The position numbers and the translations under genes were made by a program. 64,000 nucleotides of DNA from positions 1,600,001-1,664,000 of the forward strand of contig CAXXUA010000005.1 of the NCBI GenBank assembly GCA_963663765.2, read 5' to 3'. Positions 1-64,000 of the stretch are shown here, piece after piece (position 1 is the stretch's first letter; the number at the start of each line of letters is the position of its first letter). The notes under the pieces were generated by a model, which was given only the letters and a program-made list of their open reading frames with translations, made no database searches and was not told where the DNA came from. The stretch is from Candidatus Poribacteria bacterium (lineage in GTDB: Bacteria > Poribacteria > WGA-4E > WGA-3G).

Positions 1-498
1 TGGTGCAAACCAAGACGAGAAAAAGTCAGTTTCTACAAATCCTGTATCCAGATCAAAATGAATTGTGTCTGATGCAACTGCTCCTAAAGTAACCCCTAAC
101 ATAATGGGTGTTATGATGCTTCCAATAGCAAAAACAAGACTCCATCGTTGATGGGTAGTGTCAGATTGGTCATCGTAAGTGCGAAATACAAATGAGGTGC
201 CGCGAAGGACAATCCCAATCAGCATAAAGGTCAACGGGATATGTAATGCGGTTCCTATGGCAGCGAATGCAACTGGAAACGCGACAAAAAGTAATACAAT
301 TATAACAATCAACCAAACATGGTTTGCTTCCCAAATTGGTCCGATTGCGTGTGATATTAGGTCGCGTTGTTCTCTTGCGCGTGGTCCCGTAGCGAACAAA
401 TCCCAGATGCCGCCTCCAAAGTCGGCTCCCCCAGTCAACATATATATTATCAAAGATGCTAACATGACACCAGCTATCCAAATTTCAGGTCCTATCAT
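1..498 (-). CDS. cydB: Cytochrome bd ubiquinol oxidase subunit II (5' part; runs off window)
   Basis: Manual translation from ATG at 498: MIGPEIWIAGVMLASLIIYMLTGGADFGGGIWDL...AIGPIWEANHVWL, the CydB GxDFG and WxxNxVW motifs; downstream of cydA. Confidence 0.9.
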   Translation of the reverse strand, partial: MIGPEIWIAGVMLASLIIYMLTGGADFGGGIWDLFATGPRAREQRDLISHAIGPIWEANHVWLIVIIVLLFVAFPVAFAAIGTALHIPLTFMLIGIVLRGTSFVFRTYDDQSDTTHQRWSLVFAIGSIITPIMLGVTLGAVASDTIHFDLDTGFVETDFFSSWFAP

Positions 499-870
499 AG
501 ATTTTACCACTAATGTGAATGTTTAGAGAGCATAATGAAGATTAGTTAATATTAATTCGGTAAAAAATACTTCTCCAACGGTAAGCGTGCTTTGTAAGCG
601 CGCTGTTTAGATTTGATGTCCCAGCGCGCTTACAAAGCACGCCTACTATTAGCGCTTTGGAAAATGTGAATATACATCGCCTATCATAGATTTTACCACT
701 AATGTGAATGTTCAGAGAGCATAATGAAAATTAGTTAATATTAATTCGGTAAAAAAATACTTCTCCAACGGTAGGCGTGCTTTGTAAGCGCGCTGTTTAG
801 ATTTGATGTGCCAGCGCGCTTACAAAGCACACCTACCATTAGAGCTTTAAAAAATGTAAATATACATCGC
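491..870. repeat. Tandem duplication (2 x ~189 bp) of cydB start, upstream region, MITE-B left end and REP hairpin pair
   Basis: CCTATCATAGATTTTACCACTAATG starts at 491 and at 680; near-identical copies with a few SNPs. Confidence 0.9.
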
Positions 871-936
871 CAAATCAAGAAATCAACGGTATGAATCATG
901 GCTAATGCCATGCACGCATTCACCCAATGGCATTCC
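870..936 (-). mobile_element. Micro-element K (composite copy)
   Basis: Reverse complement GGAATGCC...ATTCATACCGTTGATTTCTTGATTTGG. Confidence 0.7.
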
Positions 937-964
937 ACAGCTACAAAGCTTGACAGCCATTAGT

Positions 965-2251
965 TCACTGGAAGATTTGACGCCGCATCAAGATTACAAC
1001 AATAATTGAAAGGAAGATATATAGCAAGGTAAAACCAATAAACGGAATAACAAGATGGGGCATGGGTGTCACTGCCTCTGATGTACGCATAATGTTGTAT
1101 ATAACCCACGGCTGCCGTCCAACTTCTGTTACCGTCCATCCTGCTTCAATTGCGATAAATCCCAGCGGTGAGCAACATGTGATAAACTTGAGAAACCACC
1201 GATTTGTCGGTATGTTTTTTTGTTTCCATGCCAACCAACCACCTATGATCCCAGCAACAATCATGACTATTCCACACGCAACCATAATCTGAAAAGCGAT
1301 ATGAACTATTGTTACTGGGGGTCGATTCTCTGGTTGTACATCTTTAAGTCCCATAATTTCAGCGTTAAAGTCACTGTGTGCAAGAAAACTGAGTGCTTTC
1401 GGTATTTCTAAAGCGTATCGTGTTACTTCTGCATCTTCATCTGGTATTCCACCAATTCGTAATGGTGCGCCGCGTTCAGTTTCCCATTGTCCTTCCATTG
1501 CAGCGAGTTTGATGGGTTGATGTTCTGCGAGTCGTTTTGCACTGATGTCCCCAGAAATTGGTTGCAATAATGCAAAAACACCTCCCACACTCAATGCAAT
1601 TGCAAATGCTTTACGATGTAAAGCATTGTTTGGGTCACGTCTCAGACAGTATGCATGTATCCCCGCAGCACCAAAGCCTACTGCGATGAAAGCAGCAAGA
1701 GTCATGTGTAGAGTTTGACTAAATGAAGATGGGTTTAGCATTGCAGCGATAGGATCAATGTCTATTGGTTTGCCATCAACGATTGAAAAACCTGTGGGTG
1801 TGTTCATCCATGCATTTGCAGTAACTACAAAGATACCTGACATCATCCCACCAAGGAGGACCATTCCGCCAGAGAGCAAGTGAACTTTCTTTGGGACCCG
1901 TTCCCATCCATAAAGGTATATGCCAAGAAAAATTGCTTCTATGAAAAATGCTAATCCTTCTAACGAAAACGGCATTCCGATGATGGGTCCTGCGTAAGCC
2001 ATGAAACCAGGCCACAGCAACCCAAGTTCAAAAGATAAAACTGTACCCGAGACAGCACCGACAGCAAACATGATTGCTGTTCCTTTTGACCAACGTTTTG
2101 CGAGTGTAAGATATGTATCATCTTTTGTTTTTAACCACAGTCCTTCTGCAATGACCATCAATAGTGGCATTGCAATGCCAACGGATGCAAAGATAATATG
2201 AAAGGCGAGTGACATTGCCATCTGAGAGCGAGCTGCTAACAGATCTTCCAT
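965..2251 (-). CDS. cydA: Cytochrome bd ubiquinol oxidase subunit I
   Basis: FHIIF, FAVGAVSG, QPIKLAAMEG and EVGRQPW motifs. Confidence 0.95.
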   Translation of the reverse strand: MEDLLAARSQMAMSLAFHIIFASVGIAMPLLMVIAEGLWLKTKDDTYLTLAKRWSKGTAIMFAVGAVSGTVLSFELGLLWPGFMAYAGPIIGMPFSLEGLAFFIEAIFLGIYLYGWERVPKKVHLLSGGMVLLGGMMSGIFVVTANAWMNTPTGFSIVDGKPIDIDPIAAMLNPSSFSQTLHMTLAAFIAVGFGAAGIHAYCLRRDPNNALHRKAFAIALSVGGVFALLQPISGDISAKRLAEHQPIKLAAMEGQWETERGAPLRIGGIPDEDAEVTRYALEIPKALSFLAHSDFNAEIMGLKDVQPENRPPVTIVHIAFQIMVACGIVMIVAGIIGGWLAWKQKNIPTNRWFLKFITCCSPLGFIAIEAGWTVTEVGRQPWVIYNIMRTSEAVTPMPHLVIPFIGFTLLYIFLSIIVVILMRRQIFQ

Positions 2252-2304
2252 GTGTTTATACCTGATACAATGTTAATAATAATTTTACATCTTCTTAATA
2301 TGTC

Positions 2305-2332
2305 AAAAAAATAGGCGGGTAGTGAACCCGCC
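2305..2332 (-). terminator. Rho-independent terminator after the PhyH gene
   Basis: GGCGGGT-loop-ACCCGCC followed by a T-run on the minus strand. Confidence 0.6.
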
Positions 2333-2350
2333 AATGTGATGTTTTAAGAA

Positions 2351-3178
2351 TTAGGCTGCCCACGGCTCAAGCCCCAACAGTTTCTTACCTAAAGGGGTCA
2401 ACTCAGCGGTTTTCCCTTGGTGATGCTCTTTTTCTTTCTGTTTTTTACCAAGACCGGTAAGTCGTTCGCGCCAACCTGTAACTCTATGTTCATTGGTATC
2501 TTTACCGTTATTTGGTGCTGGATTCATAGTAATATATTGAGCCAACCTTGGAAATTCAGCAGAATTAGGACTACTACCGTGCGGTAATGCGCTATGCCAG
2601 ATGATCAAATCTCCTGCCTTCCCAGGAATTGGTACACGTTCAGACTGATGTTCTTCCCGTATCACCCGTTGTGGATCCTTATCAGATGGAAGATCCTTCA
2701 ACCAATTCTCCAATTTCTTATGAAAACCCGGTATACATGTAAAAGCCCCTTGATTACCGGGAGTATCCGCAAGATATAGAACACCCTGCACTTTCAACCG
2801 TACAGGCATATCTAACGACATATCCCAATGTAAATGAGGTCCAGGGAACTTCCAATCATCCCGTTCTGGTGGATTCATGCTCGCGCGATCAAAACTGACC
2901 CATAGTTTCTCGGTCCCCCAGATTTCAGAAAAGGCTTGATGTAAGCGCGGATACTGTCTGTTATCCCATAAGGCTTGGTGTTGATAAATCTCCACCATAA
3001 TACCACGTCGCGGCGGATCTGCTGGATACCAACTTTCTGGATTCTCACTGTCCATTTCAAGAAAGTCCCATACAGCTTTTTCAGCGGCACGGCAGTTTTC
3101 CATTGGAACTGCTTCAGGGACAATCACATAACCGTGTTCATCCCAAAATTCTAAGTCTTCTTTAGTAAATACAGGCAT
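2351..3178 (-). CDS. Phytanoyl-CoA dioxygenase (PhyH)-family Fe(II)/2OG dioxygenase
   Basis: HxD (HWD), IPGFH and GDLIIWHSALPHG motifs. Confidence 0.85.
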   Translation of the reverse strand: MPVFTKEDLEFWDEHGYVIVPEAVPMENCRAAEKAVWDFLEMDSENPESWYPADPPRRGIMVEIYQHQALWDNRQYPRLHQAFSEIWGTEKLWVSFDRASMNPPERDDWKFPGPHLHWDMSLDMPVRLKVQGVLYLADTPGNQGAFTCIPGFHKKLENWLKDLPSDKDPQRVIREEHQSERVPIPGKAGDLIIWHSALPHGSSPNSAEFPRLAQYITMNPAPNNGKDTNEHRVTGWRERLTGLGKKQKEKEHHQGKTAELTPLGKKLLGLEPWAA

Positions 3179-3195
3179 AATGAACTCCTAATTAA

Positions 3196-4356
3196 ACGAC
3201 TTGTGCCAGTTACTTATATATGTGCAATATTCAATTTTACTTAATTTATTAAGATTTGAAGATTTCTCTTTACTTTAATCCATCCTTATGCTTTTCTTTA
3301 TTACATATCCTATAAAAAAGGAAGCAAAAGGATGGATTTACATAATACATTAGAAGAGCATGTAATGCAACTAAAAAATAAACCCCGCACTCTACGAAAT
3401 GAAGCCTTAGTCGTAAAAGAGATTACTGCGACACTTTACGAGAACTACTTTCCGGGTGCTGAAAAACTTAGACCAGGACCAAAAAGCCGTTGCCCAGATA
3501 GTGATATTATTTGCATCGCTTGGTTATTAGAAATCATTGGAAAAGACAGTGAACTCGCTGGATACAAAATGATCAAAGCAGAACTCAGTGATCTATTCCA
3601 ACATTTACCCGAACGCTCTCGCTTCAATAGGAGATGGAGAAACTTGTGCTATATAAGCGATAAACTCAGGCAAGTATTGACACAGTTTTTACCAGATGAT
3701 GATGTGTATATTGTAGATAGTTTACCAGTGCCTGTATGTGATTTCAAGCGAGCATATGCTTCTACTTCTCCTCTCAAATGTGCAAATGGAACAGGCACTT
3801 TAGCTGCTTATGCAAAGTGTGCGACAAAAGCACTGGGCACTTTCTTAGGATTTCGGTGTAGTGTTCTAACGACTTCTTATGGATTACCTGTTGATTTTGC
3901 GATCACGCCAGCAGACATGGATGACAGAGAAGTTCTTCCGTTGTTTTGTGAGCGTGGCACTTATCCTACTATCATTGGAGACAAAGGATATATTAGTGAG
4001 GAACTTGAAGCACAATTACTAAAAACCTACAATGTCTGTCTATTACCGACGCGGCGCAAGAATCAAAAAGCACAATATCCACCAAAGTTTCGCAAACTGC
4101 ATCAGAAAATAAGAAGAAGGATTGAAACAACGATTAGTCAACTGACCCAACAGTTCAATGTTTCACGGATACGTGCGCGTTCCCATTGGGGAATGCTGAC
4201 ACGATTCAGCAATAAGTTTGCGGGTTTTACACTCGGTGTCTTCTTAAACAAATGTTTAGGACGCAAGTTGATGGCATTAAAAGATGTTGTCCACGCATAA
4301 ACTCACATAATAGTATTTAACATATTACATACATATAATCATTTAGCACAAGTCGT
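3196..4356 (+). mobile_element. Complete IS982-family insertion sequence
   Basis: TIRs ACGACTTGTGC/GCACAAGTCGT; 7-bp TSD TAATTAA at 3189-3195 and 4357-4363; transposase inside. Confidence 0.9.
3332..4300 (+). CDS. IS982-family DDE transposase
   Basis: LPERSRFNRR, IVDSLP, GDKGY and RRRIET motifs. Confidence 0.9.
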   Translation: MDLHNTLEEHVMQLKNKPRTLRNEALVVKEITATLYENYFPGAEKLRPGPKSRCPDSDIICIAWLLEIIGKDSELAGYKMIKAELSDLFQHLPERSRFNRRWRNLCYISDKLRQVLTQFLPDDDVYIVDSLPVPVCDFKRAYASTSPLKCANGTGTLAAYAKCATKALGTFLGFRCSVLTTSYGLPVDFAITPADMDDREVLPLFCERGTYPTIIGDKGYISEELEAQLLKTYNVCLLPTRRKNQKAQYPPKFRKLHQKIRRRIETTISQLTQQFNVSRIRARSHWGMLTRFSNKFAGFTLGVFLNKCLGRKLMALKDVVHA

Positions 4357-4359
4357 TAA

Positions 4360-5040
4360 TTAAGTAAAATGTTTGCGTGCGTAATCAAGTCGTTCAGGAA
4401 CACCGATGTCAATCCATTCTGTTTTGACTTTGTGGACATAAAGATTCGTTAGGTTGGGGAAGACATCGCGTTCAATAGAAAAAACTTCCTTATTAGGAAA
4501 TGCGTCAATTATTGAGCGATTAAAAAGAAAAACAGCACCATTTGCACAACCTGCTCGTGTTGTCTGTTGTTTTTCTCTGAATTCAATGATGCGTCCTTGT
4601 GTGTCAGCGACTATTTCCCCATAGGATGTTAGATCCTTTACCGAAATCCCGAGTAACACCCCATCCATTTCTGGTTGTAAACTGGAAAACATTTCATCTA
4701 ATGACATATCCTTTAGCAATATGTCACCGTGTAAGACATAAACAGGAAAATCGTGAACAAGTTGAAAAGCGTTCTTTATTGCACCACCGGTACCGAGGGG
4801 TTTATCCTCCTTTGCATATAGGATTTTTATACCTGCAAAAGTCTCACCAACATGAGTATACAACACGTTATGTAAATGTCCTGACGCGAGAATGACTTCA
4901 TTAACCCCCGCAGTAGAAAGCAGTCTTAGCTGCCATTCTAACACAGTGTAATCACCGATTTTCAATAGAACTTTCGGCAGTTTTTCTGTCGTCTGACCAA
5001 GTCTGGTTGAAAGTCCTCCACAGAGAATAATCGCTTGCAT
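4360..5040 (-). CDS. Sugar-phosphate nucleotidyltransferase (NTP_transferase family)
   Basis: AIILCGGLSTRL...PK, LGTGGAI and WIDIG motifs. Confidence 0.85.
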   Translation of the reverse strand: MQAIILCGGLSTRLGQTTEKLPKVLLKIGDYTVLEWQLRLLSTAGVNEVILASGHLHNVLYTHVGETFAGIKILYAKEDKPLGTGGAIKNAFQLVHDFPVYVLHGDILLKDMSLDEMFSSLQPEMDGVLLGISVKDLTSYGEIVADTQGRIIEFREKQQTTRAGCANGAVFLFNRSIIDAFPNKEVFSIERDVFPNLTNLYVHKVKTEWIDIGVPERLDYARKHFT

Positions 5041-5052
5041 GGCGTATTTGCC

Positions 5053-5442
5053 TTATAGGGTATCTGTATCGGGTATAAAATCAAAAGCATTCTCTATCTG
5101 CTCAAATTGTAGTACTTCAAGTTTGGGTGACAAATGGATTGCAATCACATCAAAACGGCAGGGAGCATCTAACAGGTTTTCAGCTTGTAAATATGCTAAT
5201 GCGATTTTTGAAATCTGTTTCTGCTTTTGTTGGGTAACTGCGTTTTGGGGTAATCCAAATTTTAAACTACGACGAGTCTTTACTTCAACAAATACGATTC
5301 TTTTTCCTTGCAGGGCAATAAGGTCAATTTCTCCACGTTGGTAACGGTAATTTTGTGCAAGTATTTGATATCCATGTGTTCTTAGGTGTGTCGCTGCGAT
5401 ATTTTCTCCAATTTTTGCAATGTTTGTTGATGAACGTTGCAT
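5053..5442 (-). CDS. yraN: YraN-family putative endonuclease (UPF0102)
   Basis: GE..A, GEIDLI, FVEVKTR and RFDV motifs; follows rnhB. Confidence 0.9.
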   Translation of the reverse strand: MQRSSTNIAKIGENIAATHLRTHGYQILAQNYRYQRGEIDLIALQGKRIVFVEVKTRRSLKFGLPQNAVTQQKQKQISKIALAYLQAENLLDAPCRFDVIAIHLSPKLEVLQFEQIENAFDFIPDTDTL

Positions 5443-5477
5443 GGATATTCCTCAAATCCGTACACCATTGAATAAGA

Positions 5478-6095
5478 TTAATCTGCAAGTAATTTGAAGG
5501 TGTTCCTGTGGATGTCTGATATACCGAACATCGCAATTGCATGCCGATGTTGTTTTGTTGGATACCCTTTGTGCTGCTTAAACCCGTAATTTGGATATAT
5601 CTCATCAAACGCAATCATGAGTCGATCACGCGATGTCTTTGCAATCACTGATGCAGCAGCAATAGACAGACTCAGGTTATCCCCTTTTGGGATTGCCTGG
5701 CCTGGTATATGAACGTTTGGCATCTTTGAACCATCTACAAGCAGAAAATCAGGTTTTGGAACAAGTTGTTCAATTGCCTGTAGCATTGCCAATAACGTTG
5801 CTTGCAGGATATTCACACGTTCTATTTGGTGGTTGTCTACTGTTCCAACACCAACAGAAATAGCAACTTGATATATTTCATCAGACAACAAGTCACGTTG
5901 TTTTGGTGTAAGTTTCTTTGAATCTTTTAATCCATCAATTTTACAATTAATAGGTAATACAACGGCAGCAGCGACGACTGGACCGGCTAATGAGCCCCTT
6001 CCAGCTTCATCAATTCCAGCAATTTGAGTGTATCCCTTTTCAATGCATGTGCGCTCATAAGCGTACATCTTGTTATCTTCGACGTTCTTTGACAC
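5478..6095 (-). CDS. rnhB: Ribonuclease HII
   Basis: [18 protein letters not shown] and [10 protein letters not shown] motifs. Confidence 0.95.
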
Positions 6096-6417
6096 GTGCA
6101 GATTTTCCTATACGGTCTCTCAAATAATATAATTTTGCACGTCTAACAGCACCATATCTTACGACTTTGATGCTTTCAATATTCGGTGAATGTAGTGGGA
6201 AAGTCCGTTCACTACCGGTACCGAATGCAACACGTCTGACAGTAAAAGAAGCACGTGTGCCACCATGTGCTCGTCGAATTACGGTGCCTTCATAAGCCTG
6301 TATTCGTTCCTTTTGTCCTTCACGGATACGCGTGTTCACTCTAACAATATCTCCAGGACCAAACTCTGGAATATCTTCCTTCTTATATTGACTTTCTACA
6401 GATTCAATTAAGTTCAT
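6073..6417 (-). CDS. rplS: 50S ribosomal protein L19
   Basis: GKERIQ-like segment, [19 protein letters not shown]; start ATG 6417 after GGAGG. Confidence 0.95.
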
Positions 6418-6501
6418 TGTTTTTCCTCCTTTCCAAAATATCTTATTGCTATTATGTACGATTTCCAACGATGCAAAATGAGAATATAATTACTATTAGA
6501 A

Positions 6502-7224
6502 TTATTCTTCGTCTACTTTGAGGATTGCAAGTTCCTCGTCTGTCAGTTCAAGCTTTTGTAGTAGATCGGGACGGTGACGAGCAGTCCTTTTTAGTGCTTG
6601 TATGTTCCGCCATTTTTTTATATTTTCGTGATGTCCACTCAATAGGACATCAGGAACTTTCATACCTTCAAATTCTGCAGGACGTGTGTAGTGTGGGTGG
6701 TCAAGTAATTCTTGACTGAAAGAGTCCTCATGTGCAGATTCAAAATCACCTAATGCCCCCGGTAACACCCGTCCGATTGCATCAATAAGTACCAATGCTG
6801 CGATTTCTCCACCGCTTAACACGTAGTCACCTATAGAGATTTCGGTTGTGATGATTTTCGTTCGGACTCGCTCATCAATACCTTTATATCGTCCACAAAT
6901 AAGGATCAAATGTTCCTCTAATGACAATGCCTCTACGAGTCGTTGCGTCAACGGTGTTCCCTGTGGAGTCAAATACACGATTTGTGCATTTGACTCTGTG
7001 TTTAAATCAGTAACAGCTGCAAAGATCGGTTCTGGTTTCAGTATCATCCCAGCCCCACCACCATAAGGATAATCGTCAACAGACTGATGTTTATCTGTTG
7101 TCCAATTTCGCAGGTTGTAAAGGTTGATTGAGAGTCCGCCTGCATCTTGGATTCGTTTTAGGATTCCTGTATGTAGGGAGGGTGTGATTATCTCAGGAAA
7201 CAGCGCGAGCACATCCATTTTCAT
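6502..7224 (-). CDS. trmD: tRNA (guanine37-N1)-methyltransferase
   Basis: DDYPYGGGAGM, SIGDYVLSGGE and LLSGHH motifs. Confidence 0.95.
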   Translation of the reverse strand: MKMDVLALFPEIITPSLHTGILKRIQDAGGLSINLYNLRNWTTDKHQSVDDYPYGGGAGMILKPEPIFAAVTDLNTESNAQIVYLTPQGTPLTQRLVEALSLEEHLILICGRYKGIDERVRTKIITTEISIGDYVLSGGEIAALVLIDAIGRVLPGALGDFESAHEDSFSQELLDHPHYTRPAEFEGMKVPDVLLSGHHENIKKWRNIQALKRTARHRPDLLQKLELTDEELAILKVDEE

Positions 7225-7248
7225 TTTGATATTTGTTGGTGATCGCTA

Positions 7249-7506
7249 TTATTGTTCTTCTTCTGTTCTCGGCTCCTCAATTAATTCAAGAATGACCTTT
7301 TTATTTACTTTCAATCCTGCTGTATAGAGCAGTGTTCGAATAGCTTTTAGAGTTCGTCCGTATCGTCCGATAATTTTTCCCAAATCTGCTTCACTGACAC
7401 ACAGTTCAATGATAACCACTTTTTCGCCAGTCACTTCACGTACGAGTACATCATCTGGATAATCAACAAGTGCTTTTACGATGTATTCTATAAGTTCTTT
7501 GAACAT
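7249..7506 (-). CDS. khpA: KH-domain RNA-binding protein
   Basis: ELIEYIVKALVD.PD and DLGKIIGR.GRT; lies between rpsP and trmD; start ATG 7506 chosen. Confidence 0.85.
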   Translation of the reverse strand: MFKELIEYIVKALVDYPDDVLVREVTGEKVVIIELCVSEADLGKIIGRYGRTLKAIRTLLYTAGLKVNKKVILELIEEPRTEEEQ

Positions 7507-7546
7507 AACTAACTTTTTATGGTTATTAAGCGCGAAAACGTACATG

Positions 7547-7646
7547 ACAGCCAATCTCATAAATGTGATTTTGTCCAAATTCACAGCATCGTGTGTCTGA
7601 CATCGCGGGGTTAGAAACCCCTCCTACCATTTATGAGATAGGTTGT
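7547..7646. mobile_element. MITE-F (IS5-type ends) carrying a GTAG REP hairpin
   Basis: ACAGCCAATCTCATAAAT...ATTTATGAGATAGGTTGT; ends match the IS5 at 52891-54420 and the MITE at 52282-52377. Confidence 0.75.
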
Positions 7647-7668
7647 AGAAATGACATAAAAATATAAC

Positions 7669-8190
7669 CTATTCTTCTTCGGAAGGTTCTGATGTTTCTT
7701 CGGAAGGTTCTGATGTTTCTTCGGAAGGTTCTGATGTTTCTTCGGAAGGTTCTGATGTTTCTTCGGAAGGTTCTGATGTTTCTTCGGAAGGTTCTGATGT
7801 TTCTTCGGAAGGTTCTGATGTTTCTTCAGAAGTAGCTGCTTCCTGTTCCTCAACAAGTTGAGGAGTTTCAGCATCGTCGCGGGTTTCTACTGTTTCAGTT
7901 TCATCGTTTTCAGGGAACGGTTTACCGAGTTTTTCGTAAGTAAATTTTTTCCAGATACCTTTTTGTGAAAGCAATCTTTTTGCTGTATCGGTGGGTTGTG
8001 CCCCCCGTCTCAACCATTTCAAAGCTTTCTCTTCATCAATAACGACATCTGCTGGCTCATCAATCGGATTGTAATGTCCGAGTCGTTCCAAAAACACACC
8101 GTCCCGTTGGGCTCGTGCATCAGCTGCTACGAGCCGATAAAACGGGCGTTTTTTTCTGCCGTGTCGTTGCAATCTAATTCTAACTGCCAA
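7669..8190 (-). CDS. rpsP: 30S ribosomal protein S16 with acidic repeat tail
   Basis: [19 protein letters not shown] and GAQPTDT; C-terminal (EETSEPS)x7. Confidence 0.95.
7681..7827. repeat. 21-bp perfect coding VNTR x7 in rpsP
   Basis: GGAAGGTTCTGATGTTTCTTC repeated 7 times. Confidence 0.95.
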
Positions 8191-8275
8191 AAAATTCCTC
8201 CTGGTAAATGTTATTTAACCATCAATATGAGCCTGTTTCGTTTCTTACATTTTAAGTTAATATGTTGCATCTTTG

Positions 8276-9664
8276 CTATTTTCGTCGTCTACGTTTTCGT
8301 GGTTTTCTTACTTTACGTTGGTTTCCTGGGAGGACTCCCATTTTACCAGCCATTTTCGGCAAACCCATCGCAGTCTGTTGGCTCAACATGTTATTCATCA
8401 TACGTAGTTGATTCACCAACTGATTAACCTGATTTACCGATGTCCCACTGCCTTTAGATATACGAAGTTTTCTACTTCTATCCAGCAATTGTGGATTCTG
8501 TCGTTCTGCTGGTGTCATGGATTGTATCATCGCTTTTGCATATTTTAGATGACTTTCATCAGGTTGTATGTCTTTGATGGGTAATTGACTTTTGAATGGT
8601 ACAAGGTCCAGCAATTGGTCAAGGGGTCCCATATTTTTTATTTGTTCAAGTTGTGTAAGAAAGTCGTTAAAATTTAGACCTTTTTTCTCAGTAAGTTTGC
8701 GTTCTAATTCTTTTGCTTGGTCTTCGTTAAAGACAGCTTCGGCTTTTTCCATGAGAGTTTGGAAATCGCCTTGTCCGATAATACGAGATGCCATCCGTTC
8801 GGGATGGAATTCCTCTAATGTCGTTGCGTCAATTTTCTCACCAACCCCAATGAATTTTATGGGTTTGTCTGTTACAGAACGTATTGAAAGAGCGGCACCA
8901 CCTCGTGCGTCACCATCCATTTTTGTTAGAATCACACCACTAATTTCCAAATCACTGTTGAAGTTTTCGGCAACATTAACAGCGTCTTGTCCTGTCATTG
9001 CATCAACGACGAGTAGTATTTCAGAGGGGTTCACAGCATTCTTGATACCTTTTAACTCGTCCATTAAAGTCACATCAATGTGTAAACGTCCGGCTGTGTC
9101 TATAATAACGCAATCGTATCCGCGTTGTAATGCATCTTTTACGGAGTCTTTAGCGATTTTGACAGGTGAAACATCTGTTCCAAGTGAAAAAACGGGTGCT
9201 TGAATCTGTTCGCCAAGTACTTGAAGTTGTTTGATTGCAGCAGGTCGATAGACGTCAGCAGCGACTAACATAGGATTCCGACCGTCCTTACGGAATTTAA
9301 GTGCTAATTTTGCTGCGACTGTCGTTTTTCCAGCGCCTTGCAATCCAGCTAACATCACAACGGTTGGACCGATAGGAGCAATCTGTATCTTAGCAGATTC
9401 TGTTCCCATCAATGCAGTCAATTCTTCTCTGATAATTTTTGCAATTTGGAGTTCAGGTGTGAGGCTCCCCATCACCTCCTGACCAAGTGCGCGTTCCTTT
9501 ATCTTTTCAATGAAATCGCGCGTTACAGTATAGTTGACATCTGCTTCTAACAGAGCGCGTCGCACCTCACGCAGAGAATCAGAGATGTTTTTCTCTGTCA
9601 GTTTTCCCTGACCTTTTATTTTTTTGAAAGTATTTTGTAATCGGTCACTCAAACTCTCAAACAT
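8276..9664 (-). CDS. ffh: Signal recognition particle protein
   Basis: MFESLSDRL, GLQGAGKTT, DTAGR, TKMDGDARGG and M-domain. Confidence 0.95.
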   Translation of the reverse strand: MFESLSDRLQNTFKKIKGQGKLTEKNISDSLREVRRALLEADVNYTVTRDFIEKIKERALGQEVMGSLTPELQIAKIIREELTALMGTESAKIQIAPIGPTVVMLAGLQGAGKTTVAAKLALKFRKDGRNPMLVAADVYRPAAIKQLQVLGEQIQAPVFSLGTDVSPVKIAKDSVKDALQRGYDCVIIDTAGRLHIDVTLMDELKGIKNAVNPSEILLVVDAMTGQDAVNVAENFNSDLEISGVILTKMDGDARGGAALSIRSVTDKPIKFIGVGEKIDATTLEEFHPERMASRIIGQGDFQTLMEKAEAVFNEDQAKELERKLTEKKGLNFNDFLTQLEQIKNMGPLDQLLDLVPFKSQLPIKDIQPDESHLKYAKAMIQSMTPAERQNPQLLDRSRKLRISKGSGTSVNQVNQLVNQLRMMNNMLSQQTAMGLPKMAGKMGVLPGNQRKVRKPRKRRRRK

Positions 9665-9702
9665 GACGACATATCCTTTTATCAATGGGATTCAATTAAA
9701 GA

Positions 9703-9731
9703 ATTATAGCAGATATAAGAGGTGGTGTCAA
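9703..9731 (-). promoter_or_regulatory. Sigma70-type promoter of the ffh operon
   Basis: TTGACA-17 nt-TATAAT with extended -10 TG on the minus strand. Confidence 0.75.
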
Positions 9732-9819
9732 GTTTTTTTAGCATTGCAGAGCATTTGTTTTTCGGTAATTAGCCTATTATAGCACGAAGGTTACGATACC
9801 GATTCAGTATAATCAGCAA

Positions 9820-10043
9820 AAGGTGTGCAAAGTTTTTCGCAGAAAGAATTACGGATTACACGGATTACACAGATTTCGCGGATAAGACAGCAGCATTAGA
9901 TTGCATTGCTTAGGATAACGTTAACATAAGTAAGACGACCACAGCAGAGAACTTATCCGTGTTCTTCGTGTAATCCGCAGATTACGTGATTCCAACATAT
10001 CTAACAATTCAGATAACAACATGCGAAAAACTTTACACACCCT
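9820..10043. mobile_element. MITE-C (GGTGTGTAAAGTTTTT ends) with internal ACGGATTAC-type repeats
   Basis: AGGTGTGCAAAGTTTTTCGCA...TGCGAAAAACTTTACACACCCT. Confidence 0.7.
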
Positions 10044-10060
10044 ATAAGCATAGGTTTATT

Positions 10061-10935
10061 CAGTTTTTCTAATTATTGAATGTTAAAAAAAGAAACCCCC
10101 TGGTAGGAGCGACCTCCCGGTCGCGATTTTCTTAGGAAACAGCTAAAATACCTAAAACTGAATTTTAAAAAAAGAAACCCCCTGGTAGGAGCGACCTCCC
10201 GGTCGCGATTTTCTTAGGAAACAGCTAAAATACCTAAAACTGAATAACCCTGCCATCAGCAAAGAAAGTGTTGCATAATTAGTAAACTATAGTATAAAAT
10301 TACTTTTCACATATTTTATCACTGTTCATAAAGGGAAGCTTATGGATACGCTTTGTTTAGAACACTGTTTGACCGACACAGTTTTTCTAATTATTGAATT
10401 TAAAAAAAAGAAACCCCCTGGTAGGAGCGACCTCCCGGTCGCGATTTTCTTAGCAAACAGCTAAAATACCTAAAACTGAATTTTAAAAAAAGAAACCCCC
10501 TGGTAGGAGCGACCTCCCGGTCGCGATTTTCTTAGCAAACAGCTAAAATACCTAAAACTGAATAACCCTGCCATCAGCAAAGAAAGTGTTGCATAATTAG
10601 TAAACTATAGTATAAAATTACTTTTTACATATTTTATCACTGTTCATAAAGGGAAGCTTATGGATACGCTTTGTTTAGAACACTGTTTGACCGACACAGT
10701 TTTTCTAATTATTGAATTTTAAAAAAAGAAACCCCCTGGTAGGAGCGACCTCCCGGTCGCGATTTTCTTAGCAAACAGCTAAAATACCTAAAACTGAATA
10801 ACCCTGCCATCAGCAAAGAAAGTGTTGCATAATTAGTAAACTATAGTATAAAATTACTTTTCACATATTTTATCACTGTTCATAAAGGGAAGCTTATGGA
10901 TACGCTTTGTTTAGAACACTGTTTGACCGACACAG
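10061..10935 (+). repeat. Nested tandem triplication (318+318+~239 bp, internal 82-bp doublets) of MITE-A/REP, promoter and the first 13 codons of the PhyH gene
   Basis: Units start at 10061, 10379 and 10697; ATGGATACGCTTTGTTTAG at 10342, 10660 and 10896. Confidence 0.9.
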
Positions 10936-11744
10936 AAAAACAGCAATTTGAGGAAGCGGGTTTCTTTGTCGTTGAAGACGCTATTCCAACAGAAATAGTT
11001 GAGAAGTTGATCGTTGCATTTGATCGGGTCGGTGCGGAACATTTGGGTAAGAACAAACTTCCTACCGATGCTAAGTTCAACATACTTGACTTTGTTGGTA
11101 GAGATGGTGTCTTTATTGAGATGTTAGATTGGCACACAACTTTTCCTAAAGTTTGGGGTATTTTAGGATGGAATATCAAACTCTACCACTCCCACATGAT
11201 TGCACTGCCACCGCTGCCACCTGAAGAACGAAAGAAACAACGGCGACTGGGTTGGCACCAAGACAGTGGACGACTCAACATTGAATTAGAAGGGGAACCG
11301 CGCCCACGTGTTTCCTTGAAGGTTGCTTATTTCCTGACTGATACCTCTGTTCCGGGACGTGGTAATTTCCATGTGATCCCGGGTAGTCAGAAATTCAACA
11401 AGGTAAAGATACCAGACGATGACAAGTCTAACCCTGATAACGCGACCCCTGTTTTTGCGAAACCTGGTACTGCAGTGTTTTTTGACCGCAGGTTGTGGCA
11501 TGCAGTGGGACGCAATGCATCAGACATCATGCGTAAGGTGATTTTCTACGGCTACAGTTACCGTTGGCTGCAACCGCGAGACGATATGACAGTGGAACAT
11601 TATATGGAAAAATCTGACCCAATTCGCCAGCAGATTTTGGGCAAAAGTACTGGCGGTATGGGGTATACGTCTCCCAGAGATGCGGATGTACCACTCCGGG
11701 ATTGGATTCAAGAAAATCTGGGATCTGAAGCCGTCACGCGGTAA
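10896..11744 (+). CDS. PhyH-family dioxygenase
   Basis: WHQD, IPGSQ and FFDRRLWH motifs. Confidence 0.85.
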   Translation: MDTLCLEHCLTDTEKQQFEEAGFFVVEDAIPTEIVEKLIVAFDRVGAEHLGKNKLPTDAKFNILDFVGRDGVFIEMLDWHTTFPKVWGILGWNIKLYHSHMIALPPLPPEERKKQRRLGWHQDSGRLNIELEGEPRPRVSLKVAYFLTDTSVPGRGNFHVIPGSQKFNKVKIPDDDKSNPDNATPVFAKPGTAVFFDRRLWHAVGRNASDIMRKVIFYGYSYRWLQPRDDMTVEHYMEKSDPIRQQILGKSTGGMGYTSPRDADVPLRDWIQENLGSEAVTR

Positions 11745-11793
11745 ATAGAAATGGATTGGAACACCGTCTGAGACGCAGAAATGATTGCTTTTC

Positions 11794-12981
11794 TTACCAA
11801 TCCCCTCGTCGGTTGTCCCAGAGATGCGCTTTGATAACCTTCTCATTTAGATCTGTCCCCCATCCTGGACGTGTAGGGATTTTCATATAACCATCAACAA
11901 TTTCTGGCGTGTGTGTCGTTAAATCGTCTTTCCAAGGAACATCGTCAATATCCACTTCCATGATACGCACGTTAGGTAAAACTGCACAGAGACTTGCACT
12001 CATAAAAGTCGCAAGGTGACTGTAATAGTTGTGTGGTGCAACATTGAACTGGTAAACATCCGCTAAATCACCAATCTTCTTAGACTGTGAAAACCCGTTC
12101 CACGGCACATCTATCATAAACACATCTGCAGCCCGTGCTTCAAAATAAGGGAGATATTCACGCATATAGTATAGGTTTTCACCAGTGCATATTTTTGTTG
12201 TCGTAGAATCCTTGATTTGACGGATTGCTTCATGCTCATACATATCAATCTCCAACCAGAGCATATCATAAGGTTCTAACACCTTCGCAATACGCATGCA
12301 TGCTTCAGGTTTAAAGTTGAAGTTCAAGTCAAGGTTGAGTCCCACTTCGGGGCCGATTGCATCTCTAAGAGTGCCGATGAGTGTCTCAATGTGTTGTAAA
12401 AGTTCAGGTGTTACATTTCCATCGGTGGAGCCAAGTCCACCCCCGAAACCGCTAAAATACACTGAAGCGGGTTCACCTGGAATAACGATATTTGTCTTAA
12501 GTGCAGTAAATCCTTTTTCAACCACTTCACGTCCTAAAGCTGTGATGTCCTCCATAGTTCTTAAAGGTGGTACACCTATCAGTTCATAATTGTTGACACG
12601 TGATGTGCCGCAGTGCGACCAATACACCCGTACACTTTCCCGTGTCGGACCGCCAAAGAGTTCCACAACAGAGATTCCCAATGCCTTCGCTTTGATGTCA
12701 ACAAGCGCGCATTCAATGCCTGCGATAGACTTAGCAGCGATACCACCCGGACTCTGCCGTGAACCACGAATCATGTCCCAAAAACGCATCTCGTAAGCGC
12801 GTGGATCGCGTCCAATTAACAAAGGTGTTAGATCTTTGATAGTTCCCGCAACGCCGTTAGGATTCCTTCCATCACTACATTCTCCGTAACCTGTAACCCC
12901 CTCGTCAGTTTCCACTTTTACAAAAATCCAGGGTCGCCAACCACCATCTACAATAAAGGTATCAATGTTTGTAATCTTCAT
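11794..12981 (-). CDS. Mandelate racemase/muconate lactonizing enzyme family (DgoD-like dehydratase)
   Basis: VKVETDEG.TGYGE, TGEN, APHN and RPGWG motifs. Confidence 0.85.
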   Translation of the reverse strand: MKITNIDTFIVDGGWRPWIFVKVETDEGVTGYGECSDGRNPNGVAGTIKDLTPLLIGRDPRAYEMRFWDMIRGSRQSPGGIAAKSIAGIECALVDIKAKALGISVVELFGGPTRESVRVYWSHCGTSRVNNYELIGVPPLRTMEDITALGREVVEKGFTALKTNIVIPGEPASVYFSGFGGGLGSTDGNVTPELLQHIETLIGTLRDAIGPEVGLNLDLNFNFKPEACMRIAKVLEPYDMLWLEIDMYEHEAIRQIKDSTTTKICTGENLYYMREYLPYFEARAADVFMIDVPWNGFSQSKKIGDLADVYQFNVAPHNYYSHLATFMSASLCAVLPNVRIMEVDIDDVPWKDDLTTHTPEIVDGYMKIPTRPGWGTDLNEKVIKAHLWDNRRGDW

Positions 12982-13004
12982 AAGACTCCCAATAATGTCT
13001 TAGA

Positions 13005-13997
13005 TTAAAGTTTTACTATCTCACCTTGCTGTGCTGATTTACGCAATGCATCACAAACACGCATCGTGTTTATGGCTATCTCAGCCCATTCTGGCTCAAG
13101 ATTATTAGATTGTACTATCCCTGAAAACCTTTCAATCATATTGACTTCTTGATTGCAAGTTCCCGTTTCGTGCTTAACATTATCCGGTCCATGTATCCAG
13201 AACCGCGCGGATTCTTCCGATGTAGGCACAGTGAAATCATCACAGACTAAGGATGCTTGTGTACCTGCGACTTCAAACCATTTTCGCAAACTTGTATCAA
13301 ATCCACAATCCAAAGTTGCAATACGGTCATTTTCAAACCAAAGGATACCTGAAAGATTGAAATCGACACCGACCTTGTAGCGTGCAGTTGCAAACACCTT
13401 CGTTGGCATCTCCTCAAAAGCCCACAGGATAGCACGGACACAGTAATAACCGAGATCACCAAGGCTACCTCCACCCAATTCTGGTTTAGCACGGATATTT
13501 TCTGTTGGAATTGTATTCCAGTTGAATGTGAAAGTAGCTGTTACTCTTCGCAAATTTCCTAAGTTTGCCAACTGTTGTTTCATCATCTCTGTTCTATCAT
13601 GATGCACCCACATGACCCCATCCATCAGTTGCACGCCATTCCGCTGACAGGAATCTGCCATAATTGTGGCTTCGTCTGAATTGACAGAAAGTGGTTTCTC
13701 ACAAAGCACATGTTTTCCGTGTTCTGCTGCTTTGACTGTCCATTCCGCGTGCATTGATGGAGGTAAAGGAATGTAGATGGCATTAATGGACGCATCTGAA
13801 AGAAGGTCATCATAAGTACCATAAGCGATGGGTACATTGTGCTTTTTTGCCCATGCATTTGCACGTTCTTCAGTGCGACTTGCTACCGCGACCAATTCTG
13901 CATTATGTGCAAGATTAATTGCGCGTGCAACTTTTGATGCAATACTTGCGGTGCTGAGTATTCCCCAGCGAATTGGGTTGTTAGATTCTGTATTCAT
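13005..13997 (-). CDS. Gfo/Idh/MocA oxidoreductase
   Basis: WGILSTASIA, HVLCEKP and GGGSLGDLGYY motifs. Confidence 0.9.
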   Translation of the reverse strand: MNTESNNPIRWGILSTASIASKVARAINLAHNAELVAVASRTEERANAWAKKHNVPIAYGTYDDLLSDASINAIYIPLPPSMHAEWTVKAAEHGKHVLCEKPLSVNSDEATIMADSCQRNGVQLMDGVMWVHHDRTEMMKQQLANLGNLRRVTATFTFNWNTIPTENIRAKPELGGGSLGDLGYYCVRAILWAFEEMPTKVFATARYKVGVDFNLSGILWFENDRIATLDCGFDTSLRKWFEVAGTQASLVCDDFTVPTSEESARFWIHGPDNVKHETGTCNQEVNMIERFSGIVQSNNLEPEWAEIAINTMRVCDALRKSAQQGEIVKL

Positions 13998-14241
13998 ACT
14001 GCTCCGTTAAACAAAAAGAAATCTGGTTACTCGTTGCTTTACTATACCTTTCGCGACCGGGAGGTCACTCCTACCGAAGAGATGTCTTCAAACCAGCAAT
14101 TACAATGCAATTCCTTAATGAGACAAAAGTGATTAGAATTGGTATAACAAACACATAGTCCTATGCTAAGATAATTGTCCAAAAAACCAAAATCTGAATA
14201 ACCCTATTCCAACATATTGGGAATAACTTGTAAAACAAACT

Positions 14242-15228
14242 CTAAAATTTGTCTTCCGTTTTTGAGTAAATTGATATTAAGACGAAACAGGTTGTTTGTA
14301 AGTTTGTTGCTGTTGTCTTAAGTTCTATTGGTGTATCACTCTTGAATCCGCCATCCTTCTCTTGTGCTTTTGTAAGATATGATATTGCGATGCGACGCGT
14401 ATTGAGTGGATCAGCTGCAGCGGTAAGGCCCATAATAGCAGCCGCAGTAACCTCTGGATCACTTGGTTGTCCTTTAAACCTACCAAAACCACCATCTCTG
14501 TTTTGGAAATGTTTTATCAGCGCAACCTGTTCATCAAGATCATATTCGGGTGACAGTCCTTGAAGTGCCCATGAAGTTACATATATATCCGATTGCGTTC
14601 CACCTGGGAGATGCCAAATATTGTCAAAATTGTTCTGTTCTGCTAACCACTTAATTCCTGAGCTAATGGGTTTGAAATGTTCTTGTATAAAACCGAGTCT
14701 TTTAAACCCAACAATTGTTGCTGATGTGTAGAGTATATGTCCGGGACTTTTGCTCTTGCGTCCCCAACTCCCACTACGATTCTGTGCATTCTTGAGCCAA
14801 TACATTCCTTTTAATCTGGCTTCAGAGTCAGTTTTAGAATTCGTTAGCGCAATAAGTGCAAACGCAGTATGAGCGGTGTTGTCGTTCCAACTTCCGTTTT
14901 CACGTTGTAGGATTCTCAAATATCTGACACCCCCGCGAATGATGCGTGATCCTGTTCCCCACTCCGCATCCGTCAATGCCCAGACAGCAAGTGCTGTGAT
15001 CTCTACATCACTTTTGCCACCTGGTAATAGAGGCCAGCCCCCATCTTTGTTTTGGTGCTTCACTATAAATGCTTTCGTACTTTCTATAGTTTTATAAAGT
15101 GAAGACATTTCTGTTTTCTTTGAAGTGATCTTTTCATTCTCAGCAACTATGTTTGTAATATTGAAGCTAAAAAGGAAGATGAGTGTTTGACAACATAACA
15201 AAATGAACGTACGTTTTTGATTTCTCAT
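14242..15228 (-). CDS. Secreted prenyltransferase/squalene-cyclase-repeat protein
   Basis: Repeated QxxDGGW/F motifs; N-terminal signal-like segment. Confidence 0.7.
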   Translation of the reverse strand: MRNQKRTFILLCCQTLIFLFSFNITNIVAENEKITSKKTEMSSLYKTIESTKAFIVKHQNKDGGWPLLPGGKSDVEITALAVWALTDAEWGTGSRIIRGGVRYLRILQRENGSWNDNTAHTAFALIALTNSKTDSEARLKGMYWLKNAQNRSGSWGRKSKSPGHILYTSATIVGFKRLGFIQEHFKPISSGIKWLAEQNNFDNIWHLPGGTQSDIYVTSWALQGLSPEYDLDEQVALIKHFQNRDGGFGRFKGQPSDPEVTAAAIMGLTAAADPLNTRRIAISYLTKAQEKDGGFKSDTPIELKTTATNLQTTCFVLISIYSKTEDKF

Positions 15229-15252
15229 TATTTCACCTATGTATTGGAGTGA

Positions 15253-15417
15253 CAGGACTTACGCACCCAACGGTAGACGCGCTTTGTAAGCGGGGAATGC
15301 CAAAAGGCATTCATACCGTTGATTTCTTGATTTGGCACTGGAAACCGAAAAAATGCTGAAAATTACACCATTTTCGTCATAATTCTTCATCAAATCATGA
15401 AAACTGCGTAAGTCCTG
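15253..15417. mobile_element. MITE-E (CAGGACTTACGCA ends) with REP interrupted by micro-element K
   Basis: 13-bp TIRs; GGAGTG flanking repeat; homologous to 24911-25032. Confidence 0.8.
15293..15335 (+). mobile_element. Micro-element K (43 nt)
   Basis: GGGAATGCCAAAAGGCATTCATACCGTTGATTTCTTGATTTGG; absent from the sister MITE-E at 24911. Confidence 0.8.
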
Positions 15418-15456
15418 GGAGTGTTTTATATGCTGATGTTTTTCCATAAAAAAAGG

Positions 15457-16581
15457 TCAACTATGGGGTTCAATAACAACCTTGTAAACACCTTCATTTC
15501 CAAGCATATCAATGCCATTTTCTAATTGATTCAAGGGTAGATGGTGTGTTATAAGTTTTTGTAAAGGTGCACGTGTTCTCTGAAGAAAATCCAAAGCTGT
15601 CTGAAACTGGATTTGAGGATATGCCCACACACCACACACGTCAAGGTCTTTGTTGCATATCTGATGTGGTCTTACTTGTGTTTCTCCTGAATCCGTGTAG
15701 TGTCCAACTTCAATTACTTTTCCACCGCGTCTTACGACTTCTAATGCCTCTGAAAAAACTGCTGGTATCCCCGCACATTCAATTGAGATGTCAACACCGA
15801 CCCCGTTTGTGAGGGATTGAATCTGTTCAACCCGTTCTTCAAGAGTTGTGTTCCCAACATTTATAGCCACATCTGCTCCCATCTGTTTTGCCATATCTAA
15901 ACGGCTATCCACAACGTCGGTAGCAATGATTGTACCTGCTCCGCTATCCCGCAACACAGCAATCACGAGGAGCCCAATGGGACCACATCCTAACACAGCA
16001 ACTCGACTACCAATGCTATAACCATCACCCACCTGAGGTAATCCGGGTGCACATGCACGTTCAACTGCACGGGTCGCAACCGCAACAGGTTCTGTAAGAA
16101 CAGATATTTCCTCAGGTATATCCTCTGGTATTTTGTAGACCCAAGAGTTACCGTGAATATAGGTATATTCAGAAAACTCACCAGTTAAATATGGTGGTGT
16201 TTCGCTATTACTGAAGCCGTAAATAGTGCGTCCAGAACATAGGGTGGGCCGTCCAGGGACATGCAAACAGTAGTAACATCTTCCGCAGTTTTTTGATCCA
16301 GGTACAACGGTAATTCTGTCACCTTCTTGAATCGGTCCACCCATTACATTCATAGTTTGATTGGCATTTTTACCGATTTCTGCGACCGTGCCAACGACCT
16401 CATGTCCTGGAATGACGGGGAATCTCAGGGTAGTATGTCCCAGATACATGTGTTTATCGCTGCCACATATACCAACTTTGTCCACTTGTAACAGCAGAGA
16501 GTCTTTTGCAGGAGTCGGTTTGTTAAATTCTCGGATTTCAATATGTCCCGGTTGAAACATCACCGCAGCTTGAACTTGCAT
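15457..16581 (-). CDS. Zn-dependent alcohol dehydrogenase (MDR family)
   Basis: GICGSD, GHE, CxxCxxC and GCGPIG motifs. Confidence 0.9.
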   Translation of the reverse strand: MQVQAAVMFQPGHIEIREFNKPTPAKDSLLLQVDKVGICGSDKHMYLGHTTLRFPVIPGHEVVGTVAEIGKNANQTMNVMGGPIQEGDRITVVPGSKNCGRCYYCLHVPGRPTLCSGRTIYGFSNSETPPYLTGEFSEYTYIHGNSWVYKIPEDIPEEISVLTEPVAVATRAVERACAPGLPQVGDGYSIGSRVAVLGCGPIGLLVIAVLRDSGAGTIIATDVVDSRLDMAKQMGADVAINVGNTTLEERVEQIQSLTNGVGVDISIECAGIPAVFSEALEVVRRGGKVIEVGHYTDSGETQVRPHQICNKDLDVCGVWAYPQIQFQTALDFLQRTRAPLQKLITHHLPLNQLENGIDMLGNEGVYKVVIEPHS

Positions 16582-16611
16582 AGTTTGTAACCCTTACTTA
16601 TGTCTATATTG

Positions 16612-16767
16612 ATGACGATTAATTTGTTAATTCGGAAATCAAATATTTCTCCCCGGGTAGGTGTGTTTTGTAAGCGCGCTGTGGAGTTTTGACATACCAA
16701 TGCGCTTACAAAACACACCCACGGGGTGAGTTAGATAGAATTACCGATTCAGTTTATTAATCTTCAT
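16612..16767. mobile_element. MITE-B (ATGAAGATTAA-type ends) with intact REP doublet
   Basis: ATGACGATTAAT...TTAATCTTCAT; internal GTAGGTGTGTTTTGTAAGCGC...GCGCTTACAAAACACACCCAC. Confidence 0.75.
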
Positions 16768-16782
16768 GTATACAGACAACGT

Positions 16783-17937
16783 TTACTTTTTCCATAGTGG
16801 AATTAATATCTTTGTCAACTGTGCCAAACTTTCTAAATTATGTGCTGGAAGAAAATAGTCTACGTAAGGCAGTGCGGTACGAATCCCACGACATATCGGT
16901 TGATATGTGTCGCTTCCCAGTAATGGATTAAGCCATATTAGTTTATACGCATGCCGATGTAACATCTCCATAGATCGTTGGAGGAGTTCCGCATCGCCTC
17001 TATCCCAACCATCGCTAATGAGGATTACAACTGACCGATATGCTGAAAAAGATGAAGCGAATTGACGATAAAACGTTAATAGACTTTCACCAATTTTCGT
17101 ACCACCCGACCAATCTGGGACAATGTTCGCAACTTCATTCAATCCTGCTGCCAAACCTTTACGTTGAAGTAGTCCAGTGATATTTGTTAAATGTGTACTG
17201 AAAACTGCGACTTCTACTTCCCTTAACTCCTGCTGCATGCCGTAGATAAATTGAATTAGGAATTTGGAATAACAATCCATTGACCCACTTACATCACAGA
17301 GGAGTAGAATTCTTGTCTTTTTGATTTTTTGCTTTTTGCGTTTCAGTTCAATCGGTTCACCACCGTGTACAAGATTTATTCGCCAACTTCGTCGAAAATC
17401 AATTGTTCTCCCCTTTTTGCTGCTAACCTTTCGTCTACTTAGTTTTGTTGCTAATACCGCTGCCAATTTTGCAACAACCTGCCGTGCTGTCTCCATATCT
17501 TTTTCAGAATACTCACTAAAATCCTTTCGTTTCAGTACCTCCTCTACACTATACGCTATAGGATCGTCTTCCTGTCCCTCCTCATCTGTGTCCTCAAAAT
17601 CTGTCCATTGATCCATGATGTTTTCTTCATTTTCTGTATCATAAAGGTCTTGCAAGGCAGAGGGTTCAGGTTCATCTTCGCCGGTATCAGTTATTTGGAT
17701 TTCTGGTCTTGGATACCTCCAAAACAAATTGAAGGCAGCATCAAATTTTTCTCGATCTATTTCGTTCGCAATCAAGTTTGTTCGTGCTGTGTGATAAAAA
17801 ATATCCCGTTCATTGATGTCAATGAAATCAACGCTTTTACACCAACTTAGCTGATTAGTTGTAGTTACGTTAACACCTATCTGCCTAAGTAGTTTGCAAA
17901 AATTGTTGATCTGATGAAGAAGGGTGTGTTTAGTCAT
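16783..17937 (-). CDS. vWA-domain CoxE-like protein
   Basis: DVSGSM, WSGGT.IG, ISDGWD and WLNPL motifs. Confidence 0.9.
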   Translation of the reverse strand: MTKHTLLHQINNFCKLLRQIGVNVTTTNQLSWCKSVDFIDINERDIFYHTARTNLIANEIDREKFDAAFNLFWRYPRPEIQITDTGEDEPEPSALQDLYDTENEENIMDQWTDFEDTDEEGQEDDPIAYSVEEVLKRKDFSEYSEKDMETARQVVAKLAAVLATKLSRRKVSSKKGRTIDFRRSWRINLVHGGEPIELKRKKQKIKKTRILLLCDVSGSMDCYSKFLIQFIYGMQQELREVEVAVFSTHLTNITGLLQRKGLAAGLNEVANIVPDWSGGTKIGESLLTFYRQFASSFSAYRSVVILISDGWDRGDAELLQRSMEMLHRHAYKLIWLNPLLGSDTYQPICRGIRTALPYVDYFLPAHNLESLAQLTKILIPLWKK

Positions 17938-18850
17938 TTTCCTGTTTTTTTAGAAAAGCAATGAATGCTTCCAGTTCTTTAGAAAGCATAGGAAAAAAAT
18001 CGTTTACTCGCGTTGCATTCTCAAGCATTTTTGCATAATCCAGTTCATCTCCGTAAATATATAAGAAAACATGACGAAAACCGAGTAGTTTTTGTAGCTT
18101 GATATAAGTATCTTGTGAAATTACAGGAGCACGTATTGATGTTGGTTCTGCGATTTGTTGCAATAGGGTTTTGTGCCATTCTTCTCCTGCAGGTAAAGAT
18201 TGGTCAAACTCTTGAGCAATTCTTGCAAAAATGTTTTCCAACTGCTTATAGAAATCATATAGATATCTGGCGATTTCTATCTCTATGCTGCGTCTATATC
18301 GTTCTGGTGCATCTTGAATGTTTTGCAATGCTTGATCAATGAGTTGAACAGCACCTTTTACTTTTGTATATCCATCATTCATACGTTGTATTAATTCTTT
18401 ATGCAATGTGTATGATACTTTTCTTTTTTCAATTTTATGACATTTTCTGTAGAATCCTGCTTCACCTTTCTGTATTGGAATTACTTGGTTCTGTATGCGG
18501 TCACGAAACATTCCTTTACAATCCTCAAAACTAACCAAATCAATATTGAATTCTTGACTAAAACCGATAGTTTCGTATACAGCGCGCAAGTACTGGTCAA
18601 ACGAAAGTCCCCAAACTGCCATATCAATATCCGACCATTTTGAGAAACGATTTTGTTGTGCAAGCGACCCAAATACTGCGACCTGTGTTGCCCCAAATTC
18701 TTCGTAGAGCATTGCTGCTAACTTTTGCGCGGTTTGCCATGCACGTTGCAGTAATGCCTCATCTGCTGTCCTTTTATTAAAATGTTTCTCAAGACGTGCT
18801 CTGTTTTCTTGTATTTTTTCTGAAGATAGGTCTTTTTGTATCAAAATCAA
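17930..18850 (-). CDS. Fused minimal nucleotidyltransferase (MNT) + HepT-like HEPN protein
   Basis: FGS-x11-DID in the N-half; ENIF.RIA, WHK.LL and FRHVFLYIYG in the C-half. Confidence 0.8.
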   Translation of the reverse strand: MILIQKDLSSEKIQENRARLEKHFNKRTADEALLQRAWQTAQKLAAMLYEEFGATQVAVFGSLAQQNRFSKWSDIDMAVWGLSFDQYLRAVYETIGFSQEFNIDLVSFEDCKGMFRDRIQNQVIPIQKGEAGFYRKCHKIEKRKVSYTLHKELIQRMNDGYTKVKGAVQLIDQALQNIQDAPERYRRSIEIEIARYLYDFYKQLENIFARIAQEFDQSLPAGEEWHKTLLQQIAEPTSIRAPVISQDTYIKLQKLLGFRHVFLYIYGDELDYAKMLENATRVNDFFPMLSKELEAFIAFLKKQEND

Positions 18851-18858
18851 TCAATCCT

Positions 18859-18957
18859 TTACACCAATTTTAACTGATTAGTTGTTACGTTAACACTGAT
18901 CTGCTTAAGAAGTTTGCAAAAATCGTTGATCTGATGAAGAAGGGTGTGTTCAGTCAT
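18859..18957 (-). pseudogene. Duplicated 5' remnant of the vWA/CoxE gene (32 codons)
   Basis: MTEHTLLHQINDFCKLLKQISVNVTTNQL versus MTKHTLLHQINNFCKLLRQIGVNVTTTNQL at 17937. Confidence 0.85.
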
Positions 18958-19828
18958 TTTCCTGTTTTTTTAGGTTAGCAATTAACGTATCTAACTCATT
19001 AGAAAGTCTTTTGAGAATGATATTAAGCTGTTTTGCAATCTGCTCTGTTCTTTCGTAAAGCAATTCTTCTCCATAAATATTATTGAATACATGCCGAAAT
19101 TCTAAAAGTTCTTGTAAACGTTCAAAAGTTTCTTGAGAAATTACAGGTTGTCGTTGATTCTGTGGTTCTGCCATCTGATCCAATAAGTCTTTATGCCACC
19201 TACTTCCATCGGGTAAACGTAAGTCAACATCAAGGGCAATTCTTCTAAAGATGTTTTCCATACCTTGGTAACAATCAACAAGGTTTTTGGCAATCGTTAT
19301 TTCTATATATTCTCTGTACTCAGCAGGTGAACTCTTTATTTTCTCTAATCGTTCTTCAATTTTGGTAGCAGTTTCTGATATTTTTTTAAGTTCATCAGTA
19401 ATTCGTTGAATAAGTACCCTTCTATCCACTTCATAGATTGCTCCTTTTTCTATAGAAATCAATTGACTTTTAATTCTTTCTTGAAACAGCCTGTTACAAC
19501 TGTCAAAATCTACTAAACCCACTTTGAACAATCCACTTATATCTGAAGCGATTGACAATGCGCGAAGATATTTATCTTTTGGAATTCCCCAAACAGCAAT
19601 ATCAATATCCGAATATTTTGAGAAACGATTTTGTTGTGTAAGCGATCCAAATACTGCGACCTGTGTTGCCCCAAAATCTTCATAAAGCGTCGATGCTAAC
19701 TTGTACGCAGTTTGCCATGCCCGTTGCAGCAATACCTCATCTACCGTCCTTTTATTGAAGCGTTTCTCAATAGTCGAACGGTATTTCTGTACTTTATCTG
19801 AAGATAGGTCTTTATGTATCAAAATCAA
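18950..19828 (-). CDS. Fused MNT + HepT-like HEPN protein (paralog)
   Basis: FGS-x11-DID; RWHKDLL; FRHVFNNIYG. Confidence 0.8.
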   Translation of the reverse strand: MILIHKDLSSDKVQKYRSTIEKRFNKRTVDEVLLQRAWQTAYKLASTLYEDFGATQVAVFGSLTQQNRFSKYSDIDIAVWGIPKDKYLRALSIASDISGLFKVGLVDFDSCNRLFQERIKSQLISIEKGAIYEVDRRVLIQRITDELKKISETATKIEERLEKIKSSPAEYREYIEITIAKNLVDCYQGMENIFRRIALDVDLRLPDGSRWHKDLLDQMAEPQNQRQPVISQETFERLQELLEFRHVFNNIYGEELLYERTEQIAKQLNIILKRLSNELDTLIANLKKQEND

Positions 19829-20086
19829 TGAATTCCTTGTGTAAAAATGAAGTTAAATCAACTCTATCAAGGTTGAATAACTTCTGACTCCTATTCTCAT
19901 TTGGGTATAGTTCGTGTCGTTCAGCTACTATGTCTGTGAAGTGGAGAACAAAGACTGATAAAGACAGAAACCAAATTGCAAAATCTGGTATTCTTTCGCG
20001 TCCATCGTTAATCAAGATTGTACCACAATTCCAACGATTTCTCAAATTAAAACATGTTAGAACAACATGTGAGTTTATGTTTCGTA

Positions 20087-22030
20087 CTACGGCCAAAAGT
20101 TATACATCGGTTGTTGCGTCACAACACTGATGAGACTCCATATCCCACCCATAGTGAAATCCCCTAACATTAAACCAACAGCGAACTTCACCAGTTGCTG
20201 AGATGCGCGTGGTCCACCGATCTTTAAAACTGACCATTTCACAACCGAACTGACCAACATACAACTCCACAAATACCGCATCCCCCAATCACTGGAGACA
20301 ATAAATCCAATCGGATGGAAGGGCCACCAGAAGAAACGTGCCCGCATAAACATCAGAAGTGTTGAAAAAAGTAACCCGAATACAATACCACCAGTCGCAT
20401 AGAAATTCGGTTCGGTAGGATAGTAGAGCCATCGTTGAAGTCCGCTGAATACACGTTCTCCGAAACCTATGTTCCAACTGCTGCTGCCACTCATGTTCAA
20501 GGCACCGTAGTTGTAGTTGAGATACAGAATCACACCGAAGACCATAATAGACGCAAATGCTGAAATACCAAGCAGCGCGAAGAATAACCGCCTGGGTGCA
20601 ATAGCAGAACGTTCTGATAACTTGAAACCTTCTAACTGATGTGGCATCGGATTGCTTGTATAACTCCGATTGAACCAACGGAAAAGTGATAATGCAACAA
20701 GGTTATTTGTGCCTAACGTTCGAGTGCCAAGACTGTCAATGAGGATGTGATGATTCGGCATGTTTTCCATTGCATGCACAGGAAACCCTTGCTCCGCCCG
20801 CATCCGCGTTAACACTAACACGATGATGAAATAGATAGCAAAGAACAAAGGTATTAACCATAACGACATACCGATACGTTGAGAAAAAATGAAGAGTATT
20901 GCAAGTCCACCAACGATACCCCACAACGCATATCTATACGGAATTGGTTCGTCAGCATCTTCACCAGTGCGGTTGCGCGCAATGCGAAATACACCTCGAA
21001 AATGACGCAGATTCAACACCAGCACTGATATGAAAATACCTATGGCAGCACCAAAACACTGTCTATCAATGTATGGAAAACCGGGTAAACTGGAAAGTCC
21101 TACTGCACTTGTCATCACCAATTGTGCTTTATAGAAAAGAAAGAAAAACCAACTGGAGAAGGAAAGATCAAGCGGCATTAACAGTCCCAGCCCAATAACG
21201 AATGGGTAGTAGGACATACTGATGCCACCGATGGCATTCCAAGGTTTATCTGTAAACAGATGTCCAAAGCCTTGCCATCCTCCAATACGTTTTATCGGCA
21301 GCGAAGGAATTGTTGGATACAGGAAACTAAATCCATTCAGGATTGCGATGAAGGCTGCAATCCCAAAGCCGATCCATGTGATGCGGTGCGAGAACAACGA
21401 TTTTGTGTTGTGTGTGACCTGAAACGCAATTTGAGTAATTGGATATGCAAGTCGTTCCCGTTCTACCCACTGTTTCCGCAAGATAACGTTAATACATAGC
21501 ATTACAAGGATAAGTGCTGTGACGAACAACGTCCATGACAGTATCGGCACAATCCATGCACCGATTATTTCCATTGTTGTGAGATTGGTTTCGCCGGTGT
21601 AGTATCCAGCAAGTGCTTTTGGGTCATCCACAAGCAACCATTTCGGTAGGTAATCCCAAAAGAGTTGCCTCCATTCGTTCTCAGGGGTAGCGAACCAAAA
21701 TGAATGTCCGACAGTCGTGACGAGGATCGTCATCAAAGTGATGGAGGGAAAAGCACAAGCCGTGCTCAGCAGAATATAGATTGTGAGGAGTTCCGCATCG
21801 GAGAGTAGACTAATGCGACTGATTTTTCTGAAGGCAAGGTTAATCAGCGTGAAAGCAAAAACAACGAAGACGACATTGTAAAACGGGACAGCGTAAGTAT
21901 TAAGTGCATAACCAACAAGTCCAACTTCACCAGCGATAATCCAATAGAAATTGAACGGAATCAGCGCAAACGTTATAGCAATAACTTTCCATGTGACTCC
22001 ATGTAATTTCAGACGTTCATCTTCTTTCAT
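20087..22030 (-). CDS. Polytopic membrane protein (DUF6785/DUF6784-like, putative transporter)
   Basis: Many TM segments; LRKQW.E.ERL.YP and FWWPFHPIG motifs. Confidence 0.6.
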   Translation of the reverse strand: MKEDERLKLHGVTWKVIAITFALIPFNFYWIIAGEVGLVGYALNTYAVPFYNVVFVVFAFTLINLAFRKISRISLLSDAELLTIYILLSTACAFPSITLMTILVTTVGHSFWFATPENEWRQLFWDYLPKWLLVDDPKALAGYYTGETNLTTMEIIGAWIVPILSWTLFVTALILVMLCINVILRKQWVERERLAYPITQIAFQVTHNTKSLFSHRITWIGFGIAAFIAILNGFSFLYPTIPSLPIKRIGGWQGFGHLFTDKPWNAIGGISMSYYPFVIGLGLLMPLDLSFSSWFFFLFYKAQLVMTSAVGLSSLPGFPYIDRQCFGAAIGIFISVLVLNLRHFRGVFRIARNRTGEDADEPIPYRYALWGIVGGLAILFIFSQRIGMSLWLIPLFFAIYFIIVLVLTRMRAEQGFPVHAMENMPNHHILIDSLGTRTLGTNNLVALSLFRWFNRSYTSNPMPHQLEGFKLSERSAIAPRRLFFALLGISAFASIMVFGVILYLNYNYGALNMSGSSSWNIGFGERVFSGLQRWLYYPTEPNFYATGGIVFGLLFSTLLMFMRARFFWWPFHPIGFIVSSDWGMRYLWSCMLVSSVVKWSVLKIGGPRASQQLVKFAVGLMLGDFTMGGIWSLISVVTQQPMYNFWP

Positions 22031-22036
22031 CTGCCT

Positions 22037-22972
22037 TTAGGTATCGCTCAAAAATATAGTGAAAGCGTCAAGTTCTTTGGAAACATCTTCAAAAAGTTGG
22101 CATATTTCTTTTGCGTGCTGCTCTACTTTTTCGTAAATCAGTTCATCGCCATAGATATTGATTACTTTATACCGAAACCTTAATAAATCTGTCAGTCTAA
22201 GAAAAACGTCATTAGATATTATAGGTGGCCTTCCTGTCCGAGATTCAGCCATTTGTGTGAGTAAATCACTATGCCATCTATCTCCGCTTGGAATTTGTTT
22301 ATCTACCTCATTAGCAATTCGTTCAAATATCTTTTCAAAGCCAATGTAAATTTCAGCTAGGTCGTAGGCAATAGTCTTTTCAATATATTTTCTATGATTA
22401 TCAGCGACGATATTTATATCGTGTAATGCACTCGTAATACCTCGGACTGTTCTTTCAATTTTTGTGCGTTCATCAAAAAGACGTTGAACAAGTTTTTCCC
22501 GATTCACTACGTAATTTTCTCCTATTTCTGTGCTTGTTGAAGTGCTTTTTTTCCCAATTATATTATGAATTTCTGTTTCATTCAAATCAATTGGGATCGC
22601 TTCGTCTAAAATCCGCTGACGAAATAACCTGTTTATTGATTCAGAATCAATAATGTCAATCTTAAATTCAGTTGATAGATCTTCAGTTCCCCAAAGTGCA
22701 TCAAGGCATTTATCATAAGTGGTTCCCCAGACTACTATATCAATATCAGAGTTTTCGGTGAAACATTCTGGTGTAGTAAGAGAACCGAAAACACCAACTT
22801 TCGTTGCGCCATAGTCTTGATATAGGACAGCAGCCAAGTGATGTGCAACTTTCCATGCACGTTGTATCAATTTTCCATCTACTTGATGGCTTTCCCACTG
22901 ACGTCTAAGGTTTTCTCTGCACTTTGCAAGTTCAGCTGGAGTCATACCATGTATTGTAGTTGTTTTTTCCAT
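22037..22972 (-). CDS. Fused MNT + HepT-like HEPN protein (third, divergent paralog)
   Basis: FGS-x11-DID; RWHSDLL; FRYKVINIYG. Confidence 0.8.
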   Translation of the reverse strand: MEKTTTIHGMTPAELAKCRENLRRQWESHQVDGKLIQRAWKVAHHLAAVLYQDYGATKVGVFGSLTTPECFTENSDIDIVVWGTTYDKCLDALWGTEDLSTEFKIDIIDSESINRLFRQRILDEAIPIDLNETEIHNIIGKKSTSTSTEIGENYVVNREKLVQRLFDERTKIERTVRGITSALHDINIVADNHRKYIEKTIAYDLAEIYIGFEKIFERIANEVDKQIPSGDRWHSDLLTQMAESRTGRPPIISNDVFLRLTDLLRFRYKVINIYGDELIYEKVEQHAKEICQLFEDVSKELDAFTIFLSDT

Positions 22973-23029
22973 TTTGAAACCCCATAGTATCTGATCTAAT
23001 CCCCTAAGGTTTACTCTAATTTTATTGCA

Positions 23030-24013
23030 CTAAGGTTGAATTCCTCCAGCATAGACATCATTCAAAGCATCTTCGGGAAGCGGTTCAGGACTATTCTTTG
23101 CAAAATCCAACGCTTCATCAAGTTCGTTTGCGAGATCCGTTTCAACTGCGTCAAGTTCTTCCTGCGTTACATCTTCCTCACCAATGAGCACTTGTACAAG
23201 CCTTCGTATAGGGTCACGTTGTCGTTCCTGTTCTTGCACCTCTTCTCTGTCGCGGTATGATGTGCCAGGATCTCCAATGTGGTGTCCGCGGAACCTGTAC
23301 GTATCACAATTTAGAAGCGTAGGTCCACCCCCTTCACGTGCGCGGGAGACTGCTTCGTCTGCAGCAGCATAGACCTTCAAGACATCGTTTCCATCAACAG
23401 TGACACCCGGTATATCATAAGAAGGAGCACGGACAGCAATATCCTCTACTCGCTGATGTTCATGTTGCGGCGTTCCCATACCGAATCGGTTGTTTTCGCA
23501 CACAAAAACGACAGGTAATTCCCACACAGCAGCAAGGTTTAGTGTTTCATGGAAAACACCTTGATTTGTCGCACCATCCCCAAAAAAGGAGACCGATATC
23601 TGCTGAGTACCTCGGTACTTCGCTGAGAGTGCAGCCCCAGCTGCAAGTGGTATCCCCGCACCAACAACACCGTTAGCACCGAGAATGCCTGTCTCTTTAT
23701 CAGCAATATGCATTGAACCACCTTTACCTTTGCAGTACCCTGTGGTCCTGGCAAACAGTTCTGCCATCATGCGGTCCCTTTTTCCACCTTTTGCAATAAG
23801 ATGTCCGTGACCACGATGTGTGCTTGTAATGTAATCATCATCCTCCAAGTGCGTGCAAACACCCACAGCTGTCGCTTCTTCTCCAATATATAGATGTAAG
23901 AATCCGGGAAGTTGACCGCTTTGGTATAACTTTCCTGCAGCTTCTTCAAATTGACGTATCTCTACCATCTTGCGATACATAAAGAGCATCTGTTCTTTGT
24001 TAGGTTTTGACAT
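23030..24013 (-). CDS. TPP-dependent pyruvate/acetoin dehydrogenase E1 alpha subunit
   Basis: GFLHLYIGEEA, THRGHGH, GDGA..N TPP motif and TYRFRGH. Confidence 0.9.
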   Translation of the reverse strand: MSKPNKEQMLFMYRKMVEIRQFEEAAGKLYQSGQLPGFLHLYIGEEATAVGVCTHLEDDDYITSTHRGHGHLIAKGGKRDRMMAELFARTTGYCKGKGGSMHIADKETGILGANGVVGAGIPLAAGAALSAKYRGTQQISVSFFGDGATNQGVFHETLNLAAVWELPVVFVCENNRFGMGTPQHEHQRVEDIAVRAPSYDIPGVTVDGNDVLKVYAAADEAVSRAREGGGPTLLNCDTYRFRGHHIGDPGTSYRDREEVQEQERQRDPIRRLVQVLIGEEDVTQEELDAVETDLANELDEALDFAKNSPEPLPEDALNDVYAGGIQP

Positions 24014-24057
24014 TATACTTTCCTAAAATCCTTATGTAGATTGAAGTCTTTTCAGGC

Positions 24058-24798
24058 TTATTCACTATCAAACAATCCTTTTATATACTGTACTTCATTT
24101 TCTTTTTTAGCATCTGACTCAGGTACGATACATTCTGGTGAGTCGTTTGCAGGACGGTTAACAAAACGTGAAACCGGGTATACATCCATTTCATCACTGG
24201 TGTATGGTGTCAGAAGTGGCTGCAGTTTTTCTGATGACTGTTCATCAGGATCAAGCCACTGAGTATGGACATCTTTGGGAAGAATCACTGGCATTCTGTG
24301 GTGAATCTCCTCCAAAAAATGGTTTGCAGGACACGTGATTATAGTGCAGGATCGAAGTGGGTTTTCCATCCAGTTTGCTTTCCATTCCTCCCACAACCCC
24401 GCGAAAGCAAACGGTTCTTGCGATTTGAGGTGGATATATATAGGTTGTTTTGTCTTTTCTTCCGGTATCACTTGCCATTCATACCATCCATCCGCTAAAA
24501 CGAGACAACGTCTTCGTTTGTATGCCGATCGAAAGGAAGGTTTCTCCGACAATGTTTCTGAACGAGCATTTATCATTCTGTTCCCGATTTTCGCGTCTTT
24601 TGCCCATGATGGAATGAGTCCCCACTGGAATAAATCCATGTTTTTGGTATCCTCATTTTCTTTTGTATTTGCAATTACTGCAACATCCTGTGACGGGGCA
24701 ATATTATAACGCGGGGTCAAATCCATACGTATTTGTAAGTTACTAAATGCATCAGTTAGTCTTTCTGGATCGCTTGCGAGTGTAAATCTTCCACACAT
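24058..24798 (-). CDS. SRAP (SOS response-associated peptidase, YedK/HMCES) family
   Basis: N-terminal MCGRF, INARSE and HHRMPVIL motifs. Confidence 0.92.
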   Translation of the reverse strand: MCGRFTLASDPERLTDAFSNLQIRMDLTPRYNIAPSQDVAVIANTKENEDTKNMDLFQWGLIPSWAKDAKIGNRMINARSETLSEKPSFRSAYKRRRCLVLADGWYEWQVIPEEKTKQPIYIHLKSQEPFAFAGLWEEWKANWMENPLRSCTIITCPANHFLEEIHHRMPVILPKDVHTQWLDPDEQSSEKLQPLLTPYTSDEMDVYPVSRFVNRPANDSPECIVPESDAKKENEVQYIKGLFDSE

Positions 24799-24910
24799 AT
24801 TTATCTCCTTTCTATGACAAAAAGATTGGAAGTACTACCGTATTTTTATCAAGGAATCAAATCGTTCGGAGACCTATCTCTACTTATGAAAATGTTATCT
24901 TCATAGTACA

Positions 24911-25032
24911 CAGGACTTACGCAGTTTTCTTGATTTAATCCTGAAATATGATGAAAATGATGCAATTATCAGCGTTTTTATGGGTTTCCAGCGCGCTAAC
25001 AAAGCGCGCCTACCGTTTTTGCGTAAGTCTTG
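24911..25032. mobile_element. MITE-E with uninterrupted REP half
   Basis: CAGGACTTACGCA...TGCGTAAGTCTTG. Confidence 0.8.
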
Positions 25033-25058
25033 TTACATTTGTAATCAACCTATTAAAC

Positions 25059-25889
25059 CTATTTCGGCTGTGGTACCAGAATGTCGTCTCTCCATCTTAG
25101 ACGGAAAGATGGACGGACAAGTGCTTCTGGAGACTGAAGTGTCAACCCCCCATCTGCTGTTAAGACGATACCTGTAACAAAATCAGCTTCATCAGATGCT
25201 AAGAATAGCGCAACGTTAGCGATGTCTTCGGGTTTTCCATAACGTCCTATTGGGTAACAATCACGCGAGGCTTGATCCTCTAACGCATCTGCTGCAAGTG
25301 ATGCTTCCCCTCGTTCACCGACAATCTGTCCAGGAGCAATTGCATTCGCACGGATCCCTTCTCTACCGTAATCAAGTGCTATGCTACGCGTTAACGCATT
25401 TAACCCACCTTTTCCAGCACCGTATAATCCAAATCCAGGGTTTGTGATCGTTGCATTGACAGTAGAAATAAAAACTAAAGTACCACCACCATTCTTTACC
25501 ATTTCTGGGATACAATACTTAGCACCCAGCCAAGGACCGCCCAGTGTTACACCCAGACTCTCATTCCACTCCTCGGGTGTGAATTCAATTGCTTTCTTCG
25601 TATAGGAATGCGCGGCGTTATGTACCAGTGTCGTTATCTTACCATATTCCGATAATGCAGTTTCAACGAGTGTTCGCCAAGTCTTTTCTTCAGCGACATC
25701 ACCCATCACCGCGACCGCTTTACCACCAACTTCTTTTATACGGTCAACGGTTTCGGCAAGTTTGTTTTCACGGCGGCGCGTATTGACTACTACTTTTGCA
25801 CCTTCACATGCAAACTTGTACGCTGTCGACGCACCTATCCCACCCCATGCTGCACCCGCGATAATCGCAACTTTACCTTCTAATCTCAT
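25059..25889 (-). CDS. Short-chain dehydrogenase/reductase
   Basis: Glycine-rich GAAWGGIG, NAA, YxxxK (YGAGK) and RANAIAPG motifs. Confidence 0.9.
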   Translation of the reverse strand: MRLEGKVAIIAGAAWGGIGASTAYKFACEGAKVVVNTRRRENKLAETVDRIKEVGGKAVAVMGDVAEEKTWRTLVETALSEYGKITTLVHNAAHSYTKKAIEFTPEEWNESLGVTLGGPWLGAKYCIPEMVKNGGGTLVFISTVNATITNPGFGLYGAGKGGLNALTRSIALDYGREGIRANAIAPGQIVGERGEASLAADALEDQASRDCYPIGRYGKPEDIANVALFLASDEADFVTGIVLTADGGLTLQSPEALVRPSFRLRWRDDILVPQPK

Positions 25890-25999
25890 ATTATATCCTT
25901 TCTACCACTTATTTTTCGCATCTTAACTAACGCAAACGTTGTTTCAAAGATAATATATTATGGTTCATTTTGCATACTAATAAACACTAAGCCCGAGTA

Positions 26000-27274
26000 T
26001 TATACCTTTTTCAATTCAGATAAAGCAATAAGTTGAAAAGCTTTAGTAAAGTCTTCAATAGAATCCAAATCTCTCCCAAGTTCATTGTAAGCCAACGAGC
26101 GACCTATATAGGCATGTGAGCAATCTTCTTTCATCCGAATTGCTGTGTTGAAATCCGTTATGGCATCTTCATATAACTCAAGATTACATTTCAGCATACC
26201 CCTATTGAAATATGCATCAACAAAATCAGGTTTCAAGTCAATTGCTTCGTTAAAGTCATCAAAAGCATCGTCCCATAACTCAAGATTTACCTTAGTTAAA
26301 CCACGCTGATTGTATGCTTCCGCATTATTTGGCTGCTGCCGAATTACCTTATCTAAATCTGTGATGGCATCTTCAAAATTAGATAAATGCATATTTGCAA
26401 TGCCTCGTTCGTAGTAGGCATCTATGTTCTCAGGGTTCTTCTGGATTTCTTTATCAAATTTCTTTAATGCCCTCTTATATTTTTCAATTTCCTTTTCGTC
26501 ATCAGCAAAAATATTTTCGTCATCACCAAACATATTATTGATATTATCTGGCATAAATGGAATGACGATATTTTGATCATCTTCCGAATTGCTATCAGGA
26601 TCCGAATACATTATCAGTCCCGGAAAGTCAGAAAAATCGTCATCATCTTCATCCAAGTATTTAGAATCGGGATTTAGGTTATAGAGATTATCATACGCAG
26701 CTAAATTATCTGGATCTAAACTTAATGCCTTTTCATAGTCAGCGATTGCATCATCAATTTCATCATTTTCCTCATTTAGACATCCTCTATAGAAATATCC
26801 ATCCGCATTTTCAGGTCGCAGCCGTAATGCTTCGTTATATGCTTCAAGTGCCTCTTCAAAAAGACCTAAATCGTTTTTAATTATCCCACGGATGATGTAT
26901 GCCTCATCATAATCTGACTTAATACTGAGTGCAGTATCACAGTCTGCAAGTCCCTCTTCCTCCTCACCTATCATACCGCGAACTTCTCCACGCTTCGCAT
27001 AAGCCTGATAGTATTTTGGATTATGTTTGATTGCGTCATTAATATCTGCAATAGCATCTTCGTATTCAACTAATTCAAACTTTGATATCCCACGATGATA
27101 GTATGCTTCCGCAAAGTTAGGTTTGAGTTTAATTGCTTTATTAAAATCCGTTATTGCCTTTGCATGTTCATACTGTCCCACTTTTGTAAGTGCTTGTTTG
27201 TAGTAATATTGTGGACTTCTGGTTTTTTTGGGGTTCGCACGGCTCTTTCGCTTGTTAGTAATTTTCTTAGCCAT
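26000..27274 (-). CDS. Tetratricopeptide repeat protein with acidic central linker
   Basis: Repeated AYxxRG...AIxDxxxAI TPR units in two blocks. Confidence 0.9.
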   Translation of the reverse strand: MAKKITNKRKSRANPKKTRSPQYYYKQALTKVGQYEHAKAITDFNKAIKLKPNFAEAYYHRGISKFELVEYEDAIADINDAIKHNPKYYQAYAKRGEVRGMIGEEEEGLADCDTALSIKSDYDEAYIIRGIIKNDLGLFEEALEAYNEALRLRPENADGYFYRGCLNEENDEIDDAIADYEKALSLDPDNLAAYDNLYNLNPDSKYLDEDDDDFSDFPGLIMYSDPDSNSEDDQNIVIPFMPDNINNMFGDDENIFADDEKEIEKYKRALKKFDKEIQKNPENIDAYYERGIANMHLSNFEDAITDLDKVIRQQPNNAEAYNQRGLTKVNLELWDDAFDDFNEAIDLKPDFVDAYFNRGMLKCNLELYEDAITDFNTAIRMKEDCSHAYIGRSLAYNELGRDLDSIEDFTKAFQLIALSELKKV

Positions 27275-27343
27275 AAAAACTTGCTCCTTACTTACATTTT
27301 ACAAGTCTTAAAACTGAAATAACCAAAACTATAATAACTATCA

Positions 27344-27931
27344 CAAGGTTATTCAGTTTTCAATATATTTGATAATATTTTGCTATGTCGTTAATTTTAT
27401 GTGATACCATCTTGTCCATGTCTTTAGTGGTTCTTTCGGCAATTAATTTTAGCATAAAATAAAATTCCAATGCTGAAGAACCCAGTAGTCATCTGTTTAA
27501 GTAGTAGATCGTCAATGGAAACATATAATAAATACTTAGCAAGAAAACATATAGTCCCGTAGGGACGATATGTTTATAGAAAATGTTTTCCGCTCCAATT
27601 GAGTTCCGTAGGAACGACATAGAAAAAGAAACATCTCGTCCCTAATGAAGATTAAAAATAAATGAGGTAATTCTATCCAACCGAACCTTGTAGGCGGGGA
27701 ATGCCTAAATCGCATTCATACCCGGGGAATGCCATTTAGGCATTCCCCACCTACCGTGTGAGAAATATTTATTACCGAATTAATAAATTAATCTTCATAC
27801 GGGACTAAAGATCGATGTTCATGTTTCAATAATCTAAAATTGATGCATAAAGTTCGGTTAGGAAAATGAACCTGTGTATTAACTTTCAATACATCTCAAT
27901 ATCAGAAAATTCTTAAAACTGAATCACCCTG
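27344..27931. mobile_element. MITE-A (GGTTATTCAGTTTT ends) containing a REP cluster, MITE-B and K
   Basis: CAAGGTTATTCAGTTTT...AAAACTGAATCACCCTG; AACTATAATAAC near both flanks. Confidence 0.7.
27645..27798. mobile_element. MITE-B inserted at the TA of a GTCCCTACGGGAC REP; contains K copies at 27697-27747
   Basis: CGTCCCTA-ATGAAGATTA...TAATCTTCAT-ACGGGACT. Confidence 0.75.
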
Positions 27932-28022
27932 TAACTATAATAACATATTTTTCAATTTTATGCTATAATGTTAATACTGACAAGATGTAATAAGATATTG
28001 CTATTCGCCAATAAACCCAGAT

Positions 28023-29729
28023 ATGAATTTTGATAAAAACCAAGAAAAAGCGGTCAACCACCTCAACGGACCAGCAATCGTTGTTGCGGGACCCGGTAGT
28101 GGAAAAACCGCTGTCGTAACAGAACGCATTCTTTCCTTAATCAAAAAGCACAAAGTCCCCCCTGAAAATATACTTGCCATTGCATTCAATAGAAAAGCAG
28201 TTGAAGAAATGGAAAACCGCATTTTGGGTCAACTATCATCACAAGGCAAACTTCCAGTTATTCGCACACTACATGCATTTGGTAAAGATATAATAACTGA
28301 AAACTATAAATCTTTCGGATTCCAACACAATCCAGCAATCTGGTCAGGTGAATTGGATCGAATAATTCTCCAAGAAAAAAAGCAGATTGAACAAGCAGCT
28401 TCAAGCACAGATGTTGCTATCTATAAAATTGAAAACATACAGACAGGAAAATGTTACATCGGACAAACTACAAATCCTGAACGACGCAAGAACGAACATT
28501 TCACACACTCATCAAATGACCGTCTCCGACAGAACATCCGCTCTGAAGGAGAAACACAATTTTCTTTTGAAGTATTGGAACAGGTGAGTGGGAAAGATAC
28601 AAACATTCGAGAAGCACACTGGATTTGGCATTACAAAAACAGATCAGGTGTCTTTAACCGTGCCGACCCGATGCGTCAACAATTTAGCAACCAACTCATA
28701 ATTGAAGTCTTCTGTAAGCATTTTGACATTCAATACACTGAGCATCTTGATAGAGACCCAGATTTTGAAAACCTACGAGACCGTTTTAATGAAATAAAAG
28801 ATAATGTGTTTCGTGCAAAGAGACAGGTAAAATCTGGCATTTTCGATCCAAGGACATTAGCAAATCCAGTTGCTCGCGAATTCGCAAAAAGATATGAAAC
28901 CCTTAAATCAGCTGCCAATGCACTTGATTTTGAGGATATGATTATCTATGCAGCACACTTATTGGAAACCCAACCTGATGTCCGCAAAAAATATCAGAAG
29001 CAATATCCATATCTACTCGTAGATGAATTTCAGGATATTGCCCCCGTTGATTTCAGGTTGATCCACCAGTTAACTGACAATCTTTTTGCAGTAGGTGACG
29101 ATGACCAAGCGATATATAGTTTTCGCGGAGGAAATTCCCAAATAATGATACAGTTTTCTCATAGAGAAGATGTGAAAAAATATGAGATTTCACGAAACTA
29201 CCGTTCTACTTCAACAATTGTAGAACATGCAAGAGGCTTAATTGAACGGAATAATCCCCGAATACGCAAAAACCTGCGCGCCTATAATCCGTTGAGATGT
29301 ACAATCATCCATGTTGAAACGTCTCCAGAGACTATTGAACAAGAACTATTAGTACATTTGTCCGAACCTGTTGAAACCGCGATCCTTGCCAGAACAAACT
29401 ATGAAGTTGATCGTATTGCGGAGATACTGTCAAGTCAAACTTTCTCATACCACATTGAGATAACCACAATACACAAAGCGAAGGGTCGAGAATGGGATAA
29501 AGTCATACTTGTTCACAATACACTTGAGCGAAGGTTTCCCCGCAAAGACACTATACTTGTAGAAGAAAGACGCGTCTTTTATGTCGCCATGACGCGGGCA
29601 AAAAAACAGTTAATTGTCCTTGGTGGTGTATGTCAATTCGTCCCAGAATTTGTAAAGATACCAAAGAATATAGGCTACTATTTTCGCCAGTTTGTTTATT
29701 GGTGTGCTAGAAGAAAAATGAAAACATAG
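28023..29729 (+). CDS. UvrD/Rep-like SF1 helicase with inserted GIY-YIG endonuclease domain
   Basis: AGPGSGKT, VDEFQD, VGDDDQAIYSFRG, NYRS, TIHKAKGREWD, EERRVFYVAMTRA; insert AIY..CYIG..RR..H..E..N at aa ~130-212. Confidence 0.85.
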   Translation: MNFDKNQEKAVNHLNGPAIVVAGPGSGKTAVVTERILSLIKKHKVPPENILAIAFNRKAVEEMENRILGQLSSQGKLPVIRTLHAFGKDIITENYKSFGFQHNPAIWSGELDRIILQEKKQIEQAASSTDVAIYKIENIQTGKCYIGQTTNPERRKNEHFTHSSNDRLRQNIRSEGETQFSFEVLEQVSGKDTNIREAHWIWHYKNRSGVFNRADPMRQQFSNQLIIEVFCKHFDIQYTEHLDRDPDFENLRDRFNEIKDNVFRAKRQVKSGIFDPRTLANPVAREFAKRYETLKSAANALDFEDMIIYAAHLLETQPDVRKKYQKQYPYLLVDEFQDIAPVDFRLIHQLTDNLFAVGDDDQAIYSFRGGNSQIMIQFSHREDVKKYEISRNYRSTSTIVEHARGLIERNNPRIRKNLRAYNPLRCTIIHVETSPETIEQELLVHLSEPVETAILARTNYEVDRIAEILSSQTFSYHIEITTIHKAKGREWDKVILVHNTLERRFPRKDTILVEERRVFYVAMTRAKKQLIVLGGVCQFVPEFVKIPKNIGYYFRQFVYWCARRKMKT

Positions 29730-29789
29730 ATTACAAAATAAAGTTCATATTATAATAACAAGACACCATATCTGATATAATATTTCGCA

Positions 29790-31025
29790 ATGCAAAACAA
29801 CCAAAAAACCTCAAATTCCTCAACACGCAAACAGTTCTTCTTCCTCACATATTGCCATACAGTCCTTGATTCTTACGCGACACTCTTTCCACATTTACAA
29901 CCACTATTGATAAATAAGTTTGCAGTAGTGGGTGCGCGAAATAGTTTCGCAGGTGTTCTTATATCCCTCTATAGCATCTTTAGTTCTATCGGACAAGTTT
30001 TCTTCGGTTGGCTGTCAGACAAAGTACAGTCAGTTCATTACATTACCTTTGGGGTCGCTTTTACTGCGATCGGTTTGAGTTTAGTAGGCATAGTTCCCTC
30101 AACATATATGGTATTTCTGTTATTAGCTATCGGAGGAACGGGTGTTGCTGCTTTTCACCCGCAAGCAACCACCTATGCTGGGGCTCTTGCAGCTGAAACA
30201 CGCGGGATGGGTATCTCCATTTTTCTGACTGGTGGAAATATAGGACGCGCTTTAGGACCATTGGTGCTATTGTTTATACCATATCGCTACAACAATGACC
30301 TAAGTCACCTTGTCTGGGAAATGATACCAGGGGTGCTTGTTGCATTGCTTGTTCCGTTTATCCTAAAATTTAAGCACGAACTGGATCTAACCGCGTCTTC
30401 TCGCGTCCTTTCAGAAAAAAGCAACAACCAAAAGGATGCTTTCTGGCAGGTTGCACAACCACATCTCATACCACTGATCGCACTTTTTATTATCGCCTGC
30501 CTCAGAACTGTTACGGGGATTGGATTGGAGAGTTTTCTATCCATTTACCTCGACGATTTAGGATATTCTAACCAAATGCGATCTTTAGTCATTGCTCTAT
30601 ACATCTTTGCGGGTTCAATGGGAATTATGTTGAGTGGATGGGTATTGAGTCGTTTAAACACACTTATATTATTTCTGATTTCACTCGTTTTTGCACCACC
30701 ACTACTCTACCTTTCACTCCATAGCAAAGGTATTGCTTTCCTCATCTTCCTCTTTTTAGGTAACGTAGTCCTGTCAAGTTCCATCACACTTAGCATTATC
30801 TTAGCACAGATGATGCTACGAGGTTATGAAAACATAGCGTCAAGTCTGATGATGGGAGCTTCATGGGGTGTCAGCGGGTTACTCAATCTGATAGTTGGAA
30901 ACTTGGGGGATCGTTTCGGATTACCAATCGTCTTGGATGGATTGGTGATGGTGCCATTGGTGGTCGCACCTCTTCTGTTTTTCTTACGAAAACAACCCGA
31001 TTTGTCAAATCAGGATACGAATTAA
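29790..31025 (+). CDS. MFS transporter (Fsr-like)
   Basis: About 12 TM segments; GVAAFHP and GGNIG motifs. Confidence 0.85.
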   Translation: MQNNQKTSNSSTRKQFFFLTYCHTVLDSYATLFPHLQPLLINKFAVVGARNSFAGVLISLYSIFSSIGQVFFGWLSDKVQSVHYITFGVAFTAIGLSLVGIVPSTYMVFLLLAIGGTGVAAFHPQATTYAGALAAETRGMGISIFLTGGNIGRALGPLVLLFIPYRYNNDLSHLVWEMIPGVLVALLVPFILKFKHELDLTASSRVLSEKSNNQKDAFWQVAQPHLIPLIALFIIACLRTVTGIGLESFLSIYLDDLGYSNQMRSLVIALYIFAGSMGIMLSGWVLSRLNTLILFLISLVFAPPLLYLSLHSKGIAFLIFLFLGNVVLSSSITLSIILAQMMLRGYENIASSLMMGASWGVSGLLNLIVGNLGDRFGLPIVLDGLVMVPLVVAPLLFFLRKQPDLSNQDTN

Positions 31026-32101
31026 AAAGTCCACAAGACACTCAAAAAATGTGTATTGATTAGATCACCGATGAGAAGCGCGTAATCCAGATGAAACTGT
31101 TTCAACTGGATGCCGATGCCACTTGTCAAACGGCTATCACGCACACCGACCCTTAGTGCCAATGGGGGTGAGAGTTGGTATTCTATACCAAAATGTGTTT
31201 GTCCTCCGTAACGCTCCTGCCATTGATACGTGAGTATCATATCCCGATTAAATAATAGTTTTGAAAAAAATGCTACACCTAAATTCAGATTAGCAGGAAT
31301 TGACTCTTTATCTGCTGACACCGTATTCCAAGTCAAAGTCGTCTGGGATATATCTTGAAGATTAACACCAAAAGCAAATCCTCCAACCTTCTCTAGACCA
31401 AATAGAGCATTCATATCAGGGAGACGAAATAGCATACCAGCATCAAACCCGTAACCACTGCTACCATAGTTATTGTAGAGAGAGGTTATCTCATCAAGTT
31501 CACCTACACCACTTAATCGTTGAACGATTCCCTTAACATTTATTCCGAGTAGAAATTCTGGAGGAACAGAATCCCTGCCAAAATTATCCCACCACGATTG
31601 ACTTACAGCAAACCGTGTTGCGAGAGAGAAGATAAACGCATTTTCACTGTCATTCAGATATCCGGATGGGATAAAGTCTTCTTCCGTAGGACGGTATCTT
31701 GCGTTATTTTTCCGTTGGTCAGCACTAATTTCCGGATCAAACGCAGGTACATCATAATAAATTGGAATATCGTCTATACCAGCACGTAGCCACGACAAAC
31801 CGACAGTCACATGCGGTATAAACTTCCCAATACCGCTAACGTAACTAAATGCACCCAATCCTGATCTACGTGTGGCATGCATCATACAGACTTGATATTT
31901 ATGTGAACCCCCCGCAATCCCTGCTGGATTCCAATAAGTCGCTGTAGCATCGTCGGCAATGCTCACATAAGCACCACCAAGTCCAAGTGCGCGTGCGCCA
32001 ATACCGTTCGTCAAAAAATCACCGGTGTAGTTCTCTGCATAAGAAGATAGAACAATAAAAAAACAGATTCCAATGAGTCCTATAAGTTTTAGTTTAGTCA
32101 A
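31022..32101 (-). CDS. PorV/PorQ-like (UPF0164) outer-membrane protein
   Basis: Signal peptide; FL..GIGARALGLGGAY...ADDATA.YWNPAG; C-terminal F. Confidence 0.7.
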   Translation of the reverse strand: MTKLKLIGLIGICFFIVLSSYAENYTGDFLTNGIGARALGLGGAYVSIADDATATYWNPAGIAGGSHKYQVCMMHATRRSGLGAFSYVSGIGKFIPHVTVGLSWLRAGIDDIPIYYDVPAFDPEISADQRKNNARYRPTEEDFIPSGYLNDSENAFIFSLATRFAVSQSWWDNFGRDSVPPEFLLGINVKGIVQRLSGVGELDEITSLYNNYGSSGYGFDAGMLFRLPDMNALFGLEKVGGFAFGVNLQDISQTTLTWNTVSADKESIPANLNLGVAFFSKLLFNRDMILTYQWQERYGGQTHFGIEYQLSPPLALRVGVRDSRLTSGIGIQLKQFHLDYALLIGDLINTHFLSVLWTF

Positions 32102-32106
32102 AGATT

Positions 32107-32970
32107 TTATTCCTTATTTAGTTCAAAATTATTCCAGTAATATTGAAATTTCTTAGATTTCCATTTCTTGTATATTTGTTCCCATCCCATACGATTGAAA
32201 TGAGGTAGCAGTGAACCTTCCGTGACAGCTTGTGAACAACCTTGATAGCGATAATCTACTGAAAGACGTATTTGGTCAGAAGTTTGATTCGGTAGTGCTT
32301 TATGAACAGCATGGCTATGAAAGAATAAAGCATCTCCGATTTCATAATCTCCGGTTACCCAATGCATTCCATCAGCTTCTAAAGGGACGGTGTCTATACC
32401 GAGTCCTCCTGCTCCTAATGCAGGTTGCACAGGATAAATACCGAAGCGATGTGATCCAACTAACACAGTCAATCCACCCAATTGATGCGGACAGTACCCA
32501 AGTGGTATCCAAGCAGTATATGTCTCCTCTGTACCACGTATATGTATATAATCTTGATGTGCAGGTGTTGTATACTTTGTGTTTTCTGGGAACATAATTC
32601 TTCCAATATTCCGCGGATGCACAAGCGTTGTTTCTCCAAACAATTTGTCGCACATATCCAAAATTGCAGGATGATGAGCAAATGCGTGGAAAGATTCAAG
32701 GCTTTGGAATTCGTCTAACACGGGCCAATATCCTGCATCACCCTCCATGAACGGACCACCTGTTCGTATGCCTTCAATTAACGCATCTCCCCCTTGCGCC
32801 CATCCGTGACGATGGCATATCTCTAAGAAATCATGACGTAAATTGACTACAGATTCTTCATCAATTAATCCACGAAAAAAGAGATACCCATCTGTTTTAG
32901 CACGTTCCTGAAGTTTCTTAGGAGTGTCCAACAACACATTTGAAACAGTAAAAGACTCAATCTTACCCAT
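32107..32970 (-). CDS. PhyH-family dioxygenase
   Basis: HQD, TAWIPLG, GSH, H..L.N and RLSVDYRY motifs. Confidence 0.85.
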   Translation of the reverse strand: MGKIESFTVSNVLLDTPKKLQERAKTDGYLFFRGLIDEESVVNLRHDFLEICHRHGWAQGGDALIEGIRTGGPFMEGDAGYWPVLDEFQSLESFHAFAHHPAILDMCDKLFGETTLVHPRNIGRIMFPENTKYTTPAHQDYIHIRGTEETYTAWIPLGYCPHQLGGLTVLVGSHRFGIYPVQPALGAGGLGIDTVPLEADGMHWVTGDYEIGDALFFHSHAVHKALPNQTSDQIRLSVDYRYQGCSQAVTEGSLLPHFNRMGWEQIYKKWKSKKFQYYWNNFELNKE

Positions 32971-33032
32971 AGTACGTTCCTCGTTTATCTAATAGAATGA
33001 TGATTCTAAATATGTTCTTGCATACAACTGAT

Positions 33033-33062
33033 ATTATACCAACAATAAAGAAGATGTGTCAA
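33033..33062 (-). promoter_or_regulatory. Sigma70-type promoter upstream of the PhyH gene
   Basis: TTGACA-18 nt-TATAAT on the minus strand. Confidence 0.6.
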
Positions 33063-33395
33063 GTTATAGCGCACACAAGGGTGTGTAAAGTTTTTGCACA
33101 GAGGTGCCAACTTTTTCTTCTCTTTAGTCCCGTAGGGACGCAATGTTTATAGAAGACGTTATCACATCCCCTCTCTTTAGTTCCGTAGGAACGACATAGA
33201 AGGATAAACATATCGTCCCTACGGGACTAAAAAGACGTGGGGATATGTATTTCTATAAACATATCGTCCCTACGGGACTGAAGAATATGGTTAATATTAA
33301 CGAGTTGTGCTAAATAACTATATGTTGATCATTGTTTCACATAAGCATCACGTTTTGCAGGTGTCCTTCATAGTTTGAAACGATCTTCAGTCCCG

Positions 33396-33465
33396 CCAAA
33401 TGCCGTACGGGGAATGCCTTAATGGCATTCATACCGTTGATTTGGCGCATTTGGCGTTGATTTGG
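33396..33465 (+). mobile_element. Micro-element K2 with a K1 copy (33410-33445) nested in its loop
   Basis: Splits REP AGTCCCG|TAGGGACG; intact REP at 33125 and 33510. Confidence 0.8.
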
Positions 33466-33569
33466 TAGGGACGATATGTTTATAGAAAAACGGCATAGCA
33501 CATCCTCTTTAGTCCCGTAGGGACGATATGTTTATAGAAAAACGTCATAGTACATCCTCTTTAGTCCCG

Positions 33570-33603
33570 ACAAATGCCATACGCGCATTTGGCGTTGATT
33601 TGG
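33570..33603 (+). mobile_element. Micro-element K2 (34 nt)
   Basis: ACAAATGCCATACGCGCATTTGGCGTTGATTTGG splitting AGTCCCG|TAGGGACG. Confidence 0.8.
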
Positions 33604-33710
33604 TAGGGACGATATGTGTGCATTATAAACCTAATATATGTAAAAACTTTAAAAACAATGGGTTAACTGGCACAAGTCGTAATATTAACAATATTTCTGT
33701 ATATTGACAC

Positions 33711-33851
33711 CTAATGAAGTTTGACAATCAAAATCGGTAGTTGAATTCGTAGGGGTTGGGTTCCCCAACCCGTTGGTTTTTGAGTTTGCGTAGAACATGT
33801 GTGGAAACCACGCACCTACGAATACACAACTTGAACGTCAAAACTCATTAG
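33711..33851. mobile_element. MITE-H with REP cargo
   Basis: CTAATGAAGTTTGAC...GTCAAAACTCATTAG; internal GTAGGGGTTGGGTTCCCCAACCC. Confidence 0.65.
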
Positions 33852-33906
33852 GACTCTGTGTCCGCAATCTCTCATTTAATCAGTTGCGGCAGGGCACAGA
33901 GACCCG

Positions 33907-34009
33907 GGGAATGCCTAAATGGCATTCATACCGGGGAATGCCAAAAGACATTCATACCCGGGGAATGCCAAAAGGCATTCATACCGTTGATTTCTTGATT
34001 TCTTGATTT
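33907..34009 (+). mobile_element. Three concatenated K micro-elements, the last with a triple tail
   Basis: Three GGGAATGCC..CATTCATACC units then GTTGATTTCTTGATTTCTTGATTT. Confidence 0.75.
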
Positions 34010-34154
34010 CGCACTACAATGGAGAGTGGGATGTTTGTGCAAAAACTTTACACACCCCGCACACAGGACCAGGGTTATTCAGTTTTACCCATTTTACCCG
34101 TTTCCTGAGAAAATCGCGACCGGGAGGTCGCTCATACCTGCTTAAGTGTGTAAT

Positions 34155-34324
34155 TATAGTGAAATATACAATTAAGTTTACACCTCTTCTGTAGGCGGGG
34201 AATGCCAATAGGCATTCATACCGTTGATTTCGATCTCCGAATCGCGACTGAACGCCTTGATAGTCGGGAATCGGAGTTCCCTCCTACACCTGAAAGTGTA
34301 AAAATAATTCTAAAATCCACTATA
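34155..34324. mobile_element. MITE-D (TATAGTG ends, Correia/IS630-like) with REP doublet and K at 34198-34230
   Basis: TATAGTGAAATATACAATT...AATTCTAAAATCCACTATA; second copy at 54750-54954. Confidence 0.8.
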
Positions 34325-34361
34325 ATATCAGAATATCCCATTATTAACCCTAAAGTACCCC

Positions 34362-35495
34362 TCAGATCAACTCAACAAAGACCTCATTCGCCAAAAAAAG
34401 TCCGTGCTGAGTAAGACGAAGATATGTCCCGTTCTGCTCTAACACTCCTAAATCAATCCACTTGCCAATTTTATCTCCAAACGCTACTTCAATTTGTTCA
34501 TTGAAACGTCGTGCATAGTCTGCTACACAGATACCCTCGCGCTTCCGAAGTGCCAACATTAAGGTCTCCGCTTTTTCTGCGGCACCCGTAAGATGTTCAG
34601 TCTCCGAGATAGGTTTTTTGTGTTGATTGAGTGCTTCAATGTAAGGTGGGATACCTCGGATATTGGCATAACGGACACCATCAACATACCCACATGCACC
34701 AACACCTAAACCCACATACTCCTGATTATTCCAATAAACAAGGTTGTGTTTCATCTCTCGATTCAGTAGGGCAAAGTTACAGATTTCGTAGTGCAAATAT
34801 CCTTGTAAGGTAAGGGTTTCAATCGTCCATTGGAACATTTCCGCTTCGGTGTCTTCAGAGGGAAGAACCAGTTTACCCGATTTCCATCTGTCATAAAAAG
34901 GTGTAGACTCCTCCATGACCAGATTATATGCAGAGATATGTTCAGGTTCAAGCGAGACCGTCTCCCTTAAGGTAAATTGCCATTGTTCCATTGTTTGATT
35001 TGGCAGTGCAAAGATCAGAACAATGTTGATATTTTCAAAACCACGTTTTCGTGCTAAATGATAACTGTGAAGGAACTCTTTGACAGTATGGATTCTGCCT
35101 AATTGCTGTAATGTCTCATCCTGCATTGCTTGCAAACCGAAGCTTAACCGGTTGACACCAGCACTTATCATCACGTCAAGTTTTTCAATATCAACGGTAT
35201 CAGGATTGCATTCTACTGTGATTTCAACATCAGGACATATTTGGAAATGTTCGTGTATATCAGCAAATAACTGATCTAAAACATTAGCAGAAAGGATAGA
35301 TGGAGTACCGCCGCCGATAAAGATCGTTTTTAATGGAGCGATCTGAGAGGAATATAGGCGCATCTCAGTGCTGAGTATGTTAATATAAACTCTTGCTTGT
35401 TCCTGCTGGTATAAGTAAGTGTTAAAAGCACAATAATAGCACTGCGTCGCACAAAATGGAATGTGGATATAAAGAGAAGAAGGCATCTCAATCAA
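34362..35495 (-). CDS. hemW: Radical SAM heme chaperone HemW
   Basis: YIHIPFC..CxxxCxxC, GGGTPS and HNxxYW motifs. Confidence 0.88.
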   Translation of the reverse strand: MIEMPSSLYIHIPFCATQCYYCAFNTYLYQQEQARVYINILSTEMRLYSSQIAPLKTIFIGGGTPSILSANVLDQLFADIHEHFQICPDVEITVECNPDTVDIEKLDVMISAGVNRLSFGLQAMQDETLQQLGRIHTVKEFLHSYHLARKRGFENINIVLIFALPNQTMEQWQFTLRETVSLEPEHISAYNLVMEESTPFYDRWKSGKLVLPSEDTEAEMFQWTIETLTLQGYLHYEICNFALLNREMKHNLVYWNNQEYVGLGVGACGYVDGVRYANIRGIPPYIEALNQHKKPISETEHLTGAAEKAETLMLALRKREGICVADYARRFNEQIEVAFGDKIGKWIDLGVLEQNGTYLRLTQHGLFLANEVFVELI

Positions 35496-36588
35496 AAGTT
35501 AGTCCTACACGGATGGCAGCCCCTGAATCAGCATAGGAAAATGCATCGTTAATACGGTCAAACGGGAAAGTATCGGAGATAATCTTATGGAACGGATATT
35601 TTTCTTGTGTCCTACACAGAAAATCAAGTGCACGCGGGATCACCCACGGTTCATAAACGATTACACCCCGAATCGCTTTGCTACATCGAACAATATTGCC
35701 AGGGTCAAGCTCGGTTGGAAATCCCAAATTAATGTTTCCAATCCAGAGATAACGTCCTCCCCACCGAAGCATTTCTATACCCTCTGCAAGGACACGCGGA
35801 GAACCAACGAATTCAGATACAAGATCAGCACCAATCCCACCTGTTTGATTCAGAACAAAATCAACACGTTCCCGAAAAGCAAGATCATCTACATTGACCG
35901 TGTAATCAGCACCAAATTCCTCTGCCAGTGTGAGACGTGATGCAAGTCTATCAAGCACGATGACCTTCCCAGCTCCCATTTCTTTCGCTACTGCAGTCGC
36001 ATAAAGACCAAGTCCGCCAGCACCTTGGATAACAACCGTATCCCCAAGTGTAATACCAATTTGATTAAGTCCATAAATAACTTCTGATAAAGCACAATTA
36101 ATCGGAGATACGAGCGAATCTGGCAACTCATCAGGTACTTTAAAGACCCAATGTCCCGCTTTCATGTAGTAGTATTCACCATACGCGCCGTGAAAATGAG
36201 GGTGTTGTTCGCTTGAAACACCAAGCCAATCTCGGTAACGGTTCGGACAACCGGGTTTGCCGTTTAAGCACATCCAACAACGTTGACACGGTTTGAAATA
36301 GGAATAGACGATCCGATCCCCCTCCGTTAGTTGTTGTCCAATGCTGTCAACTATTACATTTCGTCCTAACGCCTCAATGGTACCAATCATTTCATGACCA
36401 AGGACCTGTGGAACGCCGCTTGTTATCTTGGGACCATGTCCACGCCAAAAATGCAAATCAGAACCACAAATATTCGCCATTCGGATCCGCACCAAGATGT
36501 CGTCTGCTGTTACATTAGGCACAGGATATTCACGAATTTCCAATGGTGTTTGGGGTTCTGTGAAGATAGCAACCTTGCCGGTTTTCAT
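35488..36588 (-). CDS. Zn-dependent alcohol dehydrogenase
   Basis: ICGSD, GHE, CxxCxxC and GAGGLG motifs. Confidence 0.9.
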   Translation of the reverse strand: MKTGKVAIFTEPQTPLEIREYPVPNVTADDILVRIRMANICGSDLHFWRGHGPKITSGVPQVLGHEMIGTIEALGRNVIVDSIGQQLTEGDRIVYSYFKPCQRCWMCLNGKPGCPNRYRDWLGVSSEQHPHFHGAYGEYYYMKAGHWVFKVPDELPDSLVSPINCALSEVIYGLNQIGITLGDTVVIQGAGGLGLYATAVAKEMGAGKVIVLDRLASRLTLAEEFGADYTVNVDDLAFRERVDFVLNQTGGIGADLVSEFVGSPRVLAEGIEMLRWGGRYLWIGNINLGFPTELDPGNIVRCSKAIRGVIVYEPWVIPRALDFLCRTQEKYPFHKIISDTFPFDRINDAFSYADSGAAIRVGLTFD

Positions 36589-36623
36589 GTATAATCACTT
36601 CTGTTTTTGAGTAAGTTCAACCC

Positions 36624-37043
36624 TCAATACTCTCCAAAATTGATAACCTTCCACTGTCCATCGATGTTCTCTGTCGTAATCACAACATTACGAGTATGGG
36701 TTGTTTCGTCATTACGGTTTTTAATCGTCAGTTCGTAGTTGAATGACACGTGCATTACATCCTCAATTTCTGTCGTCGTTTCCTTACCAATTTGTTTATA
36801 GGCAATGTTTGGCATTTCAGGAATAGGATCTGTAGGGGAACGAACTTCATGTAGACGTGCGATTTCGTCATTCAACTTTTCGGTCGCAAGTTCTGCACTT
36901 AACTGAAGGGCTGCTGCTTGATTCGCCAATTTATAGTAATTATATATGAAATCTTCAGTGACTGCTTGCGGAGAATTTCTATTTGAACATGCAATGAATA
37001 TCAGGATGATAAGGAAGAAAAGGAAGGCATATCGGGATTTCAT
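36624..37043 (-). CDS. Hypothetical lipoprotein
   Basis: Lipobox-like FIAC after a hydrophobic stretch; C-terminal GQWKV. Confidence 0.6.
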   Translation of the reverse strand: MKSRYAFLFFLIILIFIACSNRNSPQAVTEDFIYNYYKLANQAAALQLSAELATEKLNDEIARLHEVRSPTDPIPEMPNIAYKQIGKETTTEIEDVMHVSFNYELTIKNRNDETTHTRNVVITTENIDGQWKVINFGEY

Positions 37044-37050
37044 GGGGAGG

Positions 37051-38553
37051 TTATTCCCTTTTACGAATCATGGCCACGTTAAAGATGCGACGTTCATAGT
37101 CGTGTGCAGGTCTATTGACAATCTCGCCTAATGCCCACAAAGCAGAAGAACTCCCACCATCAAAATTTATCGCATGTTCTATTCCGAGGTCGTTGAAGAA
37201 ATCAGCCATTTGATAGAGTGTCATGCCTGAACTGTAACTAGATCTTCTGCCATCAACAACGATGAGGAAAAGCTTGTCATCATTAAAACCCAAAGCACTC
37301 CTCGGGTGCCGCTGCGCACCGTTGCTATGACTATAGGCACTACGACCTCCGGTCTGGTGAAACCTAACTAACTCCGGTTCTATTTTACCATCTCGTAATA
37401 GTCGTAAATTGCCGCCAATACCGTTTTGGATCGTCTGCCATTTTTCAGGAGTTAGCGTAATCGTTATTTCGCCTTTGGTAGACTTTCTAATCTTTCTATA
37501 CCATTTGCTACCCAAACGCGGCTCTATCGCAAGAACAACGCCATCTGACGGAATAATACTACTACCACGAGGATTGACAGCAGTGACAACAAAACGACTC
37601 TTGTATTTTCCAGTCAGTGGAAGCTTAAGTTCCTTGAGGATAAATTCATAACAGCGCCGTGTTAAAGTCGTCCGTCCAAAACGAGGGGTGTAAAGCACTA
37701 CCGGCGACAACGAATCACAGATTTGGTTAATCGCATCTATCTTCAACGTATCTTGTCCAACACTAAGTTTTCCATTCAATTGCACTGCATCCAACAGATA
37801 CTCTCCATCAGGTGTAATTCCAAAACTTGTTTCACCCCACGGTGAAGGTGGAGAATAACCCCATCTGTCAAGCAATATCGGTATACTAACAAGTTCACCA
37901 TCCTCAATATAAAGGTTGAACATCATACCGCCGCGACCATAACTATCCCCGCGAATTCCGAAACTTCCGTTAACCCCCGCTAAAGGTTGTAAACCCTTCT
38001 GTCGTAGCCGTCGCGTAGTACCAGTAATCGTTTCACGACCAATAATCTGGGTGTTTGCAAGTTCTACATCAAACTCAAGATTTTTTGAATCACGATCCAT
38101 CTCTGCAACATAAACCGCAGCATGCCCAACCCACCAATACCGATGAAGTTGAAATCCATCAGGCCAACGCTTTCTATCAAGAATATCTATATCTCTAATA
38201 GATTTAGGAAGTGTTTTGTTTGTATCACGCGTTTCAGCTGCAACCGGTTTTTGACGCACTTGCGTAATATCCACTGGATTGGTTTCTGGCGGGGTCTTCT
38301 TAGTCTCAAATTGAATAGAATTTGGAGGCGTATCTATTGAATCAAGCCTTACGGTAGATGGTTGAATCGTTTCGCTTTCAAATAACCGCATAGCATTGAT
38401 GACTAAAATGAATAGTAGAAGCAGAACGCAAATCGTCAGCAGTTTAGGTAATGGACTTCGTTGATGATGTTCTGTATACATAGTATTACCCAACTTAGTA
38501 TAAAGGTCGTCGCGTGCAAATATTTGACTCTGAAGAATTCGTGAACCTGACAC
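37051..38553 (-). CDS. Phosphodiester glycosidase (NAGPA/DUF2233) family protein
   Basis: HPRSALG, VVDGR and AINFDGGSS motifs; start uncertain. Confidence 0.8.
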   Translation of the reverse strand: MSGSRILQSQIFARDDLYTKLGNTMYTEHHQRSPLPKLLTICVLLLLFILVINAMRLFESETIQPSTVRLDSIDTPPNSIQFETKKTPPETNPVDITQVRQKPVAAETRDTNKTLPKSIRDIDILDRKRWPDGFQLHRYWWVGHAAVYVAEMDRDSKNLEFDVELANTQIIGRETITGTTRRLRQKGLQPLAGVNGSFGIRGDSYGRGGMMFNLYIEDGELVSIPILLDRWGYSPPSPWGETSFGITPDGEYLLDAVQLNGKLSVGQDTLKIDAINQICDSLSPVVLYTPRFGRTTLTRRCYEFILKELKLPLTGKYKSRFVVTAVNPRGSSIIPSDGVVLAIEPRLGSKWYRKIRKSTKGEITITLTPEKWQTIQNGIGGNLRLLRDGKIEPELVRFHQTGGRSAYSHSNGAQRHPRSALGFNDDKLFLIVVDGRRSSYSSGMTLYQMADFFNDLGIEHAINFDGGSSSALWALGEIVNRPAHDYERRIFNVAMIRKRE

Positions 38554-38729
38554 CGTTCAAATACACAAGGGAAGATAAGTAACCAATTTCACTAATTTTG
38601 TCAGTTACAATTATAACAAAACTAATCGTTTATTGCAATGTGTTTATTACAAGTATCTAAAGGTAGGAGACAAATTTACTTTGACACATAAACAACTCTT
38701 AGCAGGTGGTTATTGCGTTTTGTGGTAAA

Positions 38730-39017
38730 TCATTCAGGTTGTACAGGCTTTACTACCTTGAACTTAATCTCACCCGGTTTAACAAAACCAAGTCTTTTCC
38801 TGACAAGACGTTCCTTTGTCAAGGTATCATTTTTTAACGATTCAACGCGTTCCTTGAGTTTATCACGTCTGTTTTCAAGACCGAGAAGTGCTTTCTGGTA
38901 GCTTGACTCAATGCGCTGTGCATCTTGCCAGTCGTCATAGCCATGCATAAATTGTGTGACACTGAAAACAAGCAATGCTATTGAAATGATCAATAGGATT
39001 ATACGAAAAACCCGCAT
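38730..39017 (-). CDS. ftsB: Septum formation initiator (FtsB/DivIC family)
   Basis: TM + coiled coil + ER..R..LG.VKPGE; follows eno. Confidence 0.75.
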   Translation of the reverse strand: MRVFRIILLIISIALLVFSVTQFMHGYDDWQDAQRIESSYQKALLGLENRRDKLKERVESLKNDTLTKERLVRKRLGFVKPGEIKFKVVKPVQPE

Positions 39018-39080
39018 TAAACTTACCTTTAGATGAATACATCGAAACTGCACAAAAGCAATTCCAATGAAACATGACAA

Positions 39081-40415
<1,335 letters not shown>

Positions 40416-40518
40416 TTACGTTGACTAATACGAAAGTTCTATACCATATTCAATCTTTTAGTCACGACTATTCTTCAATAACATTTCCTTGAATCTACAC
40501 ATAAGTCTTACTTTACCG

Positions 40519-41211
40519 TTATTCCTCAATTACTGCATCTGCAAGCAAATAGGCAGATACCAAAAATACCACACTTGATGCTACCAACATCGTCAACCAA
40601 GAAACATCTTCAATCCCACCGGTACCTAATAGAGATACGCTACATTTTGTACCCGCCATAATAATGGGAATCACAAGGGGGAGAAGGATAACAGAAAGCA
40701 AACTCTCACCACCGCTTGTGCTTGTAGACATACCCGCTAACAACACACCGACAGCACTAAACCCAATAGTACCAATACTCAGCACACCAAGCAGTTTTAG
40801 CAATGTCCGCAAAGACACATCATCAAATAAACCAAAGAATTGAAGTGCTATTGGCGTAATCACAATTTCCAGTAGAAATAGTATGATAACATTACTGACA
40901 ACTTTGGACAAATAGACATTTCCGGCATCAACCCCAGTCAATCGTATCCCGTGCAATGCGCCATGTGTACGTTCTAATGTAAAAGAACGATTCAAGGTTA
41001 TAATTCCTGCAAAAACAAATGCCCCCCAAAGCACACTCGCAGCTAATTTGCCAAGTTCTTTCTCTGATTCTGGAAACTGCGGACCAAACCCAAATGCAAA
41101 AATCAGCACAACAAGGATACTAAACACAAAAATTAATGCCAACGTCTCCTTGGCACGAAATTGTAACCCAAGGTCTTTTCGAATCAACGCTGCAATCTGA
41201 CGGAATACCAT
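40519..41211 (-). CDS. ccmB: Heme exporter permease CcmB
   Basis: Hydrophobic; KDL..., RSF..E...G.L and LLPL.IP motifs; next to ccmA. Confidence 0.8.
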   Translation of the reverse strand: MVFRQIAALIRKDLGLQFRAKETLALIFVFSILVVLIFAFGFGPQFPESEKELGKLAASVLWGAFVFAGIITLNRSFTLERTHGALHGIRLTGVDAGNVYLSKVVSNVIILFLLEIVITPIALQFFGLFDDVSLRTLLKLLGVLSIGTIGFSAVGVLLAGMSTSTSGGESLLSVILLPLVIPIIMAGTKCSVSLLGTGGIEDVSWLTMLVASSVVFLVSAYLLADAVIEE

Positions 41212-41220
41212 CTACTTGTC

Positions 41221-41949
41221 TCAATATAAAGAACTACTGTTATGAGGCTGTCTTATCAACCGTTCCTCGTACTTTTGCATTAACGCTTCTCCTGAAATCC
41301 CATCTTTTTGTGCTACCTCCTCCAATTCACCATCTAACATAAAAAGATATCTTGTTCCAACATGATATCCCAGTTCAATATTGTGTGTTGTGATGAGTAT
41401 ACCTTTCCCATTTTGCTGTTCTTGTGCGATTCGTTCCTGCACAAAATGTTTCGCAGCCGCGTCAAGACCAGAAAAGGGTTCATCAAGCAACAATATTGAG
41501 GGACAGTGAAGGAGGGCTTTAGCGATCATAAAACGTTGCGTCATGCCACGTGAAAAGATATGAAGCGGTTCATGTAAAAATCGTTGCAAACCAACTTCAT
41601 TCAGCAGTGCACTACAACGGGTTTCCAATTTTTCAACGCCATACATCTGACCGAAAAACTTTAGATTCTGATATGCTGTCAATGTAGGATACGCCAAATG
41701 CTCATGGATAATAACACCTAACATGCTGCGAACTTTTGCATAATCATCAAATGCATCAGTATCATCAATCTCAAGTTTGCCAGATGTCGGTCGGAGGAGA
41801 GTCGCAAGAATTTTGATTAACGTGGTTTTTCCAGCACCATTAGGACCAAAAATCGCAACAACTTCCCCAGAATTTATTGTAAGGTTAACCTCTTTGACAA
41901 TCGTTCTGTGTCCAAAGTTCTTTGTGATCTGAGAAGCAGAAAGGTGCAT
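41221..41949 (-). CDS. ccmA: Heme exporter ATP-binding protein CcmA
   Basis: GPNGAGKT, FSRGM and LLLDEP motifs; upstream of ccmB. Confidence 0.8.
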   Translation of the reverse strand: MHLSASQITKNFGHRTIVKEVNLTINSGEVVAIFGPNGAGKTTLIKILATLLRPTSGKLEIDDTDAFDDYAKVRSMLGVIIHEHLAYPTLTAYQNLKFFGQMYGVEKLETRCSALLNEVGLQRFLHEPLHIFSRGMTQRFMIAKALLHCPSILLLDEPFSGLDAAAKHFVQERIAQEQQNGKGILITTHNIELGYHVGTRYLFMLDGELEEVAQKDGISGEALMQKYEERLIRQPHNSSSLY

Positions 41950-41990
41950 AGTATGTAGAAGAAAATTGTGATTATAGTTCTATGCAGTGC

Positions 41991-42022
41991 AAAAAGAAAA
42001 GGGCAGGTTTTCTACCTGCCCT
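41991..42022 (-). terminator. Terminator after korB
   Basis: AGGGCAGGT-loop-ACCTGCCCT followed by a T-rich run on the minus strand. Confidence 0.65.
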
Positions 42023-42034
42023 CGGCATTATGTT

Positions 42035-42940
42035 TTACATCATGCGCTGAACAATTGCGGCACCCTGCTCGGGAGTAATACCCAAAGGTTGATGTGCCAT
42101 AGGACCATGCTCCAATACAGGTTCCATCTGATCTAAGGATTGACGACTTTTATCGTGATAGAATAATCCAAGCTGCGTTTCATGTTCCTCTTTGACCGCT
42201 TGTGCCAATGCGGCAGCTTTATCACTTGTATCATGGTTATCAAGAAAATTGACACGTTCCTTCCAATAATCAAAAATCTTCATTTTTTCTTTTTTCCATG
42301 TTACACACGGACTGATCACATCAATAAAAGCGAATCCTTTGTGTTGCATCCCTTCATACATCAGTTCAGCCAGTTGTGCGCGCTCAGAACTAAATGCTCT
42401 TGCGACAAAAGTAGCTCCCATGACTATTGCCATCGCAACTGGATTTAGAGGAGTCTCTATATTACCAAACGGAGTGCTATAGGTTTGCTCACCAATTTGG
42501 GTTGTCGGAGAAGCTTGACCAACAGTTAACCCATAGATCTCGTTGTTCATCACAACATAAAGTAAGTCTATATTTTTCCGCATTGTATGGAGAAAGTGGT
42601 TCCCACCGATTCCGTATCCATCACCATCACCCCCAGTGACTACAACATTTAACTCGTGGTTTGCGAGTTTTGCACCGGTGGCTACAGCGAGTGAACGCCC
42701 ATGGAGTGTATGCATTCCGTAAGTGCGGATATAACCCGGTAAATTAGAGGAGCACCCGATTCCACTAACGGTGAGATGATCATGATTTCCCCGTTCAGTT
42801 TTTGCGTAAGCGATTTGCAAAGCACTTAGCACAGTAAAATCACCACAACCGGGACACCAGTCAGGGTGTACATCCCCTTTAAAATCTTTTGCTGTAGGAA
42901 CACCTTTGATAGGTCTCTCTTTTTTCGCCATCTGTCTCAT
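42035..42940 (-). CDS. 2-oxoacid:ferredoxin oxidoreductase beta subunit
   Basis: WCPGCG, SGIGCS, GGDGD and SPCVT motifs. Confidence 0.92.
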   Translation of the reverse strand: MRQMAKKERPIKGVPTAKDFKGDVHPDWCPGCGDFTVLSALQIAYAKTERGNHDHLTVSGIGCSSNLPGYIRTYGMHTLHGRSLAVATGAKLANHELNVVVTGGDGDGYGIGGNHFLHTMRKNIDLLYVVMNNEIYGLTVGQASPTTQIGEQTYSTPFGNIETPLNPVAMAIVMGATFVARAFSSERAQLAELMYEGMQHKGFAFIDVISPCVTWKKEKMKIFDYWKERVNFLDNHDTSDKAAALAQAVKEEHETQLGLFYHDKSRQSLDQMEPVLEHGPMAHQPLGITPEQGAAIVQRMM

Positions 42941-42949
42941 CCTCCTTTG

Positions 42950-44758
42950 TTAGACAACAATTTCCTGATATGGTACATAAAGCTCTGTCTTGCCAATTAA
43001 CAGTTCACGTGTCCCATCAACAATATGGTGCGGCATAAAAGGTTCCCCATCATATTTACGTATATGTCCATCAGCCTTAAATCCGGTTTCACCCCGCAAG
43101 AATCGGGCAAACTGTCCCGTGTAGTTACACTCAACTATAATGGCGTGTCCAGCTTTTGCTAAGATATCGTTTACGACATCCTCACTCATTGGATATAACC
43201 ATTTAAACTGAATATGGTTTGTTTGGATACCCTCATCAGTTAAGATTTTTGCTGCTTCAGTGATGATACCATGTGTAGAACCCCAACCGATGAGTGTAAC
43301 CTCAGCATCTTCTGGTCCTTCAAGTGTCGGTGGTGGAAGTAGTTCAACGATTCCATCCATTTTCCGTTGCCGTTTTTCCATGATATCACGACGTTTGTGT
43401 GGGTTTGTGAACTCATCACTAATTAATCCACCATCTTCATAGTGGTCATCGGTAGCAACTACGTGCATGTGTTCGGGTGTGCCTGGAATTGCCCGAGGTG
43501 ATATTCCACTTTCGGTTATCTGAAAGCGGAGATATTCGTCCTCGCTCCCTACTACATCCGTTATCAATTCCCCGCGGTCAATTTCCGGTTGCCAATTGAT
43601 ATCAGCTGGATCAAAGGTAGAATAACCCTCTCCGAGCATAAGGTCTGTGAGGACCATTCCTGGGCATTGGAATTTGTCAACGAGGTTGAAAAGTTCTGGT
43701 ATTGTGTTGTATCCATCAACAATACTGGTAGGTGCGACAACGATTTTTGGGAAATCACCTTGACTTGCTCCGAGTATCTGCCAGAGATCACCTTGTTCGG
43801 TTTTCGTAGGCAAACCTGTTGAGGGGCCTCCGCGTTGCACATTAATGACAACGATGGGAATTTCCATCATCGCTGCACTACCTATAGCTTCAGACATCAA
43901 TGCAAACCCGCCTCCGGAGGTTGCGCACATTGCACGGCAACCTGTGTGCGCAGCACCGATCACCATGTTGATAACACTGATTTCGTCTTCACATTGGCGT
44001 ACCATGATGTTAAGATCACGTGCGTTTCCTGCCATCCAACGTAGCACACCCGTAGAAGGACTCATCGGATACGCGCAATAAAATTTGACACCCGCAGCCG
44101 CACCCCCCATCGCCATTAACTCATTACCTTGACCAAAAGCAAGCTCGGGTTCCTGTTGTTCAAACCGGACATCAAATCCAGTGAAGTGATCAAGAGCGTG
44201 TTGATAACCTGCCCTTGCAACTAAAATATTAGCATCTACAGTTTCCTGTCCTTTTCTTTTCAGAAGCGCTTTGATAAGAATATCTTCAAACACCTCTAAA
44301 TCTGTACCCACGAGTCTCAAAGTAGTACCAAGCAGACACGTGTTCAAACACGCTTTCTGTATTGTTTTATCCTCTATGTGACTGGAGTATTGTTTGTAGG
44401 GGATTGGACAGAATTGAATATCGTCTCGTTCCGGCACTTTTTTGACTTCATCACTGTTATAGATAATAGCACCGCCGGGTCTGATGTGCGGTACATGCTT
44501 TTCTACACTGTTTTGATCAAGAGCAATGATAAGGTCAATTTTGTCACCATGGTTGGCAACTGGGGCCGAACTGATTCTGATGGTAAGGAAGGTATGCCCG
44601 CCACGTATGAGAGATTGATAAGCACTATAGGCGAAAACATGGAGACCGTGCCGGGCACAGATTTGACTGAGGTTTTTACCTGTTGTTGCTATGCCTTGTC
44701 CAGGTGCACCACCTATGGCGACTACAAAATCGTACTTTGCCATCTTGGCTCCTTTCAA
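42950..44758 (-). CDS. 2-oxoacid:ferredoxin oxidoreductase alpha subunit
   Basis: YPMSP, EDE, TSGGG and RGGPSTGLPT motifs. Confidence 0.92.
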   Translation of the reverse strand: MKGAKMAKYDFVVAIGGAPGQGIATTGKNLSQICARHGLHVFAYSAYQSLIRGGHTFLTIRISSAPVANHGDKIDLIIALDQNSVEKHVPHIRPGGAIIYNSDEVKKVPERDDIQFCPIPYKQYSSHIEDKTIQKACLNTCLLGTTLRLVGTDLEVFEDILIKALLKRKGQETVDANILVARAGYQHALDHFTGFDVRFEQQEPELAFGQGNELMAMGGAAAGVKFYCAYPMSPSTGVLRWMAGNARDLNIMVRQCEDEISVINMVIGAAHTGCRAMCATSGGGFALMSEAIGSAAMMEIPIVVINVQRGGPSTGLPTKTEQGDLWQILGASQGDFPKIVVAPTSIVDGYNTIPELFNLVDKFQCPGMVLTDLMLGEGYSTFDPADINWQPEIDRGELITDVVGSEDEYLRFQITESGISPRAIPGTPEHMHVVATDDHYEDGGLISDEFTNPHKRRDIMEKRQRKMDGIVELLPPPTLEGPEDAEVTLIGWGSTHGIITEAAKILTDEGIQTNHIQFKWLYPMSEDVVNDILAKAGHAIIVECNYTGQFARFLRGETGFKADGHIRKYDGEPFMPHHIVDGTRELLIGKTELYVPYQEIVV

Positions 44759-45049
44759 ATTGTAATCAAATTTGTTCGGTTTTTAATATTTTATAATTTC
44801 ATGAGTTCTTCATTATTAGCAAAACTCGTTATAATTCCTTTATAACATTCCAATATTTCCTTTCCCTAATTATACTATATTTATAATCCATTTTCAAGTA
44901 ATTATTTTGCAGAGCGAAGTGTAAAGTTTATTGTATATGTCTGAACCATGATTTTCAATAAAACAATTATCTCAATGTATAAGGAGGCGTTTTAATTATA
45001 CCGCACCAAGGTTATATCTCTATGCAACCTATCATTGCTACCTTTCCTC

Positions 45050-45661
45050 TTAAGCTTGAATAAATGTTTTAAGTGCGTCCTGTGCTTCTGGAGTTCCAAT
45101 CTTATTTAATGCGACAGCCGCGTGATGTTGGACATCTTGTGAATCGTCTTCAAGTGCTTTAATGAGGGCGGGTACTGCCTCTGCTGCGCCTTCCATTCTA
45201 CTAAGTGCATAAGCTGCATAAGAACGAACTACATCCGAAGGGTCGGTTAAAGTTTGAATGAGTGTGGGTATTGCGCATGTTGCTGCATTTCCCATACTAC
45301 TCAGCGCGCGAGCCGCATACTCTCGTAAATCTTCATTTAGTTTGTTAGATAATGCATCAACCAAAGCGGGTATTGCCGGTTTACCTATACGGGCTAATGT
45401 GCTGCTAATTGCAAGACCGTGGTATCTTTCAGATGCCCTCATTTCATCCATGAGTTGAGGTATAGCGGGTTCACCAATTGCTGTCAAGATATCGGTAGCT
45501 AATTCAACTACGTCTCCAAAGTTATGCGCCAATGCTACAATAAGTTGCGGTATAGCAGGTTCACCAATTGCAATCAATTCTGTTTTGGCAGGATCACGTA
45601 TGTCATCGTCTAACTCCTCAATATCCTCAATCAACTCTGCAATACGTTGTTCATCATTCAT
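45050..45661 (-). CDS. HEAT (PBS-lyase type) repeat protein
   Basis: Repeated AIP.LI.AL...VR..AA.AL units. Confidence 0.85.
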   Translation of the reverse strand: MNDEQRIAELIEDIEELDDDIRDPAKTELIAIGEPAIPQLIVALAHNFGDVVELATDILTAIGEPAIPQLMDEMRASERYHGLAISSTLARIGKPAIPALVDALSNKLNEDLREYAARALSSMGNAATCAIPTLIQTLTDPSDVVRSYAAYALSRMEGAAEAVPALIKALEDDSQDVQHHAAVALNKIGTPEAQDALKTFIQA

Positions 45662-45682
45662 TCATGTTATCCTTTATGTCTG

Positions 45683-46978
45683 TCAACTATCTAAGCCTCG
45701 TTCTTTGCACAGATCGAAAATTTCAGTAAGACGGGATGTCTGCTCTTTGCGCATTCTATTATAAACCCGTTCCGAAATATCTTGACTTTCATGCATCTCA
45801 TCAAGTTGAGCAATCAATTCAAGCCGTGAAGTTCGTGCATGCTCAAGGTCAGCATCGCTGAGTTTACGTAACCATCCTTCGTCTGTTGGTGCAAACTCTG
45901 CGGTATCAGATTCGCCTGAAGTGCGATGTGTACCGCGTATCATGAATATCGCCGCCACAAGAAATCCACCTGCTAATACCGAAGCTATCGCAATAAGCAC
46001 CGTTTGACCAAATGTAAATTTTTGTTTCGGTAATCCCAACTTTAAGTTGATCTTTTTCCCCGCAGGAAAGCCTTTAGCAGGCGAAGCAGGATATACTTTG
46101 TAAACCACATTGTTAATTGGCTCATATTGTGTTGTCTTGAAATGCTTTGAATGAGGTTCTAAGTTGATATTGACAGGAACAAGAAATGATATTTTATCCA
46201 CGGGATACTGCAATGTACGCGATAAATTAAGTTTATCCTTAAGTGCATGATAAATGTAGGTATATCCCATTTTCGTTTCACCCGTTGACAAAGGGTCCGT
46301 GAGAACGATATGTTTACCGATTTTACTCTGTTTTAAGGACGTGGGTGAATGCGGGTGAAATTCCTCAAAACCCTCTGGCAGTCTAAGCTTAAACCCTACT
46401 TTTTCATTACCAAGCGTCGTCAATAACGATGATTTGCTAAGGTTTTCAACGTCTAATGCTTCAATCACTGCCACAGCACCATCTGCAGCATGGTCTTGCG
46501 GCGGTAAGCCAAGTGCAATCGTATAGGATTTGATACGCACCTGAGTTGCATCGTCTGTCGTATCGTTAAATCGGATATCAACCGATAAACTGGGAACCCA
46601 GGATGTAACAACTAAATCCTTCTCTGTATATTGAAGACCGCCGTAAGATGTAGATACTGTATAGTGTGTCTCATCATCAAGTGGTAGATTCTCAAAACGA
46701 TAGTTCCCGTTCTCATCAGTCCGCGTTTCTTGTTGTGTAACATCATCACCTTTGTGAATATTCAGCACAACAGTATGATTAGTAATAATTTTATTGTTAC
46801 TAACATCGGTTAGTTTACCGTGAATACCACCCACATCATTTTGCGAATTAGTCACGGGGACATACAGTAGAAAAGAAAATAATAGAATTATCAGAATGTT
46901 ACGAAACCGAAAGGTTTCAATATGTTTTTGCGGGCGGTGTCGTTGGGGGATCAACCTTGGGGAACTGTAATTCTTCAT
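45683..46978 (-). CDS. Membrane-anchored protein with carboxypeptidase-regulatory-like domain, ccm-cluster associated
   Basis: TDENGNYRFENL; C-terminal TM and CcmI-like LD..HE...ISE..Y motif. Confidence 0.55.
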   Translation of the reverse strand: MKNYSSPRLIPQRHRPQKHIETFRFRNILIILLFSFLLYVPVTNSQNDVGGIHGKLTDVSNNKIITNHTVVLNIHKGDDVTQQETRTDENGNYRFENLPLDDETHYTVSTSYGGLQYTEKDLVVTSWVPSLSVDIRFNDTTDDATQVRIKSYTIALGLPPQDHAADGAVAVIEALDVENLSKSSLLTTLGNEKVGFKLRLPEGFEEFHPHSPTSLKQSKIGKHIVLTDPLSTGETKMGYTYIYHALKDKLNLSRTLQYPVDKISFLVPVNINLEPHSKHFKTTQYEPINNVVYKVYPASPAKGFPAGKKINLKLGLPKQKFTFGQTVLIAIASVLAGGFLVAAIFMIRGTHRTSGESDTAEFAPTDEGWLRKLSDADLEHARTSRLELIAQLDEMHESQDISERVYNRMRKEQTSRLTEIFDLCKERGLDS

Positions 46979-47307
46979 TATCCTCGTTTTTGCCGTTTAT
47001 ACCTTTCAATCTCAGATTCTACATCCGACTTTGCATCTGTTTCCAATTGACTAACAATTTGAGCCGTTTCTTTCATCAGTGCAGCTCTTAACTCTTTGTA
47101 ATCCTTCTCAGATAGCTTCCCAGATTCATAATCTTCATCAAGGTCTGCTAAAGCAGAATAACTCTGTTCGCGTTCAAGATTGAGTGTTTGCAAACGTGCT
47201 TGCGTCGCGTCTACCTCAGGAAAAACACCCTCTTCCCGATATAACGGATAGATGATATATAACATCACAAGCACTCCTAAAACAATAATCCATACTAACA
47301 AAATCAT
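46978..47307 (-). CDS. CcmI-N-like small membrane protein
   Basis: TM then L.DLD.DY.SGKLSE.DY..LR. Confidence 0.6.
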   Translation of the reverse strand: MILLVWIIVLGVLVMLYIIYPLYREEGVFPEVDATQARLQTLNLEREQSYSALADLDEDYESGKLSEKDYKELRAALMKETAQIVSQLETDAKSDVESEIERYKRQKRG

Positions 47308-47315
47308 AATAATAC

Positions 47316-47948
47316 CTAATTTTGATCCTTGTATCTTTCAAGTTCTGCTTCAAGCTGCCGCTGCATTTCCTCAGAAATGTTATTATCTGGTTGTGTGAGT
47401 TGTGCCTTATTCCCGCGTGAATTTTGCAGAACAACTACAGCCACACCACCAATAATTAAAAGAATCACCGCTGGCATTATATACGCAAGAAGGTTGATCC
47501 CCTCTGCATGCATGACTGCAGAATACTGAGGTCCATGTTCTTCAAGATACGTAGCGCGGATTTCCGCAACAGTTTGACCTTCCTTCAATGCATTCCGAAA
47601 TTCCTTTTTTATATATTCCGCAGTGACACAATGACATATCTCATAAGTCATACGATCACAACCACAAAAACAGTAGAGCGTCGTATTCAACTCATACATT
47701 TGAGATTCAAAATCTTCGCTATCCTGGAATTCAACAACTTCACCATTCTCTGATTCAACCGTTTCACTATCTCGTAGTTCAGCATCTACACCATTCTGCG
47801 AATCCACTTTTTCACTATCTAAAGGTTTTATCCCTTCTTGACTATCTTGTGCAACAGCGAAAGCAGAAAGGAACAAAAAGGCAAATATAAACATAGAAAT
47901 GAGGGGCGTTTCAACAGAACTCGCAATTCGTTTCTTCATTGCTTTCAC
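47316..47948 (-). CDS. ccmH: Cytochrome c biogenesis CcmH-like protein
   Basis: LYCFCGC...CHC, G.T..EI...Y...HG and C-terminal TM; follows ccmF. Confidence 0.7.
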   Translation of the reverse strand: MKAMKKRIASSVETPLISMFIFAFLFLSAFAVAQDSQEGIKPLDSEKVDSQNGVDAELRDSETVESENGEVVEFQDSEDFESQMYELNTTLYCFCGCDRMTYEICHCVTAEYIKKEFRNALKEGQTVAEIRATYLEEHGPQYSAVMHAEGINLLAYIMPAVILLIIGGVAVVVLQNSRGNKAQLTQPDNNISEEMQRQLEAELERYKDQN

Positions 47949-50105
47949 CTATGCCATCGCCTCTTGCGACTTGTGGACATGTTTCTGAGAAATCGCCACG
48001 AGACCTCCCAAAACCATCACAAAAACACCTATCCAAACAACTTTAATAAGCGGATTATGATAGATTTGAACATTTACCAGACCACCATTACGCAAATCTT
48101 GGGGTAGATCACCAATGGCAATATAAACATCGTTCATACCTATGCCGTGTATTGCTGACTCAATCGTATCTTGATCACCTTGTCCCGCCTTAAAGTAGTA
48201 GTTTCTTGCAGGCTTCATTTTCTTCACATGTTTGCCATCCTTTTCAACATCAACGATAATCCCTGCCTGATTGTAATTCTCACCTTGTTCTTGAAATGTA
48301 TCTTCTACAGTGAACTGATAGGCACCAACTTCCATTGAGTCACCAAGCTGTAAGCTTTTGCTTTCAAGCAGAAAATAACCCTTAGACCCCATAATTCCTA
48401 TATACACAATAACAATGCCTATATGGATAATATAACCTCCATAGCGACGCTTGTTACGCTGGATAAGTTGTAATAAGCCGCTAAATAACGAGGTTTGCTG
48501 CCGTTTTCCTCTCAGTTTTGCACCACGATAAAACTCGTTAAAAATTGCCACAACCACAAACACGCTGGCAAAAACACAAAGCATTGAATAAATAGGTATT
48601 GGATGATCTTTGAAAATCAGAGATTCCCATACCTGCACAAAAATATTCGGTGTGGTGACATCAGAAACTGCTGTCGCCATATCTTTTTCAGCTGCAACAT
48701 TTATAGTATAAGTTCTATAAGCAAGGAAAAACCATGTCACCCCTGCTGCTACCAAACCATAGATAATTGGTAAAATAAACATTCGGCGAAAATTGTTAAA
48801 CGTAATCTTTTTCCAAGAGATAATCGGACCAGCACCGGTCAAGAAGAGGAGTAGTAATCCAGGAATAATAACAACTTTGTTGAAGAAAGCCTCAGGAACA
48901 GTGGCTTTTTCACCGCTAATCGCTTCGGAGATAATCGGCCACAAAGTACCCCAAAGGATTATCAACGTCAAACCGACCAACAACCAATTGTTCAATACAA
49001 ACGCACTTTCACGGGACAAAAGCGATTCAAGACGGTTCGCACTTTTGAGACGCTGCCAACGGTAGACAATAAGTCCTATAATGCCCGCAGTTGAAGTAAG
49101 AATGAAACCCAGAAAATACCAACCAATATCAGATTGTGCAAATGAATGGACTGATGATATTACACCACTACGAGTAATAAAAGTTCCCAATAATGTGAAT
49201 TGAAACGCTAAGGTAATAAGCAGAATATTCCACAGTTTGAGCATGTTCCGTTTTTCTTGAATCATCACAGAGTGCAGATACGCAGTGCCGAGTAGCCACG
49301 GCATAAAGGAAGCATTCTCAACAGGATCCCATGCCCAATAACCACCCCAACCGAGTTCCTGATATGCCCAATGCCCACCAAGGGTAATACCAACAGTTAA
49401 GACTATCCATGAAAACAGCATCCACCGACGAGAACGAAGTGTCCAATCACTCGCAATTCTACCAGAAAACAGCGCACCCATAGCAAATGCAAACGGCACT
49501 GTCAGACTAATCCAACCGATGTACAACGTTGGTGGATGAAACGCCATGCTGGGTGTCTGTAACAGTGGGTTCAACCCCTTACCATCAGACATAACCATTC
49601 CGTTAGCATAACGCTCAAACGGACTATAAACCCCATGAACTGCTCCCGTAACAACGAGAATAAAAAATAACTGCACAATAGTAACAGCAATCAGCGCATA
49701 ATCCGATAATGTATCGTTTGCCTTCCTGTTTTGCCATACAACAAGCACACTACCAACAGTAATCAACCAAAGCCAAAATAGAAGCGACCCCGACATACCA
49801 CCCCAAAGAGCAGTGATTTTATACAATAAAGGTTGCGCCGCACTGGATACCTCAACAACATATCTCATTGAAAAGTCATCCGTCACAAAACTAAAAATGA
49901 GCACTGCTGTTGCAAGACTAATAAGAGCAAAGGTTGCTATAACAGCATTCCGACCACTTTTCAATAAACCGATTTTTTTCAGTTGCAGTCCAATACCAAG
50001 TGCAGCAATCGCCCAAATCGTAGAGAATAAGGATACCCAGATCGCAGCTTGACCAAGTTCGGCTGCAACACCCTGTATACGTTCCACAAGCACCTCTATT
50101 AACAT
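47949..50105 (-). CDS. ccmF: Heme lyase CcmF
   Basis: WAYQELGWGGYWAWDPVENAS (WWD), HPP and SVHSF motifs. Confidence 0.95.
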   Translation of the reverse strand: MLIEVLVERIQGVAAELGQAAIWVSLFSTIWAIAALGIGLQLKKIGLLKSGRNAVIATFALISLATAVLIFSFVTDDFSMRYVVEVSSAAQPLLYKITALWGGMSGSLLFWLWLITVGSVLVVWQNRKANDTLSDYALIAVTIVQLFFILVVTGAVHGVYSPFERYANGMVMSDGKGLNPLLQTPSMAFHPPTLYIGWISLTVPFAFAMGALFSGRIASDWTLRSRRWMLFSWIVLTVGITLGGHWAYQELGWGGYWAWDPVENASFMPWLLGTAYLHSVMIQEKRNMLKLWNILLITLAFQFTLLGTFITRSGVISSVHSFAQSDIGWYFLGFILTSTAGIIGLIVYRWQRLKSANRLESLLSRESAFVLNNWLLVGLTLIILWGTLWPIISEAISGEKATVPEAFFNKVVIIPGLLLLFLTGAGPIISWKKITFNNFRRMFILPIIYGLVAAGVTWFFLAYRTYTINVAAEKDMATAVSDVTTPNIFVQVWESLIFKDHPIPIYSMLCVFASVFVVVAIFNEFYRGAKLRGKRQQTSLFSGLLQLIQRNKRRYGGYIIHIGIVIVYIGIMGSKGYFLLESKSLQLGDSMEVGAYQFTVEDTFQEQGENYNQAGIIVDVEKDGKHVKKMKPARNYYFKAGQGDQDTIESAIHGIGMNDVYIAIGDLPQDLRNGGLVNVQIYHNPLIKVVWIGVFVMVLGGLVAISQKHVHKSQEAMA

Positions 50106-50133
50106 AACATACCTTTAATCTGCTAACTATTAG

Positions 50134-50577
50134 TTACAAAGAACTACTTGCAGGTTCAGAACTTTCTGCTTCTTCGTATTTGGAAGCACATTTCGTTTGT
50201 AAGTCGGTCGCAACTATTAGGTTTTTCTCTGCATCGTATATGCCCTCTACAAACACATTACCACCGTCTGTGAAGTTGTCTGGTTTCAAACGATTATATA
50301 CCACATTAACCTTCTCACTGCCTTCAAGTTCGCGCACAGCAAAGGTCAATTCAAACTTGGCTGCATCCCATGCAGAACTTCCCTCTGAAATTGCACCAAC
50401 AAGCTGAACATTTTGATTATTCAGTGTATCCGCATTCGTTATCAGTTGAGAAGGAGTTAATTCTGGCATACTCTCTTTCTTCGTCATTGACAAAACCAAA
50501 ACCACAAAACTCGTTAGCAATATTGCACTGGCAGCAAAGATTTTCAACCTTCTTTTTTTCATGTGAACATCCTCCAT
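50134..50577 (-). CDS. ccmE: Heme chaperone CcmE (CxxxY variant)
   Basis: PDNF..G..V.VEG and TKCASKY motifs. Confidence 0.85.
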   Translation of the reverse strand: MEDVHMKKRRLKIFAASAILLTSFVVLVLSMTKKESMPELTPSQLITNADTLNNQNVQLVGAISEGSSAWDAAKFELTFAVRELEGSEKVNVVYNRLKPDNFTDGGNVFVEGIYDAEKNLIVATDLQTKCASKYEEAESSEPASSSL

Positions 50578-50799
50578 AGCAACTTAGTTAGTTCTAAAGA
50601 ATATGTAAATTAAGACCCTAATTGTAATATACATAATACCTGACTTTGCTTTCAAAATCAAGTTAAAATAACCCAAATCCAATAAATCATTACGGAATTC
50701 CGTGTCTATGCTTATATATATGTGTGGTTAACCCCATGCTAAATAGTGTTTCTTGTTGTTTAGGAAAGACATAACAAAATTATAAAAGAAATGTAAAAT

Positions 50800-51091
50800 A
50801 TGAAGAAATCAAAATCGGTTCTGGTAGAAACGACAATGGTCACATGAATAGACTGTTCTGAAATGGTAGGCACAAACGTAGTGACAGTATGCGATGCTCA
50901 TCAGGAATCAGCGGATGCAGGGTGCTGCGAAGGTTGGTGTCATAGCATACACCAATGACCGCAAACTTTTTGACAAGATGTCTCCTGATGTTGTTGTACC
51001 TGCACCGCTACATCATATCGTATCCTGCTATCTGTCCAGTCACCGCATCTCACATAACGTTGAAACAGGACTTGCCCGACACTCGGTTTGA
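50800..51091 (+). pseudogene. Degenerate Gfo/Idh/MocA gene fragment
   Basis: First ~100 nt align with the start of 55329 (AATGGTCACATGAATAGACTGT vs AATGGACACATGAATAGACTGT), with indels. Confidence 0.7.
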
Positions 51092-51115
51092 TGGATATGA
51101 TTATAACAATCGTAT

Positions 51116-51991
51116 TTATACCTCTATGGTCTCTTGGAAGTCCTGAAAAGAGGTTGCAAGTGAAGCATTAAGGTTCACCTGCTTGAGTTGGTTGATGTCA
51201 GCAATAGCCTCAAGTCTGGGGATGAGGACATTGACATCTGCATGCGGGAAACGTGCTTTGATGACTGCCAATGTATTTTCAATACTCGTTTGGCGCGCCC
51301 CTTGTTCAATACCTCGTTGGATCACATGTTCGTAAAAAGGTGATTCTTGCATGATTGCCTCCAATAAAGGGTCCTGAAAAAATACTTTTGGATGTGCTAA
51401 ACTCCCGAAAAGCGAGAGTGCAAATAAAAGGGTAGCCCGCATCTCTCTGTCAATATCAACTGTCTGGATCGTCTGAATACACTTCTCAACCCAGCTTTGA
51501 GGAGTCATGTCTGCGGGCGGTTTCATCAAAGCCGTGAAAGGCAGCAACCCTACAGCTTCGGGGTCCAAAAACGCCTCACCCTCCAACTCATAGATACGGA
51601 TGACGTTATACTGAAACCACACGCCGCCACGTTGTGCGTTTCCATACCTATAGAAACCAGGGTCCCTTTGTCCCGCGGGGGGACAGAAATACAACACCGT
51701 TGAATAAACATTCTTCTCATGTTCAAGGGCAAGAAAACTAGAATACGCCAGCATTCGTAAAGGCATCGGTTTATGGGTGCTGGCGTCGGTTTGTGCCTCT
51801 ATATGTAGGATCGCCTCTTCATCGGGCAGGCGCACATCAAACGTCATATCGCTATGATGCATCCGAACCGTTGCTTGCTCTGTGCTCAACCGCTCCACGA
51901 CTTCCACCTCTGATGTTTTCAGTGCTAACACTGCCAAGTCCTGCGGGAACTTCCCAGTAACGTGTTTGAAGATTTCATCATAGTACGGCAT
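51116..51991 (-). CDS. Rpn/YhgA-like PD-(D/E)XK nuclease (putative transposase)
   Basis: YD..FK, SD, LHIEAQT, MP.RML.Y and MQESPFY...GIEQG motifs; start ATG 51991 chosen. Confidence 0.8.
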   Translation of the reverse strand: MPYYDEIFKHVTGKFPQDLAVLALKTSEVEVVERLSTEQATVRMHHSDMTFDVRLPDEEAILHIEAQTDASTHKPMPLRMLAYSSFLALEHEKNVYSTVLYFCPPAGQRDPGFYRYGNAQRGGVWFQYNVIRIYELEGEAFLDPEAVGLLPFTALMKPPADMTPQSWVEKCIQTIQTVDIDREMRATLLFALSLFGSLAHPKVFFQDPLLEAIMQESPFYEHVIQRGIEQGARQTSIENTLAVIKARFPHADVNVLIPRLEAIADINQLKQVNLNASLATSFQDFQETIEV

Positions 51992-51997
51992 ACAATT

Positions 51998-52027
51998 ATT
52001 ATACATGCATTTATGAAGAAATGTCAA
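51998..52027 (-). promoter_or_regulatory. Sigma70 promoter of the Rpn gene (probably leaderless)
   Basis: TTGACA-18 nt-TATAAT ending 6 nt before ATG 51991. Confidence 0.6.
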
Positions 52028-52046
52028 GATGTTTATAAGTATCCAC

Positions 52047-52166
52047 AAGGATATTCAGTTTTCCTAATTTTTGGATTTTTCAAAAAAGAAACCCCGCGGT
52101 AGGAGCGACCTCCCGGTCGCGATTTTCTCACAAAAATGTGAAAAATGGTTAAAACTGAATAACCCT
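52047..52166. mobile_element. MITE-A with GTAGGAGCGACCTCCCGGTCGCG REP
   Basis: AGGATATTCAGTTTT...AAAACTGAATAACCCT; AAGTATC near both flanks; same family as the copy starting at 10052. Confidence 0.8.
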
Positions 52167-52281
52167 AAAGTATCTAGGCGTATTTAATTTGCTTTATTTG
52201 TGATCCGTCGGATAGAACTTGAGGATAATCGGAAACTATTAGCACACTCAGTAATCCGCATCAACTGAAAACTCTTCTAAC

Positions 52282-52377
52282 TACAGCGTATCTCATAAAT
52301 GCATATTTGTTCAAATTCAGCTGATCGAGTGTCCAGTAAATTGAGGTTAGAAACCCCGATTTATGAGATAGGTTGTA
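52282..52377. mobile_element. MITE-F (IS5-type ends)
   Basis: TACAGCGTATCTCATAAAT...ATTTATGAGATAGGTTGTA. Confidence 0.8.
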
Positions 52378-52553
52378 AATTACTCAAAGAGTGAATAGGA
52401 TCCCCAACTGCCAGAACAGACCTTGAAAGGATGTTATGTAGTGTTTTGGGTTGAAAATATGGCATCCTTAAGAATATGTTGCATTAATTGCATTATAATT
52501 TCGTGTTTTTGAAAAACATTATATTAAAAACCTTCGCGAAAAAGGAGGGTTAG

Positions 52554-52890
52554 ATGCGGTTGTCACAAGAGGTTATTGCTGATCTGGTTGTGTTGCTTAG
52601 GCGCACTTCTGTGAGTTTGGCATGTGAAGAAGCGGGAGTGAGTGTTGGTTCGTATTATCGTTGGCATTGGGAGTCTCGTAAGCTATCTCGTCGGCGTGTT
52701 CCGAATTCCGTTGATATACACCTTATGAGTGTTTGCTTCGTGAGTTCGGCAGGCGGACTCGTGCGTCTCGTAAGTATTATTTGTTGTGTAAGCGTGTAGT
52801 GCGTGTGAAAAAAGGAGTGGTACGAAAACGTAGTGTGAAGTTGGAAAGTAGAGCGGATGTCAATAATCGTAAACGGGTTCACGAACTTTG
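52554..52890 (+). pseudogene. Frameshifted HTH-containing gene, cut by the IS5 end
   Basis: SD AAGGAGG; SVSLACEEAGVSVGSYYRW HTH-like; continues in another frame after ~52715. Confidence 0.45.
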
Positions 52891-52901
52891 TACAGCGTAT
52901 C

Positions 52902-53435
52902 TCATAAATATTTTAGCGACATACGTATGCAAGCAAGAAGTACAAAACCTAAATAATTTTCAGCGTAGTATTCCCATCGAACAACTAAACGCCGATAATC
53001 CTCTAACCAACTGAAAAATCTTTCTACTTTGAAACGACGCTTATACCGTCGTAAACGCCGACCATCCTGTGTAGCCTGTTTCGGACGATTCTTTTTATGA
53101 GGTGCTACCATTTCAATACCACGTTCCCTCAAAGAAGCATCTAAAGGATCGGAGTCATAAGCTTTGTCCCCAATCAACACTGCGGGGTTTTCGGATGTCC
53201 AACACGCATCCAATGCCGGTTCAACCAAGCGCACTTCATGACAAGAAGCCGTTGTAATCAGAACACTCACAGGTCTACCAGACTTTTCTGTAATCGCTAC
53301 CAGTTTTGTCCCTTTGCCGCACTTCGTTGGACCAACACAAGTGCCTCCTTTCTTGGCAGGAACGAATTTCGCATCAATACAACACTCACTCATATTTATA
53401 TTTTTTCGTTTTTCAAGCATTTCTGTGAGTGCCAA
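52902..53435 (-). pseudogene. IS5-family (IS427-like) transposase, N-terminally truncated
   Basis: IDAKFVPAKKGG, GKGTK, GDKAYDS and VERFFSWL..YRRL motifs. Confidence 0.8.
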
Positions 53436-53767
53436 ATGAGTCTATAGTGTTGATTTACCATTGCTCTGTGATATTGTTAGAATTACATAAATAAAAATAA
53501 CTTCAGGTTTTCGTTGAAGTATTTTTAATTATCATAGCGTCTAATTTGACGATAGAATCTGACAGAATAATTTATATGCACAATCTGGATGAATGTGCTA
53601 CAACTGACCACACAATCTGGATGAAGATTAATTTATTAATCGGGTAATAAATATTTTTCAGATGGTAGGCGGGGAATGCCTAAAGAAGCATGCGCGTATG
53701 GCATGCTCCATGATTCATACCGTTGATTTGGTGGTTTGTAAGCGCGCTCTTGGGACTTGATGTGCCA

Positions 53768-54293
53768 GCGCGCTTACAAAGCACGCCTGCAGTTGGGGGC
53801 GCGCTTACAAACCACGCCCGCAGTTGGGGGCGCGCTTACAAACCACGCCCGCAGTTGGGGGCGCGCTTACAAACCACGCCTGCAGTTGGGGGCGCGCTTA
53901 CAAAGCACGCCTGCAGTTGGGGGCGCGCTTACAAACCACGCCTGCAGTTGGGGGCGCGCTTACAAACCACATAGGTGTCAACTTAAGGATTTTACCTCTT
54001 GTGGGAGGGGTTTTCAACCCCGATTTTTTAGTGCATTTCCGCTCAAATCGGGGTTGAAAACCCCTCCCACAAGAGAAAATGCAAACAATATTTTCTTAAG
54101 TTGACACCTATGGGGGCGCGCTTACAAACCACGCCTGCAGTTGGGGGCGCGCTTACAAACCACGCCTGCAGTTGGGGGCGCGCTTACAAAGCACGCCTGC
54201 AGTTGGGGGCGCGCTTACAAACCACGCCTGCAGTTGGGGGCGCGCTTACAAACCACGCCTGCAGTTGGGGGCGCGCTTACAAACCACGCCTAC
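53768..54293. repeat. 31-bp tandem array (~13 units) of a REP arm, split by MITE-G
   Basis: GGGGGCGCGCTTACAAA(C/G)CACGCC(T/C)GCAGTT repeated with no unique spacers. Confidence 0.92.
53971..54111. mobile_element. MITE-G copy 1
   Basis: 17-bp perfect TIR ATAGGTGTCAACTTAAG; internal GTGGGAGGGGTTTTCAACCCCGATTT inverted pair. Confidence 0.85.
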
Positions 54294-54491
54294 CGTGGCC
54301 GGATTAGTAGAATTACCCAAAGTATTTTTTAATCTTCATGAAGATTGTGCTACAACTGACCGCACAATCTGGCAGAATGTCTATTATTGGCGAAGGTATT
54401 GATTTATGAGATACGCTCTAAATAACCGTGGTCATGAACAGGGGTCTGTAAAGTTTTGGTTACTGTGCGTAGGGGCGGGGTCTCCCCGCCC

Positions 54492-54631
54492 CATAGGCGT
54501 CAATTTAAGGATTTTGACCTCTTGTGGGAGGGGTTTTCAAACCCGATTTGACAGAAAATAAATATAAAATCGGGGTTGAAAACCCCTCCCACAAGAGAAA
54601 ATGCAACACTACTTCTTAAATTGACGCCTAT
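54492..54631. mobile_element. MITE-G copy 2
   Basis: TIR ATAGGCGTCAATTTAAG; flanked by 20-bp direct repeat GGGGCGGGGTCTCCCCGCCC. Confidence 0.85.
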
Positions 54632-54749
54632 GGGGCGGGGTCTCCCCGCCCGAACAGAGGTTGGACGCAGGCGAGGAAACCTCGCACCTACGATGTCCAC
54701 AGTTCCCTAACGTCAAGCAAGCTTTGATAGAAACTTTAGATACTTCTTT

Positions 54750-54954
54750 TATAGTGAAATATACAATTAAGTTTACACTTTTTCTGAAGGAGGGGAATGC
54801 CAATAGGCATTCATACCGTTGATTTGGAGGAATGCCAATAGGCATTCATACCGTTAATTTCGATCTCCGAATCGCGACTGAACGCCTCAATAGTCGGGAA
54901 TCGGAGTTCCCTCCTACACCTGAAAGTGCAAAAATAATTCTAAAATCTACTATA
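54750..54954. mobile_element. MITE-D copy 2 with tandem K (54793-54860)
   Basis: Near-identical to 34155-34324. Confidence 0.8.
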
Positions 54955-54996
54955 ATATCAGGGTTTCTACAAAAACTTTACACACCCCATGAAAAC

Positions 54997-55196
54997 AGGG
55001 TTATTTAGTTTTAAGAATTATCAGTTGATGGGTGTTACTTAAAGTTTGTATCGTAGGTCGGGTAGAGCGATAGCGAAACCCGACATGACAACTACAATCA
55101 ATACATGTCGGGTTTCGCTATCGCTCTACCCGACCTACGCATCTAATTCACGAATGTTATAAATATCTGCAAAATCTACTTAGAACTAAATAACCG
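54997..55196. mobile_element. MITE-A variant carrying a perfect GTAG REP doublet (55052-55139)
   Basis: AGGGTTATTTAGTT...AACTAAATAACCG; 36-bp perfect IR CGTAGGTCGGGTAGAGCGATAGCGAAACCCGACATG. Confidence 0.75.
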
Positions 55197-55328
55197 TGGT
55201 CATGAAAAGATTAAAGTTGACTTTTGGATAGAAAATCAATTATAATGGTCAAGCAAAAAATAACCTATTAAAATCTCAAACTGTTATAGGATAGAAGTAT
55301 TACAAACCTAACAACAGAAAGGAAAAAT

Positions 55329-56300
55329 ATGAAAGAGATTAAAATCGGCTTTATCGGTTCCGGTGGCAATGCCAATGGACACATGAATAGACTGTCAGAA
55401 ATGGAAGGCGCGAACGTTGTCGCAGTATGTGATATTGTACCTCAAAAGGCACAAAACGCAGCTGAAAAACACAACGCAGACCCATACACAGAACATCGTG
55501 CAATGTTAGAACGTGATGACCTTGATGCTATCTATCTCAGCCTACCTGTCTTCGTTCACGGACAACCTGAATTAGATGTCATCGAACGTGGTCTACCTTT
55601 CTTCGTTGAAAAACCTGTCGCTATCAACATGGACATTGCACGGGAAGTCGAAGCAGCAGTAACAAAAGCTGGACTGATAACCTGTGTCGGATACCAACTC
55701 CGCTACCTCGGTTCAACAAAGATAACACAGCAAATTCTAAGTGGAAAAACAATTAACATGGTCGTCGGTAAATATTGGTGTGGAACCGGACGCGGAAATC
55801 CTGAAGGTTGGCTACGTCAAATGAGCAAGTCCGGAGGACAATTGGTTGAACAAGCAACGCATACCGTTGATATGATGCGCAACCTAATAGGCGATGTAGA
55901 ATCTGTCTACGCAATGCAAGCAAACCGAATGCTAAAAGATATTGATTGTCCGGACAGCAATAGTGTAAGCATGCAATTCACCAACGGTGCCGTCGGGTCA
56001 TTGACCGCAGCATGGGCTTATACCGGCGGTTGGGACAATGCAAATGTCTTAGACATCTTATATGAAGGTGATTTGTTGAATTGGAACCCCGCAAGAGTCA
56101 ACGTCAAGGAAGATGGAAAATGGGTAGACAAGACAGAACCCAGTCCTTCAATAGACAAAGTCTTTGTCGATGCTGTCCGCAGCGACGACGACTCACAGAT
56201 ATTGAGTCCATACACTGATGCTGTCAAAACCCTTGCAATATCACTCGCAGCAAACCTTTCTGGTGTAGAAAAAAGACCTGTCCAAATTTCTTCGCTATAA
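55329..56300 (+). CDS. Gfo/Idh/MocA oxidoreductase
   Basis: IGFIGSG, VEKP and SGGQLVEQATH motifs. Confidence 0.9.
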   Translation: MKEIKIGFIGSGGNANGHMNRLSEMEGANVVAVCDIVPQKAQNAAEKHNADPYTEHRAMLERDDLDAIYLSLPVFVHGQPELDVIERGLPFFVEKPVAINMDIAREVEAAVTKAGLITCVGYQLRYLGSTKITQQILSGKTINMVVGKYWCGTGRGNPEGWLRQMSKSGGQLVEQATHTVDMMRNLIGDVESVYAMQANRMLKDIDCPDSNSVSMQFTNGAVGSLTAAWAYTGGWDNANVLDILYEGDLLNWNPARVNVKEDGKWVDKTEPSPSIDKVFVDAVRSDDDSQILSPYTDAVKTLAISLAANLSGVEKRPVQISSL

Positions 56301-56310
56301 GGAAAAAGGA

Positions 56311-57294
56311 ATGGCGAAAAAACATCGCGTGGCAATAGTCGGGTGCGGTGGTATCTCAAATGCACATGGTAACGCATGGCGTAATGTGCCAAAAATTGAG
56401 ATAGTCGGTGCATGTGATGAGAAATTTGATGCGCTAAAACGTTTCGCAACCGCATTCAACGTCAAAAACACATACAACGACCTCCGACAAATGTTGGAGA
56501 AACAAAAACCCGACATCCTTGTCATTGCAACATGGCCATCAAGCCACCTCAAAAATGTCCTTGAAGCAGTCCGTTGTGGTGTCAAGGGAATCCTCGTTGA
56601 AAAACCTATAGCAGTGAATACAACCCAATTTCAACAGATGATTACGGTAACAGAACGGGCAAACATATCCATAATGGAGGGTTTTATGTACCGACATCAT
56701 CCGTTGACATTAGCAGTCAAGCAAAAAATTGAGGAAGGTACTATCGGAGAAGTTCACTATGCGCGCGCCACCTTTTCAACAGGTCTCACAGATAGGAAAA
56801 ACTGGAGACTTAGAGGCGAACTCGGAGGCGGCGCGGTCATGGATTTAGGTTGCTACTGCATCAACATTATCCGTTATGTCATGGGACGAGAACCGCAATA
56901 CGCATGGGCAACAGGCAAATATGAACCCATCAACAACGTCTGGGAGACGCTCATCGGAACATTAGATTTCGGTGACGGTATCACTGGACAATTGGATTGC
57001 AGTTTCGGATGGACATGGCGGGAATGTTATGAAGTTGCTGGGACAACAGGCACTATCTTTGTCCAGTCAGCATGGGGAAACAGTGAGGGAGTGTCCCACT
57101 TTACCCTCAACGGTGAAACTGTCAGCATCACAGGTGTGAACCCTTATGCCACAGAGATTCTCAATCTTATAGACACAATAGAAAACAACACCACACTCCG
57201 TTTACCTATCACAGATGCACTGGGCAACATGCGCGCCATCGACGCACTACACGAATCCGCACACACAGGACAACGCATTCGTGTGTTGAATTAA
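56311..57294 (+). CDS. Gfo/Idh/MocA oxidoreductase
   Basis: VGCGGI, VEKP and GGGAVMDLGCY motifs. Confidence 0.9.
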   Translation: MAKKHRVAIVGCGGISNAHGNAWRNVPKIEIVGACDEKFDALKRFATAFNVKNTYNDLRQMLEKQKPDILVIATWPSSHLKNVLEAVRCGVKGILVEKPIAVNTTQFQQMITVTERANISIMEGFMYRHHPLTLAVKQKIEEGTIGEVHYARATFSTGLTDRKNWRLRGELGGGAVMDLGCYCINIIRYVMGREPQYAWATGKYEPINNVWETLIGTLDFGDGITGQLDCSFGWTWRECYEVAGTTGTIFVQSAWGNSEGVSHFTLNGETVSITGVNPYATEILNLIDTIENNTTLRLPITDALGNMRAIDALHESAHTGQRIRVLN

Positions 57295-57523
57295 CCTGCA
57301 ATTTCAAAATCACTTTGAAAACTGTACCTTTGATGAATGTCCCATACACATTCATATCGTTGATTCAATACCCCGTACTGTTTAATATTATGGTGCGTAA
57401 AGTATTGACTATAGTTTGGGCATATTCCGTTTGTTGCAAGTCGGTTTTCAAAGGTGTTTCTATTTTCTACGAGTTACGCATATTCGAGAAACTGGAGAAA
57501 ATACCGCACTCCAATGGTAGGCG

Positions 57524-57627
57524 GGGAATGCCAAAAGGCATTCATACCCGACGAATGCCATAGGCGCATTCGGCGTTGATTTGGGGGAATGCCAAAAGGC
57601 ATTCATACCGTTGATTTTTTGATTTGG
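57524..57627 (+). mobile_element. K1-K2-K1 micro-element concatemer inside REP GTAGGCG|TGCTTTG
   Basis: Removing it restores GTAGGCGTGCTTTGAAAGCGCGCTG (compare 771-795). Confidence 0.8.
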
Positions 57628-57781
57628 TGCTTTGAAAGCGCGCTGTTGGAACCCACATACCGCTCCAGCGGAGCGGAGTTGTCATTGACAATGTGCTATA
57701 GACAAATTGATAATAACTTAACAAGAAACAGATAGAAACTGTCCAAATTGCTACACTAATGCAACATTTAATTCTAAAAAT

Positions 57782-57810
57782 TTGATATACCGATTGAAAT
57801 GTGTTATAAT
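57782..57810 (+). promoter_or_regulatory. Sigma70 promoter of the rpsF operon
   Basis: TTGATA-17 nt-TATAAT with extended TG. Confidence 0.6.
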
Positions 57811-57874
57811 TATATGACGTTAAAATAATTAAGAAACAATTCTATCTGAGAGATAGGACGTGTTAAAAAATCAA

Positions 57875-57924
57875 TTCTCTGCTCCCTGATTCACACAGCG
57901 GAGCCGTGAGTCCAAAGAGAGGGT
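57875..57924 (+). ncRNA. Putative S6:S18 ribosomal protein leader
   Basis: CTCT/AGAG stem over the RBS, GCTCC/GGAGC inner stem followed by CCG, directly upstream of rpsF. Confidence 0.6.
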
Positions 57925-57929
57925 ATACA

Positions 57930-58346
57930 TTGAAACCTTACGAACTAATGCTTATTATCACTCCTGATCATGAGGAAAATGAAGCAGATGCACTCATTGA
58001 AAATGTCAAGGGTATAATTGAAAGTAGTGGAAATATCATCAATATTGATGTTTGGGGAAAAAGACGACTTACCTACCCAATACGGAAACGCAGCGAAGGT
58101 TACTACGTAGTCTATATATTTGAATGCGACCCAAGTTTCGTTGCGCAGTTGAACCAAGCACTCCGTGTTATTGAAGCAATTTTAAGACACATGATTGTGC
58201 TATATGAAGACGATGTCGAAAAGTTGAAAACAGCACAAACAGACGATGAATCGCCTGAAGTAAAAGACGATGAGACTACCGAAGATACAACAGAAACTTT
58301 AGAAGAACCATCGGATGCTGATGTAACTGCTGCAGAATCTGAATAA
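57930..58346 (+). CDS. rpsF: 30S ribosomal protein S6
   Basis: YELMLI and WGKRRLTYPI motifs; TTG start at 57930 chosen. Confidence 0.93.
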   Translation: MKPYELMLIITPDHEENEADALIENVKGIIESSGNIINIDVWGKRRLTYPIRKRSEGYYVVYIFECDPSFVAQLNQALRVIEAILRHMIVLYEDDVEKLKTAQTDDESPEVKDDETTEDTTETLEEPSDADVTAAESE

Positions 58347-58416
58347 AATACACATAATCATAAATCAGTGTCCTGTTAGTTTAATATCAGGACATCAATA
58401 GATAGAGGAGCATATC

Positions 58417-58911
58417 ATGGCAAGTTATAACAAAGTTATTTTGATTGGGAACCTAACTCGAGACCCAGAGATGAAATATCTACCGAGTGGAACCGCCGTT
58501 GCAAATTTTGGAATCGCTATGAATGAACGTTATACTGACAAACAGACTGGTGAACAAAGAGAATCTGCTTGTTTTGTTGATGTTGAGGCTTGGGACAGAC
58601 AAGCTGAAGTTGTTAATGAATACCTTAGCAAGGGTAGTCCTATCTTTCTTGAAGGAGCACTCAAATTTGATTCATGGGAAACTCCCGAAGGTGAAAAACG
58701 GAGTAGACTCAAAGTCCGCCTTTTAAGATTCCAATTTATCGGGGGTAGACAGGACGGAGATGAAGGCGGCGGTGGATATACACAAGCTACACCTCCAGAT
58801 ACCACACCCATGCAAGGACAATCTGATCAAGCGGCTGGTTCATCTGATCAAGCGGCTGGATCATCTGAGCCTCCAAGCGATACATCAACAGAGGATGATA
58901 TTCCGTTCTAA
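58417..58911 (+). CDS. ssb: Single-stranded DNA-binding protein
   Basis: NKVILIGNLTRDPE; C-terminal DDIPF. Confidence 0.97.
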   Translation: MASYNKVILIGNLTRDPEMKYLPSGTAVANFGIAMNERYTDKQTGEQRESACFVDVEAWDRQAEVVNEYLSKGSPIFLEGALKFDSWETPEGEKRSRLKVRLLRFQFIGGRQDGDEGGGGYTQATPPDTTPMQGQSDQAAGSSDQAAGSSEPPSDTSTEDDIPF

Positions 58912-58931
58912 TCGGAAGGAGATAATGAAAT

Positions 58932-59132
58932 ATGCAATATCGTAGAAGAAATCGTTACAGTAAGTTAGAATCCGTAGATTACAAAGATGTTGATACACTA
59001 AGGAAGTTTATCAACGAACGTGGAAAGATTGTAAGTCGACGTGTTTCTGGACTTTCAGCAAAACAACAAAGAATGATCACACGTGCAATCAAACGTGCAC
59101 GAAATATGGCATTATTACCATTTACGACTTAA
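58932..59132 (+). CDS. rpsR: 30S ribosomal protein S18
   Basis: DYKD, GKI.SRR and AIKRAR..ALLP motifs. Confidence 0.95.
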
Positions 59133-59204
59133 ATCTTGGACATATAAATTAGAATGTAGTGCTCTTTCTGAGATGACTATCTCAAAGATTTCTGCATTAC
59201 TTGG

Positions 59205-59666
59205 ATGGAGAATATGGAAGTCATACTAAAAAAGAGCGTTGAAGGATTGGGATCCTCAGGAGATGTGCTAAATGTAGCAGATGGTTTTGCACGTAACTAC
59301 CTTCTGCCGAAACAATTAGCGGTACATGCAACGGAGCGAAATCGTAAATTCCTTGAACATCAAATACGCGTGATTGACCAGCAAGAATCAAAAGATAGGG
59401 ACCACGCACGAGAAATTGCCGCACAAATTGTTGATGTCACATGTCATCTCACAAGACGGGCAGGAGAAAATGACAGACTTTTCGGTTCTGTAACACCCGC
59501 AGATATCGTTGAGTCGTTACGGGCAGCGGCTAACATTGAATTAGATAGACGCTACATCGAACTCTCTGAACCGATTCGCGAACTTGGTGCGTTTACAGTC
59601 ACCGTGAAACTACATACAGATGTGACAACGGAACTACGCGTCGTAGTTGAAAGGGAAGAAACATAA
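59205..59666 (+). CDS. rplI: 50S ribosomal protein L9
   Basis: GFARNYLLP, LFGSVT and PIRELG motifs. Confidence 0.95.
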   Translation: MENMEVILKKSVEGLGSSGDVLNVADGFARNYLLPKQLAVHATERNRKFLEHQIRVIDQQESKDRDHAREIAAQIVDVTCHLTRRAGENDRLFGSVTPADIVESLRAAANIELDRRYIELSEPIRELGAFTVTVKLHTDVTTELRVVVEREET

Positions 59667-59735
59667 GTCCTTTTCTATAAAGGCTATTCCATCATTGGAC
59701 ATTTTGGTGGGGCAGTTATCGGAGGTGGAAGTGTC

Positions 59736-61076
59736 ATGCAAACACCAACATTCGATTCCCTTATGGACAAAGAAGCTGAACAGGCAGTGCTTGGGTCAAT
59801 GATGACAGAAAAGTCCATTATCCCACATATTGAAGCACTGTTAGGTCCCACGTCCGATGCGTTTTTCACAACTGACCACCAGTTAATCTATAATGCAATT
59901 CTTTCTGTATTTGGTCGTGATAATAACGCCGACCCGATTCTTGTCGCTAATGAATTAAATCGAACTCAACAATTGAACAGAGTTGGTGGAGCTGACTACC
60001 TATATGAACTGCAAGCACCAATTGTTGAAACGGAAAGTGCTGAGTTCTATGCCGAAATTGTACGTGAAAAAGCAACACGCCGCAGGTTAATTCGAGCTAC
60101 CGATCAAATTCGTAATTACGCACAAGATGAAAGTATTGAGATTGGCGAAGTCCTCAACCTATCACAAGAGGAAGTTTTTGAATTAGGAAAAAGCGACGCA
60201 AAACGCGGGTTTACTCCTATTAAAACACTGCTAAAGGAAGGACTTAACGCGGTAGAAAAACTCTTTAAGAATCAGGAACGGTTCTTAGGCATCCCAACAG
60301 GTTTCATAGATTTTGATTACATGACATCCGGATTGCAAGCAGGAAATCTAATCATCATTGCTGCACGTCCAAGCATGGGAAAAACGACGCTTGTGCTAAA
60401 CATGGCACAAAACATTGCACTTGAACAGGACCGTCCCGTAGCAATCTTTAGTCTTGAAATGCCTGCACAAGATATTGCATTACGCATGTTGTCATCTATC
60501 ACAAGATTTGATTTCGGTAAGTTGCGTGCAGGCAATTTTGACGAAGAATTCTGGACACCCTTAAGTCAAAGTGTTAGCCGTCTCGGTGCAGCCCCTATCT
60601 TCATCAACGACAATCGCGCCTTGACCGTGCAAGGATTACTCGCTGAAGGGAGACGATTAAAAAGCGAACATGAAAACTTGTCTCTGATCATCGTTGACTA
60701 CTTACAATTGCTGCGAGGTACAAGCCGTTATAATGCACGTGAGCAAGAGATTTCTGAAATTTCACGCGCACTCAAAATACTTGCTTGGGAATTGAATGTT
60801 CCTGTCATAGCATGCTCTCAGCTCAGCAGAGAAGTTGAACGCCGCCCCAACAAACAACCACAACTCTCTGATCTACGGGAATCTGGCGCAATTGAACAAG
60901 ATGCCGACTTGGTCGCTTTCCTATACAGGGAAGACTATTACGACGAAGAAAGTGATTACACCGACGAAAATGTTGAAGCAAATATATTGATAAAAAAACA
61001 GAGAAACGGTCCTACAGGAACAATTGTTCTACACTTTTACAAAAAACAAATGCGTTTTGAGAATGTCAGTCAATAA
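59736..61076 (+). CDS. dnaB: Replicative DNA helicase
   Basis: AARPSMGKT, VDYLQL, SQLSR and DLRESGAIEQDAD motifs; no intein. Confidence 0.97.
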   Translation: MQTPTFDSLMDKEAEQAVLGSMMTEKSIIPHIEALLGPTSDAFFTTDHQLIYNAILSVFGRDNNADPILVANELNRTQQLNRVGGADYLYELQAPIVETESAEFYAEIVREKATRRRLIRATDQIRNYAQDESIEIGEVLNLSQEEVFELGKSDAKRGFTPIKTLLKEGLNAVEKLFKNQERFLGIPTGFIDFDYMTSGLQAGNLIIIAARPSMGKTTLVLNMAQNIALEQDRPVAIFSLEMPAQDIALRMLSSITRFDFGKLRAGNFDEEFWTPLSQSVSRLGAAPIFINDNRALTVQGLLAEGRRLKSEHENLSLIIVDYLQLLRGTSRYNAREQEISEISRALKILAWELNVPVIACSQLSREVERRPNKQPQLSDLRESGAIEQDADLVAFLYREDYYDEESDYTDENVEANILIKKQRNGPTGTIVLHFYKKQMRFENVSQ

Positions 61077-61155
61077 GAATTATTTCAAAATCAGATACGA
61101 CAAATTCAAATTATGCATAACACGTAATTCATGAAATTGGTTTTATGAACTTTGA

Positions 61156-61995
61156 TTGGAACATTTTGCTATGAGCAATTCGCCTTCTGATCCTGCTCCT
61201 TCGGACGAATTCGCAATCATCATCAAAAAACGCCTTTATCATTCCCTGTCAGAAACGGGTGATGCATTTCGTCTACTTGCCGAAACAATCTTCCAAATAT
61301 TTAAACCACCGTTACAATTTAACCTGTTAATGAAGCAACTGTTGTTCATCGGTTTTAATTCGTTGGCGGTTGTTTTAGTCTCTGGCTTCTTCACTGGAAT
61401 GGTATTGGGTGTTCAGGGATATGTTCAGTTGAAACCGTATGCTGTTGAAGGATCAGTCGCGCAGTTTGTTAGTGTTTCTATTGTCAAAGAACTGGGACCT
61501 ATGATTACGGCATTTGTCCTTTCTGGTCGTATTGGAGCTTCAATTACAGCAGAACTCTCAACGATGAAGGTTACCGAACAGATAGATGCACTGGAAGTGA
61601 TGGGAACAAATCCGGTAAAATACCTCGTTGTTCCAAGATTTCTTGCATGCACGTTTATGCTACCAACCCTTACAATATTCTCAACATTTGCCGGTATTTT
61701 CGGGGGCTATGTGGCAGTGGTTTCACTATTCGGTTTCAACGGTGATTTTTACATCTTGCAGGTACAGCAAAACCTATATGTTGGTAGTGTATTGATTAGT
61801 TTAATCAAAGCTACTTCGTTCGGTATGGCGATAGCGGCAGTCGGATGCTACAAAGGATTCAGCATTTCAACTGCTGGCGGGGCAGAAGGTGTCGGAATAG
61901 CTACTACCGGTTCTGCCGTTATCTCTCTGATTACAATATTAGTCTTAGATTTTGTTCTAAACCATATACTTTTCAACATTTTGGGAATGGTTTAG
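61156..61995 (+). CDS. mlaE: MlaE-family ABC permease
   Basis: ELGP, GRIG...AEL.TMKVTEQIDAL and GGAEGVG motifs. Confidence 0.9.
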   Translation: MEHFAMSNSPSDPAPSDEFAIIIKKRLYHSLSETGDAFRLLAETIFQIFKPPLQFNLLMKQLLFIGFNSLAVVLVSGFFTGMVLGVQGYVQLKPYAVEGSVAQFVSVSIVKELGPMITAFVLSGRIGASITAELSTMKVTEQIDALEVMGTNPVKYLVVPRFLACTFMLPTLTIFSTFAGIFGGYVAVVSLFGFNGDFYILQVQQNLYVGSVLISLIKATSFGMAIAAVGCYKGFSISTAGGAEGVGIATTGSAVISLITILVLDFVLNHILFNILGMV

Positions 61996-62031
61996 AATTA
62001 AAAACAGAAAATTATTTCAAATATACTACTT

Positions 62032-62820
62032 ATGATTTCAGTAAAAAACGTCAGGAAAGCATTTGGTGAAAATAACGTCTTAAACGGTTTAGACCTTGAA
62101 ATACCGCGTGGGGAATCCCTTGTAATTATGGGACGTAGCGGTTGTGGGAAGAGCGTCTTACTCAAAATAATTGCTGGATTACTCTCTGTAGATGCAGGTG
62201 AAGTTTGGATTAACGGCACAGAAATCACACAACTTAAAAGAAAACCAATGAATGAAATACGTCGAAAAATCGGAATGCTATTTCAATCTGCAGCCTTATT
62301 CGACTCAATGAGCGTCGCTGAAAATATCGCTTTTATGCTTGACCAACATACCGATATGACTGAGCACGAGATGCGTAAGGTTGTTGATGAAAAATTGAAA
62401 TTAGTAGATTTAGATGGTGTTCAGGAATTACGTCCAGCTCAACTTAGTGGTGGGATGCGAAAACGGGTAGGACTCGCACGTGCACTCGCTTTCAACCCCG
62501 AAATCATCTTATACGACGAACCCACAACAGGGTTAGATCCGGTTACCTGCACTGAAATTAACGAACTAATTCGCGACCTAAAACAACAATTACAAGTAAC
62601 CTCTGTGGTCGTTACACATGATATGCACAGCGCGTTTAGCGTTGGAACGTTGATGGTTATGCTGCACGAAGGGAAGCAAATTGCCTATGGAAAACCAGAA
62701 GATTTGATTAATGAAGAAAACCCAATACTGCAACAGTTCATCCTTTTTGGGGCACCAGACCAGATACTAAACATTGACAACCCGACTTTGAAAGAATTTA
62801 CAGGTAGACAGGTTGAATGA
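62032..62820 (+). CDS. mlaF: MlaF-family ABC ATPase
   Basis: GRSGCGKS, LFQSAALFDS, LSGGMRKR and YDEPT motifs. Confidence 0.9.
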   Translation: MISVKNVRKAFGENNVLNGLDLEIPRGESLVIMGRSGCGKSVLLKIIAGLLSVDAGEVWINGTEITQLKRKPMNEIRRKIGMLFQSAALFDSMSVAENIAFMLDQHTDMTEHEMRKVVDEKLKLVDLDGVQELRPAQLSGGMRKRVGLARALAFNPEIILYDEPTTGLDPVTCTEINELIRDLKQQLQVTSVVVTHDMHSAFSVGTLMVMLHEGKQIAYGKPEDLINEENPILQQFILFGAPDQILNIDNPTLKEFTGRQVE

Positions 62821-62955
62821 TACTTTCACTTATGAAACAAAAATCAGCAGACTATCCTTCTAATACTCATCCTGGACACGCTGTGATTCGGAGATCGCTT
62901 CTACAATAATGAACACTATGAAGAGTATTAGACATTTATACTAAAGGGAAAAACA

Positions 62956-64000
62956 ATGAAGTTTTGGACTCCGTCAGTAAAAGTAGGACTGATGGTCATT
63001 ATTGCTATAATCCTACTTGCTATTCTCCTTATCAATTCTGGAAACTTACCTTGGGGAACTCCCGGGGACAACCTAAAATTTGAATTTCGTGCTGTAAATG
63101 GACTATATGTCGGTTCCGGCGTTTATCTTTCTGGAGTCTCAATCGGTAAGGTTACAAGTATTCAACTGCAACCAGAAACAAATACAGTTGAAATTCGTGC
63201 ACGCGCAAAGAACGCTTATAAGTGGCTTAGACAAGGCTGCGACGCTCGGATATCAATGAGTGGTTTTGTAGGTGAAACATATATCTCATTACAAAACGGA
63301 GCGATCGGCAATCCAACCCTGCAACCATCGGATCTACCGATCATCGGAATAGACCCAGTAAATCCTTTGGAATTGCTTGAACAAACAAGCTCCGGACTGA
63401 GTAAAGCTATTGACTTGACTTCCGCAGCAAACGAACTCCTTCAAGCTAACCAAGAAGAAATCCAAGAGGGCATCAAAGAAACACGCGCATTGGTCGCATT
63501 AACGAATGAAACCCTAAAAAAATTCAATCAAAACATGGATACTACAGTCGGAACTGTGATGGATTTGGCTGCAAAAAACGATAAACGTTTTTCAGATACA
63601 TTGGATAATGTGAATAAGTTATTAAGACAACTTGGAGATGATTCCTTAATTCTCAGTAGTCAACTTAGTGATTTGAGTCGGTCAATGTTAGTCCTGGTTG
63701 ACCAGAATTTTCCTAAAGTTAATAAAATACTCTCAGATTTGCAACAAGGCACAACTGATTTTCAGCAATTAGCAATACAAATTCGGAAAGACTCAAGCAC
63801 GTTAACAACAGAAGTTTCGGAGCTGGTTACAAAAGGAAGTGCGTTTATTGAAAAGGGAAGTACAAATGTTCAACCAATCTTAGACAATCTTGAGACTGCG
63901 ACAAAGGCAATCACCACTTTAGAAAAAAACATAAGTGAACTGCTAAATACTATAAAACATGGCGAAGGTACCGTCGCAAAACTCCTCAATAATCCAGAAC
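62956..64000 (+). CDS. mlaD: MlaD/MCE-family protein (runs off window)
   Basis: Manual translation MKFWTPSVKVGLMV...VNGLYVGSGVYLSGVSIGKV...GFVGETYI; follows mlaEF. Confidence 0.85.
   Translation, partial: MKFWTPSVKVGLMVIIAIILLAILLINSGNLPWGTPGDNLKFEFRAVNGLYVGSGVYLSGVSIGKVTSIQLQPETNTVEIRARAKNAYKWLRQGCDARISMSGFVGETYISLQNGAIGNPTLQPSDLPIIGIDPVNPLELLEQTSSGLSKAIDLTSAANELLQANQEEIQEGIKETRALVALTNETLKKFNQNMDTTVGTVMDLAAKNDKRFSDTLDNVNKLLRQLGDDSLILSSQLSDLSRSMLVLVDQNFPKVNKILSDLQQGTTDFQQLAIQIRKDSSTLTTEVSELVTKGSAFIEKGSTNVQPILDNLETATKAITTLEKNISELLNTIKHGEGTVAKLLNNPE

Follow-up and report, generated by a model that had tools for sequence, protein, structure and literature searches.

Between positions 15293 and 15335 of the window (the whole stretch of DNA that was analysed, 64,000 nucleotides, C5:1600001-1664000) the sequence reads GGGAATGCC-AAAA-GGCATTCATACC-GTTGATTT-CTTGATTT-GG. 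This short unit lies in the 3' arm of a REP, between GTAAGCG and CACTGG. The genome (G000) is a Candidatus Poribacteria MAG from a sponge symbiont and comprises 6.35 Mb in 15 contigs with about 41% G+C. We call the unit K1 and define it as GGGAATGCC-N4/5-GGCATTCATACC followed by one or several octamers (G/C)TTGATTT and often by GG. As single-stranded DNA it is predicted to fold into a 7-bp stem with a loop of 4-5 nt, leaving the tail unpaired. Pattern searches detected eleven K1 cores in the window (at 15293, 27697, 33410, 33907, 33934, 33961, 34198, 54793, 54828, 57524, and 57585), all eleven on the plus strand, while none is expected from shuffled sequences. The related unit K2 was detected at 33572, and at 57553 there is a K2-like unit. 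The K loci of the window and their unoccupied counterparts are the following.

15293..15335, plus strand: K1 with one hairpin (loop AAAA), two octamers, and GG; 7-bp stem, -7.2 kcal/mol as DNA, z -2.5
770..793, plus strand: empty host REP GGTAGGCGTGCTTTGTAAGCGCGC, in which the K targets after GTAGGCG and after GTAAGCG are both unoccupied
870..937, minus strand: composite K-like unit with the variant hairpin GAATCATGG.., two octamers, and more nested hairpin pieces
24984..25002, minus strand: sister repeat whose GTAAGCG|CGCTGG target is empty and has one mismatch
27697..27748, plus strand: tail-less K1 hairpin after GTAGGCG, then CG and a perfect palindromic copy GGGGAATGCC-ATTTA-GGCATTCCCC, then ACCTACC
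33126..33139, plus strand: empty host hairpin AGTCCCGTAGGGAC, the K2 target
33396..33465, plus strand: K2 (CCAAATGCCGTACG..CGCATTTGGCGTTGATTTGG) after GTCCCG, with a K1 (33410-33445) nested in the K2 loop after TACG
33511..33524, plus strand: second empty AGTCCCGTAGGGAC
33570..33603, plus strand: K2 with empty loop, after GTCCCG and before TAGGGAC
33907..34009, plus strand: nested array with three K1 hairpins to the left and three octamers to the right, flanked by GAGACCC and CGCACTACAATGG
34198..34230, plus strand: K1 that has the loop AATA and a single octamer but lacks GG, between CTGTAGGCG and CGATCTCCGAATCGCGAC
53672..53731, plus strand: composite K after GGTAGGCG and before TGGTTTGTAAGCG, which starts like K1, continues with an inner hairpin (GCATGC) whose inverted loop is GCGTATG, and ends with CCATGATTCATACC, a single octamer, and GG
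54793..54860, plus strand: two head-to-tail K1 units (loop AATA), before CGATCTCC
57524..57627, plus strand: after GGTAGGCG, a K1 hairpin, a K2-like unit (CGACGAATGCCATAGGCGCATTCGGCGTTGATTTGG), a complete K1, and an outer octamer with GG, before TGCTTTGAAAGCG

The original prediction, which was made from the letters of the window, had placed K1 or K2 at ten loci, and K units are present at all of them, those at 870 and 53672 being composite variants. Two of these need a correction: the unit at 870 is present as a composite on the minus strand, a strand that had not been given, and the K1 hairpin at 27697 is there but has no tail and is continued by the palindromic copy. Empty sites announced at about 771, 33125, and 33510 were found at 770 (GGTAGGCGTGCTTTG), 33126, and 33511. 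The one announced at 24911 exists as well, although on the minus strand at 24984-25002 and with one mismatch. It also holds that K units within REP hairpins are oriented with the GTAG strand.

Genome-wide there are 660 K cores with at most three mismatches, 374 of which are perfect at the 20 fixed positions. The core is followed by GTTGATTT in 438 of the 660 cases and by CGGGGAAT, which is the start of another unit, in 107, and the commonest dinucleotide past the last octamer is GG. While the loops are variable in sequence the stem covaries, and compensatory variants are GAATGCT/AGCATTC (20 copies), GAATACC/GGTATTC (16), and GAACGCC/GGCGTTC (3, these in other genomes). K2 is present in about 130 copies and is almost restricted to one host hairpin; its target AGTCCCGTAGGGAC is empty at 385 sites in the genome and filled at about 80. 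Of the MITE in which K2 resides there are some 130 copies, roughly half of them filled. K2 and the units related to it have co-varying stems of their own, a CAYASGC loop, and the same CGTTGATTTGG tail as K1. Long open frames make up 79% of the genome but contain, deep within them, only 37 of the 660 cores. Neither the orientation nor the position of K relative to the flanking ORFs is fixed, and gaps between convergent ORFs are the poorest in K (62 of 650). A role as terminator was rejected on these grounds, given that the stem is not followed by a T run and that the fewest copies are found between convergent ORFs. K is not a CRISPR repeat either, since the arrays run head to tail and have no spacers. 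None of the Rfam models reached its gathering score in the window, and the matches in 33300-34300 were at chance level only.

The claim that K has neither terminal inverted repeats nor an ORF and is a discrete unit with constant ends proved correct. Its ends GGGAATGCC.. and ..GTTGATTTGG are not inverted repeats of each other and no duplication is seen at empty sites, so that K does not have the features of a MITE. It could still have been the end of a longer known insertion sequence, which the original prediction had named as an outcome that would speak against it. This is not the case. The ends of an IS605-like element (three intact copies) are unrelated to K, and so are those of a 1316-bp DDE insertion sequence (about 12 copies, with terminal inverted repeats and a 9-bp duplication). 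In addition, the 580 clusters of K fall into 343 flank groups. With such diverse flanks and unrelated insertion sequence ends, K is not part of a longer element. A 'master' form consisting of hairpin, gene, and tail was not found among the 20 cores that lack a normal follower, all of which are decayed or truncated. The perfect palindromic REP (GGGGAATGCC..GGCATTCCCC) is present at four loci only and is hence unlikely to be the source of K.

For the analysis of the junctions, tandem and nested cases were removed and identical flanks collapsed, resulting in 156 contexts in G000 and 64 (from 80 loci) in other Poribacteria. The proposal that the 5' junction follows CG is borne out by 128 of the 156 and 58 of the 64 contexts, in which CG occupies positions -2/-1 of the unit. 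An A is found at position -5 in 123 and 42 contexts, respectively, and the target consensus is close to A-S-S-C-G|. The joined flanks fold better than mismatched flank pairs, with mean energies of -5.7 versus -4.7 kcal/mol in G000 and -4.9 versus -3.4 kcal/mol at the other loci, which fits insertion into small palindromes. The chief targets are GTAGGCG|TGCTTTG and GTAAGCG|CGCTGG, which are two sites of one REP, GTCCCG|TAGGGAC for K2, and CATACG|CGCATT in the K2 loop, which holds three K1 loop types. Excising GGGAATGCC..GTTGATTTGG from these targets gives exactly the empty sequence, with a one-base ambiguity (G) and without duplication. K had been suggested to leave an intact REP or MITE paralog upon removal and no target duplication, and with K taken as GGGAATGCC..GTTGATTTGG this is confirmed for 211 of 467 single units, whose joined flanks have an exact empty site with no gap or duplication. 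For 135 of the 455 true-core arrays an empty paralog exists elsewhere in the genome that aligns without gaps over 40 nt or more on each side. Filled and empty copies can be very similar: 57 pairs are at least 95% identical over at least 150 nt, nine are at least 98% identical over at least 190 nt, and one is identical over 200 nt. The collection of all junctions in the genome, as it had been called for, thus yielded constant ends, non-random junctions, and no target site duplication. K is inserted in one orientation 3' of a short specific sequence. Some K hairpins, for example that at C5:500155, have 40-nt flanks that occur nowhere else.

Not all target classes are that clean. The GAGACCC|CGCC class fits a 34-nt unit, and in the GCGACC-TC-CCGG class two bases are replaced. 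For the GTAGGCG|CGATCTCC class, which had been listed among the clean targets, empty paralogs do exist, but the match needs one base changed (GTAGGAGCGATCTCC) and the terminal GG is missing. A 33-nt unit fits here only if the empty GTAGGAG had a C in place of the A. Units of 33, 34, 35, and 36 nt, duplication of CG or of one nucleotide, cuts at C|G or CG|, and integration of a circle at the tail were all tried. None of these rules covers the nested, the GAGACCC, and the GTAGGAG classes together, and a single clean insertion rule was therefore rejected.

K units are also found within each other. In 583 arrays the number of hairpins and the number of octamers are correlated (Spearman 0.58): one hairpin is accompanied by one octamer in 348 of 458 arrays, and two hairpins by two octamers in 85 of 109. 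That both numbers rise together argues for nesting. The two-hairpin arrays contain many different loop pairs, and a single amplified dimer can therefore not account for them. Insertion of K into itself at ATACCG| and into the K2 loop had been predicted. K1 does reside in the K2 loop (CATACG|CGCATT) and does nest in itself, but the nested junction is not simply ATACCG|. It is uniformly CATACC-CG-unit-C-TTGATTT, with 122 CATACCCGGGGAAT versus 1 CATACCGGGGAAT and 229 GATTTCTTGATTT versus 0 GATTTGGTTGATTT. Compared to the ordinary unit, the nested form has 35 extra bases and a G-to-C change, which cannot be derived from one clean cut-and-paste rule, and other than the ordinary unit itself no intermediate 'empty' form of this junction was found. 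The head-to-tail arrays reach about ten units and would fit repeated insertion after the same CG. The number of octamers per array ranges from one to six, and the nucleotides at the 3' end junctions vary.

Apart from 1 of 47 genomes sampled from the three other families of the order, the exact core is restricted to one family of Poribacteria, where 92 of 111 further genomes contain it. G000, G016, G017, G022, G024, G001, G002, and G087 are rich in K. By genus, it is found in 38 of 39 other genomes of the same genus, in 54 of 65 of a second genus, and in 0 of 7 from the other four genera of the family. Copy numbers of the exact core range from 0 to 158 in the relatives compared to 374 in G000. 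At least 90 stretches in species-representative genomes match K exactly, and among the matches listed the named records are all Poribacteria, next to one 'uncultured bacterium'. A cyanobacterial context, which the precedent drawn upon in the original prediction would imply, does thus not apply: the host is a poribacterium and the listed matches are poribacterial. Carriage by phages was rejected because viral contigs contain no match. Species that are about 75-88% identical in their coding DNA share identical K copies of 40-45 nt. The genome G024 has no copy of the main target REP of G000, yet it contains 97 exact K cores in other REPs and has nested K arrays as well.

The metagenome contig L217 (1194 nt) is 99.1% identical to C2:135683-136678 over 997 nt. 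It has exactly one nested K1 more than the matching repeat copy of G000, seen as a 35-nt gap plus one changed base, a G/C switch, and in the three-way alignment both are identical for about 70 nt before and about 40 nt after the site. At this locus G000 has an adjoining second, more diverged host copy with a different K1 variant at the same position. The strain-level difference is therefore one case, from a short-read metagenome contig and at a locus with two tandem host copies in G000. An automated search found no K-sized gaps in the few HSPs that reached 300 nt (8 in the comparison with G000 and 26 in that of the loci with each other), with a filter that would also miss L217. In the nearest species, G016 (about 88% identity), the orthologues of window positions 15230-15440 and 27290-27932 lack the whole repeat clusters and are thus uninformative on K alone. 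The search for empty alleles in relatives and reads, which had been proposed as a check, has so far produced this one pair, while the orthologous loci in G016 do not contribute. The region around the K with unique context at C5:500155 is not conserved in the genus, and its left flank has no match in metagenome contigs. Logan contigs of four runs mapped to window positions 14501-34500 break at every repeat cluster. Two joints skip K (33393>33465 and 33905>34010), but their sides are short and they may derive from paralogs. K units break short-read assemblies of Poribacteria.

The orientation of K is arranged in long regional runs that are common to three REP families and independent of the ORF strand. 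The runs flip at cumulative GC-skew minima at about 290 kb of C6 and about 300 kb of C3. K lies on the C-rich strand in 394 cases versus 266, though K itself is G-rich, and the agreement with the local skew is weak. DnaA is encoded on C5 at 1.28 Mb, away from the orientation flips. Given the position of dnaA and the weak agreement with the skew, a link of K orientation to replication is no more than suggested.

Taken together, K has the behaviour of a mobile element that would be among the smallest known. Its constant ends across more than 200 contexts, the short target, the lack of duplications, and the fixed orientation argue that the unit is moved as such, and the same follows from the covariation, the young copies spanning species, the nesting, and the filled/empty pairs. 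We give about an even chance to the reading that K units are non-autonomous, site-specific mobile hairpins that do not duplicate their target and whose putative mover is supplied in trans. According to this reading, a unit of 33-36 nt, in which a 7-bp hairpin with free loop is followed by the ATACC linker, a single octamer GTTGATTT, and in most cases GG, would be inserted or removed as a whole, with ends defined by an enzyme and without target duplication. Insertion would happen in one orientation directly 3' of the CG in an A-S-S-C-G-like motif, which would usually be located in the stem or loop of another palindromic repeat, be it a REP, a MITE hairpin, the loop of K2, or another K at its hairpin/tail boundary. 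Head-to-tail arrays would build up where the same CG is hit repeatedly, and nested arrays, with hairpins stacked to the left and octamers to the right, where the hits fall on the hairpin/tail boundary. Unequal numbers could result from slippage that took place later among repeated hairpins or octamers. The substrate would be a folded single strand, and a hypothetical protein supplied in trans would recognise hairpin and tail. A RAYT-like Y1 enzyme would be the obvious candidate, yet the genome comparisons lend it no support. As most copies sit in repeats that amplify themselves, the independent K events must be far fewer than 660. Against K as a mobile unit it has to be said that no mover was found, that several target classes are unclean, that the nested junction does not correspond to one clean insertion, and that there is a single strain-level difference only.

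The main and serious rival is gene conversion among host repeats. K would then be a passenger that entered by a few illegitimate events and was spread by REP/MITE amplification and gene conversion, with conversion perhaps favouring longer alleles or set off by nicking of the intact site, and a dedicated enzyme would not exist. This would account for clean events within families and untidy jumps between them: in every clean pair the filled and the empty copy come from the same host family and have long flanking homology, whereas junctions between families are unclean with one to three bases replaced. Many junctions are GTAGG-CG-unit, as if crossovers had happened within the shared GTAGG, and the near restriction of K2 to one host hairpin, the missing mover, and the strand bias that K shares with the REP families point the same way. 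Evidence against it are the unit ends, which are constant in more than 200 distinct contexts including hairpins with unique 40-nt flanks (C5:500155), the many loop pairs of the nested arrays, and the three K1 loop types at the same K2-loop site. K is also abundant in G024, where the main host REP of G000 has no matches, and its sequence stays the same from species to species whereas host repeats and flanks do not. We regard the passenger explanation as rather improbable. Far less probable is that K is mainly a selected functional site, a protein-binding or structural motif kept by purifying selection and immobile today. Identity across species, stem covariation, exclusion from coding frames, and the equal freshness of K in genomes with and without Y1 would be expected of such a site. 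But copy numbers of 0 to 374 among species of one genus, tandem and nested pile-ups of up to about ten units, and the existence of filled and empty alleles would not, and neither would the free orientation and position relative to ORFs with the minimum between convergent ORFs (62 of 650), or a hairpin with no T run behind it and no Rfam match. At the two loci examined, K sites also do not seem to be conserved at orthologous positions.

If K is mobile, the question is which enzyme moves it, and the original prediction had proposed either an HUH transposase of the RAYT/TnpA type or target-primed reverse transcription. In the first scenario, a special case of the mobile-unit explanation, a Y1 HUH enzyme (RAYT or IS200/IS605 TnpA) would bind the K hairpin on single-stranded DNA, cut on both sides, and paste it into cut REP sites. 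The host repeats are true REPs, because a RAYT of 160 aa (C4:621595-622074; NCBIfam model NF047646, 122 bits with a cut-off of 80) is encoded between GTAGG-tagged repeats, which are all of the GTAGGAG type and without K. Another RAYT fragment, with a frameshift, is located at the end of C10 behind REP arrays that comprise at least seven copies of the main K target REP and a single K1 inside one REP. TnpA-REP of E. coli cleaves single-stranded DNA to the left or right of a single REP hairpin, directed by a dinucleotide, and carries out strand exchange (PMC3333891). These in-vitro activities would suit K, and the single-strand circles and variable cut sites proposed in the same source would fit units of 33-36 nt. 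The absence of target duplications, the fixed orientation, and the regional strand bias that flips at two cumulative GC-skew minima would also agree with a Y1 enzyme, although the link to the skew is weak (394 versus 266) and dnaA is elsewhere. The genome comparisons speak against such an enzyme as a necessary factor. Y1_Tnp is encoded in 105 of the 112 genomes of the family, including the K-free genomes G003 (3) and G076 (33), and it was not found in four K-bearing genomes of the genus, G024 (1 contig), G001 (4 contigs), G010, and G080, which have 97, 69, 72, and 33 exact cores, respectively. The expected co-occurrence fails, as K and Y1 counts in 40 genomes of the genus are not correlated (Spearman -0.07). 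The K copies in the Y1-less genomes are not more decayed; the share of perfect cores is 47-50% there versus 52-59% in G017 and G000. K has no GTAG tag of its own: it starts with GGGG or GGTG, whereas the GTAG is part of the host REP and is not present in many contexts, among them CATACG, GTCCCG, and AATCCCG. The other Y1 genes of G000 belong to the IS605-like element with TnpB, and K has a single hairpin and lacks paired subterminal hairpins matching those of a resident TnpA-bearing insertion sequence. A RAYT, IS200/IS605 TnpA, or reverse transcriptase gene flanked by K-like hairpins, which had been proposed as something to look for, was not found in G000, and neither was any other K-flanked gene. 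The genes beside the largest arrays (LptF/G, PEMT, alcohol dehydrogenase, WD40 protein, and DDE transposase) comprise nothing specific. A Y1 mover is thus unlikely, more so than the passenger explanation.

The second proposal, copying of K through RNA with the octamer tail resulting from slippage of the reverse transcriptase, is close to refuted. The one to six octamers and the variable nucleotides at the 3' junction would be explained by it, but the octamer number tracks the hairpin number, which is explained by nesting, and neither an Rfam family nor anything else points to a transcript. A search for RVT_1 (PF00078) gave no match in G000, which is the genome richest in K, nor in G024, G001, and G017, while control genomes were detected. 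A more speculative idea, which we consider about as improbable as the passenger explanation, is that the mover is an enzyme that has not been linked to transposition yet. It would be neither a Y1 HUH enzyme nor a reverse transcriptase, would be inherited vertically in one family of Poribacteria, would recognise the hairpin and the 3' GTTGATTT tail, and would replace a target base (G to C-unit-C). If this were true, no site-specific mobile element with a defined junction rule would be smaller than K, and the unexplained phenomenon of small dispersed repeats would have been met independently for a second time.

These small dispersed repeats, SDR1-8 of the Nostocaceae, were reportedly described by Elhai et al. 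2008 (Genome Res 18:1484) as units of 21-27 nt. Some of them are said to fold into hairpins with compensatory changes, SDR5 to target HIP1, and the repeats to nest in themselves and to be found inside short tandem repeats, too. By this described behaviour K resembles them in the size of some tens of bases far below that of MITEs, the compensatory hairpin, the short target, the self-nesting, and the lack of a known mover. It differs in its host, K being found in Poribacteria and the SDRs in cyanobacteria, in its size (33-36 nt with an 8-nt repeating tail versus 21-27 nt), and in its targets, which are CG sites in REP-type hairpins instead of the HIP1 of SDR5. The Nostocaceae repeats are also cited in two other studies (PMC5861425, PMC3116915). 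An explanation of the SDR mechanism was not found in the literature searched. At the level of titles and listings no paper on such repeats in Poribacteria was found, and repeat annotations may exist in supplementary material.

With the REP/REPIN-RAYT systems K shares the high-copy intergenic hairpins of 20-40 nt, the conserved sequence beside a co-varying stem, and the strand specificity (PMC3333891, PMC3116915, PMC3733652). REPs and RAYTs are present in G000, and the REPs are the main hosts of K. K itself is a short palindrome in high copy and intergenic, but it has no GTAG or CGTC tag, its conserved part is 3' of the hairpin, it forms no inverted pairs, it does not flank a RAYT, and it does not co-occur with Y1 or RAYT genes. 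In T. roseum, GTAG-23 REPs reside within the palindrome CCGSSCC(n3,4)GGSSCGG, of which empty copies are also present in the genome (PMC3733652). Here as well one small palindromic repeat is regularly found within another and empty targets exist, but the case is noted there in passing, without junction rule, self-nesting, or tail, and the inserted units are GTAG REPs or dimers. The IS200/IS605 elements and their short palindrome-associated derivatives are like K in having no terminal inverted repeats and no target duplication and in inserting 3' of a short sequence in one orientation; they are recognised through a hairpin and linked to replication strands (PMC3333891), of which the former would, and the latter may, apply to K as well. 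They differ in having two hairpins instead of one and more than 100 nt instead of about 35 nt, and in addition the IS605-like ends in G000 are unrelated to K and K persists without any Y1 gene.

K is best read as a further variant of the small dispersed and REP-like repeats from an unrelated phylum, one that shows SDR-like behaviour far from the Nostocaceae. It makes the question of the mechanism tractable through its sharp junction rule and a tail that records the nesting, and it can be compared across over 100 genomes of relatives, which have between 0 and 374 copies and include natural 'knock-outs' of the obvious enzyme candidates. K also shows that not only insertion sequences but even smaller repeats have hot targets in REP hairpins, and with such layering a large part of the intergenic DNA in a symbiont genome can be built up.

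K, the repeat of 33-36 nt that consists of a hairpin and an octamer tail and nests in REP hairpins and in itself, is piled up in three regions of the source genome G000:

Contig C5, 1377877-1378260: about ten K1 units, arranged head-to-tail with a period of 35-36 nt
Contig C6, about 362400-362830: a further run of head-to-tail K1 units
Contig C3, 252615-252830: seven identical 27-nt hairpin units of the variant GAATACC/GGTATTC, with only three octamers

The run on C3 looks like a later tandem amplification. K is also found within short tandem repeats of 7-8 nt, of the type AATCCTG or AAATCCG:

Contig C6, 37075 (an example): K flank of the type AATCC(C/T)G..
Loci L044 and L056: AAATCCG repeats

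This siting recalls the small dispersed repeats of cyanobacteria, whose copies are reportedly surrounded by tandem heptamers. A TTGATTT motif resembling the K tail is present in the MITE ends GGACTTACGCAG..TTTTCTTGATTT, in the window at 24860-24960 and at many genome sites.

Two genes of REP-associated tyrosine transposases (RAYT) are encoded in G000:

Contig C4, 621595-622074 (1435-1914 of locus L125): RAYT gene 1, intact
End of contig C10 (1352-1632 of locus L126): RAYT gene 2, frameshifted and truncated by the contig end

Arrays of GTAGG-tagged repeats lie on both sides of the gene on C4, with a tandem block of 1.4 kb built from units of about 37-40 nt downstream, and at least seven CTGCAGGCGTGCTTTGTAAGCGCGC copies precede the gene on C10. 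The tnpA of an IS605-like element is interrupted by one copy of a 1316-bp insertion sequence, which is present in about 12 copies in G000 (e.g. C5:640058-641372) and has 18-bp terminal inverted repeats (CAGGGTTATTTAGTTTTA) and target duplications of about 9 bp.

Between the K clusters of the window there is a further feature:

Window, 33700-33860: long imperfect palindrome, GTAGGGGTTGGGTTCCCCAACCC.. / ..CACCTACG

Because contigs from several runs join 33713 to 33854, skipping 140 nt and carrying five different letters instead, the sequences suggest that the segment 33713-33854 at this palindrome is variable. At the locus where the strains differ in K (L277, C2:135480-135640) G000 contains about 150 extra bases within the composite K hairpin and its host MITE as a second tandem copy, both of which are absent from the metagenome contig L217.
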